Of a DNA stretch of 64,000 nucleotides, positions 1-64,000 are shown in pieces; position 1 is the stretch's first letter, and every line of letters starts with the position of its first letter. The DNA lies in IMG/VR virus record IMGVR_UViG_3300044591_000896, positions 51,480 to 115,479 of that record; one strand, 5' to 3'. The notes below the pieces were generated by a model. It saw only the letters and a list, made by a program, of their open reading frames with translations. It did not search any database and was not told the origin of the DNA. This stretch comes from a virus. The position numbers and the translations under genes were made by a program.

Positions 1-115
1 GATAGGTTGCCTGTTCTGAATCAATAGTTGATCTATTAATTACTGAATCTAGATTTAACCTAATGTCCTTAGCGTACTCTGGAAGATTTTCATTAATCTG
101 GCCAACCCAAGACAT
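1..115 (-). CDS. ahpD: Alkyl hydroperoxide reductase AhpD, N-terminal part (runs off window edge)
   Basis: Not in ORF track. ATG overlaps the ahpC stop (TAATG); translation MSWVGQINENLPEYAKDIRLNLDSVINRS matches the actinobacterial AhpD N-terminus (LPEYAKDIxLNL); ahpC-ahpD order is canonical. Confidence 0.85.
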   Translation of the reverse strand, partial: MSWVGQINENLPEYAKDIRLNLDSVINRSTIDSEQATY

Positions 116-651
116 TACAGCGTCTCCCCGCCAAGTGATCTATTGCATGCACATAGCTCACCAGTTTGAAGAGCATCTAGAACACGAAGAGTTTCATCTG
201 GATTTCTTCCTACATCTAAATTGTTTACTGTTACATGCTGGATAATATTATCTGGGTCTACAATAAATGTTGCACGATATGCTACTCCAGAAGAGTGTTG
301 AATTCCAAGGTCACCAGATAATTGATGTGCTGTATCTGCAAAGGACCAAGAATTAGTTTTCTTTAAATCTTCATGAGCATTGCGCCATGCAATTTTGCAA
401 AACTCGTTATCCACTGATCCAGTCATAAGGACTGCGTCACGGTCATTAAAATCATTTACAAGAGCATCATATGCAACAATTTCTGTTGGGCATACAAAGG
501 TAAAATCTTTTGGATAGAATGCAATAATTTTCCATTTGCCTGGAAAAGAATCTTGGTTTATTACTTCAAAAGATGAGTCGTCATAAGATAACGCTCCAGG
601 TTTAACTCCGATAACGGCAAAGTTACCAAGTTTATCTCCTATTGTTTTCAT
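115..651 (-). CDS. ahpC: Peroxiredoxin AhpC (2-Cys)
   Basis: FYPKDFTFVCPTE peroxidatic motif, GRNPDE, C-terminal LCAC. Start moved to ATG 651 (AGGAGA upstream) because the track's longer start lies inside the tRNA. Confidence 0.95.
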   Translation of the reverse strand: MKTIGDKLGNFAVIGVKPGALSYDDSSFEVINQDSFPGKWKIIAFYPKDFTFVCPTEIVAYDALVNDFNDRDAVLMTGSVDNEFCKIAWRNAHEDLKKTNSWSFADTAHQLSGDLGIQHSSGVAYRATFIVDPDNIIQHVTVNNLDVGRNPDETLRVLDALQTGELCACNRSLGGETL

Positions 652-686
652 GTTTCTCCTTATATATAAGTGATACAAACGTATCG

Positions 687-758
687 CACCCCTGGCTGGA
701 ATCGAACCAGCGACCAACAGATTAGAAGTCTGTTGCTCTTCCGCTGAGCTACAGAGGT
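687..758 (-). tRNA. tRNA-Arg(UCU)
   Basis: Cloverleaf: acceptor ACCTCTG/CAGGGGT, D arm GCTC/GAGC, anticodon arm ACAGA-CTTCTAA-TCTGT, T arm GCTGG-TTCGATT-CCAGC; CCA not encoded. Confidence 0.93.
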
Positions 759-761
759 ATT

Positions 762-1067
762 TTATTGATCTTCTTCGTCTTGATTCATTTCTACTAATCC
801 CAGGGTCTTTGCCATCTCTTCTCCTTCTGGACTTAGCGAAAAAGTTGCTTCTAAATTTTCATCATATGAAACATTTAAAAATCCACTTTCAAATAACTTT
901 AGCATTGCATCATCAATATACTCTGTGTGCGCTTTCCATAACTCAGGCGCAATATCTTTGGCCTTTTCTGTTATCAGAAAAATAAACTCTCCGTCTTCGT
1001 CAATGCCTTCAACTGAAACAGCACCGATTTCTATGTAGTACTCTATATCTTTCACATATTCTCCCAT
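762..1067 (-). CDS. Hypothetical acidic protein
   Basis: ORF filling the gap between two tRNAs; ATG at 1067 begins 2 nt downstream of the tRNA discriminator base. Confidence 0.7.
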   Translation of the reverse strand: MGEYVKDIEYYIEIGAVSVEGIDEDGEFIFLITEKAKDIAPELWKAHTEYIDDAMLKLFESGFLNVSYDENLEATFSLSPEGEEMAKTLGLVEMNQDEEDQ

Positions 1068-1068
1068 G

Positions 1069-1142
1069 TGCAACAGGTAGGACTCGAACCTACGATTACC
1101 GAATTATGAGTTCGGGGCTTTAACCAACTAAGCTACTGTTGC
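1069..1142 (-). tRNA. tRNA with CAU anticodon (elongator Met or lysidine-modified Ile2)
   Basis: Acceptor GCAACAG/CTGTTGC, anticodon arm CCGAA-CTCATAA-TTCGG, T arm GTAGG-TTCGAGT-CCTAC; paired 1:72 and no triple G-C anticodon stem, so not an initiator. Confidence 0.9.
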
Positions 1143-1151
1143 CTAGTTGCA

Positions 1152-1157
1152 ATTATA
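1152..1157 (-). promoter_or_regulatory. -10 box (TATAAT) in front of the CAU tRNA
   Basis: Perfect TATAAT 9 nt upstream of the tRNA 5' end. Confidence 0.5.
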
Positions 1158-1401
1158 GTATAACCTTATCGTTATTGTCAATGGTTTTTTCAACTATCTG
1201 CTGCACGTATTCTGAAAAATGTTTTCTTATTTTTCCAGGTGGCCTTGATCCAATAGAGTTCCAAACTCTAGTGTATTCCATTATATTGGCAAATGTAGTT
1301 GGGCATACAACTATGCCATTAAACTCTCTCAATACAGTTGGAAGTGGAACATGCTTGCCACAGCACTTACACTCTTTAGCTTTATCTTGATATTCACTCA
1401 T
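1153..1401 (-). CDS. Hypothetical small Cys-containing protein
   Basis: CKCC...C motif; ATGA overlap with the terminase stop. Confidence 0.7.
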   Translation of the reverse strand: MSEYQDKAKECKCCGKHVPLPTVLREFNGIVVCPTTFANIMEYTRVWNSIGSRPPGKIRKHFSEYVQQIVEKTIDNNDKVIL

Positions 1402-3197
1402 ATTATTTGCATCCTGTCCATTGCTTCTCTTAAATCTTGTGGCATTCTTGGTGCCCTAATCATATTAGTTGATGTTACATCTGGGTTATCTCTACTAAAA
1501 TCATCATGTATTGACATTGACTCATATGTATGAATGTTTATTTCATTATTCATGTCTGGCCTTGTTCTACTAATTGAATTAAATATAGATCCACAGACTG
1601 CATCCGCCAAGTCTTTAGAACCTTTTCGTGGGTGATCAACCTTATCACGCATAATTTTTAACTGCAACAATTCATCAATTAGAAGTGGTATATATGGACC
1701 ATTGAGTCTTTCTTCTAATACAACCATAGCCATATCGTCATAATGCTTTTTAGCCACCGACAAAATTTCAGTATTAATTCCATATTGCTTTAGCTGCTGC
1801 ATCATATCATGCGAGTTCCATCGGTCAAATGTACACACTCCTATATTAAACCCACGTGTTTTAAGTGCAAGTATATAGTCTTTAACCTCAGTAAAATCAA
1901 CAGACTTATCAGGCGTAGGTGTCCAGTATCTAACTGCATCTACACTAACAATTGGTGCTGGCTGAGAGTACTCGTTTGTAACTCTAACATTAACCCATCT
2001 TTCAACATGTGCTAGCGAGACTGCACAGTGGTCGTGCTTTTGTGCAAGGTCAACGTGTATAAAGTATCTTGTATCTTCTTTTGGTTTAAACCATTCTTCT
2101 AATCTACCAAAGCTATCTACAGAAAGAGCAGTATTATTAAATGCCTTCTCTACCTTTTCACGTGACTTAAAGAAAGCATCTACCATCTCTGGTGGCATGC
2201 AAGCAAATCTACCAAGAGCGTCTAACGAATTCTTGTAGAAGTCTACCTTAAAATCTTCAATCTTTTTAGTTGGGTTGACTTCCCATGTTGGCCTCTTTAA
2301 AGCATATGTCTTAGGATACAGATAAGATATGATGTGGTCTTCTTCCCAATCAATAGTTATCTCATTACCATCAGTTCCGTCTGGGAGATCATCGTCCATC
2401 TTAAGAGTCTTTGTTCTAATAATAGTTTCTTTTTCTCCAATAACAGACTCATAGAATTTTTGTATTGGATCATTTTTGAAACGGGGGAATGAAAGTAAAA
2501 TTACTTTTCCATAGTCTGGGAAACGGGACATCACAGATGCACGGTACATGTCATATATAGCATCAGCTGTCTTAGCCTGGTCATGTCCTGTTGTATTTTC
2601 CATGGCAAAACCAGAGATCTCATCAAGGATAACAGTTATAACGTTGTATCCTTCCCATGCTTCTCTTTGAGAGTGGCCTGAGTATACATTTACATTCTTA
2701 TCAAATTTAATTTCAGATGCTTTAGGCTCATATTTTCCAGCAAACCATGGGGACAATTCAATTCTTGTCTTAAATCCTTTAAAGAAAACATTGTTTGCCT
2801 GCTGTGCGTTAATAGCAATATTTAGGATATCAATTGTGTCACCTGGTGGCTTACCATAGTATGTTGCTGGATCTTTTAGACATAGCAATAAATAAACTTG
2901 ATAGGCAACTGAAATCGTAGCAGTGTAGTCTTTACCAGAACCTTTACCTAGCTGTGCAATTACTTCATTGCATGTCTGCTTAAATCTTAGCTTTCCATCC
3001 TCTTCGCCAAAAAGCTTTATTAGAGTGGACTCTTTATATATCTGGGAAGACTTTTCAATAAGCGTATACTGTAGTTCAGATAATTGTGGCAGCCCTAAAT
3101 AATTTGGATCAGTAACAAATGTTTGTAGGTCTACTGGACGCTCTTCAAATTCTTCTCCGTCAAGTATGTCAATTAAATCTGAAAAATCAAACGACAT
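1398..3197 (-). CDS. terL: Terminase large subunit
   Basis: Walker A GKGSGKD, Walker B VILDE, C-terminal RNase H-like nuclease (HVDLA, FDRW, KDLADA). Confidence 0.92.
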   Translation of the reverse strand: MSFDFSDLIDILDGEEFEERPVDLQTFVTDPNYLGLPQLSELQYTLIEKSSQIYKESTLIKLFGEEDGKLRFKQTCNEVIAQLGKGSGKDYTATISVAYQVYLLLCLKDPATYYGKPPGDTIDILNIAINAQQANNVFFKGFKTRIELSPWFAGKYEPKASEIKFDKNVNVYSGHSQREAWEGYNVITVILDEISGFAMENTTGHDQAKTADAIYDMYRASVMSRFPDYGKVILLSFPRFKNDPIQKFYESVIGEKETIIRTKTLKMDDDLPDGTDGNEITIDWEEDHIISYLYPKTYALKRPTWEVNPTKKIEDFKVDFYKNSLDALGRFACMPPEMVDAFFKSREKVEKAFNNTALSVDSFGRLEEWFKPKEDTRYFIHVDLAQKHDHCAVSLAHVERWVNVRVTNEYSQPAPIVSVDAVRYWTPTPDKSVDFTEVKDYILALKTRGFNIGVCTFDRWNSHDMMQQLKQYGINTEILSVAKKHYDDMAMVVLEERLNGPYIPLLIDELLQLKIMRDKVDHPRKGSKDLADAVCGSIFNSISRTRPDMNNEINIHTYESMSIHDDFSRDNPDVTSTNMIRAPRMPQDLREAMDRMQII

Positions 3198-3723
3198 CTG
3201 CGTCCTGAATTACTATTGCCTCCACTACGCCAGTAATCTGGGATAGCCTTTTTGCAACATCCATTTTACACTTAGGACAAGATGCAGTTACTTCTTTTAA
3301 TATACCTACTAGTATTTCTTGCTTACGTTCTGTCTCTGCAATTTGTGATGCTATCTGTGTATTCTCTAGAACTCCAACAGATTGAAGCATGGCTATTCTT
3401 TTAGTCTCTATATCTGCAATTAGTTTTAGTGCTCCCGCCTTAACACTAAGCTGCCCGCTTTGATCTGCGTCTTCTACGGTCTTCCAGGCCTCTTTAATAA
3501 GCATTGCATAGTGTTGGTCAGCACCAGAGATTGCTTCTCTTGCTCTATCTCTTATATTAGAATCATTGTGTACGACTGTCTTCCACTCATCAATAAACTC
3601 TAGGACTTCTTTTCTAGAAAATCCTGTAGCTGCTGCTATCTGCGTGGCTGAATTTCCCTTGAGTAATTCCTCAACGACTTTATTCATTCGGTCAAAATGT
3701 ACTGCTGGCTCTATATCGCTCAT
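3187..3723 (-). CDS. HTH protein, probable terminase small subunit
   Basis: N-terminal HTH (SATQIAAATGFSRKEV), helical body, directly upstream of terL. Confidence 0.6.
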   Translation of the reverse strand: MSDIEPAVHFDRMNKVVEELLKGNSATQIAAATGFSRKEVLEFIDEWKTVVHNDSNIRDRAREAISGADQHYAMLIKEAWKTVEDADQSGQLSVKAGALKLIADIETKRIAMLQSVGVLENTQIASQIAETERKQEILVGILKEVTASCPKCKMDVAKRLSQITGVVEAIVIQDADVV

Positions 3724-3729
3724 GATACT

Positions 3730-3735
3730 ATTATA
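3730..3735 (-). promoter_or_regulatory. -10 box of a probable leaderless promoter
   Basis: TATAAT 6 nt before ATG 3723, no room for a Shine-Dalgarno. Confidence 0.6.
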
Positions 3736-3738
3736 CTT

Positions 3739-4083
3739 CTAGTCGACTGAAATGGCAACCTGAGACATGGCTATTCTTAATAACACCAGGTATCCAATTA
3801 AATCATCAACATCATTATCTCCAGCATACCCCTGTGAGTTCTTAATCCTATTTAATTTATCATCAATGCGAACCTTTAATTGCTCTACTGAATCTGACTG
3901 TGCAAATAATCTCATTGGATTTAAAGCAGAATCTCCGTATGATACATTTTTTTTAATTAACATCTCAGCAATATCAAGACATTCATTCATAATTTTATTT
4001 CCTGATGGTGCATCTGTAGCTAACAACTGCAGGTCTGTAACCCACATTTGAAAACCCTTTTCTCTTTCTGGATAACCCGCCAT
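3739..4083 (-). CDS. DUF1599 / nucleotide-modification-associated domain protein
   Basis: KKNVSYGDS...RIDDKLNRI...DDLIGYLVL pattern typical of this all-alpha family. Confidence 0.7.
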   Translation of the reverse strand: MAGYPEREKGFQMWVTDLQLLATDAPSGNKIMNECLDIAEMLIKKNVSYGDSALNPMRLFAQSDSVEQLKVRIDDKLNRIKNSQGYAGDNDVDDLIGYLVLLRIAMSQVAISVD

Positions 4084-4742
4084 TATTCCATCTCCTTATA
4101 TAGTCTCTTTAGTCCCTTTAGTGTTCCAATATCCATATATTGTCCACCTGGCTTTACTGCACGAACATCTAAATTCATATCGATCCATTCCTGTATTTGT
4201 TTTCCTGGGTGGTCCAACGATGAATCAACATATCTTATCAAATTTTTTCTAAATAGCATAGTGCCCCACATGTAAGAATAATCGCAATCATCTACTTTAT
4301 CTTTAGAGTAAACTACTTTATCTCCAGATAAATGTATCTGGCCTACCCTGCCCTTAAGATCTTCAGTGCATTCCCATGCACCTAGCACTAGGTCTCCGCT
4401 AGACTTAACCATTTCTTTATATATATTATTTGGTGATCCTAATATAAATGTATCTGGCATGCCTATAAGTACGGTGTCATTGCTTTCGCCAACCATAAAG
4501 TTTACAGCATCAGACATTGTTGATGGCTCACGAACTATAAGTTTAATATTCATATCCATATTTTGAATGATTGGAACCCATTCTGCTCTTGTAGATATTC
4601 TTACTTCATCACAAACTTCAAGCATTTGCTCTACATGCCATTGTATTAATGATCTCTCATCTGATATAGGCAGGCAAAACTTTGGTATGCCCCCAACTCT
4701 AGAAGCCTTTCCAGATGCTGGCAGTAGCCCTATCGTAGCCAT
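4083..4742 (-). CDS. Sugar-phosphate nucleotidyltransferase (RmlA/GlmU-like fold)
   Basis: LLPASGKASRVGGIPKFCLP signature; C-terminal YMDIGT. Confidence 0.85.
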   Translation of the reverse strand: MATIGLLPASGKASRVGGIPKFCLPISDERSLIQWHVEQMLEVCDEVRISTRAEWVPIIQNMDMNIKLIVREPSTMSDAVNFMVGESNDTVLIGMPDTFILGSPNNIYKEMVKSSGDLVLGAWECTEDLKGRVGQIHLSGDKVVYSKDKVDDCDYSYMWGTMLFRKNLIRYVDSSLDHPGKQIQEWIDMNLDVRAVKPGGQYMDIGTLKGLKRLYKEME

Positions 4743-5371
4743 TCTTGTGACCTTCTTCTATTTAAAGACCAATCATTTGTTAATTGAAAATTGTTTTCAG
4801 CTTTAAAATCATAGTACTCTTTATTCTTTAAAAATGTTTCATCATTTCTATTTCTTAAACTTGAGTCACTATTAATAGTTTGGCTTCCTGAAGATGGCTT
4901 TGTTTTTATTGATGTTGTTACAATGGTTCCTTCTGGACAAAACCTTGAAACTCTTTCATGAAAATCATTATCCTCAAAATATATTGGATAAAAGTATTCA
5001 TCAAAAAGCCCCACCTCTTCAATAACATTTTCACCAACAGAAAAACACCCATAGGCATCATCTGTTAAAACAACTTTATCTGGCCCACTTGTCTCATCTA
5101 TTTCTTTTAAAGAGTTCTCTCCCCAAATTGTGTCAGCTGATGCAAATAGCCAATACTTTGAATGTGGGTAAAGTTTTATACCTAAATTCCATGATGCAGA
5201 CATTCCTAAATTAGCTGGCATATTTAGAACAGTTACCTTCTTGTCTGTCTTGTATCCGTTACCATTATCTATAACCAATATATTATCTACTGGGTAGTTT
5301 ATATTATCTAGCATGCTATCTAGAAGATCATACCTATTTAATGTAGGTATGATTATTACTGGTATGCTCAT
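4730..5371 (-). CDS. Glycosyltransferase family 2
   Basis: IIIPTLNR, VIDNG, NLGMSASWNLG, GLFDE...YFEDNDF motifs. Confidence 0.85.
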   Translation of the reverse strand: MSIPVIIIPTLNRYDLLDSMLDNINYPVDNILVIDNGNGYKTDKKVTVLNMPANLGMSASWNLGIKLYPHSKYWLFASADTIWGENSLKEIDETSGPDKVVLTDDAYGCFSVGENVIEEVGLFDEYFYPIYFEDNDFHERVSRFCPEGTIVTTSIKTKPSSGSQTINSDSSLRNRNDETFLKNKEYYDFKAENNFQLTNDWSLNRRRSQEWLR

Positions 5372-5514
5372 CTTTTTTTAATTAATCCAAACTGCTCTAG
5401 GTATCTTTGTATGGTCATAGCAGATACTTGACACTCTTTTCCAATTTCAGTGACTGTCTTTCTTTGAACTACATATCTTCTATACAGCCACTCTTTACTT
5501 TGGTAAAGCTTCAC
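5368..5514 (-). CDS. Small HTH DNA-binding protein (48 aa)
   Basis: Below track cut-off; MKLYQSKEWLYRRYVVQRKTVTEIGKECQVSAMTIQRYLEQFGLIKKR; overlaps both neighbours by 4 nt. Confidence 0.75.
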   Translation of the reverse strand: MKLYQSKEWLYRRYVVQRKTVTEIGKECQVSAMTIQRYLEQFGLIKKR

Positions 5515-6104
5515 ATCGTGTTCCATTTAAAATGCTGTCTGTAATCTGTGTAACCAATAGCGCTTCTATCAACCCACCAGTCTTCATGGAAATCTCTAAC
5601 CACAAGAGCATATCCAAGTGAATCAAGTATCTGTCTTTGTGCATCACGCATAGCTATATTATTTAAAACTAAATTAGCATCATGCTCAAATGTTATTACT
5701 GTAAATCTATACTGGTTTAATGGTACTGCTAATAAGCCATGTAAAGATAGGTATGGGTTGCCAACGGCATAGCCCTTTGGATCATACCCGCCATCAATAT
5801 CTACCTGTAGGTAGTCTATCTGCTTTGGGAAATTGTTCTCTTCAAAATAATTAATATAATTAAACTGAGTAGCATCTCCAAGGATACATGGGTTCTTTCT
5901 ATTTTCTGATACCTCTTTGTGAAATTCTGGAACTATCTCAAAAGAAACGCCCTTCCAGTCAAACTCATTTTCTAGTCTATAGGTATTGCTTCCATTCTTA
6001 GAATGAAATGCTCCTAGCTCTACATAATATCCTTCTTTTTTATTGTCAAGTAAGCTTAAAACAAATTCTTCTTGAGCACTCTTCTCTTGCCAGTCTGGAC
6101 TCAT
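5511..6104 (-). CDS. FkbM-like SAM-dependent methyltransferase
   Basis: YYVELGAF...SNT...WKGVSFE, IDYLQVDIDG, VITFEH. Confidence 0.75.
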   Translation of the reverse strand: MSPDWQEKSAQEEFVLSLLDNKKEGYYVELGAFHSKNGSNTYRLENEFDWKGVSFEIVPEFHKEVSENRKNPCILGDATQFNYINYFEENNFPKQIDYLQVDIDGGYDPKGYAVGNPYLSLHGLLAVPLNQYRFTVITFEHDANLVLNNIAMRDAQRQILDSLGYALVVRDFHEDWWVDRSAIGYTDYRQHFKWNTM

Positions 6105-6667
6105 CGTTTAGTTAACACCTCATTGGAATAATGTGCAATGCCGAATGCATCTGCAACATCAAAATCATTTAAATTTAAACCATACATCTTATTAAAATAA
6201 TCAACAGTCCTTTGCTTACGCATATTTCTTAATTGATTTTTGTACCAAGAGTCAGCATAACCTGGATTCTTAGTACGGATTGCTTCCTTCTCAGCTTTTG
6301 TTGGGTTCTTATTCCCAATATGCGCCTGCCATGAGCTGGGTGGTATTGTTATAACTTTTGCCCCCGTGGACATAAGCTCTGCAATTACAACTCCATACAC
6401 ATAAGACAATTTTATCACAGCATCTGGTGATCTGACAAGTATGGCGCCCTCAACAACTATATAATCTGATTTAAGTTCCTCTAACATAACAGACATTTTC
6501 TTTTTAGCATCATATATTTTTTCATATATATCCATGCCAGCAAGATCAATCTTTCCCCACTTTAATGGCTTGTTGCCTTCCATTAGGCAAAAAGCAATAG
6601 AGTTTGTTGACGCATCTATCCCAAGGACACGGTGCGCTTTTGTCTTTACAAGGCTACTTAATTTCAT
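6101..6667 (-). CDS. ruvC: RuvC-like Holliday junction resolvase
   Basis: VLGIDAS, VVEG, DVADAFGIA catalytic acidic residues. Confidence 0.85.
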   Translation of the reverse strand: MKLSSLVKTKAHRVLGIDASTNSIAFCLMEGNKPLKWGKIDLAGMDIYEKIYDAKKKMSVMLEELKSDYIVVEGAILVRSPDAVIKLSYVYGVVIAELMSTGAKVITIPPSSWQAHIGNKNPTKAEKEAIRTKNPGYADSWYKNQLRNMRKQRTVDYFNKMYGLNLNDFDVADAFGIAHYSNEVLTKR

Positions 6668-6929
6668 CTATAATTTCCTGAAGCAGGCTCTTGGTTCTGC
6701 TTCTTTTCTTTTCGCAATGGGCGCATATAGTATCAGTGTTGTACCTGCTTAGCTTAGCCTTACATTTAGAACACTGCCTAACAGATCCATTTTTAATTGC
6801 TTTTCTTTCATAATATTTTTCCATTATCCTTCTGTTTGTTGCAACTCTGCAACACTCATCAGTACAATATTTTTGATTATGAGTCTTGGGATCAAAATCT
6901 TTTGCACACTCTTTATTTGAACATATCAT
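6654..6929 (-). CDS. Hypothetical Zn-binding protein
   Basis: Multiple CxxC/CxxxC pairs. Confidence 0.65.
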   Translation of the reverse strand: MICSNKECAKDFDPKTHNQKYCTDECCRVATNRRIMEKYYERKAIKNGSVRQCSKCKAKLSRYNTDTICAHCEKKRSRTKSLLQEIIDEIK

Positions 6930-7717
6930 AATTTTGGTACGCTATACATTTCTATCTGAACAGTTCCTACTGGACCAGACTTATCGTAGCATGCTTTCTT
7001 GACAGGGCAATATGTACATGGCATTTTAGATTTAGTAGCACCAGCAGGTCTCATTGGCAAATCTCCATTTTGGAAATTATCCCAAACTTCTTGCATCCAC
7101 AAGAATGTATCTTCAATTATCTTCTTGTTCTTATCATTCATTGATACTGGAATAATCAAAACTTCTTGTGTATTTTTATTCTCGTATAGGAAGAAGCCTT
7201 CTTTGGCATTCTTTAATTTCATGTATGTAAGTAACTGTAGCATGTGGTTTGGTGAAGACTTCATCTCTGACTGCCTTGTATCCCATACCTCCTGCTTAGC
7301 CGTCTTGATTTCACCAATAACGGTTTCACCATCGTACTCCATGATCAAGTCAATAAAGCCACGGATAGGTGGGTACTCATTGGTAATCTCTTCTTCTTCT
7401 GCAACAAACTGAGGCATTGTGGAAATAAGCTTTTGTAGTCTTTCGTGGGCCTGTGTTCCCTGGGCCATGTTTGCAACAGCAACAGCATCATTATCATCAA
7501 TGAACATTGCTCCGCTAAATGCCATATACCAATATCTTGGGCATGTTCCATGTCCGTACCCTAAAGAGCTTGGGCTAAATGACTTCTTTGTCATGTCTCC
7601 GTCAGCACGTTTAGTATTACGATATGACTCATCAAGCAGTTGGGCAAATAGCTCTGGATCAAAATGCTTACCCGTATGCTTCTTAAACTTTAAATTTTTT
7701 ACAATGTCTCTTGCCAT
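6926..7717 (-). CDS. Cas4-like PD-(D/E)XK exonuclease
   Basis: N-terminal CPR plus C-terminal CTYCPVKKAC Fe-S ligands; GFID...EIKT and QLLTY motifs. Confidence 0.85.
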   Translation of the reverse strand: MARDIVKNLKFKKHTGKHFDPELFAQLLDESYRNTKRADGDMTKKSFSPSSLGYGHGTCPRYWYMAFSGAMFIDDNDAVAVANMAQGTQAHERLQKLISTMPQFVAEEEEITNEYPPIRGFIDLIMEYDGETVIGEIKTAKQEVWDTRQSEMKSSPNHMLQLLTYMKLKNAKEGFFLYENKNTQEVLIIPVSMNDKNKKIIEDTFLWMQEVWDNFQNGDLPMRPAGATKSKMPCTYCPVKKACYDKSGPVGTVQIEMYSVPKL

Positions 7718-8056
7718 TTATGAATTATACCTAACGACATACTTAAGTGCATCTACAAGTTTGTCTATGGACTCCTTTACTGAATAGTAAATGTTCTTCT
7801 TATTGTTATTGGCTGTTCCAGCCTTGTCTTTTGCAATTGTTGAATATACAGATGCAAGAACAGCAAACTTAGTTGACATTGCCTGTAGCTCCATAATTAA
7901 ATGTGGTGCCTTTGCTGAAGGAACATCTGGGTTCATTAACAATTTTACCACAATAGCAAGAGCTTTATCCAAGTGTTCATCCTGCATGAACTCATGGAGA
8001 TCATTAAACTCTGTTATATCGCTTATAAGCTCTAATGTATTCTTATCCTCTGCCAT
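7718..8056 (-). CDS. Hypothetical protein
   Basis: Tightly packed ORF with no recognisable motif. Confidence 0.7.
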   Translation of the reverse strand: MAEDKNTLELISDITEFNDLHEFMQDEHLDKALAIVVKLLMNPDVPSAKAPHLIMELQAMSTKFAVLASVYSTIAKDKAGTANNNKKNIYYSVKESIDKLVDALKYVVRYNS

Positions 8057-8147
8057 CTTTTTCCCTCTTATCTAATTTGTCAATAAATAAACCAAGGCCG
8101 TAACCAATAATAAATCCAATTGCCGCCCCACAAATAAAAGAAATCAC
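8043..8147 (-). CDS. Small membrane protein (34 aa)
   Basis: Below track cut-off; MISFICGAAIGFIIGYGLGLFIDKLDKREKDGRG fills the gap exactly; one hydrophobic helix and a charged tail. Confidence 0.55.
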   Translation of the reverse strand: MISFICGAAIGFIIGYGLGLFIDKLDKREKDGRG

Positions 8148-8533
8148 TAGAAAGGAACCTCTGCGTTCATGTCCCAGCTTGCGCCAGATGAAATCTTCTC
8201 ACGTGAAACAGACCATGGAGTCAAGCCAATGCTAGTGGCTTTAATTTCGTAGCTATTTTTAGCTTGCCCTGTCTCTTTATCTTTCCATGTTTCTTCATAG
8301 ATCACACCAGAAATAGTAACCTCTTGTCCCTTCTTAAGGACGTCTTTAGCTTGCTCTGCAAGTCTATTCCAAACCTTAACTGTCCACCAAGAAGTTGGTC
8401 CATCTTTCCATTCTCCTGTAGAGTCATCTCTAATGCGGTCATTGGTTGCAACTCTTAATCTTAATCCGCCATTGCCAAGAACAACTGGATCTTGTCCAAT
8501 CTTACCTACCAAATTAATATCTGGATTACTCAT
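8147..8533 (-). CDS. ssb: Bacterial-type single-stranded DNA-binding protein
   Basis: LVGKIGQDP, WWTVKVWNRLAE, LKKGQEVTISG; C-terminal EVPF tip. Confidence 0.88.
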   Translation of the reverse strand: MSNPDINLVGKIGQDPVVLGNGGLRLRVATNDRIRDDSTGEWKDGPTSWWTVKVWNRLAEQAKDVLKKGQEVTISGVIYEETWKDKETGQAKNSYEIKATSIGLTPWSVSREKISSGASWDMNAEVPF

Positions 8534-8831
8534 GATTTTCCTCCCAAAACGATATCAGTTCTTCTAATACCGTCCATTCAATGATTCCAAGACGAACCTT
8601 AGAATCAGTTCCTATAATTATTTTTAACGCTGGGTGCATATCTCTACTTACTTTAAATGTATCAGTGCATATCTTAGACCACACTGGTTTGTTTAAAGTA
8701 AAAGAAGAAGATGCTTCTTTGTAATCAACAAGGAACTGATTCCATTTGGCATCACCCTTTTGATAATCTCCACGTCCACTATTCTTCTGTGCTCTTGCAC
8801 CATCTCTTTTGACTTCTGATCTTTCTGACAC
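8526..8831 (-). CDS. Hjc-like PD-(D/E)XK nuclease/resolvase
   Basis: E...NSGRG...KGDA...LVDYKE pattern. Confidence 0.65.
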   Translation of the reverse strand: MSERSEVKRDGARAQKNSGRGDYQKGDAKWNQFLVDYKEASSSFTLNKPVWSKICTDTFKVSRDMHPALKIIIGTDSKVRLGIIEWTVLEELISFWEENHE

Positions 8832-9025
8832 TAGCCCACCTGATGCTTTGTCTCATGTCCATTGGAACATGTCCATTGCATAGTTAAACTTTCTGGATCC
8901 CACAACCCACCATCCACATCAAGCTCACATTTAGAACAGGGTCTTATACCTTCAAGGCTTTCCAATGTGGAACGCAAAGCCTCTTTCTGCTCTTTGTTAT
9001 TTAAGAATTCATTAAGATCTGGCAT
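8831..9025 (-). CDS. Hypothetical Zn-ribbon protein
   Basis: CSKC and CSNGH. Confidence 0.65.
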   Translation of the reverse strand: MPDLNEFLNNKEQKEALRSTLESLEGIRPCSKCELDVDGGLWDPESLTMQWTCSNGHETKHQVG

Positions 9026-10016
9026 TTATTTCATCAGCCAATTCTGTAACTACTTCTGGATTTTCTTTTAAGTAAGCAACTGCTTTTGCACGTCCCTGAA
9101 GTCTTTCTCCATTGACAGTATACCAAGCACCACCTTTTTCTACTACGCCAACCATTTCTGCAACATCTAATGTTTCTCCTACTGCATCTACTCCTAAGAT
9201 TTCTCCTTGATAGTAGAAGTCGTATTGTCCTGAAAGATTAGGGGGGCCGAGTTTGTTGTAATCAATAATCCAATTGACTGGTCTGCCAACTCTTTGCTCA
9301 ATGATTTTGTCACCAACTTTAATGCCCGCTTTAATCGCATTAGCCTCAGCTTCTGAAGACCATAGCTTAATGACCGTGGAAGAGAAGAATTTAACTGCCA
9401 TTCCTCCTGTCGGAATATGGGAGGCATGCATAGATCCAAATTGATTTCTTTGCTGTGAGATGAGTACCAATAGTGTATTTTTGTTTGCATAATTTAACAT
9501 CTTGACTGCATGAGTCATATCCTTTGCTTCTGCTCCGATTTGCTTAGTGTCTTGCAAATCTTTCATTTCATTTCCATCTTTTTCAAAATAAATTGCTGGC
9601 AATAGTGCTGAGATTGAGTCTACAACAATGATATCAACACCAGCATCCATTAGCTTTGTAGCAACATCAACCATATCATTTACAGTTTTTGCTGGTGAAT
9701 AGATAAGAGAAGAGGAATCTACTCCAAGCATTTCTGCCCAAGACTGGTCGTATGAAGCTTCAGCATCAATCCAAGCACATGTCTTTCCCTCTTTTTGTGC
9801 CATGCCAATCATCTGCAGACAGAAAGAAGACTTACCAGCAGACTTGTTTCCCCAAACTAAAACCTGTCTTCCATATCCAAGCCCACCTTTTAATGCCATG
9901 TTTAAACCAATGCTAGGTGTCAACTGCTTTTCAACTTTTACGTCTTGTGCAGACTGAACTCTTGCTCTAGTTTTTGGATCTAACTTTGCTAATATATCAT
10001 TTATTTGTATAGTCAT
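9012..10016 (-). CDS. recA: RecA/UvsX-like recombinase
   Basis: Walker A GNKSAGKSS, WIDAE, IVVDSI, PTGGMAVKF, KGGAWY. Confidence 0.93.
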   Translation of the reverse strand: MTIQINDILAKLDPKTRARVQSAQDVKVEKQLTPSIGLNMALKGGLGYGRQVLVWGNKSAGKSSFCLQMIGMAQKEGKTCAWIDAEASYDQSWAEMLGVDSSSLIYSPAKTVNDMVDVATKLMDAGVDIIVVDSISALLPAIYFEKDGNEMKDLQDTKQIGAEAKDMTHAVKMLNYANKNTLLVLISQQRNQFGSMHASHIPTGGMAVKFFSSTVIKLWSSEAEANAIKAGIKVGDKIIEQRVGRPVNWIIDYNKLGPPNLSGQYDFYYQGEILGVDAVGETLDVAEMVGVVEKGGAWYTVNGERLQGRAKAVAYLKENPEVVTELADEINARS

Positions 10017-10036
10017 ATAAACCTTTTCTTTGTATT

Positions 10037-10045
10037 AGTATAGCA
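10037..10045 (-). promoter_or_regulatory. Extended -10 promoter (TGCTATACT) for recA
   Basis: TGn-TATACT in the 29-bp gap, upstream of an AAAGG RBS. Confidence 0.55.
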
Positions 10046-10387
10046 TTAAAACAAATTCCCGTGAAGCCTTTGTCTCTCTTTATTTTTATTTATTTTATTG
10101 TCCATTACTTCATCCAAAGAATGTTCAACAAATCCTTCATTCATCATTGCAGCATAAAGGTCAAGTAGTCTAATAATTACATCAGCCATCTCTTCTACAA
10201 TTTCTTCTGATCCTTTATCTTTACGAATAGCTTCTAGTACTTCAGTTACTTCTGAATGAACCAAGGCAAGCTTGTTGCCAATCTTGTCATATGTAATCTC
10301 GCCATCCCAAAAACCTTTTTCTAAAGCTAACTCATGTAGGACTGCTGCAAATGCATCAAGTCCATAATCAGTGCTTAGAGCTGTCAT
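10046..10387 (-). CDS. MazG-like nucleotide pyrophosphohydrolase
   Basis: HSEVTEVLEAIRK...EEMADVIIR. Confidence 0.85.
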   Translation of the reverse strand: MTALSTDYGLDAFAAVLHELALEKGFWDGEITYDKIGNKLALVHSEVTEVLEAIRKDKGSEEIVEEMADVIIRLLDLYAAMMNEGFVEHSLDEVMDNKINKNKERQRLHGNLF

Positions 10388-10580
10388 CTTTTACCTTTAA
10401 CTTAAATACAAATGTCTGATTATCTGCATCATAATCAACCTGTAGTTCCTTGTCCTCATTTAAAGCATCAATTAAAACACTGGTAGGAACCATTAGCTCC
10501 TTGTGTGATTCTAATATTGCTACTAATATCTTTGTAACATTTAGCTGTGCAAAGATATCCTCTGGTGCTTCTTCTGTCAT
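10368..10580 (-). CDS. Hypothetical protein
   Basis: ATGA-coupled to dnaE. Confidence 0.65.
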   Translation of the reverse strand: MTEEAPEDIFAQLNVTKILVAILESHKELMVPTSVLIDALNEDKELQVDYDADNQTFVFKLKVKDDSSKH

Positions 10581-13500
10581 AGTATTTCCTTTATATTCAA
10601 TGTGCCGTCATCTAATTTAGATAGCACAACCTTACACTTCATTCCCTCTCGCATTTTAGCAAGAGACATCTTATACATTGTTGGGAAAGCAATAACTCTA
10701 GTTAATTCTTTATCCTTGTTAGACAATACAATATGGCTCATTTGTTTTCCAGCCTTTGTTGTATATGGAGTAAAGTTAACTACAATATACTCATCTTCCT
10801 CTAGGTCATATTCTTTTCTATATAGGTAGTCGACAAACAAATCATCTGACTTAGGATCAATATCGCTTACCTTAATATATCTGGCAATACGATTATCTCC
10901 AACTAAAATAAAGTACATCTGATTGGTTTCAATTTGTGTTTGCTCTGTATGGAATAGACCAATAGAACCAGTTTCATCTACCAGTTCAACTCTTGCCCAG
11001 CCACTTCCACGCTTAATTGATTTAACCATTCCAAACATTACAAATGAACCTAGGTCATCGAAGTCTTGAATTGGTCTTGCCTGCGCTTTAATACGTGGCG
11101 GAATTCCAGCTAAATTAAATGTTGGTATTCCTAGGTATTCGTAGTAGTTGTCTTTCTCGTTACCTTGTCTTGGATTATCGTCAAAAGCCGCACCACCGAT
11201 GGAATTAAGAGCAGTGATAGCCCTGCTATTAATGCCGCTACCTTTTTTCGACGCCTTATCAATGAAATCAGCATAGTCTTTGTATGGTCTCTTTTCTATG
11301 ATCTTGTTTGCAATACTGTCTGAGATAAACTTTACCTCAGCTAAACCAAATCTAATAGACTCTCCTTGTAAAGAGAAGTAAATATCAGACTCGTTAATGT
11401 GTGGAAGCTTGATACTCAAGCCAAGTCTTTTTGCTTCAATTAAATATTCTGTTCTTGCGTCCTTGTCATTTTCGTTTTTAAGAATCGAGAACATGAATTC
11501 CAAAGGATAATAAGTTTTGAGCCAAGCAGTATAGTAAGATAGCATAGAGTAAGCAACAGCATGGGAACGGTTAAAAGAATAACCTGCGTGAGCCTCAAAG
11601 TCATGCCATAGTTCTTCTGCTTTTTTCTTAGTAATGTGCTTTGAAGCCCCAGTAACAAACTGATCTTTGAATTGGTCGAACTCTTTTGCATCTTTCTTTT
11701 TACCAATAATCTTGCGTACCTTGTCGGCTTCAGACCAAGACATCCCTCCTAGGTGTACGCATGCCTGCATAACCTGCTCTTGATATATAATAACACCATA
11801 TGTGTTTTCTGTAAAAGGCTTAAGAATGGTGTGCGTATATTCTACCGCTTCACGACCATGCTTACGATTAATATAAGATGCACCAACTGTATTCATCGCA
11901 CCAGGGCGAACTAGGGCATTTGATGCAGCAAGATCTTCAAATTTGTCTACACCCATTTTCATTAAAAGGTTTGTGTATGGGGTTGCTTCTGCCTGAAACA
12001 CTCCCTTTGTATAACCTTCTGAAAGCATTTGATAAACCTTTGGGTCATCCATAGATAGCCCAGAAAGATTAATATCCTTCTTGTGTCTTTTTTTAATTGA
12101 GCCAAGAGTGTCTGATATTACAGATAAAGTTTTAAGACCTAGCGCATCTAGCTTAATAAGACCAATGTCTGCAACGGTATCCATATCATATGCTACAACA
12201 GGAATTCTTCCTGAAACTTTGTCCTGTGAGTCTTCACGAGATTCAACTGGGGCAAACTTTCGCAAGTCATCTTTTGCTACCACAACTCCAGCAGCATGTA
12301 CTCCAACTGACCTGATTCTTCCACGAAGTCTGTCTGCAAGCCAAACTACTTCTGGGTACCGCAATCTAAATTCTTTTGTGTTTGGTGAGTCAATAAAATC
12401 TTCAAATGTATCTACAGACTTAAGTGCACGATTAACCTCTTGAAGTGGAACCATAAATACACGAGCAGCATCTCTAACAACTCCCTTATCCTTAAAGTAG
12501 GTATAGGTTGAAATAGAAGCAACATGCTTAAATCTTTTCTTTAAATAATCTTTAACCTCTTTGCGACGACGGTCTTCAAAGTCAGTATCAATATCTGGAA
12601 AGTCATTTCGCTCTGGGTTAATAAAACGGAAGAACAGCAAGTCATATTCAATTGGATCTACATCTGTAATTCCAAGAGCATAGCAAACTAATGATCCAGC
12701 TGCTGAACCACGGCCAGGACCTACACGAATATCATTTTCCTTGGCCCAGTTAATCATGTCTGCAACCACTAGGAAATAGGAGGCAAAATTCTTTGAAGCA
12801 ATAATGTCTAGCTCTTCCCTTAGCCTGTCCCTATAAATAGGGTCTGAAGCCTTCTGAAGCCCCTCTAAGCCCTTTTCAGACAACTCTAGTAGTCTTTCAT
12901 CGGCATCAGTCTTTGGGACTGGCAGAAGGTCTAGACCCTGATAGAAATCATACTCCTCAACCTTATTTGCAATCTCCATAGTATTTTCATATATGTCTGT
13001 TCGATTAATCCCAGCCTTATTAAAGTCTGCCTCAATTTCTGAGCGTGACTGAATAAATAGGTTGTAGTCTTGGAATGATATTCTTCTATCTGGATAGAGA
13101 TAATTAAATCTGTCAAGCATGTCCTTAATATTTCTAGACATGTCAAAGTCTGTATCCTTATCTGCCTTTGGTGATGTGGACAGAATAAGTAATGCTTCTT
13201 CTAATATTCTGTCTTCTTCTTTAGCAAAGTGAGCATCTCCAGTTGCCACCGCCTTAATTTTAAGCTCGTCAGCAAGATCAAGAAGAGCAGCATTTATTTC
13301 TGGCGGATTATGAGATTGAACCTCCACATAAAAATCTTCTTGAAAAGTTTGCTTAAAGTCTTTGAGTATAAGCCTTGCTTCTCCCAATTCGCCTTTTTCG
13401 ATGCACTTACTAATAAGACCATTAAGGCATCCGCTAAGTACAATAATACCTTCTGCATATTCTTTTAAAACCTCTCTATCAATGCGTGGCTTATGATAAA

Positions 13501-13846
13501 AGCCTTCATTCCACGCAAGCTCTTGAAGCGTGTTAATATTTTCTAGCCCCTTCTTATTTTTTGCAAGAAGGATAATATGGTTGTAAGCCTGAATAGATTT
13601 ATCTGTTTTAGATGATCTATCAAATCTATCTGTGGGTGAGATGTATGCCTCTACACCAAGGATTGGTTTAACTCCTAATTCTTTTGCAGCAATCTGCATA
13701 TCACGATGTGATGAAAGTGTTCCATGATCTGTAATTGCAATTGCTGTTTGTCCAGCATCTAGTGCAGCCTGACATAGCTCTTTGGGTGAGTTTAGCCCAT
13801 CCATTAATGAATAGTATGAGTGGACGTGAAGGTGTGTAAAGCTCAT
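10577..13846 (-). CDS. dnaE: DNA polymerase III alpha subunit
   Basis: PHP domain HLHVHSYYSLMDG / TDHG, GRGSAAGS, PDIDTD catalytic motif, YSFNRSHA; start taken at MSFTHLH. Confidence 0.96.
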   Translation of the reverse strand: MSFTHLHVHSYYSLMDGLNSPKELCQAALDAGQTAIAITDHGTLSSHRDMQIAAKELGVKPILGVEAYISPTDRFDRSSKTDKSIQAYNHIILLAKNKKGLENINTLQELAWNEGFYHKPRIDREVLKEYAEGIIVLSGCLNGLISKCIEKGELGEARLILKDFKQTFQEDFYVEVQSHNPPEINAALLDLADELKIKAVATGDAHFAKEEDRILEEALLILSTSPKADKDTDFDMSRNIKDMLDRFNYLYPDRRISFQDYNLFIQSRSEIEADFNKAGINRTDIYENTMEIANKVEEYDFYQGLDLLPVPKTDADERLLELSEKGLEGLQKASDPIYRDRLREELDIIASKNFASYFLVVADMINWAKENDIRVGPGRGSAAGSLVCYALGITDVDPIEYDLLFFRFINPERNDFPDIDTDFEDRRRKEVKDYLKKRFKHVASISTYTYFKDKGVVRDAARVFMVPLQEVNRALKSVDTFEDFIDSPNTKEFRLRYPEVVWLADRLRGRIRSVGVHAAGVVVAKDDLRKFAPVESREDSQDKVSGRIPVVAYDMDTVADIGLIKLDALGLKTLSVISDTLGSIKKRHKKDINLSGLSMDDPKVYQMLSEGYTKGVFQAEATPYTNLLMKMGVDKFEDLAASNALVRPGAMNTVGASYINRKHGREAVEYTHTILKPFTENTYGVIIYQEQVMQACVHLGGMSWSEADKVRKIIGKKKDAKEFDQFKDQFVTGASKHITKKKAEELWHDFEAHAGYSFNRSHAVAYSMLSYYTAWLKTYYPLEFMFSILKNENDKDARTEYLIEAKRLGLSIKLPHINESDIYFSLQGESIRFGLAEVKFISDSIANKIIEKRPYKDYADFIDKASKKGSGINSRAITALNSIGGAAFDDNPRQGNEKDNYYEYLGIPTFNLAGIPPRIKAQARPIQDFDDLGSFVMFGMVKSIKRGSGWARVELVDETGSIGLFHTEQTQIETNQMYFILVGDNRIARYIKVSDIDPKSDDLFVDYLYRKEYDLEEDEYIVVNFTPYTTKAGKQMSHIVLSNKDKELTRVIAFPTMYKMSLAKMREGMKCKVVLSKLDDGTLNIKEIL

Positions 13847-14052
13847 TAGTATCCGCCCAAGCATTCATTTCTAGTATGATAAAGTCTAATCTTTGTCATA
13901 GTCTTTTTATTAGGAGCATATAAATCTTCTCCACAACACGCAGCTTTTAAGTACCATTCTTTTGCAAAGAAGTCGTACATCAAGCCTTTATAGCTAGCAT
14001 ATTTCTTAGCTACAAAAGTTTCAAATGGATCTGGTATTTCTAAGTTAATCAT
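13846..14052 (-). CDS. Hypothetical protein
   Basis: Stop overlaps the dnaE start; CC...H...C residues. Confidence 0.6.
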   Translation of the reverse strand: MINLEIPDPFETFVAKKYASYKGLMYDFFAKEWYLKAACCGEDLYAPNKKTMTKIRLYHTRNECLGGY

Positions 14053-14072
14053 TTCCGCCGTTTTCTATTATG

Positions 14073-14145
14073 TACCAAAGGTGGGATTCGAACCCACGCT
14101 GTATAGATTTTAAGTCTACCGCCTCTACCGCTGGGCTACTCTGGC
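14073..14145 (-). tRNA. tRNA-Leu(UAA), short variable loop
   Basis: Acceptor GCCAGAG/CTTTGGT, anticodon arm GTAGA-CTTAAAA-TCTAT, T arm GTGGG-TTCGAAT-CCCAC, discriminator A. Confidence 0.88.
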
Positions 14146-14148
14146 AGA

Positions 14149-14170
14149 GTGGGGCGGTGACCCGCCCCAC
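14149..14170 (-). other. GC-rich stem-loop between the SSB stop and tRNA-Leu
   Basis: GTGGGGCGG-N4-CCGCCCCAC, perfect 9-bp stem, no U tract. Confidence 0.7.
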
Positions 14171-14175
14171 CTTTA

Positions 14176-14850
14176 CTACCAGTCTAAGCTGCTGCTTGTT
14201 GAAGAGTTTGTCTCTTCTACCTGTCCGCCTTCGCCAGCAAAGAATGACTCTTGATCAGTGTATGGTAAATCACGCACTGCAGTAGTCTCTAAGTCATACA
14301 ATTCTACAGTAGATAAATCAAATGCTGTTTCATCTTTTGCTAGTGGAATGATTGTATAACTAGTATCTGTTTTTGTACCTGAACGCTTAATGCGCCACAT
14401 AAGGTTTGTAATTGAGCCCATCTCTCCTGCGTATTCAATTAGTGTAGGTGTAATTGTTTTTCCGCTTGAGCCCTGTGAAAGAATTGCTACGTATGGATCT
14501 TCTTTGCCGTCATCAATAAGTACATTAATGTAAAGTCGTGAACGACCCTTCCATCCTGCCTTGTAATCCTTACGATGTTGTTCGCAACCATAGCATTTGC
14601 CTTGGTCATCCATTGTGCAAAGTGCCTTACGGCGATAGTCCTTTGGATTTGTGTGTTCAACTGCAATAAATCCAAGTCCAGCTTTTTCATTGTATGTTGG
14701 TGAGTCTGGGTCAAGCTCTTGTAGAAAACGAATCTTAACGCTTTCTGCATCCTCTAGCTTTGCCCAACGTGCTTTTGTGCTATCTCCTTCTGAATATGAA
14801 GGCTTGTCCATTACTTGATTTAGTCCCTTGAGACCTTTTACGATTCCCAT
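14176..14850 (-). CDS. Phage gp32-like ssDNA-binding protein
   Basis: VKIRFL, H...C...CYGC Zn ligands, WRIKRSG..TDTSY, acidic/Ser tail ending LDW; located between primase and DnaE. Confidence 0.75.
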   Translation of the reverse strand: MGIVKGLKGLNQVMDKPSYSEGDSTKARWAKLEDAESVKIRFLQELDPDSPTYNEKAGLGFIAVEHTNPKDYRRKALCTMDDQGKCYGCEQHRKDYKAGWKGRSRLYINVLIDDGKEDPYVAILSQGSSGKTITPTLIEYAGEMGSITNLMWRIKRSGTKTDTSYTIIPLAKDETAFDLSTVELYDLETTAVRDLPYTDQESFFAGEGGQVEETNSSTSSSLDW

Positions 14851-14894
14851 ATTTTCTCCTTTATAGTTGATGGTATAGATCCATCTGTTCTTTT

Positions 14895-14903
14895 ATTATA
14901 TCA
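14895..14903 (-). promoter_or_regulatory. Extended -10 promoter (TGATATAAT)
   Basis: Consensus motif 45 nt upstream of the gp32-like gene. Confidence 0.6.
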
Positions 14904-15899
14904 CGGGCTCCAAGATTGATATTCAATATTGGATACTGCGTTTTTAATACAAGCTTTAATCTCCTCTTGGGTCATATCGCCTACATCTTTTGCATCATGT
15001 GGGTATATCTTACCATATTCGTAAGAAGCCCACAAGAGGTCTTTATTGCGTAGCCTGCTGGCTATATTGTTTCCAAGCTCTCTTCCTGCTTGGTCTGAGT
15101 CTGTCATTATAATTATTCTATTAAAGTATTTATTTAATAATGAAATATTGTCTGATGATATGTGTCCGCCAAGTGTTGCTACTACATTTGGGAAGCCTGC
15201 TTGATGAACTAATATAGCATCAAAGTTAGACTCAACAATGATTACGATTCCGCCTTCTCTTTTTGCTCTATGAATATTAAACATGGTTTTGCTTCTTGGA
15301 AGGTTAGTGCTATTCTTAAATCTTTTATCTGAGATTGATCTACCAACTAATCCGACTGGGATTCCGTCTGGGCTATGGACTGGTGTGATTACCATGCCAG
15401 TTGCATTTGAGTATCCAAGACCAAAGTATTTCATTGACTCTTCATTAATTCCTCTAGACTCCAAGTAGTCTCTAGGACCTTTATTGCCGAACAGATCTGC
15501 ATGCAATCTGTCTAAGACTTCTTGTGAAAATTCTTCAAACTCTGGCTTGTCTTCCATAACAGAGCTTAGCATTTCATCAAAGTTATCAAGAACAATATTT
15601 TCTTTTGAGAACACATATCTCATTGCTTGAAAATCATTTTTATGCAATACTCTTTTAACAAGATCAATTACTGATCCTGACTCTCCACATGATGGATTAA
15701 AGCATAGCCATGCGCCAGTTGTTTTACTTATGCTACAACTAGCACTGTGTCTATTGGAGTGAAATGGGCAGTAGAAAGCTATCTCAACATCAGTTTCACC
15801 AGTACAGTCTAGGCCTATTCCTTTTACTATAGCCTTGATGTGGTCTGGGGCATACTGCGTGGAATCAACTTTCCTTGCGTAATTCCCTCTGACTGCCAT
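14901..15899 (-). CDS. dnaG: DNA primase (CHC2 Zn finger + TOPRIM)
   Basis: CPFH...CFNPSC; VESNFDA; TDSDQAG. Start uncertain. Confidence 0.9.
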   Translation of the reverse strand: MAVRGNYARKVDSTQYAPDHIKAIVKGIGLDCTGETDVEIAFYCPFHSNRHSASCSISKTTGAWLCFNPSCGESGSVIDLVKRVLHKNDFQAMRYVFSKENIVLDNFDEMLSSVMEDKPEFEEFSQEVLDRLHADLFGNKGPRDYLESRGINEESMKYFGLGYSNATGMVITPVHSPDGIPVGLVGRSISDKRFKNSTNLPRSKTMFNIHRAKREGGIVIIVESNFDAILVHQAGFPNVVATLGGHISSDNISLLNKYFNRIIIMTDSDQAGRELGNNIASRLRNKDLLWASYEYGKIYPHDAKDVGDMTQEEIKACIKNAVSNIEYQSWSP

Positions 15900-16126
15900 G
15901 CTTTCTTCTTTCCTACATATACTCCATAGAGTGTCATTAAGAACACCCATGTTTGTCCGTCAAATTCTACCGAAAATGCTGGGTTTATGTCAAGTACTCT
16001 TGCATAACCCTTTCCCTTCATGTCTTGCGTTAGAAGACTTTCATACTGTGCTCTAACTCTAATCATGTCGGAATCGTCTTTGAACTCAACCTTTACTTGA
16101 AATCTTTTTATCTGTTTGTGATTCAT
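15827..16126 (-). CDS. Hypothetical protein between helicase and primase
   Basis: Overlaps both neighbours; start taken at MNHKQ. Confidence 0.6.
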   Translation of the reverse strand: MNHKQIKRFQVKVEFKDDSDMIRVRAQYESLLTQDMKGKGYARVLDINPAFSVEFDGQTWVFLMTLYGVYVGKKKAWQSEGITQGKLIPRSMPQTTSRL

Positions 16127-17354
16127 CTTTTTGGAAAGGATTCTCATAAATTTCTTTGACGATACCACGGTTGATATCCCAATCTAAATATAGACCAAAC
16201 TCATGGCCGTGTCTATTCTTCCTTGAAACAACCTCAATCATATTAGTGCCTGGGTATCTGTGAACAGCCATTGCCATATCAGCATCATACTCGATAGCTT
16301 TAGACCAAGCAACTTGACTCATCATTGGAGGGTTATCTTGATCTGAAACATCGTCTGCAGTTGCTGCAGTAATGTCGATAATTGGAATGTTGTTAGAAAC
16401 AGCAAGCATTTTAAATTCACGAGATACGTTTCTATTTCTCTCAACTTCTGAGTTGCTTCTCTTGTTATCATTAAACAGCTGGTGATAGTCAAGGATAACT
16501 AAGTCTGGCTTGTGCTGGTCAATCTTTCCTTGAATGGTTGCTGGGGTAACTTCTGTGTTACCTTCATTTGAAATAAGAATAAAACTATTCTTGTCCGCAA
16601 ACTTCTTTGTAGACCATGAACGGAAGTCATCAATATTGATATCTCCCTTTGAAAAGTCTGATGCCTTAAATAAACCAGAGCCTAGCATTGTATAAATACG
16701 GTCACGCATATTCTCTGGTGACATCTCAAGGGAAACAATCATTGGCTTAAAGCCTTGCTCCCAAGCCTTACATGCCAAGTAAGAAGTAAACCATGTCTTA
16801 CCACGTCCAGGCCATCCAATAGCCACGATTAAATGTCCAGGAGCCATTCCTGTTGGGTATGCTAAGTCAATGGCCTCAAAACCAGTTTTAATTCCTGGTG
16901 ATCCACCCATCTCGGCAGAACGTACACGAAGTAATTCCATATGCCTAATTGCAGCATCTGCATCTGTAATGTCTAAGTCTCTAACGTTATTTGTAAATCT
17001 ACTTAGGTTTGCAAGCTGGCTTTGCATCTGCTCTAGAACTCTTGATGCAGCATCTTCTTTTAATGCAGAGCCACTCTTTAAAATAATATTCTTTAGTCTA
17101 TTAGACAAAAACTCATTCTTTAATGTATCAAGATAGTATCCAGTCTCTGCCTTTGTTTCTACTGGCTCAAAGTCTTTAAACTTTTCCTGAAGGATACCCA
17201 CTTCTGGAACAGCCTTGAATTTATAGTAGTATGACTTTAGGCCTTCCCAAATGTCTTTGTGCGAAGTAAATAGTTCATCCACATTGTCTGCCAGCAGTGT
17301 GCTAATGTCTTTATTCTTACATACTGCTGAGATAAGTGTTGCTTCTGTGTTCAC
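16086..17354 (-). CDS. dnaB: DnaB-like replicative helicase
   Basis: GWPGRGKT, SLEMS, ILDYHQL, IEYDAD, KNRHG. Confidence 0.93.
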   Translation of the reverse strand: MNTEATLISAVCKNKDISTLLADNVDELFTSHKDIWEGLKSYYYKFKAVPEVGILQEKFKDFEPVETKAETGYYLDTLKNEFLSNRLKNIILKSGSALKEDAASRVLEQMQSQLANLSRFTNNVRDLDITDADAAIRHMELLRVRSAEMGGSPGIKTGFEAIDLAYPTGMAPGHLIVAIGWPGRGKTWFTSYLACKAWEQGFKPMIVSLEMSPENMRDRIYTMLGSGLFKASDFSKGDINIDDFRSWSTKKFADKNSFILISNEGNTEVTPATIQGKIDQHKPDLVILDYHQLFNDNKRSNSEVERNRNVSREFKMLAVSNNIPIIDITAATADDVSDQDNPPMMSQVAWSKAIEYDADMAMAVHRYPGTNMIEVVSRKNRHGHEFGLYLDWDINRGIVKEIYENPFQKDESQTDKKISSKG

Positions 17355-17674
17355 TCTATTCCGCCCTGCTCTACCATCTTCTTCGTTTCTTCAAGTAACA
17401 AACGACGCTTTTCTTTATCTTTTTCTATTTCAATCTTTAGGGCATCCATCTTATCAAAGTTATAAAAGAAGAACTGTAGTGGGTGGCCATTCTTTGTAAG
17501 AGAGAAATAGTATATCAGAAGTTCTTTTGCACGATCAAAGCCTACACTATCAATGACATCTTGCATAGCCCACTTCTCACGAAACTTATTCATTGTTGGA
17601 ACTCTGCCGTACTTCTCTTTATAAAGGTTTTGATATAGCCCAATTAAAATGTATGGCTGCTTCTCACTTGCCAC
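17351..17674 (-). CDS. Hypothetical protein
   Basis: Coupled to dnaB by a GTGA overlap. Confidence 0.7.
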   Translation of the reverse strand: MASEKQPYILIGLYQNLYKEKYGRVPTMNKFREKWAMQDVIDSVGFDRAKELLIYYFSLTKNGHPLQFFFYNFDKMDALKIEIEKDKEKRRLLLEETKKMVEQGGIE

Positions 17675-17867
17675 TCTTAAGCTCTTCTTCTACTTCTTGA
17701 GTCTTTTGAATAAGCTTGTCTTCAACAAACTTGTATACACGCTCTGTGGCAGCATCAACATGCTCTCCATCTCTAACATCATCTTCTACTCCAATACCAA
17801 TCTTGATACTTTCATAGTTTCCAAGGTTACGTGTAAACGATAGGTCTACTTTAACTCTAGTTGTCAT
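17664..17867 (-). CDS. Hypothetical phage protein
   Basis: TRNLGNYES motif; GGAG RBS before ATG 17867. Confidence 0.7.
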   Translation of the reverse strand: MTTRVKVDLSFTRNLGNYESIKIGIGVEDDVRDGEHVDAATERVYKFVEDKLIQKTQEVEEELKSGK

Positions 17868-18352
17868 TACTCCGCCTTCCATACAGGTACAAACTTTCCA
17901 TCTTCTGTCTTAGTATACAATATTAAGTTGTGTTTGAGAAGCCCCAGTAATTCTGCCTTTGTTGGTACATCTGAAGAATGTCCTGAATCTAATATATGCT
18001 GGTGCATGTCCAAAATGTCTGACTCGCTAAACATATACTTAGACCAATTAGGATTCTCTGGGTCTCCTATAGGATAAATTTTTTGTGGAGTGATTACTTT
18101 ACCATCCAAGATATAATCTTGAATAGTAACCCTATGCCTATTAAGCATTGCCGCCACCTGCTTTACGCTATAGGCAGTCTCCATATATTTTTTAACCTGT
18201 GAATATGAATAAAGCATTCTCTTTTTATCTGGATAACACCAGGCAACTAATTCATCTTTTGATCTTGATGACCTAATAACCTTGTGTATCTTTTGATTTA
18301 AGAAGAAATACCGTAGTTCTTTTGATTTAGGTTTTCTACTTGATCTAGCCAT
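17867..18352 (-). CDS. HTH (MerR/excisionase-like) DNA-binding protein
   Basis: YSVKQVAAMLNRHRVTIQDY. Confidence 0.65.
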   Translation of the reverse strand: MARSSRKPKSKELRYFFLNQKIHKVIRSSRSKDELVAWCYPDKKRMLYSYSQVKKYMETAYSVKQVAAMLNRHRVTIQDYILDGKVITPQKIYPIGDPENPNWSKYMFSESDILDMHQHILDSGHSSDVPTKAELLGLLKHNLILYTKTEDGKFVPVWKAE

Positions 18353-18483
18353 TTACCGAAAGCACTCGTTTCTTTATTAATCATCCAGCGTTTTCCACAC
18401 ATCACACAGAACATTTCCATGTGTAGCTTTTGAGAAAATACTCTATCTACAAAAACTCTTCCACCGCATTTAGAGCACCACAT
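18298..18483 (-). CDS. Small Zn-ribbon protein
   Basis: CSKC and CVMC. Confidence 0.7.
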   Translation of the reverse strand: MWCSKCGGRVFVDRVFSQKLHMEMFCVMCGKRWMINKETSAFGKWLDQVENLNQKNYGISS

Positions 18484-19283
18484 TATAGTGTGAATACCTT
18501 TCCATCAACTACGCAAGAGTAGTCTGGCGCAACGTGAATCATATTGATGTGAGGATAGTCATTTACAATATGTGCAATAGCAAATCCTTTTTGCCAGTCA
18601 TGGTGCTGCATATACTTCATACCATCAGACTTTTCATCACACATATGCCCTAGTTCATACCCACGAAGTGTTTCACCCTCGCCATTATTTCTTAATTCAT
18701 ATGTAACTAAATGAGAAGCAATTCTATGTGAGTGCCCTCTAATTAAAGATATCTGTAGGTCTTCCATGTCTTTTCTAACTGAGCCTGTTGCTGCAATTGA
18801 GAGTCCGTGGTGAACATGGATATCTCCAAATCGGCGCTTTGGCAATTCGTTATAGTAAATATATTCATATCCTAATGAGTCTAAGCTCCATAGGGATTCT
18901 GGTGTAACCTCACTGATATACTCAGGAAGCTTTGCATCTACATAATTAAAGACTCTAATATCATGGTTACCCAGTGCTGAGAATAGCTGTGCGTCTGGCA
19001 GCATCTCTCTTGTCTTTGCATAAAAGTCTCTTGCGCCCTTTGCTTCATGACGCATCATAGGAACAATGAGATCTCCGCTTTCAGTCTTGTGATAGTTTAA
19101 GAACTCTGCTGAACGTCCCTCTGTGTACTTGCTATAGCAAGCCTGATCATCTGTGTCTCCCAAATAGTCAACCACATCTGGCTTAAACCATTTCATTACC
19201 TTAAACCATAGAGCAATCATCTTATCGTCTTGATAAGGGAACTGCTGGTCAGAGGATATCATCCATTTTAAATCGTTACTCAT
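18483..19283 (-). CDS. Calcineurin-like metallophosphoesterase
   Basis: SDQQ, LGD, GNHD, HHG, GHSH motifs. Confidence 0.85.
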   Translation of the reverse strand: MSNDLKWMISSDQQFPYQDDKMIALWFKVMKWFKPDVVDYLGDTDDQACYSKYTEGRSAEFLNYHKTESGDLIVPMMRHEAKGARDFYAKTREMLPDAQLFSALGNHDIRVFNYVDAKLPEYISEVTPESLWSLDSLGYEYIYYNELPKRRFGDIHVHHGLSIAATGSVRKDMEDLQISLIRGHSHRIASHLVTYELRNNGEGETLRGYELGHMCDEKSDGMKYMQHHDWQKGFAIAHIVNDYPHINMIHVAPDYSCVVDGKVFTL

Positions 19284-19299
19284 TGTTTACCTTTATACG

Positions 19300-19324
19300 A
19301 AAAAAGTCACGGGTACGTGACTTT
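19300..19324 (-). terminator. Intrinsic terminator at the structural/replication module boundary
   Basis: AAAGTCACG-TACC-CGTGACTTT hairpin ending in a T6 tract on the minus strand. Confidence 0.65.
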
Positions 19325-19338
19325 GATGTTACACCGTA

Positions 19339-19366
19339 AGTGTAACATATTTTATGCGGTTGTCAA
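19339..19366 (-). promoter_or_regulatory. Sigma-A/70-type promoter
   Basis: TTGACA-N16-TACACT with a TGn extension; the -10 lies inside the palindrome ATGTTACAC-N5-GTGTAACAT. Confidence 0.65.
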
Positions 19367-19368
19367 TA

Positions 19369-19818
19369 CTAGCTAAGCGTTTTGAATTGAACTGCTTGCC
19401 ATGATATAAATCCATTATCAATCTTTGTATCAGAATAGATAAATATCTTTGGATCATCTTTAAGGGTGTTTACGGAAATTGTAATGTTTTTGCCCTTTGA
19501 TCCTTCTGCACCAATGTTTCCATGGTATATTGCTGTAACATATGGGAGCGTTGTTTCTCCACTAAGATCAAATAGCTGGGAGCCCAGCCAGTTTATTGGA
19601 AAGCCTTTTACTACGCCCTTCTGTACGCCACTTACAGGTATTCTTCCAGCATCAATAATTGGAACTCTATTAATAGACTTCTGTCCAACTGTCGCATTCT
19701 GCAATGAAGCATTCTGCTTAAAAACACTTGTTATGTTTTGCTGAAGTATGTTTAATTTATTAGGGTCTAGTGGTTCCCCCTCCATAAAATTTACTGGTGT
19801 AAGTGTATAGTCTGCCAT
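19369..19818 (-). CDS. Hypothetical virion-associated protein
   Basis: End of the tail module; N-terminal F.EGEPLDPNKLN motif resembling fibre attachment segments. Confidence 0.6.
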   Translation of the reverse strand: MADYTLTPVNFMEGEPLDPNKLNILQQNITSVFKQNASLQNATVGQKSINRVPIIDAGRIPVSGVQKGVVKGFPINWLGSQLFDLSGETTLPYVTAIYHGNIGAEGSKGKNITISVNTLKDDPKIFIYSDTKIDNGFISWQAVQFKTLS

Positions 19819-19819
19819 G

Positions 19820-19969
19820 TTACTCTCCTACTTGCTGTGTATTTTCTTCAGGCTTGTTTGTTAAATTAGTTATTTCTGCACGAAGGATTGCTATATGTGT
19901 CTCATAATTTGAGACAAGCTCTCCAATACGTTGTTGTAGTGCCTGTACTACTAGTTCTGCTTTATCCAT
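19820..19969 (-). CDS. Small coiled-coil protein (49 aa)
   Basis: Below track cut-off; MDKAELVVQALQQRIGELVSNYETHIAILRAEIT..., with AAGGA RBS. Confidence 0.65.
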   Translation of the reverse strand: MDKAELVVQALQQRIGELVSNYETHIAILRAEITNLTNKPEENTQQVGE

Positions 19970-20002
19970 TTTATTCCTTTTCTACTTATCATAAGGATAC
20001 CA

Positions 20003-23000
20003 TTATCCTTCTAGGGCGTCAAGCCTATTTGAAAGGGCATCTATTTTTTGAGACATTTCTTGTATTGCTAAAATTAGTGAAGCATTAAGTCTATCGTATG
20101 CTATGCCGTCTGGCTGATTTTCTTCGTTATAATTTACAACTGTTCTTAACTGTGGAATATCATGTAAGTCTTCTGCTATCAAACCAGATAATATACGTGG
20201 GTTTCCATTATATCCAGTATCACCAATATAATTATATGTGACAGGCTTTAATAAATTAATTATATCTAGGTACCCAGACTTATCAATTTCATTTATGTTT
20301 TCCTTATATCTTAAACTGGATGTTTGAACTCTTAGAAAACCAGCGTCCTGAACTATTGAATTTCCAGAGCCCAAGCCAAGTGTGTTAGCAAATATTGGTC
20401 CAGTAGCATTTAGCTTAATCCTTGGTCCTGCTGTGGATCCAGGAGATGTAGTTCCTGTTGCATCTTGACTCCTATATCCAACCATTATGGAACCAGCAAA
20501 TCTTCCATCGTTCCATGGATATGCAATTGTTCCAAGATCAAAGTTAGCGGTAGTTCCAGAATAGTAAGGATACCAGTGTGTTGAGACTCCACCAGTTCTG
20601 CTAGATTCAATTCCTATTGCATTTACAACTACGGACTCTATACCATTTTTAGAAATTCTTGTATTAAAATAATAGCTATCGCCAGATTCGCCAGCTGTCA
20701 TTTTGGATGCTGTAAAGGTGACTCCAGATATTGAGCTGCCAGCAGTAATATTATTTGCTGTTATATCACCAGAAATTATTACTGAGGATGCTTGCAAAAC
20801 TCCAGCAGAAGATACGCTAAACTTACCAGAGCTATTTGATATTGCTCCATTTGCAGCAATTGTTAATGTATTTGTTCCGTCTGTTGCTGTGAAAGAGCCT
20901 CCAGAAACTGATCCATTAAATGTTCCAGTAGCTCCAGTTATGTTTCCTTTAAATCTAGCGCCTCCACTGGAGTCTATATAAAATTGTGGTCCTATTATAG
21001 ATCCATTACCATCAAGAACTATTTGCATTCCTCTTACTGAGAAAGGAGATGTTCCACCAACGCCAGTTGTTGGTGCTATCCATCCACCAGACTCTATAAC
21101 ACCTGCTCGAATCTTGCCACCAGAAATTGTTGTAGTATTGCTATTAACATCTGCCGCAGCTCCAGCTGCATTTATTTTGCCAGCAAGTCCAGTGCTTAGC
21201 GCTGTAGTTGTTGCGTAGTTAGATAAGTTGCCTTGTGCGTATCCAGTAATAGTTGCACTTGTCATAACAACTGATCCGTCTGCTCTTACATAAAATGGAG
21301 CAGATGTGCTTCTTGATCCACCCGCCCAGAAAACAATGTCAGATGGAGAGTTTGTATTCGGTGTAGCTATACCAGCTTGATACGTTGAGCTAGCTGCTGT
21401 TATCTGAGCTGTCGATGAATTAAGTGTTAATGTTCCAGAGCTGCTTGTTTTTGATATGGCGCTTGATGTTACATCCCAGTTACCAATAGAAGCAGATGCT
21501 GTAGTGAGCTTACCAGTAGTTCCATTAATAGTTGTTATACCATTTGTGCCTGCTGAGTTAAATGTAAGGCCACTTGAATTTAATATATATCCAGCACCAG
21601 ATAAATTTCCACCTACAATTGCACCAGAATATAATGAGCCACCGTTTGCAATATTAACGCTACCAGTAAATGATCCGCTTGCTGCATTTATATTTCCAGT
21701 AAGATAAAGGTTTGTTCCATTAAAGTACATAAACTGTGTATCTGTTCCAACACGCAATTGTCCTGTTGTAAGCCAGTAGTTGTTTTTGTTTCCCGTTTTA
21801 TTTAAAAGTATTCCATGATATCCGCCAACTGGTGAAGGTGAATTTGTTGGGGTAGTTGTTATAGAAGTATTAATTGAATCAGGTATTCCTGTTCCAAACT
21901 TAAACAGGTCTCCTGTTGCTCCACCAATTGCTAATATTGATTTTAATCTTGCTGCAGCATTTACAGCGGTTGCAGCAGAATCTGCAGCTGTGAAAGTCTG
22001 GGTTGCGCTGTATGTTTGTGTATTATTATATTGATCTACAGATGCAACTTGATAGTAATATGTTACATTTGGAATAAGCCCAGATGCAGTAAATGAACTA
22101 GCATTTGTAAATCCATATTCCCAATTTGGATTTGGCACTGTTGCTGGGTTATCTGGTGACCACCGAAGTCTGTAACCTCTTGTAGAAGTATCTGTTGATG
22201 CTGTCCAAGAAATCCTTGAAGACAAACTAAATCCAGTTTGGTCGTAAGCATCAACTGTTGCAACCGCACCTATTCCTGTCGGATTTGTTGGTGGAATTAA
22301 ATCTGCAACAACTACTGATTTAGGTGTAACAGAAACTGCTGTTCCGTATTGTCCAGCACTTCCGTTATTAGCAATAAATCTAGCTCTCACCCAACGCTTG
22401 TTTTGATTACTTCTTGTTATTACTACTGGATTAGATGATCCAGAAAAGCATGTCTCATATCCAAAAGCTGGGTCATTTGTTGCAGTTGACTCTACTTCTT
22501 GTATTTCAATGCTGCTAAATGTTTTATCTGCTGGTGTTGTGTATGCTACGGTATAGCCTTCGACTGCCTCTGTCACTGTTATTGTTGGTGCTGGTAAGTT
22601 ATTAACGTATACATGTGCACCAAATGTTACAGCTGTTCCAATATTGCCATATACATCTACTGTGGATACGGAGCCTGAGAATGATGTCTGTGGGACACCA
22701 AATGCCGCTGTGTTCTCTGCTAAGCTTAAAGCAAACTTTTGTGATGCAGCGTTAGTTGCTCTTAAAGTAAAGTCTCTTGTTGTACCATCATTAGCTGTTA
22801 ACTTAATTAGGTAGAAAGACAAATATTCATTTCCTGTTGCTGCGGGATTAGAATTAAATCCTATAGTAAAGTCTGTACCAGACCATGCTGGGACAATTGA
22901 TGTTGGAACTATTGGGGCATCTGCTTTTGCTGTTACATTTACAACTTGATTAAACCCAGACCATGCACCTGTTTTTGATACTGACCTTAGCTTTATATTA

Positions 23001-23410
23001 TAGTCACCTGGTAGTACTGGTATATTTATTGATCCACCTGTTGCTGGGATTGAGCCTTTGCTAATATATAGGTTATCTGCATCTGCCGCCCACTTTATGT
23101 AAACTTCAATCTTATCTAATGTTGCAGGATAAGACCCACCAGTAGAATTTTTGCCGTCCCATTTTACTGTAATGATTCCCTGTGAGTATGTTACAACTGC
23201 TGGGGATGGTGGTTGTGGAATAGATTCAGCAGGTGCGGTAATAACTTTTACTGCAGACCAATCTTCTCCAAATGTTCCATCCTTATACTTCCATCTAAAC
23301 TCTAATGGATAAATAGTTCCTGGTATCAGGCCTGGTATGGTTACAATAAAGTAATCGCCGTTGTCATATGACTGCGATGTGTCTTTAAGTAAATCCTGAT
23401 ACTCTGCCAT
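20003..23410 (-). CDS. Tail fibre/spike with FN3 domains and C-terminal S74 intramolecular chaperone
   Basis: FN3-like segments (GLIPNVTYYYQVASVD), Gly/Ser/Thr-rich shaft, TSSLRYKENI...GLIAEDL...coiled coil. Confidence 0.85.
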   Translation of the reverse strand: MAEYQDLLKDTSQSYDNGDYFIVTIPGLIPGTIYPLEFRWKYKDGTFGEDWSAVKVITAPAESIPQPPSPAVVTYSQGIITVKWDGKNSTGGSYPATLDKIEVYIKWAADADNLYISKGSIPATGGSINIPVLPGDYNIKLRSVSKTGAWSGFNQVVNVTAKADAPIVPTSIVPAWSGTDFTIGFNSNPAATGNEYLSFYLIKLTANDGTTRDFTLRATNAASQKFALSLAENTAAFGVPQTSFSGSVSTVDVYGNIGTAVTFGAHVYVNNLPAPTITVTEAVEGYTVAYTTPADKTFSSIEIQEVESTATNDPAFGYETCFSGSSNPVVITRSNQNKRWVRARFIANNGSAGQYGTAVSVTPKSVVVADLIPPTNPTGIGAVATVDAYDQTGFSLSSRISWTASTDTSTRGYRLRWSPDNPATVPNPNWEYGFTNASSFTASGLIPNVTYYYQVASVDQYNNTQTYSATQTFTAADSAATAVNAAARLKSILAIGGATGDLFKFGTGIPDSINTSITTTPTNSPSPVGGYHGILLNKTGNKNNYWLTTGQLRVGTDTQFMYFNGTNLYLTGNINAASGSFTGSVNIANGGSLYSGAIVGGNLSGAGYILNSSGLTFNSAGTNGITTINGTTGKLTTASASIGNWDVTSSAISKTSSSGTLTLNSSTAQITAASSTYQAGIATPNTNSPSDIVFWAGGSRSTSAPFYVRADGSVVMTSATITGYAQGNLSNYATTTALSTGLAGKINAAGAAADVNSNTTTISGGKIRAGVIESGGWIAPTTGVGGTSPFSVRGMQIVLDGNGSIIGPQFYIDSSGGARFKGNITGATGTFNGSVSGGSFTATDGTNTLTIAANGAISNSSGKFSVSSAGVLQASSVIISGDITANNITAGSSISGVTFTASKMTAGESGDSYYFNTRISKNGIESVVVNAIGIESSRTGGVSTHWYPYYSGTTANFDLGTIAYPWNDGRFAGSIMVGYRSQDATGTTSPGSTAGPRIKLNATGPIFANTLGLGSGNSIVQDAGFLRVQTSSLRYKENINEIDKSGYLDIINLLKPVTYNYIGDTGYNGNPRILSGLIAEDLHDIPQLRTVVNYNEENQPDGIAYDRLNASLILAIQEMSQKIDALSNRLDALEG

Positions 23411-23411
23411 T

Positions 23412-24344
23412 TTATAGGTTTAGGTCCAATCTGTATTCTACGTCTACTGTTCTTCCCGTTGTTTTGTATAGTGGTGAAGAAAGTATTGATCTACTTATAA
23501 TACCAAAGTTTGGATCAAATGTATCCTCATCGTTTATTCTGAGTCCGTCTGCGCCAATAGATGTCTGTTGTCCACTAATTGGTGTTACAACTATTCCAAT
23601 TCTATTAATGCTTGATATGTCTGGTCCATTTATTGCCCCCGCAAATAGTTGCTCTAGGTATATTTCGTCTGCTATTTTATACCCTACTCCACCTGCAGGC
23701 GTTATCTGTATCTGATAGTACTTGTCAACATCGCTATAGAATCTTATCTTTATATTTGAAAGATTTAAATCGTTTTGATAATAAACAAAAGATAGGGAGT
23801 CTAGCTTTGAATATCCAGATAAATCAATTGGGATTACTGACGTCACATATTCTTTTGATGATCCCGTTCCTGAATACATCTCAAGTGTGGTATCTCCAAT
23901 TTTTCCATTTACATAGCCAAGGGATGGGTTGCCTCCTGCTATCTCTTCCCAGTCTAGGGGACTTGAAAACTCTGAAAGAAACTTGCTATCATAATTATTT
24001 GAAGATGTTCTTGTTGATGGATAAATTCCAATTTCTGAAATTACACCAGAAACATCTTGTGGCAATGTTGCTTTATATACTACAGCATATGTAGTTCCAT
24101 CTGTATCAGTCTGTATATCTGTGCTATAAATTCCTACTGGTATTCTATAGAACTCAAACTCTAATCTTGTGTCGTCCGCCGTTGCTGCAGTTGACCCTAT
24201 TCCAAATGCCATATCTCTATCAGCTGTTTCTACCTTGCCAGCAAGAAGATTAGTTAAATATCTTTTACCAAACTTTGTTATAATATTTTTTGAACGGCCT
24301 ATCTCTTTGCCGTCTTCGTAATATATGTATGTACCTGTTATCAT
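23412..24344 (-). CDS. Minor tail/baseplate protein
   Basis: KNIITKFGK, FGIGST...DTRL, ISEIGIY motifs seen in tail-collar-type proteins; GGAG RBS before ATG 24344. Confidence 0.6.
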   Translation of the reverse strand: MITGTYIYYEDGKEIGRSKNIITKFGKRYLTNLLAGKVETADRDMAFGIGSTAATADDTRLEFEFYRIPVGIYSTDIQTDTDGTTYAVVYKATLPQDVSGVISEIGIYPSTRTSSNNYDSKFLSEFSSPLDWEEIAGGNPSLGYVNGKIGDTTLEMYSGTGSSKEYVTSVIPIDLSGYSKLDSLSFVYYQNDLNLSNIKIRFYSDVDKYYQIQITPAGGVGYKIADEIYLEQLFAGAINGPDISSINRIGIVVTPISGQQTSIGADGLRINDEDTFDPNFGIISRSILSSPLYKTTGRTVDVEYRLDLNL

Positions 24345-24354
24345 ATTATCTCCA

Positions 24355-25140
24355 TTACTTTGGCGTAGAATACTGTGAGTAGTATGTCTTTCCATTTGTT
24401 CCAACTACAACTGCTCTTACACGAAGCCACCTTGGGCTAGCTGTTGCAGATGTGTCTCCTTCATATGAGCTCACTCTATATGTTCTATTCTTACCACTAT
24501 CTCCAATTGTTTTTGAAGCAGAGGCAACAAAATCTTTAGTTCCGTTATCTAGCGCTGTTGCATTTTTACCAGCAGTTGTGCTAATTATCCATTCATAACT
24601 TACTGACTCGTATGAGCCCAAGCCTGTTGAGTTATTCCATCCCCAGGCAAGAGATGTATTGCTATTTCCATATCTACTAAATGTTACTGCTGGTACAGTT
24701 GGTGTAGGCGCAATAAATTTTTGTGGGTTACCAGATGGTGTCTCATTTACATTTCTAGGTGCAGCAGCATCAAATATTCTTGCATCTACTCCAGCAATGT
24801 TTTCTTTATTGTCGCTTGAGTTTCTAATTTTAATAAATGCCGTCATGGTTGTTAGCTTAGTAGCTGGGTCATAGTCTTCTTGAAATGTAATGCTTTCAAT
24901 GTCACTAAGATCTGGGACATCTTTTTTTATAGGCTTTGGCTTTGGGTCAGGCTCAGGTTCTGGCTCTGGATTTGGGTTTGGGTTTGGGTTTGTTGACCCA
25001 TCATCATAGGCAGAATCTGAACCTACATATGCAGCCTGAGCTTCTTTTTTGGTAACAAGAAATTTATTTTTGTTTAAAAATAGGGTATAGTCAATATCAT
25101 TTTCTGATACTACTGGTTGTCTTGAGTCATTTCTTGTCAT
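24355..25140 (-). CDS. Virion protein with Pro-rich linker and FN3-like C-terminus
   Basis: NPNPNPNPEPEPEPDPKPKP linker; WLRVRAV...YSQYS. Confidence 0.6.
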   Translation of the reverse strand: MTRNDSRQPVVSENDIDYTLFLNKNKFLVTKKEAQAAYVGSDSAYDDGSTNPNPNPNPEPEPEPDPKPKPIKKDVPDLSDIESITFQEDYDPATKLTTMTAFIKIRNSSDNKENIAGVDARIFDAAAPRNVNETPSGNPQKFIAPTPTVPAVTFSRYGNSNTSLAWGWNNSTGLGSYESVSYEWIISTTAGKNATALDNGTKDFVASASKTIGDSGKNRTYRVSSYEGDTSATASPRWLRVRAVVVGTNGKTYYSQYSTPK

Positions 25141-25146
25141 TTTATC

Positions 25147-25155
25147 ATTATACCA
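25147..25155 (-). promoter_or_regulatory. Extended -10 leaderless promoter (TGGTATAAT)
   Basis: 6 nt before ATG 25140. Confidence 0.65.
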
Positions 25156-27139
25156 TTTGTGTTCCTAATGATCTACAGGTAATTTCTGTAGTTAGGCCTT
25201 CCTTGTATGTGTGATATACGCCAGTAATAATAAATTTCTCTGTTCCGTCCAGACCTTGATATGTATACTTTACGCTTACAATATCTCCAGGAGACAGTAG
25301 TGGGTTTCCAAAAACCTCTGCTACTAATATTTTTCCTTTATTTACAACTGCATCTTTGATCCAGTATGCCAATGACTCTACATCATTTTCATTTTGTAGC
25401 CACATAGACTGAAAAACTATTGGCTCGTCACTCTTGTAGTCATTTTCTTTTACTGTAGAAAATTCTTGATCTGGGGTTTTGTTTATTTGATTTCCAAAAA
25501 CAAATAGACTGTTGGTCTTTGAATCTTCTAGCGGAACTGTTGTAGATGAATTGTTTAAAACAAATATATCTGTCCCATAAGCAGACGTTTTATTTCCCAA
25601 TATCTTTGCTGACTTATTTAAAGATAAAGATATGTCAATAGGCTTAGCTGGGCGTTCATCAAATTTTGTACTTAGTCTATATATCTCTCTTACTGTGGAT
25701 CCAAACTCTTCTACTGCACCTGGCTTTTTTGTAATTTCGTCATCTTCGCTTACAGAATTATATATAAAATCTCCAAATGATAAATCTAATATATCATTTG
25801 AGAACTGTCCTGCATAGAAATTTGTAGAGTACTCTGCTTTTTTATATTGCTCTTCTGTTATAGTGTCTGCATATACGTAATCAAAAAATGCTTTGCCTAC
25901 TGTAGTAAATAAAGATACACCTTTTTGAGGATAGATTGTTCCTGGAAATCTTTTATCATTACTAACCTTGTCTGTGGCAACAATTCTTTGGCCATTAATA
26001 AAACATATTATAGTTGTTTGTGATGGTGTGTACTTTACCTTTACATCAATAGCATATGTTATTCCTTGCTGAACACCAGCAAACATAGACTCTCTAGTTA
26101 TTTGAGAATCACTTAGAACTCTTTGCTCTGATCCGTCTACCTTTATTATCCTAAGAGGTTTTTTATTTGCATCAGAAGCATTTGCCTCTGTGCTTAGCTG
26201 TATAAAGTAACCTTTGCCCCCGTTTTCTGAAACAAAAAATCCTAGGCCTGCTGAATTTCTTCCATTTGAATTGACCTCTGTATCAAAGTAAACTGTGGTT
26301 CCAAAAGAATAATATCCATTAGGTTGTTGTAGTGCTAAGTAGTACTGACTATATGTTATAGCTGGGACAACTATTGAGTCAAAATCTTTATATACAATAG
26401 AAGTGTTATTTTTTATATTATTAAAAATTTCTAAGTATGACTTTCCAGATGTTTGATTTGCTAATGAGGCAGGAGATATTTTGTCTCTTGCAATTGGAGA
26501 ATAGTACGATGTCTTGTACTTACTTATGAGTTCTGAGTACTTGCTTATGTTCTCATCAAGAGATGGGTTACCTTTATACGGATTAATTCTAAAATCATAA
26601 TACCTTCCAGAATTTATTCCAGTTATAATTATATCCTGTATGGCTTTTCCAGTTGTAGCTCTTTCTGTTATAGGAGTTATTCCAGTTCCATCAAAAGAAA
26701 ATGTATTTGCAGTTACAGATATTACTTTCTTTTTTGATACATTAAATCTTGTAAATGTATTGCTTATAGTTACATAATCTCCTACCGCAAAATTGTGTGC
26801 ATTTGCAGTGAATGTAATTAAATTATTTGCACAAACTAATTTTGTTACATTGTGTTTATAAAATATTAACTTTCTTGTTGTGCTTCCTGGCCAAAGGTCT
26901 GATGGGGGTCCGTCTGGCGATTTTCCATCTGATGAAAACATTTGACGAGTCACAATATATCCGTCTGGGTCTATGCCTAGATCAATTTCTTTTACAGAAA
27001 TATGTATATTTATATTTGAGTTTTCAGCTAACCCCAGATCTTTATTTGATATCTCATGTACTGATGATGAGTATAACATGTCAATAACTGGTCCAGTATG
27101 TTGAGGATCTTCAATCATTTGTATTTCTGATAGTCTCAT
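25148..27139 (-). CDS. Minor tail (tip) protein
   Basis: C-terminal FGNPLLSPGDIVSV hub-like motif; ATGA coupling to the upstream gene. Confidence 0.65.
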   Translation of the reverse strand: MRLSEIQMIEDPQHTGPVIDMLYSSSVHEISNKDLGLAENSNINIHISVKEIDLGIDPDGYIVTRQMFSSDGKSPDGPPSDLWPGSTTRKLIFYKHNVTKLVCANNLITFTANAHNFAVGDYVTISNTFTRFNVSKKKVISVTANTFSFDGTGITPITERATTGKAIQDIIITGINSGRYYDFRINPYKGNPSLDENISKYSELISKYKTSYYSPIARDKISPASLANQTSGKSYLEIFNNIKNNTSIVYKDFDSIVVPAITYSQYYLALQQPNGYYSFGTTVYFDTEVNSNGRNSAGLGFFVSENGGKGYFIQLSTEANASDANKKPLRIIKVDGSEQRVLSDSQITRESMFAGVQQGITYAIDVKVKYTPSQTTIICFINGQRIVATDKVSNDKRFPGTIYPQKGVSLFTTVGKAFFDYVYADTITEEQYKKAEYSTNFYAGQFSNDILDLSFGDFIYNSVSEDDEITKKPGAVEEFGSTVREIYRLSTKFDERPAKPIDISLSLNKSAKILGNKTSAYGTDIFVLNNSSTTVPLEDSKTNSLFVFGNQINKTPDQEFSTVKENDYKSDEPIVFQSMWLQNENDVESLAYWIKDAVVNKGKILVAEVFGNPLLSPGDIVSVKYTYQGLDGTEKFIITGVYHTYKEGLTTEITCRSLGTQMV

Positions 27140-29403
27140 ATCCACTCCACCACTCTTTCTGTCCATCCGCCAGATTCTATTACATTCATTGGTGTTGCTT
27201 TATGATCCGCTGCCAATGTGCCAAGTGCTCCACGTGTTTTAACACGATATCTACCTGTTGGCTTAAAATATGCTGTTCCTAAAATATTATTGATATCAAC
27301 AAATCCTGGCTTTGATAATGAGACATACTTATTAACATCATTTTGTGATGCTATCCAAACAATATTTTCATCATCATTAAAATCAATAAATTGATATTCT
27401 AATGCATCAAATTCAATTACCTCTGAGTCAATAAGAAAATATCCGCTGAATGCGAATCCGCTTTGATATTGGCTATAAGAATCTCCAACAGTATTATTAT
27501 TTATTACTAATACTGTATTATCTGCTGGTGTGTCCTTTGATATGTCTAGCTTTAGTCCGCCTGCGCTCAAAAAAGTCGTTGGTGCTTGTGCAAGCTTTGT
27601 AGCATCTCCAGTATACTGGGTTGGCACAATTGAATTCCATATAATCTTTACGTTATTTCCAGAAGCAACTTCTTCTTGGCTTAAAGAAATAATGTTGGGA
27701 AGAACTGACCCTTCTGGCTTTTCATAAAAATTCCAAACTGGTACCGTTTGTGAATATATCTTATCTCTTGTATAAAATTGCAAAACATTATTTTGATCAA
27801 AGAAGGCATTCATCTGTATGTCTCTACACAAATCTTGAAGGTGCTCCCATACCGTTTTTGAATCTGTTGTCCACCAGTATCCTATTGTTGGTATTGAAGT
27901 GTCTTTAATTACTACGGCGCCTTTTGCAGATGTTTCTGTTACCATATTTATATTATAGTTTGTAAATCCAACTGAGTCTAGCAGTCTTCTAATTATTGCA
28001 GTTGCTGAGTATGTCTCGCACAGCATGTCTGGCGCTATTGATTCCATTAAATACTTTGCGCCATCTAGGGCAACTATATCTGTGTCGCCAAAGTTATTAA
28101 TTGTCCAGCTATCCATGTAGTAAGATCCCTGTGGAATCTTATACTCTGTTGAGCCATCATATATCTTAAAGTGTGGTCTTAGTTCTGCATTTTTAAATGT
28201 GTATAAGAAATCAAAGTCAGATGGGCCATTGGCAATAGTTGTCCATGGCTTTTCTCTATTGTATGATCTAATCATAACCTGGTTCTGATTGTAGTTTGAT
28301 AAAGACAAAGAAAGAACATTTGCTGAAAGCTTTCCTACTGGAAGGATGTCGCTTGAAGATGAATTTGAAGACTCTTGTGATAATGAAAATCCTGCAACTA
28401 GTGGGCTTATTTCCTTTACCCATCTTGCAGAAATCTCTATTAATCCCATGACGCTTGTTCCGCCAGGATTTTTTGCAGTTAATGCAATTGATTTTATATA
28501 CTTTGGGGCCCTGTAAATATTGTCAGTAAAATGAATCCAGTTTTCATCTATCTCAGTAGGATATAAAGATACTTCTCCTGATGGAAAATCTGTGCTAAAG
28601 TTAGGCATTATTCCTGACTTTACTGCTCCATCTTTATAGGTTATGCTAACTGTAACTTCGGATGGTAGTGCATGATTCTTATCAAATCTAATTAATATCT
28701 TATTTGCAATCGCTGCTTTTGTTTCTGGTATAGTGGCTACTCCAGCAGATGTTAGATAGCCAATCTTACCTATGTTCTTTTCTATAATAAATGAAGTACT
28801 TGATGGTACCTCTATAATTTTGCCGTTTGTATTATATGCTGTGTCTGACATTCCAGTTATTGTTATTGTATTGCCAGTTACAAATCCATGTGGCACTGTG
28901 GTTGTATATTTAACCTTGAACCTTGTACCAGTATTTGATGCCTCCGCTTTTATAATAGAAACAGTTGTTTGTGAATATTTAATTGTTATTGTTGAGTCTT
29001 TGCCTTCTGGCGATAGCCAGTATTTATAAAATGTTGATGGACCTGGATAATAAACTCTTGGTGTAGAAAGATTATAGTATGTAGCTTTTGGATCTTTATA
29101 TATAAAATTAGTTCCATCTGATGGTACTACAAAATACTTGACTCCAGAATTTAGTGGTCTAAATGGCTTTATAATAGAATCAACTGGAAATAGCTTTTTA
29201 AATGGATTAGCTGTTCCCTGTTTAAAATTAGTTATTCCAGCGGTATATTCTGCATCTGTGTTTGATGAATACACTGATATATTGTCTATCATTGTATTCA
29301 TATTGTATTCTATTTCACAGCCAACTGATATATTGATTGATGATCTGTTTTTTAATATTCCTGTGACGGCATCTGTTTGTGCTGGAGTTGCAAGAGAAAT
29401 CAT
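27136..29403 (-). CDS. Minor tail (hub-like) protein
   Basis: Second gene after the tape measure; TVWEHLQDLC...FFDQNNVLQF pattern. Confidence 0.65.
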   Translation of the reverse strand: MISLATPAQTDAVTGILKNRSSINISVGCEIEYNMNTMIDNISVYSSNTDAEYTAGITNFKQGTANPFKKLFPVDSIIKPFRPLNSGVKYFVVPSDGTNFIYKDPKATYYNLSTPRVYYPGPSTFYKYWLSPEGKDSTITIKYSQTTVSIIKAEASNTGTRFKVKYTTTVPHGFVTGNTITITGMSDTAYNTNGKIIEVPSSTSFIIEKNIGKIGYLTSAGVATIPETKAAIANKILIRFDKNHALPSEVTVSITYKDGAVKSGIMPNFSTDFPSGEVSLYPTEIDENWIHFTDNIYRAPKYIKSIALTAKNPGGTSVMGLIEISARWVKEISPLVAGFSLSQESSNSSSSDILPVGKLSANVLSLSLSNYNQNQVMIRSYNREKPWTTIANGPSDFDFLYTFKNAELRPHFKIYDGSTEYKIPQGSYYMDSWTINNFGDTDIVALDGAKYLMESIAPDMLCETYSATAIIRRLLDSVGFTNYNINMVTETSAKGAVVIKDTSIPTIGYWWTTDSKTVWEHLQDLCRDIQMNAFFDQNNVLQFYTRDKIYSQTVPVWNFYEKPEGSVLPNIISLSQEEVASGNNVKIIWNSIVPTQYTGDATKLAQAPTTFLSAGGLKLDISKDTPADNTVLVINNNTVGDSYSQYQSGFAFSGYFLIDSEVIEFDALEYQFIDFNDDENIVWIASQNDVNKYVSLSKPGFVDINNILGTAYFKPTGRYRVKTRGALGTLAADHKATPMNVIESGGWTERVVEWI

Positions 29404-29879
29404 TATACTTCCTCCAGCGTCATTGATATTGTCCAGAAAGAATGTAATCCACGCTTTTGTAAGACTGCGGAAAATTCTGTAAACGATACTGTATATACTT
29501 CTCCTGTATTGACATTGTCTTCTGCGGCACCAGACTTTGCAAAATTTAATAGTATTCTAAATGTGCCCTTGCCCTCTTCGCTTGCATAAAATCTTCTTAG
29601 ATCTTCTGCCCCAAGGTTTCCGTCTGCCGTATGTGTTCTTGTAGTTGGTAGCATATTCCAAGACATGCTAAATGTTTTTTTATCAGCAATAAAAAATTTT
29701 CTGAGGGTTCCGTTAGCCATTCTTTGAACTTGCTGGATTCTATTTGAGCCTACAGTTATTTCTGATCTATTGTGGTCAGATATTTTTAGCCAAGTTAAAG
29801 TGGTGCCTGGTACAGTGGCAAGAACATCCTTGCCCTCTATTTGTAGCCCTACGCCTTTAGGTAATTTTGTATAACCCAT
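29403..29879 (-). CDS. Distal-tail-like protein
   Basis: Immediately after the TMP; RMANGTLR...WNMLP...TLEEV. Confidence 0.65.
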   Translation of the reverse strand: MGYTKLPKGVGLQIEGKDVLATVPGTTLTWLKISDHNRSEITVGSNRIQQVQRMANGTLRKFFIADKKTFSMSWNMLPTTRTHTADGNLGAEDLRRFYASEEGKGTFRILLNFAKSGAAEDNVNTGEVYTVSFTEFSAVLQKRGLHSFWTISMTLEEV

Positions 29880-32800
29880 TATGCTCTAACCTCCAATCCA
29901 CTTCCTAGTGATCTACTTTCTCCCATAGATTTAACTGATATCTTGCTCATTGTCTTCATAGACTCAACTGTTTTTCTTGTAACCATATCAGATAGTGCAT
30001 TTATGTCACCATCAAATCCATTAATATTATTTGTAATGTTATATACGCCTCCACCCATTGTAGCATTATTAGCATTAGGATTAAAGGGGTTCATGTTAGC
30101 AGGAACTACTGCTTCATTCTTATGAAGCATCGCAAGCATATCTGCTGGGACATTATTAATTCCAGTTTCAAATTTAGGAATGTTGAATTTTCCTCCAGCC
30201 ATTCCTCCTTCTGCAAAATGCCCAGCCTTTAAGAATGGCAAAACCTTACCCAATCTTTCTTTTTGATCAGCAGCTCTCGTAACAATTTCTGTTAGTGTTT
30301 TTTCTAATTCTGATGATATTTTAGTAAATCCCACTTTGCTTAAGTTCAGGGAATCAAAAAATCCTAGATCTCTTCCATCTAATATCTTTTTAAATCCAGA
30401 TACTACTTTTTGAGGAGCTAAAGATGCTACAACTGGGTGGGACACAGAATTTGTATTTCTTCCACCTTCATGAACTATTGTGTCAATAAGGTATTTAAAT
30501 CCTTTTGGACCTAGCTTGGTAAAAGCTAGCCTTAAATTCTCTCCTTGCAAGAAGCTATCTCTTGCTCTACCAAGTGAGCTAAATGCTTGACCAGGTATTC
30601 TTTCTCCTGCCAACATCAGTCTTGCAGTTTCCATTCCGTGAGTTTTAGCTAAAAACGATTCTAGAGCTGCATAGGCTCTTTTGCTTTGAGACCAAATTGA
30701 TTTCTGTCCGCCACGTAAATCTAAAGTTTTTCTTCCAGTAAGTTTTTTGAAAAACATTTCATATATGTTTCCAGCTTCTTCGCTAAACACATTAACCGTA
30801 TTTTTAGTTTTTGAATATGATGAAGACATTCCTTTTGAAGCTGTGGTAAACAAATCAAAGTCAAAAAGGTTTCCGAACATGCTGTGCTTAGCAGCAAACA
30901 TGTCATCTACTGCATTTCCTAAAACACCAGGTACTGATCTATCTAAAAGTGTTTCTGGAAGTATGCCTCCATGATAAAAAGGACGCATTGATAGCTCTTT
31001 AAGTGTTTCAAACATTTCTGGTCCTGAGCTTGGATCAACTGCTGAAGGTGACCAGCTTCCTTCTCTTCCACCCATTTCTAATATTTTTCTAGCTTTCATT
31101 GTTCCATATGGGGTGTATCTGTATAAGAAATTTGATATAGCTTGCTTTGGATTAAATGAAGATTTTGCTGGCAATATAAATTCTTTAAAGAATTTAAATG
31201 AATTCTTTTTAGCATCAATGCCAGAAGTTATTTTTGACTTTACCTTGCTTCCAATTTTAGCAATAGGATTTAAAGTTGTCGCTTTAGTTAAATTAGATAG
31301 TAGCCCAAAAAGTTCACCAAAGGCTTCCTGAGGATTTGTCTTACCAACATTGCTTAGGTCTGCCCAATCATCCCAAGCCTTTGCTCCTCCAGGAGCACCA
31401 GTACGAGATGGTAGAATACGAGGACGATTTGTAATATCGTCAAAAAAGCTTTTGCCTGTTCTTCTAACATAATCGGCTGTATTAGTAAATACAGATGGAA
31501 CCCCCTTTGGACTATAAGGTCTAAAGCCAGCAATTTTAGGTATTTTATACAACGCCTCTTTGCCTACTTTTGTTGCGCCAACTGTTTTCCATAACACAGA
31601 CCTTAGAGTATTTAATATGCCTTTAGGCGTTTGTTGTACGGCTCTTAGTGCTGCTGATCCCAACATCTTTGCAGATGGTGCAGCAACATCTAGTGGGTAC
31701 TTTGATATAGATTTTGCTGCTTTGGTTTTGCCTACAAGGAAGTTGAGGGGGAATAACGCAGCATTTGCATAGTCACCCTTATTTGGTTTTCCAAAGAATT
31801 CGCTTTCTTTTCCTCCTCGAAAAATTTTATTTCCTGTTTGCATTAATCCTTTTATACCTAATGCGTCAAGCCAAGGTACTGAGAATCCCCTAAACAGTCC
31901 ATCTCCAACTGCTGGTCCATAAGAATAAGGAGAGTTGTTGGATGAACTTTTATTTTTAGATTGGCTTTCAGTATAAACTCCCTTATCAATATATCTAGCA
32001 TTAAGCTGATCAAGAGTCATTCCCTTTGTATCTATTACACTGATACCAAATCCACCACTCAACTTATCATAAACATAATGTTTTTTTCCATCAAGCTTTG
32101 TCCATTTAGGCGCTGACATCACATTTGTTGAGTCGTGCTTATGACCTACTGGACCACCGTCATGGAACCCTTTTATCCTGCCTAGTGGATGATTTTTGAC
32201 TCCAGTATAGAATGGAGCAAATTGTCCAGCAGTTTCATTGCCAATCATGTACTTGGTTCCAATGTATCCGTCTTTCATAGCTGCTTGGACTGCTGGATGA
32301 TTAAATTTTACTCCATACATACCTTCTGTAAGACCATACTTTTTTGCCATATCTGTAGAGCTAGCAAACCCTTTACTTTTTAATATTGTCATTATGGCTT
32401 TAACATCTAGCTTTGTCTTATATGAGTTACTACCGTATCTTGGATTTCCAGCTTGATACTTAGGGCTTGATGAAAAGTGTGTAAAGTTTCCTAAAGTTTG
32501 TTCTTTTTGAGCCTGGTATTCGAGTGGATGTAAAAGCTCATCAGCTAGGTTTGGATTTGGGGAATTATGGACTCCCTGCTTCATAAGCTTAAGTGCTTCT
32601 AGTTTATTTCTAGTAGATCTGATGGCTCTGGTTGGCCTAATAAATGGAATTATAGATGCGTAGTCCATAGCTCCAGCGTTGCCTTGTGCAATTCTTCCAG
32701 CTGTGTTGTACATTGAAATTTCTTTTAATGCCTCTAAAGCAGTAGCGTTCTTTTCTGACTGGCTTAAAGATGTCTTGTATTCTGGTGCACGGTAATCAAG

Positions 32801-35800
32801 TTTTTTTGCTCCATGGTTTTGCATTCCAGTAACATAAGCACTTCCTGCATTACTAAACCAATTTAATGGATTAAATCTTGACAGCCAGCCACCTTCTGCA
32901 AACCCAGGAATCATTCCGCCTTTATTTAAATATCCTGAGTTTATTGGTGAGGGTGACCCTAATCCAACTGGGCCACCACCTGCAAGCTTTTGAGCATTTA
33001 GTCCATCAAAGAAACTAACTCCATATTGCTTTACAGCTTTTTCTTTAATTACATACTCACCATTTGAAAGCCAAGCTGGAATAGAATCAGATGTTCCAGT
33101 TCCTGGACCCTTTACATTTCCACCCCACTCAAAATTCTTAACTGGTCCTCCTGTAGCATAGGATCTAAATCCAACATTAGGAATATTGTATCCCCAATAT
33201 CCAACTACTTTTCCTCCCTTTGTTACAGAACCATTGTGCTCATATTTTAATCCGTCTTGAACAAGAGGAGTTTTTACTCCTTTATTGTAAAGTGCTAGAT
33301 TTATGTCTTGCACTCCGTTAAGCGCACCACGATTTACTTTGCTATTTGGATATATATAAGCTTCTCCAGACATAGGCTTTTCTGGGTTCTCAAAGTACTT
33401 TGCTCTTCCTTTAGCTCCTTTGCCAACAGATTTTCCATCTGCTGTAAAGTATTCCATTTTATTATAATCATTAGGATTTTCTGGGTCTTTTTTAATTTCT
33501 CCACGAAGCTTGCTTAAAGGTATAGTTCTTGTTCCATTAACCTCATCTAATCCAGTTAATGTTTTAACATACAAACCAAAGTCTTCAACGTGAGTGCCAA
33601 ATTTTTCAAAATAAGTTTTAGCATATTCTACTGTTGAATTTGCTGGGCCACCAGGATCATTTGTTAATGATTTAAGATACGCTACCCAGTCTTGTTTACC
33701 AGGCTGTACTATAGGCTGGCCTCCTGGCGTTACTATTGTTGATCCCTTTGATGTTGGAACTCCGCTTGTTACGGTTTTAGCAGCTTTTGCACCATCTGAT
33801 CCAAGCGCTGCTAAGGCAGCTACATCTGAGCGAAGTGCCTCAGCAAGTAAAGCAATTGTTCCTTCGTCTGTTGTAATTGCTGCTTTAGATAAAGTTGTTG
33901 CAATGCTCTGCTGCAATGCTTGTACTGACGCATATTCTTTTTGCTTAGCGTTAGCTATTTCCTGTAACTTGTTTGCTCGCTCTTGAAGCTTAATAAGTCT
34001 CTCTTGAACACCAGCTTTTTGAGCCTCAAGTTTTTTAACTTCTGCATCTCTCTTATCTTGAATTGCATTTATTGATAGTGTTTTTTGTCTTTCGTTTGTT
34101 AAGCTTTGTATATTAAGCTGGGATTGTGCTGCACGAGACATATCGCCAGACAATAATGCTTGCTGGTAGTTTAGTTGCTCTTTTTGAACCTCTGTTAAAT
34201 AGTCTTGCTTTTCTGCTTGATCTTCAATGGCACGTATTCTTGCATCTGCTTCTTCATTGATTTTTTCTATCTTTTTATCAAGAGCTTTTATTTCTGCATC
34301 TGCATTCTTTTGAGCATTCTTTGTTGCATCATCTGATGCCTTTTTTGCATCATCGTATGCTTTCTTTGCAGCTGCTCCGTATTCTGCAATTGCATCAATT
34401 GGGTTATTCATTAAATTAGCATTTGTTGTCATCTCTGTTGCTGCTTGAGATATAGCGTTTACAACCTGTAGTAGTCCTTGAGCCTCTTCTCCACTTATAT
34501 CAGAAAGGTCTGCTGTGACTCCATTTGTATATAACTGTATTTTTGCCCAAGCATCAACCATGCTATCAGTTGAATTTAATATGTCTTTATATAGTGGGTT
34601 TTCTTGTATAAGTGTATTTAATATATTGTCGCCAATATCTTGTTGATTAGATTTGTTGGCATTCATGTGGGCTATAGTGTCATTTAAAGCTTCTACTTGT
34701 GACTTTGCTTTTCCGCTAGCATCTTTTACCCCTACTAAGCTTTGGTAATAAAGCTGTATTGCATCTAATCCACCGCTAAATGATGCTGCAATTTCTTTTT
34801 TATCAACATCGGAAGCATTCATTGACTTTACAAAAGTATCTATTGCTACCTTTGCTGCTGAGGCTCTATCGACTATCTTTAAAAATTCTGTTGATGATAC
34901 AGCCTCTGTAGCCTGTGAAGCTTTATTTGAAATAGATATAATGCTGTAAATTTCTCTTGCTGCATCCTGTGCTGATTTTCCTGCTGCAACTAGCTGAACC
35001 TTTAGTGCTGTTGCTGCTTTTGTAACATCATTTTTATCAAGGTCATTAAACATAGACACAATATCGCCTTGTGTCTCTTTGGCTTTCTTTTGTAATGCAT
35101 TAAGTTCTTTTACGGACATATTAATTCCGCCGCCAATTGCAGTAGATCCCGCTGCCTTTACCTTAGTTAATTGACTTTGTGCTTGTGCTGCATCTGTTGC
35201 CTTTTTTATTTTATCAGTTAAACTTACGTATGCAATTCCAAGTTGTTTTGCTTGCTTTTCATTTACATCAAAAGCTTCTTGAGAGGCAAGTCTTGCCTTT
35301 CTTGCATTCTCCCACGCTCCATAAGATACTGTTGCAAGTGTTGTAAGTGCTACTACTGCTACCTTACCCCAACCAGGAATTGCCATTCCAACTAATCTTA
35401 GTTTGGCTAAGCTTTGTGCAAATTTACTAACGCTCTTAGTTGCTACTGCGGTTTCTGCGGCATCGTCTACAACACTACCTGCTGCTTTAGCAGCCTTTGC
35501 AGCCTTTGCAGTTTTTACACCCTTGTAAATTGATCCAGCAGTCATTACTGCAAATATTCCATTTAGAATAAGGTTTGATTTTTCGCTGGCGATTCCCAAC
35601 TTCTCTAAAGCTTTTGGCAATAACATGAATGCAGCTAATGGCAAAGCTTGCTGTGCTACAATGCTTGCAACTGGACCTAGTGCTCCATAATTATACTTTC
35701 CAGTTCTAATCATTCCGCCTAATGCATGGTTAGGAACAATACCTCCACTGTTCATAGGAACAAATAGCTCTGGCCCCTTTTCTCCAACTATGTAAGGTGT

Positions 35801-38800
35801 GCCACCAGATACAGGTCCGCCCTTTTCTCTGCCCTCTAAGCCAAATATTAATTTCTTTAGCTCTTCTGTTAATGGAGTATCTTTTCTAGATTCCCAATTT
35901 GTGTATCTTCTCTTAAGAATATCTCTATCTATTGCAGATAATACTCTTCTTCCTTCTGGTGCGGAAATTGTAGAAGACGCAGCTGATCTAATGACTGAGT
36001 CCATAATGTCTGGCTCTAGTGCTTTTAATAATTGTCCTTGTGCATTTTTAGCATAGCCATATGGCATTTCTTTTGCAAGTGCTTCTGCAAACTTGTCATA
36101 AAGAATTCTTTGTGTTCTCTTTGTTAATCCGCTAGAAGCAAATAGCTTTTCTGCCATTCCTATTTCTAGTGATGTTACTCCCCATCCGCCAGTTGTATTC
36201 TTGCCAAACCCTGCACCAATTCTACGCATAGCAAGAGATTTAATAACATTGATTAATCCACCGCCATTAAATCCATTAGCATCAGATTTAAATGCCATAT
36301 CACTTAGGCTTACAGCGTGGCCTTTTTGTCTTGCTCTTAATGCTGCAGCTTCTTCTAATTTAGCAAGCGCTGCTGGTGTTAATGATTTTGGAGCTGTTGG
36401 TTTGACTGCTGAATGTATGCCATGAAACTCTTTCCAGTTTACATGCCTTGCATCTTCAAGTCTTTTTATCATTGCAGCATAAACTTCTTCTTCTCTTGGA
36501 GTTAGACCTTTAAAGCCAGCAATTGTTTCTTTTAGTCTAGGAAGGACTTCATCAATTTCATTAAGCATCGATTGCTGATATTGCTGAGGGGTCATTCCTC
36601 TTGGAATGTCTACTGTTGATTCTGCAAAAAATCTCTTTGCTCCGCCCTTTACGCCAAGTAAATTAATTCTTGCTTGTTCTGCAACTGATGGCATATCGTC
36701 TGCATATGATCTTAAACCAGAAGCTGTTTTAAATACACCCATAGTTCCGCCGTCTGCAACAAAACTTCCTCCAATGTTGCCAGGTGATAAGTCTTTATCT
36801 CCTCTTAATGCTGATGCAAGTAACTGCTGGAAGTACTCCTGCTCTGACATTTCTTTTGGTAAGCTTGCAAATCTTGGATCATAAGGTGATTCAAGAACAA
36901 GAAGCTTTCTTTTACCTGCTGGATCTGTTGGGTCTATCATTACCCTTATTTCCTGCTGAGGAGGTGTTAATCTATGTGCGCCTTGGTGTATTGCATTATA
37001 TCTTTGCTCAGCAAGTGCAGCAGTTTCATCAAGGACTGGCTTAACAAATACTCTTGTTCCATCTGGCTTTGTGTATACTCCGCCCACTCCTTCAACTGGG
37101 AAGCTGTGTCCTTTTGTATCTTCTTCTTTCTTTCCAAAGTTAGTTGGTTCTTCTTTTGCAAAACGACTCTTGTTAACTGCTTCTGTCGTCTGCTCCATAA
37201 CCTCTCTACGTTTTCTTTGCTCTTGAACCTGCTTAATTGATTTAGGCATTCCAAGGAATAATCTTCCATAGTTAGCTTTTCTCTTTTTAATGATTCCGCC
37301 CATTGCAAAGCCATCAAGCATCATATGAGCAAATGCTCCATCTTCACCATTAATCTTTAGTTCTTTAGGATTATATGTTTCATAAGAGCCCATAAAGTTT
37401 GTACCAAACTCTTCATTTTTTGTTATTAAAGTATCAAGATCAGATGTTCTATATGGACTTATTGCTGTTGCACCCTGAAATCCAGAGGAGTGGTTTCCTG
37501 GATCTTTGAACCCTCTTCTCTGCCCAGGTACATTTAAAGAATCAATATATCTTTTTCTTAGCCCTAGCTGATCTGCTATTTTAAGGTACTCTGCGTGTTG
37601 AGCTTGTGCAAATAGTCTTTCTCCAATAAGCGAGTCTCCATGTGATGCAAGATTTGATACGATACCGTCTCTTGCCTCTAGCACAAGTCTATCAGCCAAC
37701 TCGTCATCTATTTTATTTACTTTTAAAAATCTTCTTAGTGCTGGTAGTGCCTCTGAAGGGGGAAGGAACATTATGTCATCTATTATTTCTTGTGGCTTAG
37801 CTGTCCCCGCATTTATCTTTGAATTTGTTGTTTTTCTAGTATTCAGTCCCCAGTTTCCAACAAAGAAGTATCCATTTTTATTTCCAAGAACTCCTCTTCT
37901 TGGTGCAGCAGCTCCAAATACGCCTTCAACATAATCATGAGCATCATCTGCGTCAGTTCTATGCTCTCTTCCAAGCCTTATTTGTGGCGAAAGGTTTGCT
38001 AAATCATCTGCTGACTTTGCTTTCTTTCTTTTAAACAAACTCTTTAATGCATCAAATCTTCCATAGTTGTGCTTGCCAGAAACAATTGGTCCGCCTAAGA
38101 TTCCGCCTGCATTTCTAAATTGAATTCTTTGTCCGTTATTTGCTGCCTCTAGTATAGGCAACATCTCTTGTGTTTGTTCTGGTGTAAATACTGTCTCATA
38201 TGGAGTCAGCATTGCATCAATCATTCCGCCACGGTTATATGGCTTACTCTTTTTTGCATATTCCACTAGCTGTGGATTATTTCTTGTTGCATCTTGATTT
38301 AATACAAAACCACCAACTGGTATTTTTGCCATTGTGTTGTCATAGTTTACACTCTTGTCACCAGGTACAACTGGGCCATCTTCTAATGTGTATACATATC
38401 CACCATCATTAAAGCCTCTAAGTGGACCTCTCTTTGGAAGAATAATTCTTGGCTTAGTTGTTTCTATGCTGTATCCGCCGCCAGAAGTTCTAACACCTAA
38501 TCCTTCTGCAACCTTATCGACAAGAGCTGCTGTCTCTGGCTTATGGAACATTTCTTTCATGTTGGACTTGCCAGTTACTGGATCAACCACTGGCTGGCTA
38601 GTAAATGGTACTGTAGTTAGATTTATTCCTCTTCCCATACCAGCGGCAACCTGTGCAGCTGTTTCTGCCATCATAACTTCAATGGTTGCATTTAATGAAA
38701 TAATTTTTGCTCTTGCTTGATCTACAGTGATTACACCTTGCTGTAGCTGTCTTACAATCATAGCTCCTTCATCTGCAGCCAATTGTGTGAGCTGTTGCAT

Positions 38801-41158
38801 CTGTGGAAGCATTGCTTGGTATACTGAAGATAACTCATGTGTAACTGTGCCAGTTGCTGCTACTTCGGTCTTTAATAATGAAAGCTCTGCTTGTGACTGT
38901 GTAGCAATTGCTGCTGTCATAGCATGCCATTTAGCAGCTTCTGCAGCTACGATTCCCGTAGAAACTCCACTTATAGATGTTACGCCAGGAACTCTTGGAA
39001 GATCCTGATCCATATACATCTGTGGGTTGTTGCTTACTCTAACATTTACTGGACCTGGGTTTGGAACAACGCCAAATATGGTTCCTGGCTGCTGTATAGC
39101 TGCAGGTATGGTGTGTGCAAATTGTCTGCTATAAGGAGCCCCTATAAACTTGCTATCTTTATCTGCCATTCTTTCTGCATTTGCTGCAACGCCTGTTGGA
39201 GACAATACTGTTGCTCCACCCATTGTACTTATACTTGAGCTTGTTGCAACTGCTGAATTTAATGCGCTTGCCTTCAATCTATCAAATGACGCTGCAAGAT
39301 TATTAACTGCTGTCTCTAATGCTATTGCAGCTTGTGCATCACTAAAGAATGATTTTTCTACAACCTTACCAGCTTCTGCTGCTGCCATCATTTCAGGTGT
39401 TAATAATTTAAATCCTGAGCCACCCTTAAATAATTGCTTTAGATGGAATACTCCCTTGATAATATATCCAAGGAAGTTTCCAAGCACACCAGTAAGCATG
39501 ATAAGTGGTCCTGCAAATGCTGTTAGTCCACCAAGGAATGTCAGTAATGACTTGATTGGTCCTGGTAGATTTTCTACAAACTTAATTATTCCGCTGATTG
39601 TTTTTAATACAAATGTGCTTATCTTTAAGAACTGATCACCGACGCCTGCAAGTTCTGCCTTAATTGTTTCAAGTGCTCTTTTGTATTGTCCAGATGCAGA
39701 CTCTGTCATAGCCTTTAATTCTCGGTCTGCTATACTTGCTAGCTCTTCTGTGCTTGCTTTCATCAAATCTAATACTTGTAAAGTTTGTGAGCCCTCTTTT
39801 CCAAGGTTATTAAATAAAGCTCCCATACGAGCAAACTGGAATTTTCCAAAAAGTTGCTCAATTGCCTGAGCTTTTTGTAACGGATCTAGCTTATCTAATG
39901 ATGCTTGTAGTGCTAATATTGTTGCAGTTACATCTCCAGCATTACTCTTTACAATTGATCCAAGATCAATTCCAAATCCCATAAACATTTCTTTTGCAAC
40001 TTTAGTTGGGTTAATAAGTGATGCAAGAGATGACTTAATGGCATTAGCACCTTCTGATGCATTTACTCCGCCTTCTTTCATTGCAGTTAAATAAAGAGCA
40101 AGATCTTGAACGTTTCCACCAAGAGATTCAATTACTGGTCCTGCTTTTGGAATTGCTTCAACTAAATCCGCAAGAGATGTTGAGGTCTGGTTTTCAACTG
40201 CGTTAAGGAAGTTAATTGATTGTGCTAACTCATCATTGCTTTGTTTAAATGCATTTTGAATAGCAAGAGTTGCTTTCATTGCATCTTGTCTATCTACTTC
40301 ACCAAGGATAGAAAGTCTTGTTGTTTCTTGCGTTGATACAAGCAGGTCATTTCCTTGCTTGCCAGTTGCTGCAATATCCGCTGCTAATGCGATTGTTTCT
40401 TTATATGATGCACCATAGATAGACGCTAATTCTTTTGCTGTCTCCTCGACATCTTTTCTAACTTGCTTTAGTTCTGCAGAAGATGTTTCTGCTAAACCAC
40501 CGTAAACCTTTGTAAGTCTAACTAGCTGCTGGTCTGCTTCTAGGAATGCTTTTTGTGCTGCCGCACCAAATGCCATCATTGGAACTGTTAATCCAACTGT
40601 TAACTGGCGTCCTGCCCACTGTGTATTTTTACCCCAGTTGATAAGCTGGTTGGATCCATCAAGCATCACCTTGTTAAGAATTGATGCCTCTTGTCTTAAT
40701 AAAGCAGTTCTATTTTTTAAAAGATCTAGTCCATTAGCTACGTGGACATTGTATTGCATTTGCCCCTGGGCATTTCTTCCCAGGGGTTGCAATACAGCTT
40801 GTTCCATTAATACTTGCTGCTTAGCAAGATCTTTAATTAATGTACTTGTTTTTCTTGTGTGTCCTTGCCAGACTCCAAAGTACTCGCCAAGTTTCATTCG
40901 GCCAGTATCTAGCCTCTTTCCAAACTTTTGTACATCAGATTCAAGTGTTACAAAGTGTGAAGAAAATTGTCCAGTTGCTCGCATTGTTTCGGCAAATGAA
41001 CGATTCATTCTGCCTACTTCATTAGATAGGTTTCTATCTAATCCAATGGTTGTAGCTTGAAGTTTAACTAACTCGGCGGTTACGGCTCTTAACTGCGCTG
41101 TTAAACTTGAAAAGTTTGCCGTCGCAGTTATGTTCGTATTAATATTTTGTTCAGCCAA
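29879..41158 (-). CDS. Tape measure protein (3759 aa) with inserted globular domains
   Basis: Follows the frameshifted chaperone; TP901-type TMP core, hydrophobic segments, coiled coils, GPGTGTSDSIPAWLSNGEYV and VGEKGPELFVP motifs. Confidence 0.93.
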   Translation of the reverse strand: MAEQNINTNITATANFSSLTAQLRAVTAELVKLQATTIGLDRNLSNEVGRMNRSFAETMRATGQFSSHFVTLESDVQKFGKRLDTGRMKLGEYFGVWQGHTRKTSTLIKDLAKQQVLMEQAVLQPLGRNAQGQMQYNVHVANGLDLLKNRTALLRQEASILNKVMLDGSNQLINWGKNTQWAGRQLTVGLTVPMMAFGAAAQKAFLEADQQLVRLTKVYGGLAETSSAELKQVRKDVEETAKELASIYGASYKETIALAADIAATGKQGNDLLVSTQETTRLSILGEVDRQDAMKATLAIQNAFKQSNDELAQSINFLNAVENQTSTSLADLVEAIPKAGPVIESLGGNVQDLALYLTAMKEGGVNASEGANAIKSSLASLINPTKVAKEMFMGFGIDLGSIVKSNAGDVTATILALQASLDKLDPLQKAQAIEQLFGKFQFARMGALFNNLGKEGSQTLQVLDLMKASTEELASIADRELKAMTESASGQYKRALETIKAELAGVGDQFLKISTFVLKTISGIIKFVENLPGPIKSLLTFLGGLTAFAGPLIMLTGVLGNFLGYIIKGVFHLKQLFKGGSGFKLLTPEMMAAAEAGKVVEKSFFSDAQAAIALETAVNNLAASFDRLKASALNSAVATSSSISTMGGATVLSPTGVAANAERMADKDSKFIGAPYSRQFAHTIPAAIQQPGTIFGVVPNPGPVNVRVSNNPQMYMDQDLPRVPGVTSISGVSTGIVAAEAAKWHAMTAAIATQSQAELSLLKTEVAATGTVTHELSSVYQAMLPQMQQLTQLAADEGAMIVRQLQQGVITVDQARAKIISLNATIEVMMAETAAQVAAGMGRGINLTTVPFTSQPVVDPVTGKSNMKEMFHKPETAALVDKVAEGLGVRTSGGGYSIETTKPRIILPKRGPLRGFNDGGYVYTLEDGPVVPGDKSVNYDNTMAKIPVGGFVLNQDATRNNPQLVEYAKKSKPYNRGGMIDAMLTPYETVFTPEQTQEMLPILEAANNGQRIQFRNAGGILGGPIVSGKHNYGRFDALKSLFKRKKAKSADDLANLSPQIRLGREHRTDADDAHDYVEGVFGAAAPRRGVLGNKNGYFFVGNWGLNTRKTTNSKINAGTAKPQEIIDDIMFLPPSEALPALRRFLKVNKIDDELADRLVLEARDGIVSNLASHGDSLIGERLFAQAQHAEYLKIADQLGLRKRYIDSLNVPGQRRGFKDPGNHSSGFQGATAISPYRTSDLDTLITKNEEFGTNFMGSYETYNPKELKINGEDGAFAHMMLDGFAMGGIIKKRKANYGRLFLGMPKSIKQVQEQRKRREVMEQTTEAVNKSRFAKEEPTNFGKKEEDTKGHSFPVEGVGGVYTKPDGTRVFVKPVLDETAALAEQRYNAIHQGAHRLTPPQQEIRVMIDPTDPAGKRKLLVLESPYDPRFASLPKEMSEQEYFQQLLASALRGDKDLSPGNIGGSFVADGGTMGVFKTASGLRSYADDMPSVAEQARINLLGVKGGAKRFFAESTVDIPRGMTPQQYQQSMLNEIDEVLPRLKETIAGFKGLTPREEEVYAAMIKRLEDARHVNWKEFHGIHSAVKPTAPKSLTPAALAKLEEAAALRARQKGHAVSLSDMAFKSDANGFNGGGLINVIKSLAMRRIGAGFGKNTTGGWGVTSLEIGMAEKLFASSGLTKRTQRILYDKFAEALAKEMPYGYAKNAQGQLLKALEPDIMDSVIRSAASSTISAPEGRRVLSAIDRDILKRRYTNWESRKDTPLTEELKKLIFGLEGREKGGPVSGGTPYIVGEKGPELFVPMNSGGIVPNHALGGMIRTGKYNYGALGPVASIVAQQALPLAAFMLLPKALEKLGIASEKSNLILNGIFAVMTAGSIYKGVKTAKAAKAAKAAGSVVDDAAETAVATKSVSKFAQSLAKLRLVGMAIPGWGKVAVVALTTLATVSYGAWENARKARLASQEAFDVNEKQAKQLGIAYVSLTDKIKKATDAAQAQSQLTKVKAAGSTAIGGGINMSVKELNALQKKAKETQGDIVSMFNDLDKNDVTKAATALKVQLVAAGKSAQDAAREIYSIISISNKASQATEAVSSTEFLKIVDRASAAKVAIDTFVKSMNASDVDKKEIAASFSGGLDAIQLYYQSLVGVKDASGKAKSQVEALNDTIAHMNANKSNQQDIGDNILNTLIQENPLYKDILNSTDSMVDAWAKIQLYTNGVTADLSDISGEEAQGLLQVVNAISQAATEMTTNANLMNNPIDAIAEYGAAAKKAYDDAKKASDDATKNAQKNADAEIKALDKKIEKINEEADARIRAIEDQAEKQDYLTEVQKEQLNYQQALLSGDMSRAAQSQLNIQSLTNERQKTLSINAIQDKRDAEVKKLEAQKAGVQERLIKLQERANKLQEIANAKQKEYASVQALQQSIATTLSKAAITTDEGTIALLAEALRSDVAALAALGSDGAKAAKTVTSGVPTSKGSTIVTPGGQPIVQPGKQDWVAYLKSLTNDPGGPANSTVEYAKTYFEKFGTHVEDFGLYVKTLTGLDEVNGTRTIPLSKLRGEIKKDPENPNDYNKMEYFTADGKSVGKGAKGRAKYFENPEKPMSGEAYIYPNSKVNRGALNGVQDINLALYNKGVKTPLVQDGLKYEHNGSVTKGGKVVGYWGYNIPNVGFRSYATGGPVKNFEWGGNVKGPGTGTSDSIPAWLSNGEYVIKEKAVKQYGVSFFDGLNAQKLAGGGPVGLGSPSPINSGYLNKGGMIPGFAEGGWLSRFNPLNWFSNAGSAYVTGMQNHGAKKLDYRAPEYKTSLSQSEKNATALEALKEISMYNTAGRIAQGNAGAMDYASIIPFIRPTRAIRSTRNKLEALKLMKQGVHNSPNPNLADELLHPLEYQAQKEQTLGNFTHFSSSPKYQAGNPRYGSNSYKTKLDVKAIMTILKSKGFASSTDMAKKYGLTEGMYGVKFNHPAVQAAMKDGYIGTKYMIGNETAGQFAPFYTGVKNHPLGRIKGFHDGGPVGHKHDSTNVMSAPKWTKLDGKKHYVYDKLSGGFGISVIDTKGMTLDQLNARYIDKGVYTESQSKNKSSSNNSPYSYGPAVGDGLFRGFSVPWLDALGIKGLMQTGNKIFRGGKESEFFGKPNKGDYANAALFPLNFLVGKTKAAKSISKYPLDVAAPSAKMLGSAALRAVQQTPKGILNTLRSVLWKTVGATKVGKEALYKIPKIAGFRPYSPKGVPSVFTNTADYVRRTGKSFFDDITNRPRILPSRTGAPGGAKAWDDWADLSNVGKTNPQEAFGELFGLLSNLTKATTLNPIAKIGSKVKSKITSGIDAKKNSFKFFKEFILPAKSSFNPKQAISNFLYRYTPYGTMKARKILEMGGREGSWSPSAVDPSSGPEMFETLKELSMRPFYHGGILPETLLDRSVPGVLGNAVDDMFAAKHSMFGNLFDFDLFTTASKGMSSSYSKTKNTVNVFSEEAGNIYEMFFKKLTGRKTLDLRGGQKSIWSQSKRAYAALESFLAKTHGMETARLMLAGERIPGQAFSSLGRARDSFLQGENLRLAFTKLGPKGFKYLIDTIVHEGGRNTNSVSHPVVASLAPQKVVSGFKKILDGRDLGFFDSLNLSKVGFTKISSELEKTLTEIVTRAADQKERLGKVLPFLKAGHFAEGGMAGGKFNIPKFETGINNVPADMLAMLHKNEAVVPANMNPFNPNANNATMGGGVYNITNNINGFDGDINALSDMVTRKTVESMKTMSKISVKSMGESRSLGSGLEVRA

Positions 41159-41163
41159 GTAAT

Positions 41164-41825
41164 TTACTCCTTTGAGTATCCTAATCCTGCTCCAACACCA
41201 AAGCCAGCTTCTGCTGCAAATGGGCCTTGTAATGAAACCACATCATCTCCTGATGCTTCTATTCCAAGTGCCCTTCTTTGTATGTCTTCAAAGGTAGGAC
41301 CTTTGTTTTCTTCTTCTTCACCATCTAACTCAATGCCTTGAATTGCTGCTAAGAACTTTCTTTTTTCTGACTCACTTTTCTGCATTGACTTAAATGTTTG
41401 AACAAGTTCTGGCATTGAGAGGCTTTCTTCTAGCTCTTCGTAATTTTTCCAATTACCTAAAAGAAAAACTTCTCCTAATAAAGCGGCTAAATCTAGTTCT
41501 GCCCAGCCAGAACCGCTGCCGCTAGAAGGTTTGGGTCGTCCATCTTAATTCCACCACATACTTCTAGGATGCGGTTAATTGTTGGAACATCTAGAACATC
41601 TTCAAAAGCATCTACATCTTTTACCAAGTCTGGTAACTGCTTTTCTAGTGCTACTGCACATGCTTCAATAAGGATTGTTAATGTTTCGTCTTCTGTAGTT
41701 ACGTCTGCTGTCTTTTGGATAACAACCATAAACTTTCTAAGCTCTTTAATTGTTAAAGGCTTTAGCTTTACGGTTACGCCATTTTGTAGAGTAATTTCTT
41801 CTACGCTATATACTGTTGTTGCCAA
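41164..41825 (-). CDS. Tail assembly chaperone, extended form via -1 frameshift
   Basis: The -1 frame is open from the slippery heptamer to stop 41164 (PSSGSGSGWAELDLAALLGEVFLLGNWKNYEELEESLSMPEL...). Confidence 0.8.
41493..41825 (-). CDS. Tail assembly chaperone, short form
   Basis: Between tail tube and TMP; AGGAGG RBS, TTG start. Confidence 0.85.
   Translation of the reverse strand: MATTVYSVEEITLQNGVTVKLKPLTIKELRKFMVVIQKTADVTTEDETLTILIEACAVALEKQLPDLVKDVDAFEDVLDVPTINRILEVCGGIKMDDPNLLAAAVLAGQN
41529..41535 (-). other. Programmed -1 frameshift site C CCA AAC
   Basis: X XXY YYZ heptamer in the correct phase near the chaperone 3' end. Confidence 0.8.
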
Positions 41826-41885
41826 TTTGAATCCTCCTAGGATCTAGTCTTAATTATTGTATCATATAGATTTTATCAGCACAAA

Positions 41886-41914
41886 TAGAAAATCCCCCCA
41901 TTTCTGGGGGGACT
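41886..41914 (-). terminator. Intrinsic terminator after the major tail gene
   Basis: TCCCCCCA-GAAA-TGGGGGGA hairpin followed by TTTTCTATTT. Confidence 0.8.
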
Positions 41915-41935
41915 GACTATAATTAAATTAATTAA

Positions 41936-42601
41936 TTAGTTCTTTGTAACACGGTCAATGATCTTGCCGTATTCTGATCCTGCGTAATTACCGTCTGGAA
42001 GCAAACGGAATGTTACTGGGAATGTTGTTGCTGCGTTACGAGCAAGTGAGAATTGTGACTGCTGTACAGACAATACTCTACGTGCGTAGTATACACGCTC
42101 TGTGTTTGGTGTTACTTCAGTTGGAGCCTGTCCAATTGCAAATAGCTGACGCTCTGTTGGAGCAACTCCAAGAGCACCTGCCTCAAGGCCAAGAACTTCG
42201 TCAACGTTATCGTTTGCAGATGCTCCCTTTGAGAGTGTGCCTGACTTTGTTGATGACGCCTGACCAAATACGGCCATAACGTTCTCTAGTGTACCTTCTG
42301 CTAATTCTGTTGCAATCATAACTTCCATTGACTCCTTGAATAGCTTTGCTGTATCAAGAAGCTGATCTACTGTTACTGAACCGTATGATGGGTTGTAAGT
42401 AATCTGAAGACCGTTGTTTGTGAAACCTACGTTACGAACTGCTGCTGATGCATCTAGTGCAACTGCAGCCTTTGCTCCCTTTGTGAAAGCAACTGTTCCC
42501 TTGTCTAACATGTTTTCTACGTATGCTGCATCAGTTGAATCTTTTGTTGAAAGATAAAGTGGTGATGCACCGACTAGAATATTTTTGGCGTTTAGTGCCA
42601 T
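41936..42601 (-). CDS. Major tail tube protein
   Basis: NILVGAS, VGFTNNGLQITY..., FPVTFRLLPD; strong AGGAGG RBS; own terminator. Confidence 0.85.
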   Translation of the reverse strand: MALNAKNILVGASPLYLSTKDSTDAAYVENMLDKGTVAFTKGAKAAVALDASAAVRNVGFTNNGLQITYNPSYGSVTVDQLLDTAKLFKESMEVMIATELAEGTLENVMAVFGQASSTKSGTLSKGASANDNVDEVLGLEAGALGVAPTERQLFAIGQAPTEVTPNTERVYYARRVLSVQQSQFSLARNAATTFPVTFRLLPDGNYAGSEYGKIIDRVTKN

Positions 42602-42712
42602 TTTACTACCTCCTATTAAATAAATATATATATTGATTTATAAAAATCAAAAGTGCTGGCTAGGCTCTTTTCCTCTAGGACAATTCTAGAGTATAATGCC
42701 CCCAAATGCAAC

Positions 42713-43219
42713 CTAAATAAATCTTCCGCCTGGGCCTGTGACTCTTGAATATTTGACCTCTATTATAATATCTGCTGAAAAGAATCCCTGTATCTCTTCT
42801 GAAGGGGCCGTGGCTGAGGCTTCCAGGATCATAGTATTATGGAATATCAAATTAGACTCTGAGCTAAATTCATTTACATCTCTGGCCGAATCATCCATTC
42901 TTCTAAATACATCTAGCATCAGGTTTCTGATCTCATTTATATCTGCCACGTCAATTGCATATATTGTAAATATAATCTTTTCGCAAGACAATAGCCATAT
43001 GTCTTCATACGTTAGGCCTATCTTATCGTAGACTATATGCTTTTTCCCGCTTAAAAATTGATTAAGTTCTGGCTGTTGCTGTACTGGAATAATAGGTATT
43101 ATTTCTTGGCCAAGGTTATCGCTGTAATAATCATTAGCATCAAACACGCCAGATTCAGTCAGCTCTTTCCATAGGTATTTTCTTATTTCGTATATTGAGT
43201 CTACTTTATATTTTGTCAT
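42713..43219 (-). CDS. Tail terminator-like protein
   Basis: Position before the tail tube gene; size; HIVYD motif. Confidence 0.6.
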   Translation of the reverse strand: MTKYKVDSIYEIRKYLWKELTESGVFDANDYYSDNLGQEIIPIIPVQQQPELNQFLSGKKHIVYDKIGLTYEDIWLLSCEKIIFTIYAIDVADINEIRNLMLDVFRRMDDSARDVNEFSSESNLIFHNTMILEASATAPSEEIQGFFSADIIIEVKYSRVTGPGGRFI

Positions 43220-44010
43220 AGTACCCCTCCAAATGATTGTGTTAATGCCATATCCGCCTGCCGCCTTACATTGTTTGGAGAGAAAGAATATTGAACTTTT
43301 TTAATATTAAGTGGTACTGCCAAGGCTCTTGTAATCTTAGATCCAAATATTTGCTGAAAGCCAGAATTCTTAATTGATTCATTAACAAGCTGTCCGCTAA
43401 AGAATATACTATAGGCAAGTTTGAACTGGTTTGTAGAAGCCCTTCCTCCAGGGCTCTTGACGGTCACTGAGGCCCCTTTAGGCATAAAGACTACTTCACC
43501 ATCAATCTCAAAGACAAGCCTTTCAGCGGTCCTTGGACGGATTATTACGGGCATACCTTCTTCCATAACAGAAGCCTTATTTTCAAATATATATTTCTTC
43601 TTTTGTTTTACATTCTTTGATGGAACAGAAGTCTTAGATAATTTAAAATCAAAATCTATTTTAAAAGAAAGTCCTGTTGTATCAATTGTTCTTAATTTAA
43701 AAAGTCTTGCTGCTGGCTTTCCTGCTTTACCCCATTCATAAACATGGTGAAATGCTTTTGGCTTTGTTCTAGACAATGCGTCTATGTATTGCCCAAAGTC
43801 TTTATCTATTTGCTTAAATAATGTATGTTTAAACAAAGCTTTAAATGCCTCATTTGCTTCTAGCTCCGCCATTACGTTTGCTTGGTAATATAAGAATGCA
43901 GATATCTGTGCGACATTGCTATCTCTAATTGCTCCTTTTGTTGGGGTGCCAACCATAAGTCTTTCTAAACCGCTGGCTGCTTGTAATAGCGCTACATTAT
44001 TAGATGCCAA
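43216..44010 (-). CDS. Neck/tail completion protein
   Basis: Position; HHVYEW motif; TTG start with GGAG RBS chosen over the track's start. Confidence 0.55.
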   Translation of the reverse strand: MASNNVALLQAASGLERLMVGTPTKGAIRDSNVAQISAFLYYQANVMAELEANEAFKALFKHTLFKQIDKDFGQYIDALSRTKPKAFHHVYEWGKAGKPAARLFKLRTIDTTGLSFKIDFDFKLSKTSVPSKNVKQKKKYIFENKASVMEEGMPVIIRPRTAERLVFEIDGEVVFMPKGASVTVKSPGGRASTNQFKLAYSIFFSGQLVNESIKNSGFQQIFGSKITRALAVPLNIKKVQYSFSPNNVRRQADMALTQSFGGVL

Positions 44011-44428
44011 TTTGCTGATTCTCCGACCTTGATAATGTAGTGTTATATCCAACCACATTTCCAAATGGATCAGTAATTGGAGTTGAGCCAACAACCTCAA
44101 AAACTGTTGGGGTTTCTGTTGGAAAATCTATTTCTGTCCAGATTGATTTGTTTTTTGCATCACGAATATTAGTAACCTTTTCTCTGTAGGTTATTCTTTC
44201 TGACGTTCTAACCTGGATCATTTGCTGGTTTGTGTATTTGTTTCCAAATACCTGTCTATCATTTGTGCTACTTGATGATGAGTTGCTAATGATTCCTTTT
44301 GCGTGGCAATCTAATGTTTTATAAAAATTCCAAGATTTTAGTATTGCCCCAGTGTTTGGGTCTTGTGAATCAGACTGTCTGTATAGATCCAATCTCATTA
44401 CCAGTATTGAGTCTATAAGGTCTAACAT
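44000..44428 (-). CDS. Head closure (stopper) protein
   Basis: Position, size and beta-rich pattern. Confidence 0.6.
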   Translation of the reverse strand: MLDLIDSILVMRLDLYRQSDSQDPNTGAILKSWNFYKTLDCHAKGIISNSSSSSTNDRQVFGNKYTNQQMIQVRTSERITYREKVTNIRDAKNKSIWTEIDFPTETPTVFEVVGSTPITDPFGNVVGYNTTLSRSENQQIGI

Positions 44429-45414
44429 TATATAACAACCATGCTGCTTATGACATATGGGTAGAGTAACTGATCTGCATAGGCATTACCAGTTCCTCTG
44501 TAAGCATCTGACGCATATTCAAACTGCCAGTCAAATGTCTTAATATTCTTTAGGTACTTATTTGTCCAGACTCTATCCTTAGAGAAGTAGTCTCCTATTA
44601 GTTGGATGGCTGCCTGCTCAACATTATCTGGTACTTCCGCCCAGCCAAATTTTCCTTGAACACGATACTTAACGTCTTTCTGGAAAGCCCCGTGATATGT
44701 GTCATTAATTGATGGCGGGATTAATCCATTTGCACTGTATGTTATGTTGTCAAGAGTATTAGTTCTATCTATTCTTAATCCAAAGCCTGTCTCAGAAATT
44801 ATTGGATTGAATACCCAATTTGTTTCTTCATTTATATTGTCTATAAGCTTTATATCATTTCCATATAGCTCATGCAATGCATTAATTTTAAATGGCAATG
44901 GCAAAACATCAGAACCTGATCCGTATATAGATTCAGTGCTATCGTACAAATAGAATCTTTGTCCTGTATAGCTTTCAATTACTTTACGGGCAAATTTTTC
45001 TGCCATAACTAATTCATGATAGCTTTTATACATTGGGTCAGATGGATCTGTTCCAAGACCAAGGTCCTCAATAACTTCAGCAAGAGAAGCATATGGTGTT
45101 ACAACATTAACAAATGTTTCATGCTGTATGTTGGTTGAATTCATCTGATACTTCCAGACAAGCTTTAGACTCTTGTCTCTATTTGTTATTGAGTACGGAA
45201 TATTAATTTGATATGATCCATAATCAACCTCAGACTTTGACGCCAAGATATTTGTAAGTATTGGTGTCGCTGGATTAATGGATGGCAAAATTCCTGGGTC
45301 TTCAGTTATGTCATATATGTCTACACGTACATCACCTTCGGCATCAACAATAGCGCCACCCCAAAAAATTTTAGTAGACGCTGGTGCGTTGCTGTTCTTA
45401 TATACTTCTGCCAT
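44428..45414 (-). CDS. Head-tail adaptor
   Basis: IESYTGQRF, GKFGWAEVPDNVEQAAIQL, TGNAYADQLL.PY. Confidence 0.75.
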   Translation of the reverse strand: MAEVYKNSNAPASTKIFWGGAIVDAEGDVRVDIYDITEDPGILPSINPATPILTNILASKSEVDYGSYQINIPYSITNRDKSLKLVWKYQMNSTNIQHETFVNVVTPYASLAEVIEDLGLGTDPSDPMYKSYHELVMAEKFARKVIESYTGQRFYLYDSTESIYGSGSDVLPLPFKINALHELYGNDIKLIDNINEETNWVFNPIISETGFGLRIDRTNTLDNITYSANGLIPPSINDTYHGAFQKDVKYRVQGKFGWAEVPDNVEQAAIQLIGDYFSKDRVWTNKYLKNIKTFDWQFEYASDAYRGTGNAYADQLLYPYVISSMVVI

Positions 45415-45428
45415 ATATAACGTTTCGT

Positions 45429-45821
45429 TTAGTTATAGAAGTCTTGAACTTCCTTTGGTGTGGCTAAACGAAAACCCTCCTCTGTATCAAAGATTTTTTG
45501 AGCATCTTCTTCAGACATTGCTACGAATGGATGATCATTTGTAAATGTGTACCCATGAATATCGTATCTAAAGTTTGCTCTTGTCATACGGACCAATACT
45601 GAATCCTCTGTCTGTGCTTTTGGATCAAACTTTGGTAAAATTTCAATTTCTTCTGCTGCCTCTTCTAGTGTCTGCAATGTCTTTGCATATACTGAATAGG
45701 TAACTCCTTCTTCTGCAAGTGCAGCTATGATATCCTTTTTATTTTTAAGGCCATCTGTGTCTACCGCAAAATCTTCGGCTATTGTTTTTAATTCGGCTAC
45801 TTTTAATGTGTCAAACGACAT
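45429..45821 (-). CDS. Rho-N/HeH-like domain protein
   Basis: LKVAELKTIA...GLKNKKDIIAAL. Confidence 0.65.
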   Translation of the reverse strand: MSFDTLKVAELKTIAEDFAVDTDGLKNKKDIIAALAEEGVTYSVYAKTLQTLEEAAEEIEILPKFDPKAQTEDSVLVRMTRANFRYDIHGYTFTNDHPFVAMSEEDAQKIFDTEEGFRLATPKEVQDFYN

Positions 45822-45850
45822 ATTTATTTCTCCTTCTTGTAGGTCATTTA

Positions 45851-45859
45851 ATTATAGCA
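45851..45859 (-). promoter_or_regulatory. Extended -10 promoter (TGCTATAAT)
   Basis: Just downstream of the capsid terminator, upstream of an AGGAGA RBS. Confidence 0.65.
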
Positions 45860-45869
45860 TTAGTCAATT

Positions 45870-45906
45870 AAAATGAAAAGCCCCCAAAATTAATTGGGGG
45901 CCTTTC
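45870..45906 (-). terminator. Intrinsic terminator after the major capsid gene
   Basis: GAAAGGCCCCC...GGGGGCTTTTC hairpin followed by ATTTT. Confidence 0.8.
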
Positions 45907-45928
45907 TGTGGTTTAATTCTTAAATTAA

Positions 45929-46999
45929 TTAAGAAGCAACCTTAACGTTCTTTACAACAACCCAAGCGTCTGCCTGCTCGATTTGAACGCCAACACGAGT
46001 ATACATTGTGTACTCGATTGAGTCCTTACGTGGCCAGAAGAATCGGTAAACTGTAACGTCACGCTTGATACCAATAACTACGTTATTTGGGAATGTCAAG
46101 TGGATGTCACCGTGTGAACCTGATGCTCCTGAGTATGAGCCTGTCTGAACTTCTGGAAGAAGTGGAACTTCAACGATTGGAATACCAAATGCGTATGGAG
46201 CTACATATCCTGCAGGACCAGAAACTGGTGCAACCTCACCACGGATGATGCCTGAAGCAATATCTTGTGGGTTAACGTTCTGGATGTTCTGTGATGTTGA
46301 GTATAAGTAATCCTGGATCAAGTTTGAACCTGATAGGAAGCGGAGGTCTGTACGACGCTGCTTGTACTTACGTGGAAGAGCCTTAAGAGCTGAGTTGAAC
46401 ACTGCACGAGAAATTCCCGCACCAGCTGCATCAACAACGTGACCGTTAGCCTTTGCCTTCTTAACTACACCGTCAAATGACTTATAAAGTGCATCTGATG
46501 ATAGTGCTGTATCGCCATTTAGAAGAAGATCTTCAATGTCGTTACCAGCTTGTGTTGCCATCATTCTGGCAATGTGATCTTCGAGATCAGCACCTTCAAT
46601 GTTGTCTTCTAGTGACTCAGTTGAAAGCTCCCAATCTAAACGAAGCTTCTTTGTTGTTAGAGAGATCTTTGAGAATGTCACTGGTGCGTTAACGCCTGTG
46701 TTCTCTGCTTCAGTTGCAAGCTTAACAAGCTTCTCACCAACTGACATGCGGTCAATCTCTGTTGTATCAGACTTCATTCGGACCGTACGTGCAACCTTAC
46801 CAATTACGGTAGCGTCGAACATATAATCTAAAAATCTTGCTGACTGCTCTGGGTTTAGAACACCACCGTTGCCATTTTCTGACGCAACGTGATCTCCTGA
46901 ACCACCTGTTGCAGATGCGAAGGTACCGTTAGCGGACTGTGGTCCACCAGCGATTGTTGTACCTGCTGCTGCTGCCTTTTCTAATAATTCATTACTCAT
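45929..46999 (-). CDS. Major capsid protein (HK97 fold)
   Basis: GGVLNPEQSARF, ESLEDNIEG, DIEDLLLNGD; follows protease/scaffold; strong RBS. Confidence 0.92.
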   Translation of the reverse strand: MSNELLEKAAAAGTTIAGGPQSANGTFASATGGSGDHVASENGNGGVLNPEQSARFLDYMFDATVIGKVARTVRMKSDTTEIDRMSVGEKLVKLATEAENTGVNAPVTFSKISLTTKKLRLDWELSTESLEDNIEGADLEDHIARMMATQAGNDIEDLLLNGDTALSSDALYKSFDGVVKKAKANGHVVDAAGAGISRAVFNSALKALPRKYKQRRTDLRFLSGSNLIQDYLYSTSQNIQNVNPQDIASGIIRGEVAPVSGPAGYVAPYAFGIPIVEVPLLPEVQTGSYSGASGSHGDIHLTFPNNVVIGIKRDVTVYRFFWPRKDSIEYTMYTRVGVQIEQADAWVVVKNVKVAS

Positions 47000-47016
47000 T
47001 TATTTCACCTACCTTT

Positions 47017-48330
47017 TTAGTTAAAGATTTCATTTACGGAACCGAGGAAAGAACCGTTCCATTTTGATTTAGATTTTGTTACTACTTCAGACCCGCCGAG
47101 GTCTGAAGACTTCTTAATTGCTGTTTCGCCTTCTACGGCATCAACACGCTTCTGAACACCGTCAATAGTGCCCTTTATTTCTGTTACTGCTGCGCTTAGT
47201 GCGCTGTGCTTCTCTGCTAACTCTGAAATTCTAACATCGACATTCTTGCTGAATGCTTCAACAGATTCTTTGATCTGTGAAACTTGTGCAGCATTTGCCT
47301 CTGTAGCCTTTGAAAGTGTGTCCGAGAAAAAGCCCTTTAGGTCGCCCAACATTTTTGCAAAATCAGGTGTATCAACCTCTGCTGTGGCTGCTTCTTCAAC
47401 GGAGTCGGCAGGAGCGTCTACTACTGCAGCTTCTGCTACAGGAGCATCTTCTACAATAGCTTCTACAACAGCTTCAACAGCTGGTGCTTCTTCTAGTACG
47501 TCTACAGATTTTTCAATTACTGTCTCATTTTGTACGTCTGACACTTCATTACCTCCTTCTACGTTTGCCTGTTTTGCTATTTGTGTATCAGGCAACGCTA
47601 ATCTTGTCTTCTTGAATGAAGCAAGAATCTTATCTATTTCTTTTGACTTGTTTATATCTGATGACTCAACCCAGCCAATTAGAGTAGCTGGCTTTCCAGA
47701 TATTGGTGAGTCAAATGTTTTTTCTGTTGATATAAATACAGAATCACTTTCTTCGCAATAAAAAATATTTTCAGCAACTACTTCTGTTGCTATTCCCTTA
47801 TAGACCATCTTGCCACCAACTTTTTCAATAGAAAAAATGTTACATAGTTCATTTGCTGGTGAATCGACTATTGATAGCTCAACAAGATCATAGTCTTTAA
47901 TAAATCTTACTTGCTCTCCAGTTGCCTTGTTAATCTCATTATCTGATTCGTTAATTTTTCCGCCAATTGAAAAACCAGAAAGAGTGCCATCAAGAACTTT
48001 TTCCCAAGTATCTTGTGCACCCTTTGAAATGTATGAAGTTACATAGACTCCATTATAAAATGTTTGTGATTTTTGATCGTAGTATGTCTCTGGCTTAAAT
48101 CCAATAACCTTGCCTACTGCAATTGACTGATGCATCTCTCTAAGATTTCCACGGAAATTTTCAAATGCCTTCATACTTGCTTCTGCTGTAACAACGTCGC
48201 CTGTTTGGTCAACATTGTCTAATGTTGCAAATCCTGATACAGTTCTCTGTTCACGGTTTACTTTTGTAAAGGGTACTGAGAGATGGAGTTTTTCTCCATC
48301 ACTAGACCAGTTAGACTTTTCGATAATCAT
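47017..48330 (-). CDS. Prohead protease fused to scaffold
   Basis: LREMH, GFSIGG, ELSIVDSPAN; acidic Ala/Glu linker and coiled-coil C-terminus. Start MIIEK lies 7 nt after TAAAAT. Confidence 0.9.
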   Translation of the reverse strand: MIIEKSNWSSDGEKLHLSVPFTKVNREQRTVSGFATLDNVDQTGDVVTAEASMKAFENFRGNLREMHQSIAVGKVIGFKPETYYDQKSQTFYNGVYVTSYISKGAQDTWEKVLDGTLSGFSIGGKINESDNEINKATGEQVRFIKDYDLVELSIVDSPANELCNIFSIEKVGGKMVYKGIATEVVAENIFYCEESDSVFISTEKTFDSPISGKPATLIGWVESSDINKSKEIDKILASFKKTRLALPDTQIAKQANVEGGNEVSDVQNETVIEKSVDVLEEAPAVEAVVEAIVEDAPVAEAAVVDAPADSVEEAATAEVDTPDFAKMLGDLKGFFSDTLSKATEANAAQVSQIKESVEAFSKNVDVRISELAEKHSALSAAVTEIKGTIDGVQKRVDAVEGETAIKKSSDLGGSEVVTKSKSKWNGSFLGSVNEIFN

Positions 48331-48383
48331 ATGCTTAATTTTATAGGTATATATATCAAAAGGCAAATAGCAGTTGAGTAAAG

Positions 48384-49970
48384 TTATTTGACTTTTGGAC
48401 CGTCGCCTTTGGCATTTCTACCCTCCCCATTTTTATCTGGGGCAGTCTTGGCACGTTCTTGATCTCTAGTTTTATTGCCAGTAGATTTAGCTCTTTGGTC
48501 TGCTTCTTGCTGTGGCTTTAATTCTATGACTTCGTCTCCTCCGTCTAGTGGAATCATGCCCTTTCTAATTCTAACTTCATTAGGAGTCAAGACCTGCATA
48601 CGTAGATAAATCTCATCAATTTGGCTCTGAGAAATTTCATCAGTTAGGCTTAGCTCATTAAATTTAATAACTAGAGCGTCTGTCTTTTCTTCAATAATTG
48701 CATTGATTTTCTTCTCAAGTCTCATCTGTGCTGGACGGCAAACCTGCTCTTTAAATGTCTTGTCTGCATCACGTGCCACCGCTAAATTGACTCCTGGTGG
48801 TGTACCAATTTTATTAATTGGTACACGGTGAGCCATAAGAATTTCATCTCTATTTGTTTCACGATATACATTAAATGAAGACTCTTGTGCGCCTGCTTCA
48901 ATAGGCTCCATCTTAAATTCTGTTTTTGAGTCTGGTGTATCTGCTGGCAATGGGATGTAAAGTGATCTATGGTTTTTGCCTTTAAGCCCTACCTGGAAAA
49001 ATTCAAGAAGCTTTCTTTCTGACTCTGGTGAAAGCTTTGCTCCCTTTACTGTAATAATATATCTTGGTACCGCTTTGTTTTCAAAGTAGTCAAGGTTATA
49101 TCTTCCAGAAAATTCATTTCCAGTCAATGCCATTTGTGCTGCAATAATGTCTGGGATGCCGTAATAGTTATTCATTGGTGTGTACTTCTTTAAATGAATG
49201 ATCTCGTTAGGTCTATCCTCTGCACCTGCTATTGGATTAGGAGTTTCTGTATCTCCAAAGTTTCTAAAGAATACCGCCTTGCCATATAGAAGCTGCATGA
49301 ATCCATCACGCAGTCTACGTACACGCATAGTCTTTGATGGGATGTGCCCAATGTAACCAATGTTGCCAGCTGTAGTTCTTCCTATTTCAAGATAGCCATT
49401 TCCAGTTGCTTCAAGGTCTGTATAAACTTTAATTAGTGTTTCTGTAAAGGTATCTTCATCGTTAGTAGAGTCAAGCCAATCTTGTAGATCTTGCTTTAAC
49501 TTGTTTATTTTTCTTCTTGCTCTTTCAAGCTGCTTATCGTCTGTAATTTCATCAATAGCATCATTGGTTTTTCTTGTCTCCATAAAATTGTAGCCAAGCC
49601 CAACAATGTTTGCAACCTTAGAATTAACTGCTGCATAGTTGTATGTTGATATTTCGTATACCTGTGATAAGTACTCTAAATTATATTGTGGCTGAATCAA
49701 GTCAAACATAGCATATCCGCTAATTGCTTGAGCCATTAAATTCTGTTGTGTGGCCGCCCCGTCTTGACCAGTAAACGATTTAGAGAAATCTCTGTTTACT
49801 TTTCTTTTAAAGTTAGTTCCAAGACCTCTTACTTTTTTTAAATCATCGATGCCTATTGCAAATGGATCAAAGTGCTCTTTTTCTTTTTTAAATGAAAACC
49901 AGTCAGCAGTATTTGATATGTTAATTGTTGAAGAGTTGTCGTCGCCATCTTCAATAAATTGTGCTGTCAT
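48384..49970 (-). CDS. Portal protein
   Basis: TGNGYLE, EIIHLK..YYGIP, AHRVP, TPNEVR...PLDGGD. Confidence 0.93.
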   Translation of the reverse strand: MTAQFIEDGDDNSSTINISNTADWFSFKKEKEHFDPFAIGIDDLKKVRGLGTNFKRKVNRDFSKSFTGQDGAATQQNLMAQAISGYAMFDLIQPQYNLEYLSQVYEISTYNYAAVNSKVANIVGLGYNFMETRKTNDAIDEITDDKQLERARRKINKLKQDLQDWLDSTNDEDTFTETLIKVYTDLEATGNGYLEIGRTTAGNIGYIGHIPSKTMRVRRLRDGFMQLLYGKAVFFRNFGDTETPNPIAGAEDRPNEIIHLKKYTPMNNYYGIPDIIAAQMALTGNEFSGRYNLDYFENKAVPRYIITVKGAKLSPESERKLLEFFQVGLKGKNHRSLYIPLPADTPDSKTEFKMEPIEAGAQESSFNVYRETNRDEILMAHRVPINKIGTPPGVNLAVARDADKTFKEQVCRPAQMRLEKKINAIIEEKTDALVIKFNELSLTDEISQSQIDEIYLRMQVLTPNEVRIRKGMIPLDGGDEVIELKPQQEADQRAKSTGNKTRDQERAKTAPDKNGEGRNAKGDGPKVK

Positions 49971-50305
49971 TGTACTTTACCATTCCTTAAGGCACCATCT
50001 TTGTAGTTACCAATGTCTAGCGGATCTGGCACTAGGCCCCACTGAAGTCTCTGTGACTGATGCTCAAATTCTTCATCGTCAATTTTTCTACGCCCCGCTA
50101 AAAACTTGGGCTGCCCTACGTCAATACCATATGAACGCACTTCTCTAGCAAGTTGGTCCATCTTTGACTTGTTGCCCTTCATTGATGTAACAGAAAGGAA
50201 GTTGCCATCATCATCACCAATCCATCTACCGTCTGGCATTTCCCATACGTATATGCCAAGTCGTGTCTCTTCTACAATTGATGATCTTTGATTTAATATG
50301 TCCAT
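49967..50305 (-). CDS. Hypothetical protein upstream of portal
   Basis: ATGA-coupled to portal; TGGTAAAAT 8 nt before ATG 50305. Confidence 0.7.
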   Translation of the reverse strand: MDILNQRSSIVEETRLGIYVWEMPDGRWIGDDDGNFLSVTSMKGNKSKMDQLAREVRSYGIDVGQPKFLAGRRKIDDEEFEHQSQRLQWGLVPDPLDIGNYKDGALRNGKVQ

Positions 50306-50367
50306 AGTACTTAATTTTACCATTACTTAATGCCAAAGTCCAGATTTTGTCAAGACTTTGTACAAAA

Positions 50368-52182
50368 CTATGAGTTCTGGAGAACCACCCAGTCATTATC
50401 ATAGTACTCTACAGAACTTTCGGTCATTCCGATGCCAGAATCATAGACTACTGCAGTTGCTCTGCCTATATACAATGAATAATTATATAAACATTCAGAT
50501 ACATTAAACTGCTTCTCATACAGGGTTATATTTTGATACAGAGACTTTGGGCCAGAACCATTAAACTCTATATCTCCAGATACTGGTGTTCTTAGTACGA
50601 CTAGAATATGATACATATTGCCAGGCTCAAAAACCGTTGATATATTTGAATCAAATATCTTACTTACTCCATTGACATAGAATCTCAAAATGTTACTTCC
50701 TATGCTTATTTGACCTGAGCTATTCCATGAAATTCCGTCAACAATGGATCCCGCAATTCTGGAGTTTGGGGTATAAAACATTTCTATCGTATTTATTTGG
50801 CTGGAGGTGTTGATGAAGAATCCTGAACCAGCCTCTACATTTACTCCGCTTCTTGAGTCTCTAGTCAAAATAGGATATCTTCTATTACCAATTCCAATAT
50901 TGTTATCTCCTGGATATAGGTAGTCTTGAGAATTGTTTGAATACTCTTTATTGTCGGCATACATTTTAACTATGAGATACTCTAAAGATGGTATATATCT
51001 AGATGTATCTTCAGATGTAAATACTATTTTAATGTAAAGCTTTCTTGATTCACTAAAGTCTGTTGAGGTATATTTAGGTATCACTGAGTTGTTTTCACAC
51101 GGCTCAAATGCTATTCCGTCTGTACTTGAAAATACTGTTATTCCATTGTCTCCCGCCCATTCTATTTTTGAAGAAGTTGGAGAAAGAGAGTATGGGATAT
51201 ATATCATGTCTACTATTTCAACAACAGAGTTTTCTGCAGTATCTGTTTTAGATATAGAAAGTGTTTTTTTAGATGTGTTGTGATCAAGACCATCTACTAA
51301 TATATCTGACCAATCTTTATCTACTGGGTATCTAAAAACAAAATCTGTCATATAGTTACTGTCATTGATTTCAAAAGCTTTTCCATTTAATGGACCATAG
51401 ACATCTAAAGGTCTTGTTGATACTGCATTTAAATAATGGTTTTTAATTTTAACATCTGTTAGTGCGTATCTGTATATCGCTAGGCCATTTACTAAAAAGT
51501 AGTTGCTGCTATTTTCAGTTGGCCCGCATAGCAAAGACAAATTAGAATTTGTAAATTTAAAGTTTTCAATGTCTATCGATGAAACCAATTCTCCATCTAC
51601 ATAAAGCATTGCGGAGTCTTTGTTGTACACTGCAGCTAGGTAGTAAGCCTTCTTTTTGTATGGCAAAGTATATTCAATAGTATTTGTATTTAGCTTAAAA
51701 AGAATATTGCCTTTATGATAGAACAATCCTACGCTATTTAATGAATCTCCAATTAATGGTATTGGGTCAGACTCTAAAGCATTGATTGAAGGGTATATAA
51801 AAATTTCAAAAGAAAATGTATTATCAGAGAATGTATCTTTTGCAAATCCGCCTTTAACAATTTCTCCGTTGTATCCTCTTGCATTATTTATATTAATAGA
51901 TGCAACGCTATCTATTTTTATTGCATATGGGTCACCGTATACTAAAGGTATAATATCTGACTTTACTTCTCCTGAATAGAATCCGTTATTTTGGCAACCA
52001 GAAATATCGACAACTGCATTTCCAGAGTCTAATGAGTAGTTCGCAAATGCAGCTTTAAATTCCTCATATGTATTATAATCATTCAATACATCTTGGTAAG
52101 ACGGAATGCTAAATGCTTCTGTTATTGCACCGCTATAATATACTATTGGGTTGTCTGCTAAGACAGAGTATTTATATGACAT
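50368..52182 (-). CDS. LamG/concanavalin-like domain virion protein
   Basis: VLADNPIVYY, FSFEIF, LAAVY...LYVDGEL, LAIYRYALT...IKNHY. Confidence 0.7.
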   Translation of the reverse strand: MSYKYSVLADNPIVYYSGAITEAFSIPSYQDVLNDYNTYEEFKAAFANYSLDSGNAVVDISGCQNNGFYSGEVKSDIIPLVYGDPYAIKIDSVASININNARGYNGEIVKGGFAKDTFSDNTFSFEIFIYPSINALESDPIPLIGDSLNSVGLFYHKGNILFKLNTNTIEYTLPYKKKAYYLAAVYNKDSAMLYVDGELVSSIDIENFKFTNSNLSLLCGPTENSSNYFLVNGLAIYRYALTDVKIKNHYLNAVSTRPLDVYGPLNGKAFEINDSNYMTDFVFRYPVDKDWSDILVDGLDHNTSKKTLSISKTDTAENSVVEIVDMIYIPYSLSPTSSKIEWAGDNGITVFSSTDGIAFEPCENNSVIPKYTSTDFSESRKLYIKIVFTSEDTSRYIPSLEYLIVKMYADNKEYSNNSQDYLYPGDNNIGIGNRRYPILTRDSRSGVNVEAGSGFFINTSSQINTIEMFYTPNSRIAGSIVDGISWNSSGQISIGSNILRFYVNGVSKIFDSNISTVFEPGNMYHILVVLRTPVSGDIEFNGSGPKSLYQNITLYEKQFNVSECLYNYSLYIGRATAVVYDSGIGMTESSVEYYDNDWVVLQNS

Positions 52183-52184
52183 AA

Positions 52185-53165
52185 TTACCCCTGTTCTAGT
52201 TGTGCAACTCTTGTAGATAATTCCTGTACGGCTTTAATAAGTGGAGCAATAAACTGCTCATACCTTAATGCTTGACTTTGATCTTCTTTCAGAATCCATC
52301 CGCCAAAATCTTCTGCCCCAGATCCATCTACTGCTGCTTTAACTTCTTGAGCTATCAATCCATAATGAACTCTTTCGCCAGCAACTGGTGTTTCAATCTG
52401 ATTGCCTTCTGGGTCAAATGTAGTTACGGTATCGCCAACTATGTATTTATATTTTACTGGGTTTAGAGAATTAATAAAATTTAATCCTAAATCAGAAGAC
52501 TCTATCTCTGTTTTTAAATTTAAGTCTGAGGGTGTAATTAAAGATGCAGCATATACTGAGCCTTGGAAGAATCCCCTCTTCCAATTCTTTGCAACTGGTA
52601 TTCCAGAAAATACATCAATCTCTTGACCTAAATCAAAAAAGTTATTTGATGATGGGTACCAATTTGAATTAACTCCATATGCAGAAGATGTTGCTAAGTT
52701 TAAACTTATTCTATTGTCTAGCGGATCAATGTTTGCATTTTGTCCTGGTGGGCCCTGGGGTCCAGTAGCACCAGTTGCTCCGTCTGCGCCTCTTGGAATT
52801 GTAAAATTAAGCTTTACATCAGATGATGTTCCAGAGTTTGTAACATTTGCATTTGTTCCAGCAGCACCTGTCGCTGTTGATTCTACAGCTACTGTTGCAG
52901 CTGCGTCACCTTTGTCACCTTTTGGACCTGCGGGCCCCTGCACACCCTGCTCACCCTGCGGTCCAGTTGCGCCAGTCAATCCCTGGGGACCTTGCGGTCC
53001 TTGCGCTCCTGTGGCTCCTGTGGGGCCTGCGGGCCCTACAGGGCCTGGGTGTGCGTCTAAGTACTGGTCAATGTCCAAAGCAAGCTGAGAGATATCCCTA
53101 GGTACGTCAGGGGTATCTGTGTAGTCTGGGTAACTAAAGTCTTTTGCGTTTGGTACAGTAGCCAT
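52185..53165 (-). CDS. Collagen-like fibre with S74 intramolecular chaperone
   Basis: 16 consecutive Gly-X-Y triplets plus a shorter run; SDLNLKTEI...HYGLIAQEV...LIKAVQEL. Confidence 0.88.
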
Positions 53166-53171
53166 TTTTTA

Positions 53172-53180
53172 ATTATACCA
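53172..53180 (-). promoter_or_regulatory. Extended -10 leaderless promoter (TGGTATAAT)
   Basis: 6 nt before ATG 53165. Confidence 0.65.
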
Positions 53181-53186
53181 CCTAAA

Positions 53187-53789
53187 TTACCAAAGCCAAA
53201 AGCCTGGGCACATATACTTTGTGCCAGATATTAACTTTTTAGATTGGTGCAGATATGGTTCTGAAGATGGGAATATAACTATACTTCCAGCTTGAGGCTT
53301 TATAGTAACGTTTTGATTTGGAAAGGCTAACTCTCCGCCTTCATAATCATCGTTTAAATATGAAACAATAGAGTATCTTAATCTTGCATCTCCGTCATTT
53401 TGATCAGCATGTGGACCCATTTCTGTTCCAACATTATACTTTTTAATAGCAGAGTCGGTATCAATTTTTACATCGCCCTCTACATTATTATATTGCTTAT
53501 ATAATGAAGCGCAGAATTTCATATTTGCAATAACGCTATTAATTATATAAAGCTCTTTTGGAGAAGGCTCTTTACCAATTTTTTCATAATTAGCATCAAT
53601 CATTTTTGCATAGCCATATACAGTATCTGAATCATTGCTTGCTGTCCATGGCTTCCATTTAGATATAAATGCAGTGTCAATTGAATCGTCATCCTCTGAC
53701 TGCTCTATAAGATCTATTAATCTGCTAGGCTCAGAAATTGAATTAGTAAAATAAAATATGTTTGGTGCTAATTGGTGAAACTCGTACAT
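53187..53789 (-). CDS. 2OG-Fe(II) oxygenase, prolyl 4-hydroxylase-like
   Basis: HAD, YLNDDYEGGE, distal H, GTKY. Confidence 0.9.
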   Translation of the reverse strand: MYEFHQLAPNIFYFTNSISEPSRLIDLIEQSEDDDSIDTAFISKWKPWTASNDSDTVYGYAKMIDANYEKIGKEPSPKELYIINSVIANMKFCASLYKQYNNVEGDVKIDTDSAIKKYNVGTEMGPHADQNDGDARLRYSIVSYLNDDYEGGELAFPNQNVTIKPQAGSIVIFPSSEPYLHQSKKLISGTKYMCPGFWLW

Positions 53790-53790
53790 T

Positions 53791-54507
53791 TCAATCTCCT
53801 ATAAACTCGGTTCCAGTAAACCAAAATGATGGACACATGTATTTGTGTCCACTTTTAACTAAATGTGCTGTGTGGCTGTAAGGTGATGAAGAAGGAAATA
53901 GTATTGCACTTCCAGCCTCTGGCTTTATAGAAACTGTTACCTTACCTACATTTTCTTTTGCAAGGAAGTCTGGGTGTGGCTTATCTTCATGTTCAACTAC
54001 TCCGTCTTTAATGGTAAATGATATTTCTCCACCCTCGTATTTATCATTTAAATATAACACTACAGAGTATCTTAGCCTTTCATCTCCTTCTTGCTGATCA
54101 AAGTGCCCACCCATAAAAGTTCCAGCATCGTACTTGTTAATTCCGACATCTGGATACATATTTAATGGATCTTCTATTTTATAAAACTCTCTGTAAGCTT
54201 CAAATGAATTTCTAAAGGCTGAGCTTATAGTACCAAATATGTAAGAGAATTTATCTAGCGTATCTTCATCTATTAACTTTGATAGCTCACCAGACTTATA
54301 GTTTTTCCAGTGGTCTGAGTTTATGTTTTTGTTTGTACCATAAACATACATCTCTCCGCTACAAGCTTCCCAAGATTTCCATTTTGGAATCAAGGTAGTC
54401 ATTTTTTCATTATCTTCTGTTTTTTCAATTGCAGAAATTAAATCTTCATGATTATCAATTAGTCCTGTTACATAAAGTATTCCATCGTGCAGTTCTACTA
54501 CATTCAT
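53791..54507 (-). CDS. 2OG-Fe(II) oxygenase, prolyl 4-hydroxylase-like
   Basis: HFD, YLNDKYEGGE, distal H, GHKY. Confidence 0.9.
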   Translation of the reverse strand: MNVVELHDGILYVTGLIDNHEDLISAIEKTEDNEKMTTLIPKWKSWEACSGEMYVYGTNKNINSDHWKNYKSGELSKLIDEDTLDKFSYIFGTISSAFRNSFEAYREFYKIEDPLNMYPDVGINKYDAGTFMGGHFDQQEGDERLRYSVVLYLNDKYEGGEISFTIKDGVVEHEDKPHPDFLAKENVGKVTVSIKPEAGSAILFPSSSPYSHTAHLVKSGHKYMCPSFWFTGTEFIGD

Positions 54508-55262
54508 GATATCTCCCCCGATAATTCTTTTGCTGGCCTGCTTGATACACCTGGGCCAGGAAGAAGTCTTTCTCCACGGTCTCTCATTTCAGCCCACTCT
54601 TCAGCATCTTTTGCTTGCTGTAGTCTTGCTTCTGCGATTTCCGTTTCCCATCTAGCTCTTGTTTCATCACTATATTCTATCTCTTCGAAATCCCAAAATG
54701 ATCCAACTGTATACCTTGTGCCCTTTTCTATTGGTAAAACTTCGTGTATATTGTGATGACCACCCTCAAATGCTGCGAGAAGTCCTTTTCTTGGCTTTAT
54801 TGTTATCTCATGATCTCTAAAGTTAAGTTCTCCACCTTCAAAGTCATCGTTAAGATAAAGGAATGATGCCATTTTACTTCTTTCAAAAGCATTATACTCT
54901 GGGCTGTCTAGTGGAGTATTATCTGAATGGAATCCAGCAAATGCACCTTCTATCCATTTTTGTGAGTGGTAGCTAACTTTTCTAAGTGGTCCACCTCTTG
55001 TATCTTCTGTGGCAGCCTTAATGCCAGCCTCTAAATCTGTAAAGAAATTTGCTGGTAATCCAAACTTAAACATATCGTCATCTTCTGGTAAGTTTGAAGA
55101 GAATGACTCGTAAAAAGAAATTGGTCCCCAAATAAGAGTACCCTTTTCTGTTGAGTGATCCCAATACTTTAATATAGCATCACAGTGTTCTGGTGATATA
55201 AAGTTTTCGTACAGTACTACATCGCTCTTTAAAACCTTCTTGCCATCAAGATTATATATCAT
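54504..55262 (-). CDS. 2OG-Fe(II) oxygenase, prolyl 4-hydroxylase-like
   Basis: HSD, YLNDDFEGGE, HEV...GTRY. Confidence 0.9.
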   Translation of the reverse strand: MIYNLDGKKVLKSDVVLYENFISPEHCDAILKYWDHSTEKGTLIWGPISFYESFSSNLPEDDDMFKFGLPANFFTDLEAGIKAATEDTRGGPLRKVSYHSQKWIEGAFAGFHSDNTPLDSPEYNAFERSKMASFLYLNDDFEGGELNFRDHEITIKPRKGLLAAFEGGHHNIHEVLPIEKGTRYTVGSFWDFEEIEYSDETRARWETEIAEARLQQAKDAEEWAEMRDRGERLLPGPGVSSRPAKELSGEIS

Positions 55263-56100
55263 TTAGTCTTCTCGCTTTCGATACGTCTTGTCGATTTATC
55301 TGTTGATAAACTCCGTTTGCCCTGTCTCTTTTCCATCTTTCTCTTTCCATCTCTGCCCAAATTTCTTCTCCATAAAGCTGCTGGTTTTTTATCCACTCTT
55401 CAGTGCCTTCATGAAATCTAAGCATATTGTTTCTGATAAAGTACTTTGGCTTACCCGTAATTTTTCTAACTCCGTGATGGTATAACTCATCACCATCTGT
55501 TAAGAAATTAGGATCTCCTGCTGGGAAAACAATTACATCTCCAGCTTTTGGCTTATAGTAAAATAGCTTATCGTTTATGTAAAAATCAACTCCGCCGCCT
55601 TCGTAGTCATCATTTAAATACATAGTTACGGTTACCGCAAAATTATATCCTCTAGCGTCTCTTTTTTCTACCTGGTAGTCTGTGTGATAGTGCATTGCAA
55701 GATCTAGTGCTACTTCTGCTTCTTCATTATATTTGCATATAGAAGGGCCCATTTTTATCCATTTGTTTTTTGTTCTACCATCAACTTCATCAACAAATGA
55801 TTCAAATGAGTATTCAACATTATTTTTCTTAAAATAGTCATCAACTACTGTAAAAAATACTCCTTCTATTTCTGCTAGAACTTCTCTTTCTTTTATAACC
55901 CTTGGAGTATCTTCTGCATCACGAATAAAGTTATCTGCCTCTAAACCAAACGTATACCAATCTTCCCAAGGGTAAATCATTGAGCCTTCAGGATTTACCT
56001 CTGACTCTATTATTGTATTTAAAAATGAGTCTAGGTCTCTGAAGGGGTTAGAATAAACAAAAACTTTTGGATAAATTTCTCTGTACTGAAGTTCACTCAC
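55252..56100 (-). CDS. 2OG-Fe(II) oxygenase, prolyl 4-hydroxylase-like
   Basis: HTD, YLNDDYEGG, HGV...KPKY. Confidence 0.9.
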   Translation of the reverse strand: MSELQYREIYPKVFVYSNPFRDLDSFLNTIIESEVNPEGSMIYPWEDWYTFGLEADNFIRDAEDTPRVIKEREVLAEIEGVFFTVVDDYFKKNNVEYSFESFVDEVDGRTKNKWIKMGPSICKYNEEAEVALDLAMHYHTDYQVEKRDARGYNFAVTVTMYLNDDYEGGGVDFYINDKLFYYKPKAGDVIVFPAGDPNFLTDGDELYHHGVRKITGKPKYFIRNNMLRFHEGTEEWIKNQQLYGEEIWAEMERERWKRDRANGVYQQINRQDVSKARRLNDI

Positions 56101-56786
56101 GGCTGCTTTTCTCCTGTATGTTTTAATATATTCCAGAAAAATGGTGATGTATATCTATTACCAGATAAGACTGGCCTTACTCCGTGAACGTAATTTCTAT
56201 CTCCTGGGAAGAAGTAAGCTGATCCAGCATTTGGTTTAAATTCAATTCCTTGTATTGGAAAGAATAGTTCTCCGCCTTCGTAATCATCATTAAAATAAAA
56301 TATTGATGCAATGTCGTAATGTGGAAAATCATTAGGCGTTCCAGCATCTGGGCCTTCGTGAAGTTCTTTATCTGCATGAGGATCTTGTCTAGTTCCAACT
56401 GGCCATCTTACGATAGCTGGGCCCGTTGCCTGTACGTCTACATCAAAAAATTTATCTACTTCTTTTTTAAGTCTAACAATTAGTCCTTCAACAACAGTTA
56501 CAATTGAAGGGTCATGAGATATATCCATGGACTTTCTGGTACATACTCTGTCTGCCCATACATTTGCATCATATATAACTGTGCCGTTTTCATTAAAATG
56601 TGACTCTGTTATATCCCATGTCTTGTTACTAAATGCAAAATCAGTTAATCTTTGCTTTTCTGCTTCTGTTAAAAAGTTTTTTAACTCAACAATATTGTCT
56701 GTTGAATCACCAAAAAAACCAGAAGGCGTAATTGATGTAAGCTCTTTGTAATTATGCTCTTTGTTTGTATTTACTTGCTTTTGCAT
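56097..56786 (-). CDS. 2OG-Fe(II) oxygenase, prolyl 4-hydroxylase-like
   Basis: HAD, YFNDDYEGGE, HGV...GNRY; AGGAGA RBS before ATG 56786. Confidence 0.9.
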   Translation of the reverse strand: MQKQVNTNKEHNYKELTSITPSGFFGDSTDNIVELKNFLTEAEKQRLTDFAFSNKTWDITESHFNENGTVIYDANVWADRVCTRKSMDISHDPSIVTVVEGLIVRLKKEVDKFFDVDVQATGPAIVRWPVGTRQDPHADKELHEGPDAGTPNDFPHYDIASIFYFNDDYEGGELFFPIQGIEFKPNAGSAYFFPGDRNYVHGVRPVLSGNRYTSPFFWNILKHTGEKQP

Positions 56787-56794
56787 TTTTTCTC

Positions 56795-57544
56795 CTATTG
56801 GTATTTTCTTTTTGACCAAAACTTCTTTTTATAGACTCCACCATCTGGTGATCTAAATGTATTAGCTGTCTCCATATGCTTTTGTAAAATCTCTTCTGCC
56901 GTCCTAAAAACCAAGTCTGATTCCCAGTCTTCTCTTTTGAAAGGAATTATTTGCATATACGGTGTGCCTGCTGGCACTACGCCTGTAAAACCTTTTTGCA
57001 AGAAAAACGGGATAAGACCTGAGTTAGTTACCTTATCACTATCTATTATACCAGCCACTGTTAAAAATGGTAAATCAAATCTATTAACTGGGGATAGGTA
57101 GATTGCGCTATATCCTTCTGGAAGGACTGGTGCCCAATTTGCATACCAATGAAAATGATCATCGTCATATCCTGCTGGTGTTACAAATCCCTCCATCTTT
57201 GCTCTTTCTCCAACAAAGTCTTCAAAACCAATATCTGTTTTAACCTTTGTTCTGCCACGCTTTTCATAAAACTCAATATCGCATGGAGTAAGTAGAGCAT
57301 ATCCTGTTGTAAATATATCAAGTATTGCTGGGCAAGACTTATAGGACATTACCTTTGATATTCCATCTGGATTTACATAAGGTACTCCATTTGGATCTTT
57401 AATATAAATACTTGCATCTTGCCACCATTTTGCAAGTGATTTGCTCATAGGAGATGGTGAATGAGTGCCATCCTTCTTATTATAAATTTTATTAGAATGA
57501 AATGTTATTTTATTTGTCACTGCAGGCCACTGGCTTTCCGTCAT
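56795..57544 (-). CDS. DUF6065-related protein
   Basis: KSCPAILD...GY...PCD; PEGYS...P.NR; GIIDSD; GTPYMQIIPF. Confidence 0.6.
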   Translation of the reverse strand: MTESQWPAVTNKITFHSNKIYNKKDGTHSPSPMSKSLAKWWQDASIYIKDPNGVPYVNPDGISKVMSYKSCPAILDIFTTGYALLTPCDIEFYEKRGRTKVKTDIGFEDFVGERAKMEGFVTPAGYDDDHFHWYANWAPVLPEGYSAIYLSPVNRFDLPFLTVAGIIDSDKVTNSGLIPFFLQKGFTGVVPAGTPYMQIIPFKREDWESDLVFRTAEEILQKHMETANTFRSPDGGVYKKKFWSKRKYQ

Positions 57545-58232
57545 TAACTTTTAATCTTAAGGCTTTTATTTCGTGATCACCTATTTTATTACCATAATGA
57601 TCTACGCCATCTCTATAGAAATTTGTCCATTTGCCAGCCTTATTTATTTCATAAACAATATCTCCATATTTATCATCTGGGAAAAACCCTGGAGGCAATT
57701 CAAACATATCACGAACTACTGCTTCTGAGTTGTTTAGTTCTTGTAATGATATTGGCATTATGGATATTACTGGTGTGCCAGCCTTAATAGTAATTACTGT
57801 ATCTGGTCTAGTAATTCTCCATGCTACTGGAAATTCACCCTTAAAAAATGAAGTTGATATGACTCCAGTAAATGGGTGTGCTCCGTCTATAAATTGATTA
57901 GGGACGGGCATTCCCATTATGCTGAGGTTCTCTTCGGTTCTAAACAGCAAACCAGTATTAAAGCTTATGGTTGCATTTCCTCTTGTGTTATGTGCGTACT
58001 TTTCTCCTGAAAGAATCTTTACATGATCTGATTCTGAATTAGAAATACCATCCCATATAAAGCTAATATCCTCTGGAAAAGATATCCCCCAACCAAGAGC
58101 ATTTGAAAGACTTACTGGAAAGCATTTATATGCATGCGCCTCATAAGTTTCGTCCATCCAGGATCTTTTTATTCCTAGCGGCTCAAGCTTTCCATAGTTT
58201 GCTCTTGTTTGGTAGACATCAAATTTGTGCAT
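57510..58232 (-). CDS. DUF6065 family protein
   Basis: RSWMD...HAYKCFPV..SN..GW...P.DI...WDG; GTPVISIMP. Confidence 0.7.
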   Translation of the reverse strand: MHKFDVYQTRANYGKLEPLGIKRSWMDETYEAHAYKCFPVSLSNALGWGISFPEDISFIWDGISNSESDHVKILSGEKYAHNTRGNATISFNTGLLFRTEENLSIMGMPVPNQFIDGAHPFTGVISTSFFKGEFPVAWRITRPDTVITIKAGTPVISIMPISLQELNNSEAVVRDMFELPPGFFPDDKYGDIVYEINKAGKWTNFYRDGVDHYGNKIGDHEIKALRLKVNDGKPVACSDK

Positions 58233-58909
58233 TAGTACTCACTATCTTTTAATGAAAGATTTGTAGCATGTTGCTTATAAAATTCTGGCGAATGTGCAGA
58301 ATCATTATAGTCAGTCATTGTTACTAAGGAATACTTTGTTCCAGTTAGAACTGGCATTGCTCTATGTGAAAATAGATACGTTGATGGGAAAATAAATAAG
58401 TCTCCAGCATTTGGTTTTACCTCAATGCCAAGTTTTCCAAAACTTAATCCGCCGCCCTCGTAATCATCATTTAAGTATCCAACCATTGAAACTGTAGCAA
58501 TATATGACCAGCCGTGGTCAGCATGCTCAGCAAAGTGTTGTCCTGGGCCATACTTGATAAAGTTCATAGCTTCCCAATACTTCATATCAATATTGTAAAA
58601 CTTTGAATAGTCATCTAATGCAACTTTTTGAGCGTCATAAAGATCTTGCCAAACACTATCAAATTCAAGCATGAACTCATCTTTGCCTGGGTAATCCATC
58701 TTTTTTAATTTAAAATCGTAACAATCACGATACTCTGGAATTTTTTCTCTATAGCCTACAGTGGCTTCTTTCCAGTTATGCAGTCCATTGCTTGCCTTTA
58801 GAGTATTTTCAACTCTTTCAATGGCATTGATTTCTGGCTTCAATACGTCACGGTATAGCCATAATCCAGGAAACAATTCTTCTTTTGAAGAGTATCCAAT
58901 ATTTGACAT
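58232..58909 (-). CDS. 2OG-Fe(II) oxygenase, prolyl 4-hydroxylase-like
   Basis: HAD, YLNDDYEGG, HRAMPV..GTKY. Confidence 0.9.
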   Translation of the reverse strand: MSNIGYSSKEELFPGLWLYRDVLKPEINAIERVENTLKASNGLHNWKEATVGYREKIPEYRDCYDFKLKKMDYPGKDEFMLEFDSVWQDLYDAQKVALDDYSKFYNIDMKYWEAMNFIKYGPGQHFAEHADHGWSYIATVSMVGYLNDDYEGGGLSFGKLGIEVKPNAGDLFIFPSTYLFSHRAMPVLTGTKYSLVTMTDYNDSAHSPEFYKQHATNLSLKDSEY

Positions 58910-58953
58910 CAATTACTTCTTTCTATTATTATCTAAATTAATAAAAAATTAAT

Positions 58954-59346
58954 TTAGCTCCAAGCACTTCCAGTTTCTGGTAGGGTTTCAGAAGTTACTG
59001 GGTAAACTGATACACCTTCAGCTGCAGCCTTTATAAATGCCTGTACTGTTCCTGTGCTTACATACATAACTCTTTTTATATAAAATATTTTATTGTCAGA
59101 GATAAAAGCAAATCTGTGCTGTCCTTCTACAATGTGTGCTGGTTCACTGTCATCATGAGTAAAAGATGTTCCATCCCATGTTGAGCCAATTCTTGCCTCT
59201 TCATTATCTGTTATATCAATAATGCCAGTTGTATTATCAAATCCCGCTTTTTTTCTAGGATATGAGGAAGCTTCTGGATCTAATGTAACTGTTCCTAGAA
59301 CAATATTATCTGAAACAAAAACGTATGAATTTTCTATAATTGCCAT
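58954..59346 (-). CDS. Hypothetical protein with internal duplication
   Basis: YVFVSDNIV...IGSTW and FAFISDNKI...TGSAW halves; AGGAGA RBS. Confidence 0.7.
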   Translation of the reverse strand: MAIIENSYVFVSDNIVLGTVTLDPEASSYPRKKAGFDNTTGIIDITDNEEARIGSTWDGTSFTHDDSEPAHIVEGQHRFAFISDNKIFYIKRVMYVSTGTVQAFIKAAAEGVSVYPVTSETLPETGSAWS

Positions 59347-59364
59347 TTTTTTCTCCTGTCAATA

Positions 59365-59373
59365 ATTATATCA
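59365..59373 (-). promoter_or_regulatory. Extended -10 promoter (TGATATAAT) heading the oxygenase operon
   Basis: Consensus motif immediately downstream of a hairpin and upstream of an RBS. Confidence 0.65.
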
Positions 59374-59405
59374 TTTAAGTGGGGCTGTTGCCAGCCCCAC
59401 TTAAA
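59374..59405 (-). terminator. Perfect 14-bp hairpin after the PPxF-repeat gene
   Basis: TTTAAGTGGGGCTG-GCAA-CAGCCCCACTTAAA (GNRA loop); weak U tract. Confidence 0.7.
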
Positions 59406-59411
59406 CTTAAT

Positions 59412-60314
59412 TTAGTATCTGAATCCGAACCGTGGTGGTGCGAAGTACGGTGGGAAGTATGGTGGTGAGAACCCGAAGAACGGATATCCTCCAAAGTACG
59501 GTGGGAAGTATGGTGGTGAGAACCCGAAGTACGGTGGGAAGAATGGTGGGAAGTGTGGTGGGAAGAATGGTGGGAAGTGTGGTGGGAAGAATGGTGGGAA
59601 GAATGGTGGGAAGTACGGTGGGAAGAATGGTGGGAAGTGTGGTGGGAAGAATGGTGGGAAGAATGGTGGGAAGTGTGGTGGGAAGAATGGTGGGAAGAAT
59701 GGTGGGAAGTGAGGTGGCGTAAAGGTTGTAACCTGATTAGTACCTACTCCTGCTGATGTTCCGTTTGCATTTAATGCATAAACTGTATAACTTTGTGTCG
59801 TATTACCTGTCTCTGATATATCTTTAGGAGATACAGAGTTTACGTAAGATGGACCATCTGAAGAAACTATAGTATAGCTTGATACTGCTTTTCCTCCATC
59901 TGCTAATGGGGCATCCCATGTAACTCGGTCAGTGTTATTAGCAGGTGTTGTAGCAACTGCATTTCTTGGTGCTGAAGGAACTGTTGTTGCCGTAACGGTT
60001 GTTGTTGTAGGCAAAGAGCTTCCTGCTGCGTTGCTTGCAATAACTGTAAATACATAAGAGGTGTTAGAAGCTAATCCTGTAAATGTATGTGAAGTTGTTG
60101 CTGAAGTTTGGGTTGTTGTGACTGGTGTAGTCGTTATAGTATATAGAGTTGCTGGTGGAGATGCGGCTGGCAGTGACCATGTAAGGTTTACTGCTCCGTC
60201 GTTGTATGGACGGTTTGTGCCCACATCAGATCCAGTAAGGCTAGTTACTGCATTTGGCTCTAGGAAGTTATCTTGCGCTGAAGACTTAATTCCTTTTCTT
60301 TTACTTGTTGCCAT
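59412..60314 (-). CDS. FN3-domain protein with C-terminal PP-x-F repeats
   Basis: Two FN3 domains ([19 protein letters not shown]; VPSAP...WDAP..DGG...[10 protein letters not shown]), then about 100 aa of PP(F/H/Y/R)F. Confidence 0.85.
59526..59717 (-). repeat. 16 tandem 12-bp units encoding [12 protein letters not shown]
   Basis: Directly visible; five further PPxF units lie in 59427-59516. Confidence 0.97.
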
Positions 60315-60332
60315 TTATTTATCCCCTATTCC

Positions 60333-62528
60333 TTACGCAGTCAAATCGCCCATGAGAACCCAAGTATTAGCTGCTCTCTTGAATAATGTTGCTGATGACC
60401 AACGTGCTCTTAATGTTAAGCCTGGTGTTGCATTTACTGTTGTTCCAGAAGTTGCAATTGTTACAGCTCCTGTGTTTGTTCTTAATATATCAATAGATGT
60501 TCCTACTGGGTATGTTATGCCGTTTGTGCCATCTGCAGTAACTGTAATTGTGACTGCTGATCCACCTGTGTGGTTTACTTCTAGCATTTGATCTCTGTAG
60601 TTTGCATCTGTTATATTAAATGCTGCTGTCTTTTCAACAATTGATGTTAGTGAAGGAACTCCTTGCTTTGTCTGTGTTCCATCTGTAAAGACTACTCCAG
60701 CTGCTGTTAAGTTGTTTACAGCAAGGTCATCAAGTGATCCTTGTGTGAAATCAACTGTTGTTGATGGCTCTGTGGTTACACCCTTGAATAATTTCCAAGA
60801 ATCTGCAGATACATCTCTTACTATACCTGAGTGCTTTGCTGCTCCGTCATTATAGCCAACTACAAGACCTAGGTCTACTGTGTTTCCAGCATTTTGGTGA
60901 GCAAGCTGTACTAGGTTATCTTCAATTGTAATAGATGTTGCTGATGCGTTAAATGTTGTACCATTTACAGTAAGGTTACCCTGAACTGTTAGTGCTCCGT
61001 CTAATGTTGTAGACTGTGCATCTGTTGTTACAAGCTTTGATGTATCAGCAATTCCGTGAACTGATGTTGTAGCGTTATTATGTGATGACACTGCAGATGA
61101 TGCTGTTCCAGCTGCATCGTAATTTGACGCTAATCCATCTGCATAGTTTTCTGATGCTACTGCTGCAGCATCAATTGCTTCTGATTTAGCTGTAGCTACC
61201 TGCGCCGTTGTTGCAAGAAGTGATGTATCTGCAATTCCATGTACAGATGTTGTATCTAATGTGTGTGTTGAAACTGCTGCGTCTGCGTATGCCTTTGTTG
61301 CAAGATCTGCAGTGTTTGCAATTCCGTGAACATTTGTCTCATCTGCTGCGTGGGCTGTTAAATCCCCTGCATCTGCTTTTAGATCTAATGCTGTTTGTGT
61401 AGCGGTTGAAATTGGCTTTGCTGCGTCTGATGTGTCATCTACGTTAGAAAGACCAACCATTCCCTTAGTTATTCCGCCAACTGTACCAGTAAATACTGGT
61501 GAGGCTAGTGGTGCTTTTGCATCTAACTGAGCTTGTACGTTAGATGTAACACTGTTTAGGTATCCAATTTCAGTATTTGATACATCGCCAATTGATGTTG
61601 TTGCTGGCAATGTTATTGAACCTGTGAAGATTGCGCCTTCTGTAGGAGCTTTGCTATCTAGCTGAACCTGTATGGCAGATGTTACTCCATTTACATATCC
61701 AATTTCAGTATTTGAAACATCTCCAATAGATGTTGTTGCTGGAAGTGTTACTGATCCTGTAAATATAGGTCCTGATAGAGGAGCTTTAGCATCTAACTGT
61801 ACTTGTATGTTTGATGTTACTCCATTTACATATCCAATTTCAGCTTCTGAAACGTTTCCAATTGTTGTTGTTGAAGGAAGAACAACTCCTCCAGTAAATG
61901 TTGGTGAATTTAGTGGAGCTTTAGTATCTATTGCTGTTAGTGCTCCTTCTACAACAGAGGCATCAGCCTTTGCTGTTAATGCTGTTGCAACTGTAGATGC
62001 AAAGTTAGCGTCGTCGCCAAGAGCATCTGAAAGTTCACTCAAAGTATTCAAAACTGCTGGTGCTGCACCAACAAGTTGAGCAAATGCTTGATCTGTGTAT
62101 GACTCTGCATACATCTTTGTTGCCATGATTGATGTGTCTGCTGTTAATGTAATTGTATTAGCTACATCGTCATATACTTTTGAAACACCTGTTCCAGCTG
62201 TTATTGCTGTATTTACAGCATCTTGTGAAAGTTCTGTTATATCTAATTGAGCTGCTGGTACTTTACCTGAGCTATTAAGTGAAGCTACACCATTAGGCTG
62301 TCCAAGTAGGTTATCTTCAAGATAAGCACCTACTCTATTCTCTAAATCAGATAATGGTTCATTTGCGTAAGGAAGTGCATTCCATGCTGTGCTTCCAGTT
62401 CCAAACTTAAAATAATTTGTGTCGGACTCAAGTCCAACTTCTCCTGCTGCTAGAATTGGGTTAACTAGAGCCCATTGAGCTTCTGTTCCTCTTCTTACTT
62501 GAATTCTTACTGTTGACATATTTGCCAC
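60333..62528 (-). CDS. Fibre protein with Mtd-N-like N-terminus
   Basis: IQVRRGT..QW...NPILAAGE.G.E.DT..FKFG.G...WN.LPY; APAVLNTLSELSDALGDD; three HGIA(D/N)T repeats; C-terminal WVLMGDL domain. Confidence 0.8.
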   Translation of the reverse strand: MANMSTVRIQVRRGTEAQWALVNPILAAGEVGLESDTNYFKFGTGSTAWNALPYANEPLSDLENRVGAYLEDNLLGQPNGVASLNSSGKVPAAQLDITELSQDAVNTAITAGTGVSKVYDDVANTITLTADTSIMATKMYAESYTDQAFAQLVGAAPAVLNTLSELSDALGDDANFASTVATALTAKADASVVEGALTAIDTKAPLNSPTFTGGVVLPSTTTIGNVSEAEIGYVNGVTSNIQVQLDAKAPLSGPIFTGSVTLPATTSIGDVSNTEIGYVNGVTSAIQVQLDSKAPTEGAIFTGSITLPATTSIGDVSNTEIGYLNSVTSNVQAQLDAKAPLASPVFTGTVGGITKGMVGLSNVDDTSDAAKPISTATQTALDLKADAGDLTAHAADETNVHGIANTADLATKAYADAAVSTHTLDTTSVHGIADTSLLATTAQVATAKSEAIDAAAVASENYADGLASNYDAAGTASSAVSSHNNATTSVHGIADTSKLVTTDAQSTTLDGALTVQGNLTVNGTTFNASATSITIEDNLVQLAHQNAGNTVDLGLVVGYNDGAAKHSGIVRDVSADSWKLFKGVTTEPSTTVDFTQGSLDDLAVNNLTAAGVVFTDGTQTKQGVPSLTSIVEKTAAFNITDANYRDQMLEVNHTGGSAVTITVTADGTNGITYPVGTSIDILRTNTGAVTIATSGTTVNATPGLTLRARWSSATLFKRAANTWVLMGDLTA
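61490..61925 (-). repeat. Degenerate 135-bp (45-aa) repeats, about 3.3 copies
   Basis: KAP...P.FTG.V.LP.TT.IG.VS..EIGY.N.VTS..Q.QLD repeated. Confidence 0.9.
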
Positions 62529-62551
62529 CCCTAATTTAGACTTATTTTGTA

Positions 62552-62560
62552 ATTATAGCA
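62552..62560 (-). promoter_or_regulatory. Extended -10 promoter (TGCTATAAT)
   Basis: Consensus motif in the intergenic gap upstream of the fibre and PPxF genes. Confidence 0.65.
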
Positions 62561-62580
62561 TCATAAAAATTCAAAAACAA

Positions 62581-62970
62581 TTAAGCAATTGTTCCTGAAT
62601 CAAAGGTCATACTATAGTTTGTTGTGCTTATATCTCCGCCATCTGCAAATTTAGTAGCTGTGTTATTTACGCCATTTGCATAGACTGTATATATTGGCTG
62701 ACCATCAAAATCTATGGCCAAACCAATGTCCATAAATGTTAGTGCTCCTGTATCTTCGACTGCATCTTCTAAAAGAGCTATCTCTTTCCATACTCCGCCA
62801 ACTTGGATTTTTAGTCTTCCAGTTGTCGAATCATACGCTAGGGGTGTTGAATTTAATACAAGATTATCTACATTTACGGCAGAAGAAAATGTTGCTGCTC
62901 CTGCTATTGTTGCTGCTCCTGCGACATTCAAGCCATTCTTTACTCTAAAGTTTTTATCTACTGTTGCCAT
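62581..62970 (-). CDS. Small fibre-associated protein
   Basis: KNFRVKNGL N-terminus, C-terminal FDSG motif; fibre context. Confidence 0.6.
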   Translation of the reverse strand: MATVDKNFRVKNGLNVAGAATIAGAATFSSAVNVDNLVLNSTPLAYDSTTGRLKIQVGGVWKEIALLEDAVEDTGALTFMDIGLAIDFDGQPIYTVYANGVNNTATKFADGGDISTTNYSMTFDSGTIA

Positions 62971-63002
62971 TTAAGTTCACATATCCCCTAATTGTTTATT
63001 GT

Positions 63003-63025
63003 GGGGGATTTTTAAGGAATCCCCC
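63003..63025 (-). terminator. Stem-loop after the long fibre gene
   Basis: GGGGGATT-N7-AATCCCCC; no clear U tract. Confidence 0.55.
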
Positions 63026-63040
63026 AAAACCTTTATTTAA

Positions 63041-64000
63041 TTATGCCTTAAAAACTGTACCAGCTACAGTAATTGTTGAATCGTTTACTGGATTTACTCT
63101 GATTCGGCAATGAGTTGCATCTACATCTGCTGTAATTGTTCCTCTTGAACCATTTGTTCCAACGATTGCGTATTCTGTAATTGCTACGTTGCCAGATGAA
63201 TCTAATGTTACTAGAATTTCTGAGATTTCATTGTGTGTTCCGTTGTCAATTTTAACCAAGAACTTACCTGATTTAAATGTTGACTTATTGAACTGGTATG
63301 CTGTTACTACAACTGAACCTAGAGAAGTTACTCTAGCTGCTACCTGCTTTGCAACATCATTAATATTGAGATCTGTAAATGGTGTTGTTCCATCTAGAAC
63401 ATCGTCTAGTGCTGCCTGGGCAGTGGCTTCTGCTGCTGCTTGAGCGGCGTTAGCCTTTGAAGTAGAGTCTGCTGATGCAGTGGCTTCTGCTGCTGCTTGA
63501 GCGGCGTTAGCCTTTGAAGTAGCGTCTGCTGCTGCAGTGGCTTCTGCTGCTGCTTGAGCGGCGTTAGCCTTTGAAGTAGCGTCTGCTGCTGCAGTGGCTT
63601 CTGCTGCTGCTTGAGCGGCGTTAGCCTTTGAAGTAGCGTCTGCTGCTGCAGTTGAAACCGCTGTTGCGATGTCTGTTGTAACATCAGATGAGTTAGCTTT
63701 TGTTGCTAATGCTGATGTGAGGGTTGTTGCGTAATTAGCGTCATCGTTAATTGCTGCTGCTAATTCATTTAATGTATTAAGAAGTGATGGTGCACCATCT
63801 ACTAATGAATCTACTGCAGTTGAAATTGCTGTATTACGATTTGAAACTTCTGTTGATATTGCAGATGAAAGAGCTGCTGCTGCAGTGGCTTCTGCTGCTG
63901 CTTGAGCGGCGTTAGCCTTTGAAGTAGCGTCTGCTGCTGCAGTGGCTTCTGCTGCTGCTTGAGCGGCGTTAGCCTTTGAAGTAGCGTCTGCTGCTGCAGT
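63041..64000 (-). CDS. Long fibre protein, C-terminal part (start outside window)
   Basis: Frame appears open from the window edge to 63041; LVDGAPSLLNTLNELAAAINDD fibre motif; Ala-rich repeats; beta-rich C-terminal domain. Confidence 0.85.
   Translation of the reverse strand, partial: TAAADATSKANAAQAAAEATAAADATSKANAAQAAAEATAAAALSSAISTEVSNRNTAISTAVDSLVDGAPSLLNTLNELAAAINDDANYATTLTSALATKANSSDVTTDIATAVSTAAADATSKANAAQAAAEATAAADATSKANAAQAAAEATAAADATSKANAAQAAAEATASADSTSKANAAQAAAEATAQAALDDVLDGTTPFTDLNINDVAKQVAARVTSLGSVVVTAYQFNKSTFKSGKFLVKIDNGTHNEISEILVTLDSSGNVAITEYAIVGTNGSRGTITADVDATHCRIRVNPVNDSTITVAGTVFKA
63425..64000 (-). repeat. 57-bp near-identical repeats (TAAADATSKANAAQAAAEA), 4 + 2 copies
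   Basis: Units at 63425-63652 (four) and 63887-64000 (two); only the unit at 63425 differs, by 2 nt. Confidence 0.97.

Follow-up and report, generated by a model that had tools for sequence, protein, structure and literature searches.

A tape measure protein that joins a conserved kinase-fold domain to a distal block exchanged between sister phages

The tape measure gene and its core

The minus strand of the stretch of viral DNA analysed here (the window, 64,000 nucleotides) carries an open frame of 3759 codons plus stop at positions 29879-41158. It begins with TTG, contains no internal stop, and starts at the same position as the corresponding genes of its relatives. The product is a tape measure protein (TMP), a kind of protein usually viewed as a ruler and channel former with, at most, a small wall-degrading add-on. 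Downstream of the gene are ORFs with matches to PHROG families of minor tail and tail proteins; on its upstream side there are an Ig-domain protein and two small ORFs that may have a tail-assembly chaperone role. The parent IMG/VR virus record is complete, at 115,479 bp with direct terminal repeats, and the window DNA is present in lake-water metagenomes. MAG labels for the host conflict (Chitinophagia versus Bifidobacterium and Acidimicrobiaceae), and such bins are unreliable for phage contigs. A megablast search of the gene against cultured phages gave no match. We read this as a complete siphophage-type genome of 115 kb from lake water with a real, mosaic TMP.

Table 1. Features of the TMP gene, with window positions and the evidence for each
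Feature	Residues	Window positions	Strand	Evidence or remark
Whole TMP gene		29879..41158	(-)	Open frame; shared start in relatives
TMP core	1-850	38609..41158	(-)	Pfam PF10145, PHROG, Streptomyces phage TMPs
PhageMin_Tail	239-438	39845-40444	(-)	Pfam
Hydrophobic hairpin	537-571	39446-39550	(-)	Kyte-Doolittle scan
First motif cluster, FNDGG, YNRGG, RNAGG...NYG	916-1034	38057..38413	(-)	98% identical in sister phages
Variable slot 1	1035-1283	37310..38056	(-)	65-70% identity to L002/L003 versus 95-100% in flanks
FAMGG...NYG linker	1284-1299	37262..37309	(-)	Directly before conserved kinase-domain start FLGMP[KR][ST]
Kinase-fold domain (HipA/CtkA/PI3-4-kinase-like)	1300-1636	36251..37261	(-)	AF2, Foldseek, VIA, conservation
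Small conserved alpha/beta domain	1649-1774	35837..36214	(-)	AF2 pLDDT 65-83; kept in relatives
REKGG...GEKGPELFVP...HALGG...NYG module	1776-1826	35681..35833	(-)	PHROG matches
Second hydrophobic stretch	1827-1955	35294..35680	(-)	Hydropathy peak; more runs read by eye
Long Ala/Lys/Gln-rich stretch	1956-2470	33749..35293	(-)	Sequence; 25-40% identity to relatives' TMPs
Fast-diverging domain	2480-2665	33164..33721	(-)	Identity drop versus L002/L003
Hook/anchor module	2667-2760	32879..33160	(-)	Left border of swapped block
Swapped cargo block	2761-3650	30209..32878	(-)	Without blastp/blastn similarity to L002/L003, flanks matching
Module A	2843-3004	32147..32632	(-)	Alpha/beta domain, AF2 pLDDT 70-95
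Module B	3005-3155	31694..32146	(-)	Matches in other TMPs; AF2 confidence low
Module C	3156-3650	30209..31693	(-)	Conservation; AF2 pLDDT <50
Conserved C-terminal end from FAEGG	3651-3759	29882..30208	(-)	Right border of swapped block

The N-terminus is that of a genuine TMP. PhageMin_Tail scores E 8e-25 (88 bits against a cut-off of 33), PHROG TMP families span residues 1-850 with E values down to 5e-124, and TMPs of Streptomyces siphophages with 133-kb genomes share 33-35% identity with the first 630 residues. These matches confirm the identity that the first-pass annotation had read from the letters alone. When the whole protein and its pieces were searched against Pfam at E<=10, PhageMin_Tail was the sole match. 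A Kyte-Doolittle scan finds hydropathy peaks at residues 537-571 and 1829-1849, the second of them followed by the Ala/Lys/Gln-rich stretch, which is presumably helical.

Two IMG/VR relatives that carry the same gene, L002 and L003, served as sisters for comparison. The L002 TMP has 3865 residues; that of L003 is broken in two where an AAAAGGG run, at the REKGG motif, has lost 1 nt. Residues 1-1020 are 85-100% identical to the sisters (in 60-residue blocks, an approximate measure). Further along the protein, the domain at residues 2480-2665 diverges fast: residues 2521-2640 are 15-38% identical to L002/L003 in 60-residue blocks (~50% over a wider blastp alignment), and DNA similarity is lacking over window positions 33143-33561. 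This domain found no match in PHROGs.

A kinase-fold domain inside the tape measure protein

The first-pass annotation had described a kinase-like domain among several blocks lying between short glycine motifs, and the structural model bears this out. AF2 predicts residues 1309-1604 at a pLDDT of ~90 from a 34-row alignment. The top 50 PDB matches returned by Foldseek are all kinases or kinase-fold proteins (E ~3e-3). The best structural matches in VIA-align, each over ~200 aligned residues, are CtkA (Z 10.3, rmsd 4.7, 203 aligned), PI4KIIalpha (9.6), MavQ (9.6), Legionella LepB (9.1) and HipA (8.9). The motif order of the HipA/CtkA/PI4K type is also found here: a Gly-rich loop, a VFVK lysine, the helix-C glutamate, a D-L-x-P-x-N catalytic loop and a metal-binding Asp.

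The catalytic set is invariant among relatives: K1373 in 29/29, E1384 in 30/30, and D1456, N1461 and D1469 in 33/33 each. The glycines of the loop (G1357/G1359/G1360) and D1454 are invariant or nearly so in 29-33 relatives. From the predicted fold and these residues, the domain is probably an active, atypical kinase. What sets it apart from HipA, CtkA, PI4K, LepB and MavQ is that it is embedded in a TMP and has no kinase match in Pfam or the PDB at the sequence level. Nine members searched against Pfam kinase families gave nothing even at E 10, and phmmer and profile searches linked it to none of the PDB kinases; as judged by sequence comparison, it is a new family.

Is the kinase one of the interchangeable parts? 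More than 30 relatives of the TMP have it, its position differing among them, and it is therefore a fixture of the family rather than swappable cargo. Between the window and its sisters, residues 1321-1620 are 93-100% identical (L002) and 53-85% identical (L003). The first-pass annotation had proposed that host-takeover or anti-defence enzymes form the interchangeable cargo of this protein. The analysis does not bear that proposal out: the sole well-supported enzyme fold, the kinase, stays in place, and the cargo that is swapped contains no recognisable enzyme.

Glycine motifs and the exchanged block

All 14 of the short glycine motifs listed in the first-pass annotation are present where it had placed them in the 3759-residue frame, three with GG...K-x-NYG tails (residues 1018-1034, 1287-1299 and 1814-1826). 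They exceed chance. The protein contains 49 GG dipeptides against 32.5±5.1 in 2000 shuffles, and 10 copies of [FY]xxGG against 2.1±1.4, a count that none of the 2000 shuffles reached.

The strongest motif cluster is the hook/anchor module (family HMM E 1e-36), which contains YATGG, FEWGG, GTGTSDSIPAWLSNGEYV, LAGGG, LNKGG and FAEGG. It matches two solved TMPs: Douge gp16 (8zdo_S residues 1400-1464, E 7e-27) and JBD30 gp46 (8rk3_A residues 1019-1060, E 3e-8). The stretch common to both, residues 2668-2740 here, has the form GG...G-T/S-x-S-D-S-I-P-A-x-L-S-x-G-E-x-V. The authors of the JBD30 structure describe the matching stretch as a predicted hook and propose that, once the protein has been cut immediately after this stretch, the hook keeps it anchored in the baseplate, as happens in T5. 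The Douge and JBD30 TMPs differ from ours in being shorter (1699 and 1158 residues) and in carrying the module once, near the end, with no kinase or cassette region described.

Elsewhere in the protein the resemblance to the hook is fainter. Residues 1770-1816 match phrog_30701 (E 2e-10) and the TMP family phrog_1538, and residues 919-960 in the first motif cluster form a weak hook-like stretch (hook HMM E 0.13). Three shorter relatives (P0022, P0026 and P0032) have full hook modules on both sides of the kinase, ending ...[IL]PGF-x-x-G, and three others (P0018, P0019 and P0034) have one directly after it. We read the motifs as conserved edges of linker or anchor modules that bracket globular blocks, and most hook copies in the window TMP as shrunk to their aromatic-x-x-G-G edge. 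A count of four hooks in this protein was considered and rejected: the hook HMM is strong at one stretch only, and the rest is pattern reading plus the PHROG match.

The clearest sign of exchange lies just beyond the hook module. Flanking DNA is ~90% identical between the window and L002 and 80-84% identical between the window and L003. For L002, the 13.7 kb upstream are 89.6% identical and the 3.6 kb downstream 90.1%. Between these flanks, window positions 30198-32984, from the LAGGG motif to just past FAEGG, share no similarity with L002 DNA; immediately upstream, an island of 87% DNA identity at 32985-33142 covers the hook module. At the protein level, residues 2641-2760, around the hook module, are 53-67% identical to the sisters. 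Identity returns at the C-terminal end, 93% to L002 and 78% to L003 over residues 3651-3759, a segment common to many relatives. Alignment of the orthologous TMPs puts the left junction at LAGGG (L002) or FAEGG (L003) and the right junction at FAEGG. Residues 2761-3650 are thus swapped wholesale between sisters at short glycine motifs. What takes their place in L002 opens with a domain of the OmpA-like, peptidoglycan-binding kind (Pfam E 5e-18; PDB 7rjj, E 6e-15), a hint of action at the cell envelope and not in the cytoplasm.

Could a giant, mosaic frame be the product of chimeric metagenome assembly? Every sequence used here comes from such assemblies, and L003 carries a 1-nt frameshift inside the gene. 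Against this stand the completeness of the record with its terminal repeats, and contigs from four other runs or lake samples, from at least two studies and from 2020, 2022 and 2024, that bridge both junctions with 0-1 differences. Moreover, the relative L004 keeps the order of module B, module C and C-terminal end, with 68-85% identity. We regard an assembly artefact as exceedingly improbable. In one run (X5), the conserved flanks reach ~3x the summed contig depth of the cargo, itself a weak measure of abundance, and several contigs diverge inside the hook module, at window positions 33045-33125. This pattern fits co-occurring variants with common flanks and differing cargo.

The rest of the protein is also variable in places. 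Residues 1021-1320, which include slot 1, are 42-82% identical to L002/L003 by block and ~69% overall. Unrelated sequence replaces slot 1 in P0003, P0006, P0009, P0040, L004 and L009. The first-pass annotation had taken slot 1 for a globular domain; AF2 yields low-confidence helices only, and Pfam and PHROGs give no match. Across the family, 51% of 259 homology break points fall within 15 aa of a motif, neighbourhoods that make up 10% of the protein, and recurrent break-point clusters sit at motifs in 10/24 cases (p 6e-5), in a test that is partly circular: alignments end where conserved islands end. Other module borders lie away from motifs, at residues 625-649, 1583-1594, 2368-2432, 2843-2855 and 3147-3166. 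No DNA direct repeats were found at the motifs within the TMP gene. Since the motif edges are conserved and the blocks between them are not, the edges would be the recombination sites at which related phages swap blocks. The first-pass view of interchangeable blocks bounded by motifs is supported by the swap of residues 2761-3650 and by the break points; the kinase is not such a block.

Cargo modules and what the block may deliver

What is the exchanged block made of? Searched alone against 1.84 billion representative proteins, the cargo found only 19 matches, almost all of them long TMP-like proteins, and by these matches it splits into modules A, B and C. Other TMPs carry the same modules, differently combined and ordered. 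L015 has half of B ahead of A; L004 has B and C without A; P0037-P0039 have a second A-like copy after other domains; and residues 3083-3147, the FRGG-containing C-terminal half of B, are found by themselves in other TMPs. Modules are shuffled across the family.

Searches for known folds and families in the cargo returned little. PHROGs gave no match, and sequence and profile searches of the cargo against the PDB, modules A and C included, returned TMP hook matches only. Splitting the protein and searching by fold, which served well for the kinase, gave no significant Foldseek match for the cargo model: the best E is 0.84 against the PDB, and 5e-3 against BFVD with poor superposition. A wide VIA search gave Z <5 and really tested helices 322-465 only. 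Among 20 family members, the Pfam families present are PhageMin_Tail (5) and OmpA (2), with no recognised cargo enzyme. Lysozyme, transglycosylase and peptidase families from Pfam are likewise lacking from the window TMP, its pieces and the 20 relatives (peptidases at E<=1e-3).

Module C is nevertheless strongly conserved. Its relatives are 31-39% identical, and 72 columns are invariant, with polar residues (H, D, E, R, K, S) in many of these; the invariant motifs include FYHGG, FDLF.T..K, RGG..S.WSQ.K, GER and H.GG. Searches of Pfam, the PDB, BFVD and the Atlas found no family, fold or profile match (best Atlas score 0.79). The first-pass annotation had drawn the stronger of its two ADP-ribosyltransferase (ART)-like domains from this module, at residues 3391-3586. 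With pLDDT <50 and nothing in these four resources, that assignment finds no support.

The second of the proposed ART-like domains corresponds to module A, and here the verdict is divided. Module A is modelled with confidence, at pLDDT 70-95 inside an 820-residue model; the link to ARTs is a lead from the Atlas and from a motif pattern. In the Atlas feature search, ART-PolyVal clusters come first, with scores of 0.87 and 0.86 that lie below the 0.9 line. Remote stand-alone relatives of module A keep H-x-S / GPGTYFA / EGY[IL]G. The window protein has GVHNS (His kept), FTHFSS (Tyr to His) and KDGYIG (Glu to Asp), the triad positions being assigned by motif reading. The direct searches gave nothing: PF18760 over the whole genome at E<=10, Pfam on module A and five relatives at E<=10, and a tblastn search of phages with module A as query at E<=1. 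The module A region of the cargo model has no significant Foldseek match in the PDB or BFVD, and VIA barely covered it; an ART-PolyVal-like protein at rank 17 in the BFVD search (E 0.11) is not evidence. A profile search from the module A alignment reached stand-alone relatives only, none with Pfam domains, and by hhalign module A is unrelated to module C (E 0.6); its comparison with P0035 gives E 0.46. As a lead, module A may be a degenerate ART-like domain.

These results bear on a stronger idea, in line with the first-pass annotation: the TMP is a true polyprotein whose motifs are protease sites, and a freed kinase and ADP-ribosyltransferases accompany the DNA into the cytoplasm, there to subvert or disarm the host. 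Cleaved TMPs are known, namely those of T5 (after R1127) and lambda (gpH); slot 1 and the kinase block lie exactly between the three GG...NYG motifs, and the kinase keeps its catalytic residues. Virion-delivered polyvalent proteins with ARTs and kinases have been described (PMC5512222), and module A offers its ART-PolyVal lead. That same work stresses pervasive peptidases for such processing, and neither the TMP nor 20 relatives has a peptidase family. Further, the ART triad is degenerate in this phage, nothing in its genome matches PF18760 even at E 10, no search supports an ART in module C, and the OmpA-like opening of the L002 cargo suggests the envelope. We find this idea rather unlikely.

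A second alternative gives the swapped block no catalytic role. Its modules would bind the envelope or form channels, fitting the TMP to the wall or membrane of a particular host, and might also let the phage escape superinfection exclusion aimed at TMPs. TMPs reportedly depend on host membrane proteins and are the targets of exclusion systems, with HK97 and TP-J34 as examples. The OmpA-like domain in L002 and in 2/20 family members, the lack of recognised enzyme families, and the loss from module A of the H-Y-E-like triad that remote relatives keep all agree with such a role, and receptor-binding proteins vary in a similar way between phages that are otherwise almost identical. But the 72 invariant, largely polar columns of module C look more like an active site than a binding surface, and the conserved kinase is left unexplained. 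We hold this alternative as a tentative one, with the odds against it.

The explanation we favour, and consider reasonably likely, is a mosaic TMP with a kinase, a T5-like distal layout and recombination at motif edges. The protein combines four parts: the TMP core; the conserved kinase with its small partner domain; the second hydrophobic and helical stretch; and a distal region that runs from the anchoring hook module through ~900 residues of exchangeable modules to the conserved C-terminal end. Judging from T5, JBD30 and Douge, that end would sit in the baseplate hub as a plug. With the C-terminus presumably leading as the TMP exits the tail, the exchangeable block would reach the host envelope before any other protein, and its early expulsion there is the most economical mechanism. 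The hypervariability of the block among near-identical phages points to a host-specific role, and what is delivered may be free enzymes, envelope-binding parts or both; cleavage, if it occurs, would release them. Among the points against this explanation is that it does not account for how a folded kinase of 300 residues fits the lumen of the tail tube.

The closest precedent is pb2 of T5 (PMC10038345), which has the same order of parts: a hydrophobic and helical part, a short anchor, an accessory domain and a C-terminal plug in the baseplate hub. It is cut after R1127, between the anchor and the C-terminal peptidase domain, and the domain is released to the periplasm (PMC10038345). The accessory part of pb2 is expelled first, and the distal block described here may be likened to it. 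The two differ in scale and content. T5 has one metallopeptidase region on the scale of ~90 residues with proven cleavage, whereas here ~900 residues in three modules are swapped between sisters and no muralytic family was detected.

Polyvalent proteins (Iyer et al. 2017, PMC5512222) are alike in being very long virion-associated polypeptides of unrelated domains, including a kinase and possibly an ART, with recombinational variability. Unlike the present protein, they carry truncated Ser/Thr/Tyr-type kinases rather than one of HipA/CtkA/PI4K type, and pervasive peptidase domains, of which none was found here; the paper makes no mention of tape measure proteins. Sle1-type effectors of actinobacterial contractile injection systems (PMC13277306, PMC11126660) resemble it, by their description, in having a TMP-derived scaffold with diverse exchangeable C-terminal domains packaged in a tail-like tube; they are cargo of intracellular contractile particles and not the tape measure of a siphophage. 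Accessory domains and cleavage of a TMP (T5), polyvalent proteins and reconfigurable effectors derived from TMPs were thus already known. What is new is a conserved HipA/PI4K-like kinase inside a TMP family, and a cassette-like distal block with defined junctions.

A bolder version would make the TMP of this freshwater siphophage family a platform for injecting cassettes, in which a fixed, active kinase and polymorphic distal effectors, swapped at Gly-Gly linkers, are released by cleavage. If true, the tail ruler would house a phage equivalent of the polymorphic toxin systems; we consider it doubtful. The more modest mosaic reading has consequences of its own. A whole TMP family keeps a kinase-fold domain with its active-site residues intact, and the distal block of the present TMP differs completely between phages whose flanking DNA is ~90% identical. 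The storage of several hundred foldable residues in the lumen of a tail tube raises a structural question, as does its effect on the rule that ties the length of the tail to that of the TMP. Should the block indeed reach the host, it would be a hidden reservoir of unfamiliar phage-host interaction proteins, among them module C with its 72 invariant positions and no known relatives. It would also offer a modular scaffold of natural origin with which siphophage tails could be loaded with proteins.

Possible cassette variants in one lake sample

In the lake metagenome run X5, summed contig depth was 9.5x across the cargo, the swapped block of the tape measure protein (TMP), versus ~30-35x across its conserved flanks, and several contigs passed into dissimilar sequence within the hook module that forms the left border of the cargo. 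Because the flanks are deeper than the cargo and contigs diverge within the hook module, these data suggest that cassette variants co-occur in this one lake sample.

Domains of the cargo and kinase region

The cargo of the sister phage L002 opens with a clear OmpA-C-like peptidoglycan-binding domain. OmpA was the sole cargo family recognisable by Pfam among the 20 family members scanned, matching two of them. The relative P0035 carries an additional domain, C-terminal to module C and flanked by two FANGG motifs. This domain contains a PARP-like pattern, MFHGS ... GMGFYATTSKAEADLYA; Pfam recognised no family in it, and hhalign found no link between it and module A.

The kinase domain invariably starts with a conserved F-L-G-M-P-[KR]-[ST]. 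The linker N-terminal to it takes two alternative forms across the TMP family: N-x-G-G-x-[IV]-P-G...L-F-G-G-G or GG...K-x-[NG]-Y-G. Relatives of the kinase-bearing TMP (L027, L028 and P0025) lie in MAGs whose labels, Bifidobacterium, Acidimicrobiaceae and Chitinophagia, conflict over which clade this phage group infects.

Reading frames within and beyond the TMP gene

In the second sister phage, L003, an AAAAGGG run has one G fewer, precisely at the REKGG motif. The missing G breaks the TMP into two ORFs of 1786 and 2145 aa, and the frame 3' of the loss is still conserved. The difference could reflect misassembly, a mutation of recent date or a slippery site.

Directly downstream of the TMP gene lies a 158-aa ORF whose first base coincides with the final base of the stop codon of the TMP, at window 29879. 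Its only match is a PHROG of unknown function; its position and size are kept in L002 and L003.

Coordinates of the features discussed
Feature	Genome	Position
158-aa ORF	window	29403-29879
Conserved flanks compared for depth	window	29879-30114; 33045-33182
Kinase domain	window	36251-37261
Region with the AAAAGGG run lacking one G	L003	11440-11560
Equivalent of that region	window	~35815-35830
OmpA-C-like domain	L002	14309-14800
Additional domain	P0035	residues ~545-790

Follow-up and report, generated by a model that had tools for sequence, protein, structure and literature searches.

A direct precedent for the delivery of an enzyme by a giant tape measure protein (TMP) is gp96 of the Thermus phage P23-45, a TMP-fused virion RNA polymerase which was shown experimentally to transcribe the pre-early genes after being delivered (PMC10770324). 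In actinobacteria, TMP-related effectors of injection systems carry swappable functional domains (PMC13277306), and the TMP of mycobacteriophage TM4 carries, as cited within that same article, an Rpf-like motif. Predicted kinase domains are also present in the 'polyvalent' proteins of phages and plasmids, which are believed to enter the host along with the DNA (Iyer et al. 2017, PMC5512222). One clade of these kinases, from (pro)phages of Verrucomicrobia, Chlamydia and Bacteroidetes, has lost the whole C-terminal kinase subdomain, and tape measure proteins are not mentioned in that work (PMC5512222).

The locus described here, in a viral DNA stretch of 64,000 nucleotides (the window), resembles P23-45 gp96 in that a giant TMP would carry an enzyme, but the polymerase of P23-45 is N-terminal, whereas the present candidate is an internal kinase cassette, and the two phages belong to unrelated lineages with unrelated hosts. 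With the polyvalent proteins it shares the occurrence of predicted protein-modifying domains in large multidomain phage proteins; it does not belong to their kinase clade, because the modelled cassette retains a C-lobe made of helices (204-295), which could be aligned with those of solved kinases. The wall-acting modules of TMPs (the Rpf-like motif of TM4, and CHAP, LysM and OmpA modules in related TMPs) are likewise enzymatic or binding cargo within a TMP, but they act on peptidoglycan outside the membrane and have no need of ATP. Kinases encoded by phages, T7 gp0.7 for example, are synthesised once infection has begun, and our literature searches for a kinase within a tape measure protein found no report.

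As to the catalytic domain itself, CotH of Bacillus cereus (5jda), an atypical bacterial kinase, offers the same protein-kinase-like (PKL) fold with its Lys, D-x4-N and metal-binding Asp, but at only 7% identity and as a stand-alone spore protein, whereas the cassette is embedded in a phage TMP. The lipid kinases PI4KIIalpha, Legionella MavQ and PI3K-PI4K (4hnd, 4pla, 7m7a; Z 9.6-9.8) share the G-x-x-G-x-Y loop, the V-F-x-K-P strand and the D-x-G motif, and the Ser/Thr kinases HipA, HipT and CtkA (4pu3, 5k98, 7ab3, 3akj; Z 7.9-8.6) are a further PKL variant. Unlike these, the cassette keeps the universal D-x4-N in a catalytic loop, D-K-D-L-S-P-G-N, that lacks the histidine of the lipid-kinase DRH or of D-x-H-x-K-N, and it gives no match to PF00454.

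The tape measure gene and the limits of the cassette

The features of the gene, in window coordinates, are the following:

29879..41158, minus strand: tape measure protein gene P0001, one open reading frame of 3759 aa
39446..39550, minus strand: hydrophobic membrane-type segment (Kyte-Doolittle), aa 537-571, N-terminal to the cargo region
35828..38059, minus strand: variable cargo region, aa 1034-1777, housing the kinase; defined by comparison with kinase-less homologues
37295..37309, minus strand: upstream linker FAMGG, aa 1284-1288
36269..37294, minus strand: kinase cassette between the linkers FAMGG and FNGGG, aa 1289-1630; the unit that recurs in other TMPs and that was modelled
36395..37165, minus strand: predicted folded protein-kinase-like core, aa 1332-1588 (model residues 44-300), the range aligned by VIA-align on CotH, PI4KIIalpha, MavQ, HipA and others
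37103..37111, minus strand: G-x-S (G1350, S1352), immediately before the Gly-rich loop
37073..37090, minus strand: Gly-rich loop GVGGVY, aa 1357-1362, flanked by the first and second model strands
37040..37051, minus strand: VFVK, aa 1370-1373, with the codon of Lys1373, the putative beta3 ATP-anchoring lysine, at 37040..37042 (model strand 81-87)
37004..37015, minus strand: LAEQ, aa 1382-1385, with the codon of Glu1384, the putative helix-C glutamate, at 37007..37009 (model helix 90-105)
36776..36802, minus strand: putative catalytic loop GDKDLSPGN, aa 1453-1461, with D1454, the candidate catalytic D1456 and N1461 (D-x4-N), directly after model helix 151-164
36746..36757, minus strand: ADGG, aa 1468-1471, a putative D-x-G metal-binding motif (D1469, G1471) replacing DFG, after a short model hairpin (174-179)
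36257..36271, minus strand: downstream linker FNGGG, aa 1630-1634
35615..35674, minus strand: hydrophobic segment (Kyte-Doolittle), aa 1829-1848, C-terminal to the cargo region

The sequence-only reading had located a kinase inside a tape measure protein, and the open reading frame is indeed one: residues 239-438 match PF10145 (PhageMin_Tail) with an E-value of 8e-25 in a Pfam search, and tape-measure families of PHROGs match it with a best E-value of 4.6e-124. The gene lies between the tail tube/chaperone genes and the minor tail genes; it is preceded by an Ig-domain tail protein, and the region is syntenic with Streptomyces phage Bmoc. The source is an uncultured phage with a genome of 115 kb, whose hosts are probably freshwater actinobacteria; an actinobacterial host is suggested by the presence of a WhiB gene and by a TMP core and a synteny that are nearest to those of Streptomyces and Gordonia phages. 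Hydrophobic segments were called where the 19-residue Kyte-Doolittle mean was at least 1.5.

The motif series proposed from the letters of the DNA (GVGGVY, VFVK, LAEQ, GDKDLSPGN and ADGG) was recovered complete, in the order claimed and in one frame of the minus strand. The FAMGG and FNGGG motifs exist as well, but they fall outside the interval given for the domain (36380-37150), at 37295-37309 and 36257-36271. Homologues without the kinase diverge near these cassette boundaries. Most homologues show a PGEAVIP...G-N-I-P-G-Y-x-K-G linker followed by the conserved L-G-M-P start of the domain, and downstream of the domain, 20 of the 28 scorable homologues carry an N/D-G-F/Y-x-x-G-G motif.

Conserved residues, predicted fold and sequence searches

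A MAFFT alignment of 131 homologous copies of the domain, with 28-87% identity to the query, revealed that K1373, E1384, N1461, D1469, G1360, G1350, S1352, P1400 and Q1445 are invariant (131/131), whereas D1456 is kept in 130 copies, G1471 in 128, Y1362 in 127 and D1454 in 125, with Asn in the remaining six. A second alignment of 56 rows (A2) repeats this pattern, the sole exception at the helix-C Glu being a Gln in one row (L004). As a sequence pattern, the conservation of the motifs is far beyond chance, and the Lys, Asp and Asn residues on whose conservation the kinase proposal had been staked are retained in the homologues. K1373 and E1384 occupy the strand and the helix of the model expected for the beta3 Lys and the helix-C Glu, and D1456, N1461, D1469 and G1471 provide the D-x4-N and D-x-G motifs. 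From the motif order and the secondary-structure context, we infer that K1373, E1384, D1456, N1461 and D1469 would be equivalent to the catalytic residues of solved kinases. The spacings from Lys to Glu (11 residues) and from Asn to the D-x-G Asp (8 residues) are short for a kinase fold.

An AlphaFold2 model of the cassette, built from the 56-row alignment, reached a pLDDT of 86.8 and a pTM of 0.78, with five models spanning 82-87. Its elements follow the order strands, helix C, strands, helix E, catalytic loop, short hairpin and helical C-lobe, which corresponds to the bilobal PKL fold, the N-lobe being a sheet with helix C and the C-lobe helical. When this model was compared by VIA-align with 48,161 PDB representatives, the best 50 neighbours were kinases only. 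CotH (5jda) was the best match (Z 11.4, 219 aligned residues, rmsd 3.9 A), and the lipid kinases PI4KIIalpha (4hnd, Z 9.8; a second PI4KIIalpha match, 9.6) and MavQ (7m7a, 9.7), the Fam20-type golgi casein kinase (4kqa, 8.9) and Fam20C-type kinase (5yh0, 8.7), HipA (4pu3, 8.6), CtkA (3akj, 8.3) and actin-fragmin kinase (8.1) were found as well, with PI4KIIIbeta, Vps34 and other PI3Ks likewise ranking among the top matches. Scores for canonical protein kinases were near 6, against 8-11 for the atypical CotH, PI4KII, MavQ, Fam20, HipA and CtkA. The top 50 Foldseek matches in the PDB were likewise all kinases, and CtkA had the highest TM-score of them; their E-values were weak, none better than 2e-3, so that clear scores needed VIA-align. 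A kinase fold is thus predicted, as the sequence-only reading had supposed. Its label of a HipA/CtkA/PI3-4K-like enzyme roughly holds at the level of the fold, but not as sequence membership in HipA or PI3K/PI4K, for which no match was obtained. In a protein-language-model search, the domain came out close to LepB_N clusters (feature similarity 0.94). BFVD contains kinase-fold domains within further large proteins of phages, where the annotation is ADP-ribosyltransferase, portal-fused or PI3K/PI4K domain.

Sequence searches named no family. The domain and 14 of its homologues had no Pfam match (the domain at E ≤1 and ≤10), the domain had none in PHROGs, and tblastn against 50,697 phage records gave no match, whereas phmmer and profile searches of the PDB returned only chance hits (an MLKL helix bundle and a designed repeat protein). 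Among the candidate families, the HMMs of CotH (PF08757), PI3_PI4_kinase (PF00454) and LepB_N (PF18640) were unmatched across the phage genome up to an E-value of 10; the catalytic loop lacks the His of DRH, and the likeness to LepB_N is one of language-model features only. For HipA (PF07804), there was no Pfam hit, and the family profile (A3), compared with E. coli HipA by hhalign, reached a probability of 0.3%, so that its likeness is structural only. Since no sequence link to characterised kinase families was found, the kinase assignment rests on the predicted model together with the conservation of the motifs. The cassette represents a new sequence family, absent from Pfam, whose modelled shape is nearest to CotH, PI4KII, MavQ, Fam20 and HipA. 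Model and alignment together make it very probable that residues 1289-1630 are a self-contained PKL-fold domain with an intact active site, and real phosphotransferase activity seems likely.

An optional module of giant tape measure proteins

The kinase unit occurs in 165 representative clusters, nearly all of them proteins of 2000-4400 aa, and in our searches this family was confined to giant TMPs from uncultured phages. Related giant TMPs number at least 3949. When stand-alone relatives were sought with a profile among proteins of 151-1511 aa, only metagenomic TMP fragments and no stand-alone cellular homologue came up. Among the 120 nearest TMPs, the domain is present in 102 and absent from 18. 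The kinase-less homologues align over residues 1-1033 (one of them to 1315) and resume at about 1638 or 1777, with unrelated sequence in between. A tree of the cores of these 120 proteins implies at least five gains or losses of the cassette, at least two of which are forced by well-supported branches. The kinase domain is missing from the TMP of Streptomyces phage Bmoc, a cultured relative. Being present in most but not all related TMPs, and repeatedly gained or lost, the cassette appears to be an optional, swappable cargo outside the length-measuring machinery.

The flanking modules A (aa 1034-1283) and B (aa 1635-1777) were considered as obligate partners of the kinase and discarded, since both occur without it in some TMPs; module A is confined to close relatives in phmmer searches. 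In related TMPs, the wall-directed CHAP+LysM and OmpA-like modules are far C-terminal, at about residues 2670-2870, and the kinase lies more N-terminal. In established siphophage models, the C-terminal end of the TMP sits at the tail tip and exits first.

Proposed delivery into the host and competing readings

The best explanation as a whole is a TMP-borne PKL kinase that is carried into the host for an early action, to which we assign a probability of roughly 0.6. The cassette would most likely bind ATP-Mg and transfer phosphate. TMPs are ejected first, and like others of its kind, this one would exit the tail before the DNA and insert into the host envelope. A folded domain of 340 residues should not fit the lumen of a siphophage tail, and delivery would for this reason require unfolding and refolding: the kinase would be carried in a non-native state in the lumen and would probably refold at or within the cytoplasmic membrane, with access to ATP. 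There it would phosphorylate a target of the host, probably an actinobacterium, ahead of all phage gene expression, this target being a protein or possibly a membrane lipid. The step of action after delivery from the virion is more tentative, at somewhat under even odds. To our knowledge, the only TMP-borne enzyme known to act in the cytoplasm is the RNA polymerase of P23-45. A counter-point to cytoplasmic action is that the other cargo of these related TMPs works on the cell wall, on the outer side of the membrane, which offers no ATP.

Synthesis of the TMP takes place in the cytoplasm, so that an active kinase might just as well work late, in the producing cell, where it would phosphorylate tail or TMP components or, late in infection, host proteins, its presence in the virion being incidental. 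ATP is certain where the TMP is synthesised, the tail lumen cannot hold a folded kinase, and CotH, the closest structural neighbour, is an assembly kinase for a large proteinaceous structure, the spore coat. However, the 18 of the 120 closest TMPs that lack the cassette have unrelated inserts instead, which indicates that tail assembly does not need it, a purely late role is hard to square with fusion to the one protein expelled before the DNA, and the P23-45 enzyme demonstrates that a TMP-fused enzyme can act post-ejection (PMC10770324). We consider a producing-cell role unlikely.

The structural matches to PI4KIIalpha, MavQ, PI4KIIIbeta, Vps34 and PI3Ks, together with the LepB_N feature neighbours and the BFVD neighbours annotated as PI3K/PI4K catalytic domains, would suit instead a lipid or glycan kinase, anchored to the membrane through the flanking hydrophobic segments (aa 537-571 and 1829-1848), which phosphorylates an envelope head group such as phosphatidylinositol and remodels the entry site. 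Actinobacteria, the likely hosts, make phosphatidylinositol. The protein kinases CotH, Fam20C, HipA, CtkA and actin-fragmin kinase match equally well or better, though, and the failure of PF00454 and PF18640 even at E 10 also counts against this reading, which seems less probable than a late kinase. Its most specific form, a membrane-tethered phosphoinositide-type lipid kinase inserted with the TMP and phosphorylating actinobacterial phosphatidylinositol lipids at the entry site before phage expression, is improbable; if true, a lipid kinase would for the first time be implicated in phage entry or takeover.

PKL domains are often pseudoenzymes, and the unusually short Lys-Glu and Asn-Asp spacings could fit a nucleotide-binding pseudokinase or conformational module, which as a ligand switch or scaffold would serve the folding or ejection of the TMP or the formation of a channel, and would not transfer phosphate. 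Pseudokinases typically lose at least one of the Lys, the catalytic Asp and the D-x-G Asp, whereas here 131 copies, with identities as low as 28%, retain all of them without or almost without exception, a sign of selection on chemistry that makes an inactive domain highly improbable. A chance resemblance in a non-enzymatic TMP spacer, which the matchless Pfam, PHROG and PDB sequence searches might suggest, has an almost negligible likelihood when the 50 top structural neighbours of a confident model are all kinases and exactly the catalytic residues are invariant.

If a TMP-borne kinase is indeed carried into the host, an enzyme built into the TMP would act at once, and by the onset of transcription it could already have disarmed defences or reprogrammed the cell. 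The carrier TMP family is large; its phages are abundant and uncultured, have genomes of about 100-120 kb and have freshwater actinobacteria as their probable hosts. The finding, if true, would extend the single experimental example of P23-45 to a general principle, in which the TMP is a modular delivery platform with swappable enzyme cassettes.

A predicted kinase fold inside the tape measure protein

The kinase domain proposed by the sequence-only reading falls on the minus strand within a single ORF of 3759 codons (29879-41158), whose product is a tape measure protein (TMP, P0001) matched by Pfam PhageMin_Tail (aa 239-438, E 8e-25) and by PHROG tape-measure families (aa ~10-850, best E 4.6e-124). 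All the motifs recognized in that reading are present, in one frame and in the order described; its bounding motifs, FAMGG and FNGGG, also exist, but outside the interval it had assigned to the domain. The module was taken as aa 1289-1630 (window 36269-37294, minus strand).

Motifs of the module and its borders (TMP residues, minus strand)
aa 1284-1288: FAMGG, bounding motif
aa 1357-1362: GVGGVY
aa 1370-1373: VFVK
aa 1382-1385: LAEQ
aa 1453-1461: GDKDLSPGN
aa 1468-1471: ADGG
aa 1630-1634: FNGGG, bounding motif

No sequence-level link of the module to a known family was obtained with Pfam, PHROG and PDB sequence or profile searches, with the CotH, PI3_PI4_kinase and LepB_N HMMs, or with hhalign against E. 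coli HipA. The AlphaFold2 model, built on a 56-row alignment of homologues, is a confident one (pTM 0.78; mean pLDDT 86.8, the five models all between 82 and 87). Numbered with aa 1289 as model residue 1, its elements are, in order, strands 55-59, 72-75 and 81-87, helix 90-105, strands 115-120 and 130-137 and helix 151-164; a loop that contains a short hairpin then leads to a helical lobe extending to residue ~295. The conserved Lys lies in the third strand and the conserved Glu in the first core helix, with D-x4-N directly after helix 151-164 and D-x-G after the hairpin; from this context, and not from a superposition, we infer which residues of solved kinases they correspond to. When the model was compared exhaustively with 48,161 PDB representatives, nothing but kinases stood among the 50 best structural matches.

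Structural matches of the predicted module
CotH (5jda): Z 11.4, 219 aligned residues, 3.9 A
PI4KIIalpha (4hnd): Z 9.8
MavQ (7m7a): Z 9.7
Golgi casein kinase (4kqa): Z 8.9
Fam20C-type (5yh0): Z 8.7
HipA (4pu3): Z 8.6
ATM (8oxm): Z 8.6
PI4KIIIbeta (8q6f): Z 8.6
CtkA (3akj): Z 8.3
Actin-fragmin kinase (1cja): Z 8.1

Z was lower, about 6-7, for RIO, Bud32, aminoglycoside and canonical protein kinases. The top 50 Foldseek matches were also all kinases, with weak E-values, and LepB_N-bearing clusters were nearest in a language-model search. The predicted fold is nearer to the atypical branch (CotH, Fam20, PI4KII, MavQ, HipA, CtkA) than to canonical kinases, so the earlier HipA/PI3K-like label is roughly right at the level of fold; sequence membership of HipA and PI3K/PI4K, as of CotH and LepB_N, was rejected, no sequence match being found. 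The catalytic loop, D-K-D-L-S-P-G-N, keeps the universal Asp-x4-Asn and lacks His. Since lipid and protein kinases match the module about equally, its substrate may be of either class, and a lipid kinase is possible.

Conservation and behaviour of the cassette

A search of 1.84 billion representative proteins gave 165 matches to the module at E <= 0.001; for 141 of these E was 1e-30 or lower. Nearly all the carriers have 2000-4400 aa, the short ones being contig fragments, and in 48 of the 86 long proteins (>2000 aa) scored the module starts around residue 700-800, the others starting near 1000-1370 or, rarely, elsewhere. A profile search among proteins of 151-1511 aa revealed no stand-alone cellular form, only metagenomic TMP fragments, and tblastn against 50,697 phage records found no match in cultured phages.

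Throughout 131 module copies (28-87% identity to the query), G1350, S1352, G1360, K1373, E1384, P1400, Q1445, N1461 and D1469 are invariant, and D1456 (130/131), G1471 (128/131) and D1454 (125/131, Asn in the other six) nearly so; the Lys, Asp and Asn highlighted by the sequence-only reading are among them. The 56-row alignment shows the same pattern, with exceptions at the positions of Glu (Gln in row L004), D1456 (Val in row P0103), S1352 (one Gly) and D1454 (two Asn). Judged from these alignments, the conserved set is exactly that expected to define an active protein-kinase-like enzyme: an ATP-anchoring Lys with its Glu partner, a catalytic D-x4-N loop and a metal-binding D-x-G. A pseudokinase is a possible alternative.

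The TMP core (aa 150-700) retrieved at least 3949 related giant TMPs, and the kinase is present in 102 of the 120 closest. In the other 18, aa 1-1033 (in one, up to 1315) can be aligned, as can the part from ~1638 or 1777 onwards, and what lies in between is unrelated. On a tree built from the first 700 residues, the distribution of the kinase requires five or more changes, of which well-supported branches force two. By these comparisons the kinase behaves as a cassette, not as part of the ruler. Short glycine motifs mark its edges: in most homologues a P-G-E-A-V-I-P ... G-N-I-P-G-Y-x-K-G stretch precedes the conserved L-G-M-P start, and of the 28 homologues open to scoring, 20 have N-G-F-x-x-G-G after the module. 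Modules adjoining the kinase were rejected as obligate partners, as they occur without it in some TMPs.

The TMP is dotted with short hydrophobic-x-x-G-G and P-G-E-x-V-I-P-like motifs (for example, at aa 919-1030, 1284-1288, 1630-1634, 1805-1816, 2670-2760, 3001-3005 and 3651-3656), the latter usually found once per TMP, near the C-terminus. The same kind of motif (G-G-x-I-P-G-x-Q-Y-F, G-N-I-P-G-Y-x-K-G) flanks cargo modules in homologous TMPs, and these motifs may be sites of cleavage, pegs that bind the tube or joints for recombination. In P0150, a 652-aa metagenomic TMP fragment, a divergent kinase copy (aa 11-309) is followed by a G-G-Q-I-P-G-M-Q-Y-F linker and a HAD-type acid phosphatase (PF03767, E 1.2e-6), a kinase-phosphatase pair within one TMP.

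Phage lineage and host

The source record is a complete IMG/VR virus of 115,479 bp with direct terminal repeats, of which the window is a part. Portal, head protease, major capsid, head-tail adaptor and Ig-domain tail protein genes lie upstream of the TMP gene and minor tail protein genes downstream, the order around the TMP gene being that of Streptomyces phage Bmoc.

Other features of the window (all minus strand)
686-758: tRNA-Arg(tct)
1068-1142: tRNA-Met(cat)
14072-14145: tRNA-Leu(taa)
45929-46999: major capsid protein (phrog_1623, E 8e-92)
47017-48366: head maturation protease (phrog_9427, E 9e-123)
50368-52182: ORF of 604 aa immediately preceding the portal gene, the expected large-terminase site; no PHROG match at E <= 0.001

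The head protease and capsid genes are ordered as in Bmoc (Stanwilliamsviridae), which suggests an uncultured lineage distantly related to that family. The Bmoc TMP has no kinase domain. A low-G+C actinobacterium is the probable host (the window has 35-41% G+C). The phage genome encodes, outside the window (G000:C1:43425-43598, minus strand), a WhiB-family protein (PF02467, E 1.6e-11, above the Pfam cut-off), from a family characteristic of actinobacteria and their phages; among control genomes the HMM matched in Corynebacterium only. Moreover, 247 of the 256 cultured-phage records matching the TMP core come from phages of Streptomyces, Gordonia, Rhodococcus, Tsukamurella or Nocardia.

Proposed delivery in the virion, and related phage kinases

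Taken at the level of the model, these analyses show a conserved, optional kinase-fold domain with an intact predicted catalytic set, located within the part of a TMP where the cargo varies. In siphophages the TMP occupies the tail lumen, its C-terminus at the tip, and comes out ahead of the DNA, inserting into the envelope (PMC10770324, PMC13277306). The kinase would be carried in the tail in a non-native state, refold where it has access to ATP, at the cytoplasmic face, and transfer phosphate to a protein or lipid of the host ahead of phage gene expression. It lies between hydrophobic segments (aa 537-571 and 1829-1848), and other family members carry CHAP+LysM or OmpA-like peptidoglycan modules far towards the C-terminus (aa ~2670-2870), in the C-terminal third (P0006, aa 2674-2869; P0008, aa 2678-2771); at about that site (aa ~2650-2760) the window TMP has no recognisable domain. 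Wall-acting modules near the first-leaving end, with an ATP-requiring module further back, form a layout that fits delivery without proving it. The strongest precedent for a delivered TMP enzyme is phage P23-45, whose 5002-residue TMP includes a virion RNA polymerase responsible for the transcription of pre-early genes (PMC10770324). The main rival, a kinase working in the producing cell, seems less likely.

Literature searches turned up no description of a tape measure protein that contains a kinase, and we regard the module as a kinase-fold sequence family that is new, as is its carrier. The predicted kinase domains of phage 'polyvalent proteins' belong to another clade, which lacks the C-lobe (PMC5512222), and actinobacterial injection systems have TMP-derived modular effectors (PMC13277306). 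In BFVD, kinase-fold domains occur in other large phage proteins, including uncultured-phage proteins annotated with a PI3K/PI4K domain; A0A6B9L6W7 (Mycobacterium phage Onyinye, 1340 aa), A0A6J5PWC9 and A0A6J5S481 (Foldseek E 4e-5 to 3e-3) are annotated as ADP-ribosyltransferase, as is the mycobacteriophage protein, or portal protein. Kinase-like cargo in virion-associated phage proteins may be commoner than annotation suggests.

Follow-up and report, generated by a model that had tools for sequence, protein, structure and literature searches.

We propose that a nine-gene array of an uncultured lake phage, lying within the 64,000-nucleotide stretch of DNA analysed here (the window), may hydroxylate the phage's own proline-rich fibre segments with the help of DUF6065 accessory proteins. 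This proposal is drawn from sequence and fold comparison and from genomic linkage, and we hold it with slightly more doubt than belief. The recurrence of a link between such arrays and PPxF-repeat proteins in distant relatives is suggestive, short of proof, of a phage that alters its own fibres chemically. In the proposed model, the block would be a late-expressed protein-tailoring module, in which six prolyl-hydroxylase-type 2OG/Fe(II) oxygenases would work with two DUF6065 (dUTPase-fold) accessory proteins on the Pro-rich low-complexity segments of the phage's fibre or decoration proteins, during their synthesis in the cytoplasm. The prime candidate substrates would be the (PPxF)n stalks of a 300-aa FN3 protein and of a 792-aa protein (G000:C1:1358-3736), and a secondary candidate would be the collagen-like fibre directly downstream of the array.

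The block consists of nine minus-strand open reading frames, running from 59346 to 53187 and separated by gaps of at most 41 nt or joined by short overlaps: six PF13640 2OG/Fe(II) oxygenases, one DUF6065 protein, one DUF6065-like paralogue and one 130-aa protein. The array is situated in the late/structural gene block, its oxygenase genes lying inside the run of fibre, portal and capsid genes and on the same strand. The features of the region are as follows.

60333-62528, minus strand: fibre-like protein of 731 aa, encoded upstream of the PPxF gene (Mtd_N 9.4e-13)
59412-60314, minus strand: candidate substrate, a 300-aa FN3 protein (fn3 5.5e-13) whose C-terminal tail has 21 PPxF units and ends in GFRY
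59494-59710, no strand: 12-bp tandem repeat coding the PPxF units (TRF period 12, 14.8-18.3 copies, 80-87% match)
59365-59405, minus strand: putative sequence motif, an intergenic hairpin with a 14-bp stem (59374-59405), then an extended -10-like TGATATAAT, AGGAG and ATG
58954-59346, minus strand: 130-aa protein, the first gene of the block (phrog_14370 2e-5 only)
58232-58912, minus strand: OxyA, P4H-type 2OG/Fe(II) oxygenase, Lys at +10 (PF13640 8.6e-13)
57510-58232, minus strand: DUF6065 protein, dUTPase-like fold by model (PF19541 1.8e-34)
56795-57544, minus strand: divergent DUF6065-like paralogue (phrog_7084 4.5e-30, a PHROG shared with the DUF6065 gene)
56097-56819, minus strand: OxyB, P4H-type oxygenase, Arg at +10 (PF13640 3.2e-8)
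55252-56100, minus strand: OxyC, P4H-type oxygenase, Lys at +10 (PF13640 1.7e-7)
54504-55262, minus strand: OxyD, P4H-type oxygenase, Arg at +10, extended at the C-terminus by a charged segment (PF13640 5.7e-10)
53791-54507, minus strand: OxyE, P4H-type oxygenase, Lys at +10 (PF13640 9e-14)
53187-53789, minus strand: OxyF, P4H-type oxygenase, Lys at +10 (PF13640 3.9e-13)
52185-53165, minus strand: second candidate substrate, a collagen-like fibre protein carrying an S74 intramolecular chaperone at its C-terminus (PF01391 3.5e-11, PF13884 5.4e-11)
50368-52182, minus strand: 604-aa ConA-like lectin-domain protein between the collagen-like and portal genes (Laminin_G_3 2.7e-8)

A previous sequence-only reading had placed nine tightly packed genes behind one promoter at 59365, and had described six 2OG-Fe(II) oxygenases with intact HxD...H triads (four with Lys, two with Arg), two DUF6065-like proteins, an upstream gene ending in 21 PP(F/H/Y/R)F units and a collagen-like gene downstream. 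All of its coordinates hold on re-checking and each of these claims is borne out except the promoter, which stands in part: a TGnTATAAT-type extended -10 is present, just 3' of the hairpin and 5' of the AGGAG ribosome-binding site, but the region has about as many promoter-like sites as shuffled sequence does (35 vs 33.7). The 130-aa protein gene is restricted to the closest relatives, the lectin-domain gene is syntenic in relatives, and the 731-aa protein gene contains 135-bp internal repeats.

The six oxygenases match PF13640 (P4Hc) with 32.6-52.7 bits (E 1.7e-7 to 9e-14; Pfam cut-off, 27 bits) and are 21-27% identical to one another. In the alignment of all six, H130, D132 and H183 (OxyA numbering) are invariant, and a basic residue stands 10 positions past the distal His, Lys in OxyA, C, E and F and Arg in OxyB and D; the enzyme family and the active-site residues are directly established. 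OxyE is present in some relatives only, and the true start of OxyB is probably Met12 (56786), judging by its invariance in an alignment. Against the PDB, the OxyA profile matches the P4H of B. anthracis best (6.5e-7), other solved relatives being PiuC, PBCV-1 vCPH and LH3. The fold evidence for the oxygenases comes from the model of OxyB (pLDDT 83), a double-stranded beta-helix closest to prolyl/lysyl hydroxylases. Its top Foldseek match is PBCV-1 vCPH (PDB 5c5t, 1.8e-11), with further matches to P4Hs of bacteria (that of B. anthracis among them) and of algae (CrP4H, also in its complex with (Ser-Pro)5), and to P3H1, PHD2 and C-P4H-II; VIA Z scores are 14.6-16.2 to P3H1, PHD2, vCPH, PPHD and LH3 (vCPH, 15.5). 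Almost all top sequence and fold matches of OxyA and OxyB are protein prolyl or lysyl hydroxylases, and the prolyl-hydroxylase-like nature attributed to the enzymes earlier is supported by both sequence profile and predicted fold. The exceptions among these matches are PiuC (iron uptake factor C) and an unnamed putative oxygenase.

PiuC and the EF-Tu hydroxylases score on par with collagen P4Hs against the OxyB model, so that the substrate is not identifiable from the fold. An alternative is that the oxygenases hydroxylate other proteins, whether of the host (EF-Tu, ribosomal proteins, regulators) or of the virion, and so aid takeover or assembly, with the PPxF genes adjoining them only because both belong to a variable fibre region. 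This would agree with the finding of the EF-Tu prolyl hydroxylase PPHD and of PHD2 at the same Z as collagen P4Hs, with the presence outside the block of two more PF13640 genes and two genes of JmjC_2, a family of ribosomal-protein hydroxylases, and with the six distinct conserved orthologue groups, which fit several different proteins. Takeover genes, however, are usually early, whereas the oxygenase genes are embedded in the structural block, and the linkage to PPxF genes, which is tight and deep and withstands rearrangement, would lack an explanation; we regard this alternative as unlikely, without being far-fetched.

The DUF6065 protein (57510-58232) matches PF19541 with 119.8 bits (cut-off 26.6), and phrog_7084 matches both the paralogue and this gene (4.5e-30 and 4.3e-8). 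The paralogue, for which no Pfam match was found, aligns to the DUF6065 protein at ~17% identity and retains the conserved Cys and Asn of the family. An AF2 model of the DUF6065 protein (pLDDT 87) has a dUTPase-like fold, which the earlier reading had not mentioned; as a model, this fold is directly established, with VIA Z scores of 8.3-11.3 to 14 dUTPase or dUTPase-like chains over 103-130 aligned residues and a Foldseek match to dUTPase at E 6e-5 (prob 1.00). A true dUTPase was considered and rejected: the fold fits, but both the catalytic motifs and a family-level sequence match are missing, there being no dUTPase (PF00692) Pfam match at E <= 0.01, no recognisable motifs I-V in the protein or its alignment, and a best PDB sequence match to WSSV dUTPase at E 0.11. 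The near-invariant residues of the family are Cys37, Asn112 and His220.

The fold is also a point in favour of a nucleic-acid or nucleotide modification, in which, as in the hypermodification of phage DNA, dUTPase-fold proteins and 2OG oxygenases would have DNA bases or dNTPs as their substrates. Some of the oxygenases carry weak, sub-threshold Tet_JBP and PHROG 'endonuclease' labels, and a role of the cyanophage enzymes in DNA repair was suggested by Weigele et al., as cited in PMC3037559. The Tet_JBP score of 18.5 bits nevertheless falls far under the 34.9-bit cut-off, the oxygenases group with P4H/PHD/LH and not with AlkB or TET, DUF6065 lacks the dUTPase match and motifs, and the block sits among structural genes, at a distance from those for the polymerase and helicase, all of which make such a function very improbable.

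In bacteria, DUF6065 is repeatedly fused to oxygenases and sulfotransferases. Among 20 long bacterial forms scanned, two are fused to a P4H-like oxygenase, three to JmjC/Cupin_8 and three to a Stf0/Sulfotransfer_1 sulfotransferase; other fusions involve an NTP_transf_5 nucleotidyltransferase and SapC, partners that, like the sulfotransferases, could point to non-protein substrates. The P4H domains of these fusions are closest to OxyB, and the N-to-C order of the DUF6065-oxygenase fusions is the gene order DUF6065 then OxyB in the phage. DUF6065 may be a partner of the oxygenases, either binding the substrate or serving as an accessory subunit. The same family could instead be the ligand-binding or catalytic partner of enzymes that act on a small molecule or glycan (an envelope or polysaccharide component, or a metabolite) or that mainly consume 2OG, a role that has been put forward for 2OG oxygenases of cyanophages. 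The sulfotransferase, nucleotidyltransferase and SapC fusions favour this view, as do the near-invariant Cys37, Asn112 and His220, which could form an active site, the GT4 and GT2 glycosyltransferase genes elsewhere in the genome and the multi-copy 2OG oxygenases of cyanomyoviruses, for which a connection with 2OG and nitrogen status has been drawn (PMC3037559). We consider it quite unlikely, as the top matches are protein hydroxylases apart from the two exceptions named above, no biosynthetic genes were found within the nine-gene block, and the surroundings of DUF6065 genes in bacteria are not conserved in a way that points to a pathway (89 neighbours fall into 80 families).

The proposal that the phage modifies its own fibres draws on the PPxF proteins and their linkage to the array. 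The tail of the 300-aa FN3 protein has exactly 21 PP(F/H/Y/R)F units, 16 of them contiguous (TRF on the coding repeat: 14.8 copies, 87% match, score 284), and it shares its C-terminal end, PPRFGFRY, with the 792-aa protein, the second PPxF-tailed protein of the genome. Among the ORFs of plausible genes, only these two exceed 15% Pro or reach at least three PPx[FY] units. In relatives with 85-100% identity in the DUF6065 protein the number of units varies (21-26), and across relatives PP and F are fixed while x is free (F, S, G, Y, H, V, T and others). The PPxF stretch would be the substrate and proline the modified residue. In many relatives, the stretch is followed by Cys and a 156-170-aa bacterial-intein-like (Hint) domain, with an N-terminal C-[LI]-x-x-D-T motif, an invariant Cys8 and an end that is mostly HN, VN, YN or RN; its profile matches the BIL domain 2lwy at 1.8e-9 and inteins at 6e-5 to 5e-4. 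This domain bears the BIL/Hint signature and matches a solved structure, and its autoprocessing is putative. It is absent from both PPxF proteins of the phage itself, which end in GFRY. The collagen-like protein has Gly-X-Y triple-helix repeats with Pro in the X position only, and its gene is missing in some relatives that retain the oxygenases, two observations that run counter to its being a substrate.

The recurrent genomic linkage is directly established, and the co-occurrence of arrays with PPxF genes across phage genomes, a prediction of the sequence-only reading, was found by two routes. In the 80 relatives identified via DUF6065, a PPxF orthologue lies directly upstream of the array wherever the contig extends that far. 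A scan of IMG/VR by the PPxF DNA pattern alone gave 39 PPxF ORFs that are followed by 3 kb or more of sequence, and P4H/DUF6065 genes lie within 3 kb of 29/39. The remaining 10/39 have no adjacent oxygenase; nine of these were searchable, of which five have PF13640 genes (2-11) at other places on the contig, the other four being fragments (8-31%). The linkage persists through rearrangement, changes in copy number (1-11 oxygenases) and divergence of the DUF6065 orthologues in the scan set to 26-65% identity. These counts may reflect one fibre module inherited in one broad family of ~110-kb lake phages, and since adjacency may be mere inheritance of that module they are not independent events. 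No DUF6065 or PPxF-tailed protein was found in any phage record of the collection searched; within that collection, no cultured phage has the array-PPxF system. In cyanophages, related enzymes form arrays that have no PPxF partners.

The sequence-only reading had gone further, in that the paralogues were thought to divide up the positions of the repeat and the cluster was called RiPP-like or extensin-like; these parts find no support. Greater diversity at x is not accompanied by more paralogues (entropy at x vs oxygenase number in relatives, rho 0.04), so that the splitting of positions is unsupported, and relatives in which x is only S, G or V retain five paralogues. The His/Tyr share at x rises with extra DUF6065 and OxyE copies (rho 0.58-0.70), a correlation that is not phylogenetically independent and, from identity levels, is probably confined to one clade. 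Two prolines would call for fewer enzymes than the five to six conserved paralogues. The RiPP label misfits because the candidate substrates are large multidomain structural proteins of 300 and 792 aa rather than leader-core peptides; there is no short leader-core precursor, and a Pfam scan of the block found no RRE, protease or transporter. An extensin-like hydroxyproline-rich glycoprotein system was likewise rejected, the repeat being PPxF and not Ser-Pro(3-5), with no Hyp-O-glycosyltransferase or other glycosyltransferase within the block.

Several known systems share features with the array. T4-like cyanomyoviruses carry several P4H-family paralogues per genome, often near fibre genes, and provide the nearest cultured-phage homologues of the oxygenases (26-40% identity). 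Such genes occur in 14/16 cyanomyovirus genomes, with function unknown (PMC3037559), and in the unrelated cyanomyovirus ACG-2014f the nearest homologue has a tail-fibre gene on one side and genes for a collagen-repeat protein and a glycosyltransferase on the other. Their copies are scattered, whereas here they form one contiguous nine-gene block, and the roles put forward in the cyanophage literature are 2OG/nitrogen signalling or DNA repair rather than the modification of fibres (PMC3037559). Plant and algal P4Hs (CrP4H, PDB 3gze) share the P4H fold, and their paralogues differ in site preference, according to one report (PMC11252719). Extensins resemble the PPxF proteins as repetitive, polyproline-II-prone structural proteins containing Pro and aromatic residues; they differ in motif, and their hydroxyproline is O-glycosylated by dedicated transferases. 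Animal C-P4H, P3H1/CRTAP/PPIB and LH3 are of the same fold class as OxyB and work with non-catalytic partner subunits. The phage block is flanked by a collagen-like gene, with Pro in X only, unlike the animal case, and lacks PDI, CRTAP or cyclophilin, the dUTPase-fold protein being the partner candidate. The DUF6065 model aligns with trimeric dUTPases and with the non-catalytic, dUTPase-related herpesvirus proteins pp71 (VIA Z 8.9) and ORF10 (7.4), and differs from dUTPases in its lack of motifs, an extra C-terminal helical region and its own conserved residues. The BIL/Hint domains of variable surface proteins are matched by the post-PPxF domain of relatives and not by the phage's own PPxF proteins. 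PBCV-1 vCPH is, like the array enzymes, a virus-encoded P4H-type 2OG oxygenase, and it hydroxylates proline in Pro-rich repeat peptides resembling virus-encoded ones. PBCV-1, a eukaryotic virus, has one enzyme and a PAPK-type repeat; the tailed phage has six paralogues of putative activity, with DUF6065 partners, and a PPxF repeat. The array is a novel variant of these viral P4H/Pro-rich systems.

On the minus strand of the window, from 59346 to 53187, we identified a block of nine tightly packed genes, separated by gaps of at most 41 nt or by short overlaps. The likeliest reading, which we hold tentatively, is that the block is a late module whose oxygenases would hydroxylate proline-rich segments of the phage's own fibres, above all the PPxF stalks, DUF6065 assisting them as an accessory protein. 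The main elements that the sequence-only reading had described are all present. The six 2OG-Fe(II) oxygenases, OxyA to OxyF, match PF13640 above threshold, and in their alignment (A3) all six keep the His-x-Asp motif, the distal His and a basic residue at +10, the presumed 2OG-binding residue, which is Lys in four and Arg in two. The pair of DUF6065 proteins consists of one DUF6065 (57510-58232; 1.8e-34) and an adjoining, very divergent paralogue, which shares phrog_7084 with it at about 17% identity. Upstream, gene 59412-60314 encodes FN3 domains followed by 21 terminal PPxF units, which are encoded by a 12-bp tandem repeat, and the downstream collagen-like gene encodes a fibre with an S74 chaperone domain. 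The gap separating the block from the PPxF gene contains a TGnTATAAT element and a strong hairpin, which are compatible with the single promoter proposed to head the block and stop short of proof. Pieces of 52137-59076 (for example 53675-53997, 54121-54415 and 56086-56274) are matched, some with 0-2 differences, by metatranscriptome contigs of freshwater, estuary and river origin (four libraries); since DNA carry-over is possible, these matches are not taken as proof that the block is expressed.

The window makes up the final 64 kb of an IMG/VR virus record that is complete at 115,479 bp and has repeating ends. GC content is about 38%, and the portal, protease/scaffold and capsid genes are of tailed-phage type; large Streptomyces siphophages have major capsid proteins 61% identical to the one encoded here. 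Lake-water metagenomes contain near-identical DNA in at least 11 further records (2020 and 2024), none of them flagged as a possible source. Among 50,697 phage records, megablast and tblastn gave no match to the block, the PPxF protein or DUF6065, a result in which the low-complexity filter may hide PPxF matches, and a scan of genome contigs returned three short MAG contigs only, which are probably mis-binned phage. The 731-aa Mtd_N fibre gene contains 135-bp repeat units (61506-61930), and a fibre gene running off the window end carries a 57-bp tandem repeat of 98-100% identity encoding an Ala-rich motif (63420-64000). Outside the block, the phage has the following further features (G000:C1 denotes the full record):

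G000:C1:1358-3736 (outside the window), minus strand: second PPxF-tailed protein, 792 aa, with a PPRFGFRY C-terminus
G000:C1:10308-15412, minus strand: two JmjC_2 genes, a seventh PF13640 gene and a GT4 glycosyltransferase, upstream of fibre genes
G000:C1, near 34.7 kb: eighth PF13640 gene
Window 4730-5371, minus strand: 213-aa ORF matching Glycos_transf_2 (GT2) at 26 bits, barely above the cut-off
Window 29879-41158, minus strand: single ORF of 3,759 aa in the tail region, presumably an exceptionally long tape-measure protein

In all, the 115-kb genome encodes ten genes of the 2OG-oxygenase superfamily. The six enzymes of the block share merely 21-27% pairwise identity (A3). A profile of OxyA orthologues matched the Bacillus anthracis prolyl 4-hydroxylase best (6.5e-7), followed by PiuC, chlorovirus vCPH and the lysyl hydroxylase LH3. 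The AlphaFold model of OxyB (pLDDT 83) matched vCPH (1.8e-11), bacterial and algal P4Hs, P3H1, PHD2 and C-P4H-II, with VIA Z scores of 14.6-16.2 tied across these structures. Together, the profile and model matches indicate that the enzymes are prolyl/lysyl-hydroxylase-like, as judged from sequence and predicted structure, and this fold singles out no target protein or residue. Of the rival readings, action on other protein targets is one that we consider unlikely; a non-protein substrate, or simple consumption of 2OG, appears somewhat less likely still. Some related phages carry much larger arrays (L123, L128, L113 and G407, the contig of L125); seven OxyB-like genes follow one another in L123, and one 34.6-kb fragment has eleven PF13640 matches.

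The proposed targeting of the PPxF stalks draws on gene linkage. Loci reached by way of DUF6065, 80 in number, share a conserved order of genes: fibre, PPxF protein, OxyA, DUF6065 (one to three copies), OxyB, OxyC, OxyD, (OxyE), OxyF, (collagen-like), lectin-like, portal. A second scan of IMG/VR, with a four-unit PPxF DNA pattern as sole query, reached loci with other arrangements and other copy numbers (1-11 oxygenases), whose orthologues are no more than 26-65% identical to those of the window. Here P4H/DUF6065 genes lie within 3 kb of 29 of the 39 PPxF ORFs with enough flank. Of the nine searchable exceptions, four are small fragments, and the contigs of the other five bear 2-11 PF13640 genes at other positions. 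These counts are not independent events, as all these phages may belong to one broad family. The collagen-like fibre was rejected as sole substrate, since its gene is missing in the related loci L006-L012 and L073, where the oxygenases are kept.

The sequence-only reading had gone further, proposing that the paralogues divide the first Pro, second Pro, His and Phe/Tyr of the repeat among them; as a check it suggested asking whether their number tracks repeat diversity. Across relatives, PP and F are invariant and x is F, S, G, Y, H, V, T and others, and the entropy at x showed no correlation with oxygenase number (rho 0.04). The His/Tyr content at x did correlate with oxygenase number (rho 0.58) and with DUF6065 copy number (0.70), a signal probably confined to one clade, as inferred without a tree, and relatives in which x is S, G or V still have five paralogues. 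The division of positions is therefore unsupported. The label 'RiPP-like' is also a misfit, because the candidate substrates are multidomain structural proteins.

The 792-aa PPxF protein and the product of the upstream gene 59412-60314 differ in their N-terminal parts and have the same tail and the same end, PPRFGFRY; a shared C-terminal end is likewise seen between the paired PPxF proteins of a relative's genome. Such sharing suggests a common partner or common processing, and likewise concerted evolution of a tail module. The number of units varies (21-26) among relatives with DUF6065 proteins 85-100% identical, and some phages have the stretch at the C-terminus, others as a stalk between domains. 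In many relatives a Cys comes next, and then a domain of 156-170 aa, whose profile matches inteins as well as a bacterial intein-like domain of known structure (1.8e-9). This domain begins with a C-[LI]-x-x-D-T motif and ends in HN, VN, YN or RN; it occurs at L036:7931-9211, L059:6749-8083, L021:4128-5450 and about 20 other related loci. Other relatives end in short Cys-rich knots or in R-x-Y, resembling the GFRY of the window. The resulting FN3-(PPxF)n-Hint architecture, a new one for fibres, would imply autoprocessing at the stalk end. A more elaborate and doubtful version of our reading is fibre maturation by a dedicated multi-enzyme system in a widespread family of lake phages, in which 5-11 P4H-type hydroxylases and DUF6065, a new dUTPase-fold partner domain, would heavily hydroxylate the polyproline-aromatic (PPxF)n stalk, which the intein-like domain would then auto-process or ligate in many members. 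If true, this would be an extensin- or mussel-adhesive-like phage adhesin built post-translationally, and the 2OG oxygenase arrays of aquatic phages, which have long lacked an explanation, would gain a function.

The DUF6065 model (pLDDT 87) has a dUTPase-like fold, with VIA Z scores of 8.3-11.3 to 14 dUTPase or dUTPase-like chains, among them the non-catalytic herpesvirus pp71; Foldseek against the PDB and against viral models also gave this fold. Judged by its sequence, DUF6065 is not a dUTPase, and the protein has no Pfam dUTPase match. Nucleic-acid modification, to which such a fold might otherwise be related, is very improbable in our estimation. Cys37, Asn112 and His220, near-invariant within the family, might be residues of an active site. 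Searching 1.84 billion representatives yielded 1,096 relatives, and 20 long forms were scanned against Pfam.

Domains fused to DUF6065 among the 20 long forms
Cupin_8/JmjC oxygenase: 3 of 20
PF13640 oxygenase: 2 of 20
Sulfotransferase: 3 of 20
NTP_transf_5: 1 of 20
SapC: 1 of 20
TPR repeats: 1 of 20

These bacterial fusions are the proteins P0191, P0197, P0211, P0239, P0263, P0199, P0251, P0254, P0208, P0241 and P0244. The PF13640 domains among them are nearest to OxyB (31-42% identity), and the order DUF6065 then PF13640 is that of the two separate genes in most phage relatives. Being independent of the phage lineage, the bacterial fusions are evidence that DUF6065 works with 2OG oxygenases. 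A complex prediction for OxyB (A4) and DUF6065 (A2) scored 0.00, which counts neither way on binding. At 80 bacterial loci from a metagenome scan with a further alignment (A6), the 89 neighbours of DUF6065 fell into 80 families, none in more than two, so that no family recurred; a metagenome scan with one fused bacterial protein found no locus. L086 is a genuine DUF6065 gene of a bacterial genome, amid respiratory and housekeeping genes. Within the phylum of the MAG holding contig L083 (Lishizhenia sp.), DUF6065 occurs in two of 401 sampled genomes; one is G003, whose copy lies on that short contig, which the phage query also reached. An ESM Atlas search re-found DUF6065 clusters and nothing else, and a literature search on DUF6065 gave nothing relevant. 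DUF6065 gains from this work a dUTPase-like fold and a recurrent partner class, the hydroxylases.

Among the genes of aquatic phages that still lack an explanation, multi-copy 2OG/Fe(II) oxygenases rank with the commonest. In this genome a contiguous array is linked to a candidate substrate, (PPxF)n, that is defined, simple and open to synthesis, which makes the substrate question directly testable. Should hydroxylation be confirmed, the system would be the first in a bacteriophage to hydroxylate virion proteins enzymatically, and it could supply hydroxylases for Pro-rich biomaterials. A literature search for hydroxyproline in phage virions gave nothing relevant. Cyanomyoviruses are known to have several 2OG oxygenase genes of unknown function (PMC3037559). 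In the cyanomyovirus Synechococcus phage ACG-2014f, the nearest homologue is flanked on one side by genes for a collagen-repeat protein and a glycosyltransferase and on the other by a tail-fibre gene:

L207, NC_026927.1 13505-25064: collagen triple-helix repeat protein, two hypotheticals, glycosyltransferase, 2OG-Fe(II) oxygenase, small ORF, tail fibre

This gene set is possibly a parallel fibre-modification cassette; its glycosyltransferase has no homologue in the present phage genome. Of characterised systems, the chlorovirus P4H, together with the Pro-rich repeat proteins that go with it, comes closest to the block. New features are the array, its DUF6065 partner, a repeat of PPxF type and the variants that terminate in Hint.

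Follow-up and report, generated by a model that had tools for sequence, protein, structure and literature searches.

A length-variable proline/aromatic tail as the probable stalk of a modular fiber-region protein in an uncultured lake siphovirus

The tail of a 300-residue protein encoded in the window (the whole 64-kb stretch of DNA analyzed here) is probably the stalk module of a modular fiber-region protein of an uncultured 115-kb lake siphovirus. The window ORF list contains a single minus-strand ORF for this protein, and the parts of the gene are as follows.

59412..60314, minus strand: whole gene, 300 residues, with a putative anchor peptide, two FN3 domains, the Pro/aromatic probable stalk and an aromatic tip (ORF list; 479 homologs; Pfam fn3, E = 5.5e-13).
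60255..60314, minus strand: conserved N-terminal peptide, residues 1-20, of the type M-A followed by 17 further residues (family alignment).
59727..60254, minus strand: tandem pair of FN3 domains, residues 21-196 (AF2 pLDDT >90; Foldseek matches).
59526..59717, minus strand: 16 tandem PPxF units, residues 200-263, encoded by near-identical 12-nt units (codon reading, Tandem Repeats Finder).
59415..59525, minus strand: aromatic tip, residues 264-300, with an internal duplication of an 11-residue segment; a 792-residue protein of this genome has a tip of this type too.

Codon-by-codon reading of the repeat gave 16 PPxF units in which x is H,F,F,H,F,F,H,F,Y,F,F,H,F,H,F,Y, an exact match to the units and the order reported in a first-pass annotation of this DNA. 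The same annotation had described the 12-bp units as near-identical, and Tandem Repeats Finder agrees (period 12, 14.8 copies, 87% matches, score 284), with 15 of the 16 units built from just three different 12-mers. The 37 residues that follow (264-300) run to the stop codon and end in ...PPRFGFRY. The annotated Pro/aromatic tail of about 100 residues is real. Its 101 residues comprise P 43, F 35, Y 8, H 5, G 5, S 2, R 2 and A 1, so that 91 of them are Pro, Phe, Tyr or His. There are no acidic residues, and the two Arg are both at the extreme end. The background over the window's proteins is 4.2% Pro and 4.3% Phe, and a window-wide scan found the Pro/aromatic tract to be unique within the 64 kb. 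A regular His stripe, as would arise from a 12-residue super-repeat equal to four polyproline II (PPII) turns, was considered and rejected; the order of the units is irregular, and the His and Tyr units are spaced by 2-3 units.

All six reading frames are open across the repeat, and because this holds for any simple repeat the openness of a frame proves nothing. The reading frame of the tract is set by the domains on its two sides. Two FN3 domains lie in frame upstream. Pfam PF00041 scored the protein at 49.4 bits against a cut-off of 25 (E = 5.5e-13, two stretches), AF2 modeled the pair (residues 21-195) with pLDDT >90, and Foldseek matched it to the FN3 tandems of titin and LAR with E values of 1e-11 to 1e-12. 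The score above the curated cut-off and the fold place the protein body in the FN3 family. In relatives, folded modules (Hint, FN3, Cys-rich) continue in the same frame after the tract, and the tract is kept as protein in hundreds of homologs despite other codons and other unit lengths. Both flanks of the tract were matched at 100% identity in contigs of four independent lake metagenomes (to 59472 and from 59682), and the identical 300-residue protein is recorded from 2 contigs. None of those short-read contigs spans the interior of the tract and they break inside it, so the exact count of 16 units rests on the original assembly. The locus was present in no RNA run. An assembly artifact, or a repeat that is untranslated in this frame, had been named at the outset as what would refute the reading of the tail. 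It would account for the contigs that end within the tract and for the six open frames, but it is extremely unlikely given the junctions reproduced in four metagenomes, the second record of the protein and the frame fixed by the upstream FN3 domains and the downstream domains of relatives. Only the exact number of units stays uncertain.

The tail belongs to a large family. A word-indexed search returned at least 479 proteins with related sequence, and a pattern scan of IMG/VR with the conserved N-terminus of about 20 residues located 334 viral loci, 80 of which were fetched. An Atlas search gave viral FN3 relatives only, and neither the locus nor the protein had a match among 50,697 cultured-phage records (megablast, tblastn). 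Every complete member has the same layout, with an N-terminal peptide of about 20 residues, two FN3 domains, a Pro/aromatic tract and a variable tip. The N-terminal peptide is the most conserved stretch in the family alignment and is the putative docking end on the virion. None of the 172 distinct members lacks the tract, including those with as little as about 40% body identity. Its length is 22-166 residues with a median of about 80, and its mean composition is 39% Pro and 46% aromatics plus His, with His found in the tract of only 52 of the 172. The units are PPxF (4 residues), VPPYF (5 residues), (A/S)PP(G/S)FF (6 residues) and PFFPPFF (7 residues); the 6-residue unit is carried by 26 loci that were chosen by their DUF6065 genes. 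Because unit length varies from 4 to 7 residues, it is composition and not periodicity that is conserved. Conserved composition without a fixed period favors an extended, non-globular rod over a solenoid of set register or a series of defined peptide cores.

The tips of the 172 distinct members fall into Hint/intein-like (87), Cys-rich (36) and short (49) classes. The Hint-like tips are about 155-178 residues long and start 0-11 residues past the tract. Of 24 distinct tips of this class, 23 begin with Cys, and about half of the tips end in His-Asn. The match of a Hint tip to PF14890 (Intein_splicing) was 24.5 bits, under the curated cut-off of 35.8, and its sequence matches in the PDB were weak (gp41-1 intein, E = 0.003; BIL domain 2lwy, E = 0.18). 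The Cys-rich tips are knots of 12-40 residues. The short tips include a recurrent R-x-Y-COOH type (GFRY, SRLY, PRAY, IRAY, LRFY), and the window protein is of this type. A Cys-first, Hint-like domain at the end of about half of the family is a likeness to phage fibers whose C-terminal module, the Peptidase_S74 intramolecular chaperone, cleaves itself off, and to the Hint domains of Hedgehog and of bacterial intein-like proteins. The differences are that the window protein has no Hint domain and that cleavage in its relatives is deduced from conserved residues. If those relatives process themselves at the Hint domain, the C-terminus of the resulting product would fall close to that of the window protein.

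When the tail by itself was the query of a full HMMER scan, the tract also turned up in other protein architectures. Large fiber-like proteins of 1054-1479 residues have it ahead of a terminal FN3-like domain of about 100-120 residues, and it occurs in proteins with Listeria-Bacteroides/InlB-type repeats, in a PASTA-domain protein with a Cys-rich tip, in a 725-residue protein with a Hint tip and in a 794-residue protein with the same ...GFRY end. A degenerate DNA pattern located more than 117 tract stretches in IMG/VR, many of which code for small proteins in which the tract comes after a body of about 85 residues. A search for the repeat pattern in other viral proteins had been proposed as a check, and both the HMMER and the DNA-pattern scans recovered the tract in further viral proteins. 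The same DNA pattern found one stretch in 32 million cellular-genome contigs, on a low-coverage, phage-like contig binned into a MAG, and the tract is essentially confined to phages. A second tract protein of 792 residues is encoded in the same genome as the window protein (G000:C1:1361-3736); it has a fiber-like N-terminus and the same ...PPRFGFRY end. In another genome, a protein with a PASTA body and one with an FN3 body share one type of Cys-rich tip. This matching of tips within a genome suggests that the two proteins share a target or a tip-specific partner. The tail had been treated as a feature of one gene; judged by its distribution across 479 proteins and 334 loci, it is instead a portable in-frame linker module of a large family, and both its linker and its modular nature are established. 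Phages join different heads (FN3, PASTA-like, InlB-repeat, large fibers) and different tips (Hint, Cys knots, FN3) to the tract. It is in this way a compact illustration of how fibers evolve by modules, and it might serve protein designers as a building block.

Tract length varies among close relatives. Members with identical tips have tracts of 88 and 116 residues, 108, 124 and 136 residues, 124 and 152 residues, 38 and 86 residues, or 68 and 82 residues. A relative with a body 95% identical to that of the window protein carries 14 PPx(F/Y/W) units against 21 in the window protein. Since every unit is a whole number of codons long, replication slippage alters the length of the rod and never the frame. 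The earlier suggestion that length could change by slippage is supported for the family as a whole. The tract is a natural, genetically length-tunable rod made of two or three residue types. Near-identical DNA units, which point to recent expansion, and the highly variable length would also be expected of a functionless low-complexity region that was expanded by slippage and is tolerated at the C-terminus. This explanation is improbable. The tract occurs in 172 of 172 distinct members down to about 40% body identity and is never shorter than 22 residues, and it persists with different codons, different unit types and at least five unrelated body architectures.

AF2 assigned no secondary structure to residues 200-300 (pLDDT 47-67, low confidence, from a 25-sequence alignment). 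Such output is usual for an extended or disordered Pro-rich segment, and the result is compatible with PPII. A PPII-like rod is expected from a composition of about 40% Pro and 46% aromatic residues, and the tract is most likely an extended and fairly stiff rod of this kind. PPII geometry has a rise of 3.1 Å per residue, at which the 101-residue tail would reach at most about 31 nm in length and the tracts across the family about 7-51 nm. The first-pass annotation had proposed a PPII-like filament. The extended, length-variable part of that proposal fits the data, and the PPII conformation itself is deduced. Two other known rod types are not indicated. A collagen triple helix (PF01391) is inconsistent with 5 Gly among 101 residues, none of them periodic, and there was no Pfam Collagen match to the tail; the Ser-Pro4 motifs of extensins and hydroxyproline-rich glycoproteins are absent from it. 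Long Pro-Pro runs require EF-P for translation.

The proposed role of the rod draws on the position of the gene, the types of domain beside the tract and the diversity of the tips, which together suggest that the protein is on the virion, that the tract adopts PPII and that it acts in host contact as a spacer or in adhesion. The conserved 20-residue N-terminus would dock the protein on the virion, and the rod would keep the tip at a distance from the particle and present a greasy aromatic surface. Slippage among the 12-nt units would tune the length of the rod in frame. In this phage, the tip amounts to no more than the 37-residue aromatic end with its R-x-Y-COOH finish. A rod this hydrophobic might aggregate or require a partner.

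Several known systems share parts of this design. Pro-rich tracts form extended PPII rods or spacers in extensins/hydroxyproline-rich glycoproteins and in the (Glu-Pro)n(Lys-Pro)n segment of TonB, and extensins are hydroxylated and cross-linked through Tyr. The tail differs from these in having neither Ser-Pro4 motifs nor charged Pro dipeptides, in carrying aromatics at nearly every non-Pro position and in its setting, which would be a phage particle. Tailed phages display Ig-like domains on structural proteins, as in T4 Hoc, where they are presumed to provide weak surface adhesion. The FN3/Ig-like domains on an accessory structural protein of the fiber region are a likeness to the T4 Hoc type, whereas a literature search found no described example of that type with a Pro/aromatic stalk or with swappable Hint or Cys-rich tips. 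The tract is not described in the literature searched, which covered Pro-rich phage linkers, DUF6065 and phage P4H substrates. Pro-rich rods, FN3 decorations, Hint tips and viral P4H enzymes are each known; the literature searched gave no account of their combination or of the Pro-Pro-x-Phe chemistry.

The tail had alternatively been read as a multi-core precursor from which small, perhaps cyclic, peptides such as ones containing PPFF would be freed by proteolysis. The tandem, near-identical short units have the look of such a precursor, and a likeness to antamanide and cyclolinopeptide A, cyclic peptides that contain PPFF, had been offered as an analogy. A radical-SAM/SPASM gene and genes for small DUF6171-like Cys proteins adjoin some relatives with Cys-rich tips, and peptide-type maturation may take place at the tips of those relatives. 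The window protein itself does not have the features of a RiPP multi-core precursor. About half of the family has an internal tract with a Hint domain of 155-178 residues behind it, and in the large proteins, too, the tract is internal, with FN3 behind it. The units are 4, 5, 6 or 7 residues long and have no recognition or cleavage motifs between them. The precursor would have to bear two FN3 domains and lie within a fiber operon, and searches of the window neighborhood with Pfam and PHROGs found no protease, cyclase or exporter nearby. The internal position of the tract in relatives, the variable unit length and the lack of a protease or cyclase partner leave this reading very improbable.

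The stalk reading is consistent with the setting of the gene. The source record is a complete 115,479-bp virus with direct terminal repeats and a GC content of 38%. The genome encodes an HK97-type capsid, a portal, a prohead protease and a DnaE-type polymerase, and a cultured-phage search showed the portal to be about 55% identical to those of 127-134-kb Streptomyces phages. DNA of this virus occurs in lake-water metagenomes of many studies. The gene sits inside the structural module (portal, protease, capsid, tape measure), and its neighbors are listed below.

60333..62528, minus strand: upstream tail-fiber-like gene, 731 residues, with an Mtd_N domain (Pfam, PHROGs).
59374..59405, no strand assigned: 14-bp perfect hairpin right after the stop of the repeat gene, with an overlapping promoter-like CTGGCA-18-TATAAT on the minus strand (promoter/terminator scan, in which promoter-like sites were no more numerous than in shuffled sequence).
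58954..59346, minus strand: g130, 130 residues, with a duplicated beta-beta-alpha-beta module (ORF, AF2).
53187..58912, minus strand: six 2OG-FeII_Oxy_3 (P4H-type) genes at 58232-58912, 56097-56819, 55252-56100, 54504-55262, 53791-54507 and 53187-53789 (Pfam PF13640, PHROGs).
57510-58232 and 56795-57544 (within 53187..58912), minus strand: two DUF6065 genes among the oxygenases.
52185..53165, minus strand: collagen-like fiber with a C-terminal Peptidase_S74 chaperone domain; Pfam detects the collagen G-X-Y feature in the product.

The stop codon of the upstream 731-residue gene is 18 nt before the ATG of the repeat gene, and a homolog of that gene ends less than 200 nt upstream in 54 of 78 related loci. 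On the downstream side, the hairpin and the promoter-like site are suggestive of a boundary between the repeat gene and the next transcription unit. The oxygenase array starts about 500 nt downstream of the repeat gene and spans 0.5-6 kb from it. Sequence matches of the window oxygenases in the PDB were weak, to the Bacillus anthracis P4H and lysyl hydroxylase LH3 (E about 1e-3). Among cultured phages, the first oxygenase is closest to oxygenases of cyanophages, with 27-40% identity, and DUF6065 had no match in the 50,697 cultured-phage records; the portal and an oxygenase were the only queries with relatives there.

P4H-type 2OG oxygenase genes are common in tailed phages of lakes and oceans, and their substrates have been an open question since they were catalogued in 2010 (PMC2938197). 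The family described here is a concrete, abundant and easily synthesized candidate substrate that adjoins such an array. The array and the tract occur together. Where the repeat protein was used to select loci and 3 kb or more of sequence lies downstream, nearly all of these loci being from one syntenic phage clade, an oxygenase gene starts within 3 kb in 67 of 70 and DUF6065 is present in 70 of 70, and most of the loci have 5-7 oxygenase-like genes. In the reverse direction, with loci of the same largely single clade chosen by DUF6065, a Pro/Phe-tract protein is directly upstream of the first oxygenase in 46 of 46 eligible loci. The adjacency is kept where the FN3 body is replaced by a PASTA-like body of about 85 residues, and it is found in a distant contig with 29% identity in DUF6065 and 41% in oxyA. 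Arrays of at least five oxygenases are present on 4 of 6 tract-bearing contigs, and the 4 contigs without a tract carry 0-1 oxygenase, which with 10 contigs is a weak test. Contig G006, which had been taken as a control, has the tract.

These observations raise the idea that the tract is the dedicated substrate of the six downstream P4H-like oxygenases, perhaps with help from DUF6065, an addition that is compatible with a stalk. Hydroxyl groups added to Pro, and perhaps to Phe, His or Tyr as well, would render the rod soluble, stabilize PPII or prepare the rod for glycosylation or cross-linking. All six genes match PF13640 and have the two hydroxylases named above as their nearest solved relatives, the adjacency survives both the exchange of the body and the distance of the outlying contig, and arrays of at least five genes were restricted to tract-bearing contigs among the 10. 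Extensins are one precedent, and there is also a viral one, in which the PBCV-1 P4H hydroxylates the (Pro-Ala-Pro-Lys)n repeat of its own virus in vitro (PMC3634087). The likeness is that one virus encodes both a P4H-type 2OG oxygenase and long tandem Pro-rich repeat proteins. The present case differs in that the virus is a bacteriophage, the Pro-Pro-x-Phe repeat is aromatic and uncharged, six paralogous oxygenases plus DUF6065 stand in place of one enzyme, and the activity of the six is predicted.

Other observations weigh against this idea. With loci largely from a single syntenic clade, the adjacency may reflect inherited gene order. The hairpin and the promoter-like site lie between the repeat gene and the oxygenase unit, a genuine collagen-like G-X-Y fiber, the classical P4H substrate, is encoded at the other end of the array, and the large tract-bearing proteins are encoded at least 9 kb from the array. 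Synechococcus phage Syn9 has 10 tandem dioxygenases (Iyer et al. 2010, PMC2938197). Like the array in the window, this is a phage array of divergent classical 2OG-Fe(II) dioxygenases, but it occurs with tryptophan halogenases and a JmjC-type enzyme, and a role in small-molecule secondary metabolism was proposed for it (PMC2938197). Arrays of the window type are instead flanked by a Pro/Phe-tract protein and, in most loci, by a collagen-like fiber, within a structural module. The tract as a dedicated oxygenase substrate is a tentative proposal with appreciably less than an even chance. The earlier statement that the tail may need hydroxylation gains contextual support from the six PF13640 genes that begin about 500 nt downstream and from the adjacency in all related loci examined, and hydroxylation itself stays a candidate.

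The tract may instead be an unmodified linker, with the oxygenases acting on the collagen-like fiber, another virion protein, a host target or a small molecule; this is quite possible, only somewhat short of an even chance. It accords with the collagen and S74 domains at 52185-53165, whose homologs lie behind the array in many loci, with a general richness of lake-phage contigs in PF13640 genes (up to 14 on one) and with the secondary-metabolite roles that Iyer et al. proposed for cyanophage arrays (PMC2938197). On the other side, some loci, L002, L010 and L291 among them, keep the full array with no collagen-like homolog behind it at E limits of 1e-5 or 1e-6, every locus has a Pro/Phe tract, and six to seven paralogous enzymes would seem more than a short G-X-Y segment needs. 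If the tract is an ordinary unmodified linker, the description of the family is of moderate interest.

A stronger form of the hydroxylation proposal is that the six oxygenases and the two DUF6065 proteins turn an insoluble aromatic rod into a hydroxylated, possibly glycosylated or cross-linked fiber resembling extensin or mussel glue. This form is doubtful. If it were true, the protein would be, to our knowledge, the first structural protein of a phage to be described as heavily hydroxylated, and it would provide an answer to the role of many unexplained phage 2OG-oxygenase arrays.

The g130 gene between the repeat gene and the array encodes a fold that the model predicts to be novel. It had no PDB match, and BFVD returned uncharacterized phage proteins only. 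The AF2 model is confident (pLDDT 92). Its gene is downstream of no Hint-tipped member examined and of many members of the family that lack a Hint tip.

A domain resembling Hint/intein modules forms the tip of part of the tract-protein family and starts directly after the Pro/aromatic tract.

L003:920-1429 and 23 other loci: Hint/intein-like tip at the extreme C-terminus

Cysteine is residue 1 in 23 of the 24 distinct tips. Self-cleavage of a Hint tip at the tract boundary would yield a product with the same kind of end as the window protein. The family members that lack this domain are frequently followed by homologs of the small gene (g130) that lies downstream of the window gene.

58954-59346, minus strand: g130, a tandemly duplicated beta-beta-alpha-beta module

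g130 homologs are located downstream of many non-Hint members and of none of the Hint-tipped members among those examined. The AF2 model of g130 is confident (pLDDT 92), and a PDB fold search with it returned no match.

The Cys-rich tips have neighbors of another type.

L019:3005-4003: radical-SAM + SPASM enzyme, with a Cys-rich-tipped family member on one side and the oxygenase array on the other

Small DUF6171-like Cys proteins also recur beside these tips (L011:11426-11665 and others). These neighbors hint that the tips undergo a peptide-type maturation. Tip types appear to be matched inside single genomes: a PASTA-body and an FN3-body tract protein of one genome (L084/L085; same contigs as L023/L022) share the Cys-rich type. 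The window's own genome also encodes a second tract protein outside the window.

G000:C1:1361-3736 (L095/L096): second Pro/Phe-tract protein, 792 aa

Its N-terminus is fibre-like, its tract is in two segments and it ends in ...PPRFGFRY, as does the window protein. The stop of this gene overlaps the start of a gene for a 77-aa DUF6171-like protein (CxxC...CxxCGC). Differently tipped relatives appear to share the same lake sample, since loose contig ends in metagenome run X7 that leave the tract (window 59575-59633) run into other flanks, one of which codes for a Gly/Cys-rich tip.

The only 'cellular' match to the tract pattern is L293 (DUCD01000215.1), assigned to a Verrucomicrobiales MAG (coverage 0.075). 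This contig is phage-like and was probably mis-binned: besides a fibre gene it encodes oxygenases, DUF6065 and a tract protein with a small body. N's within its tract point to an assembly gap at the repeat.

The oxygenase array is unusually large on the 83-kb phage contig G005 (contig of L113), which carries 14 PF13640 matches at about 51–64 kb and also encodes DUF6065 and a tract protein. In the window, a rival candidate substrate for the array is located directly behind it.

52185-53165, minus strand: collagen-like fibre (G-X-Y) that carries a Peptidase_S74 chaperone domain

Another fibre-type gene lies at the window end.

63041-64000, minus strand: fibre-like protein, cut by the window end

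It contains several near-identical Ala-rich repeats of the AADATSKANAAQAAAEAT type.
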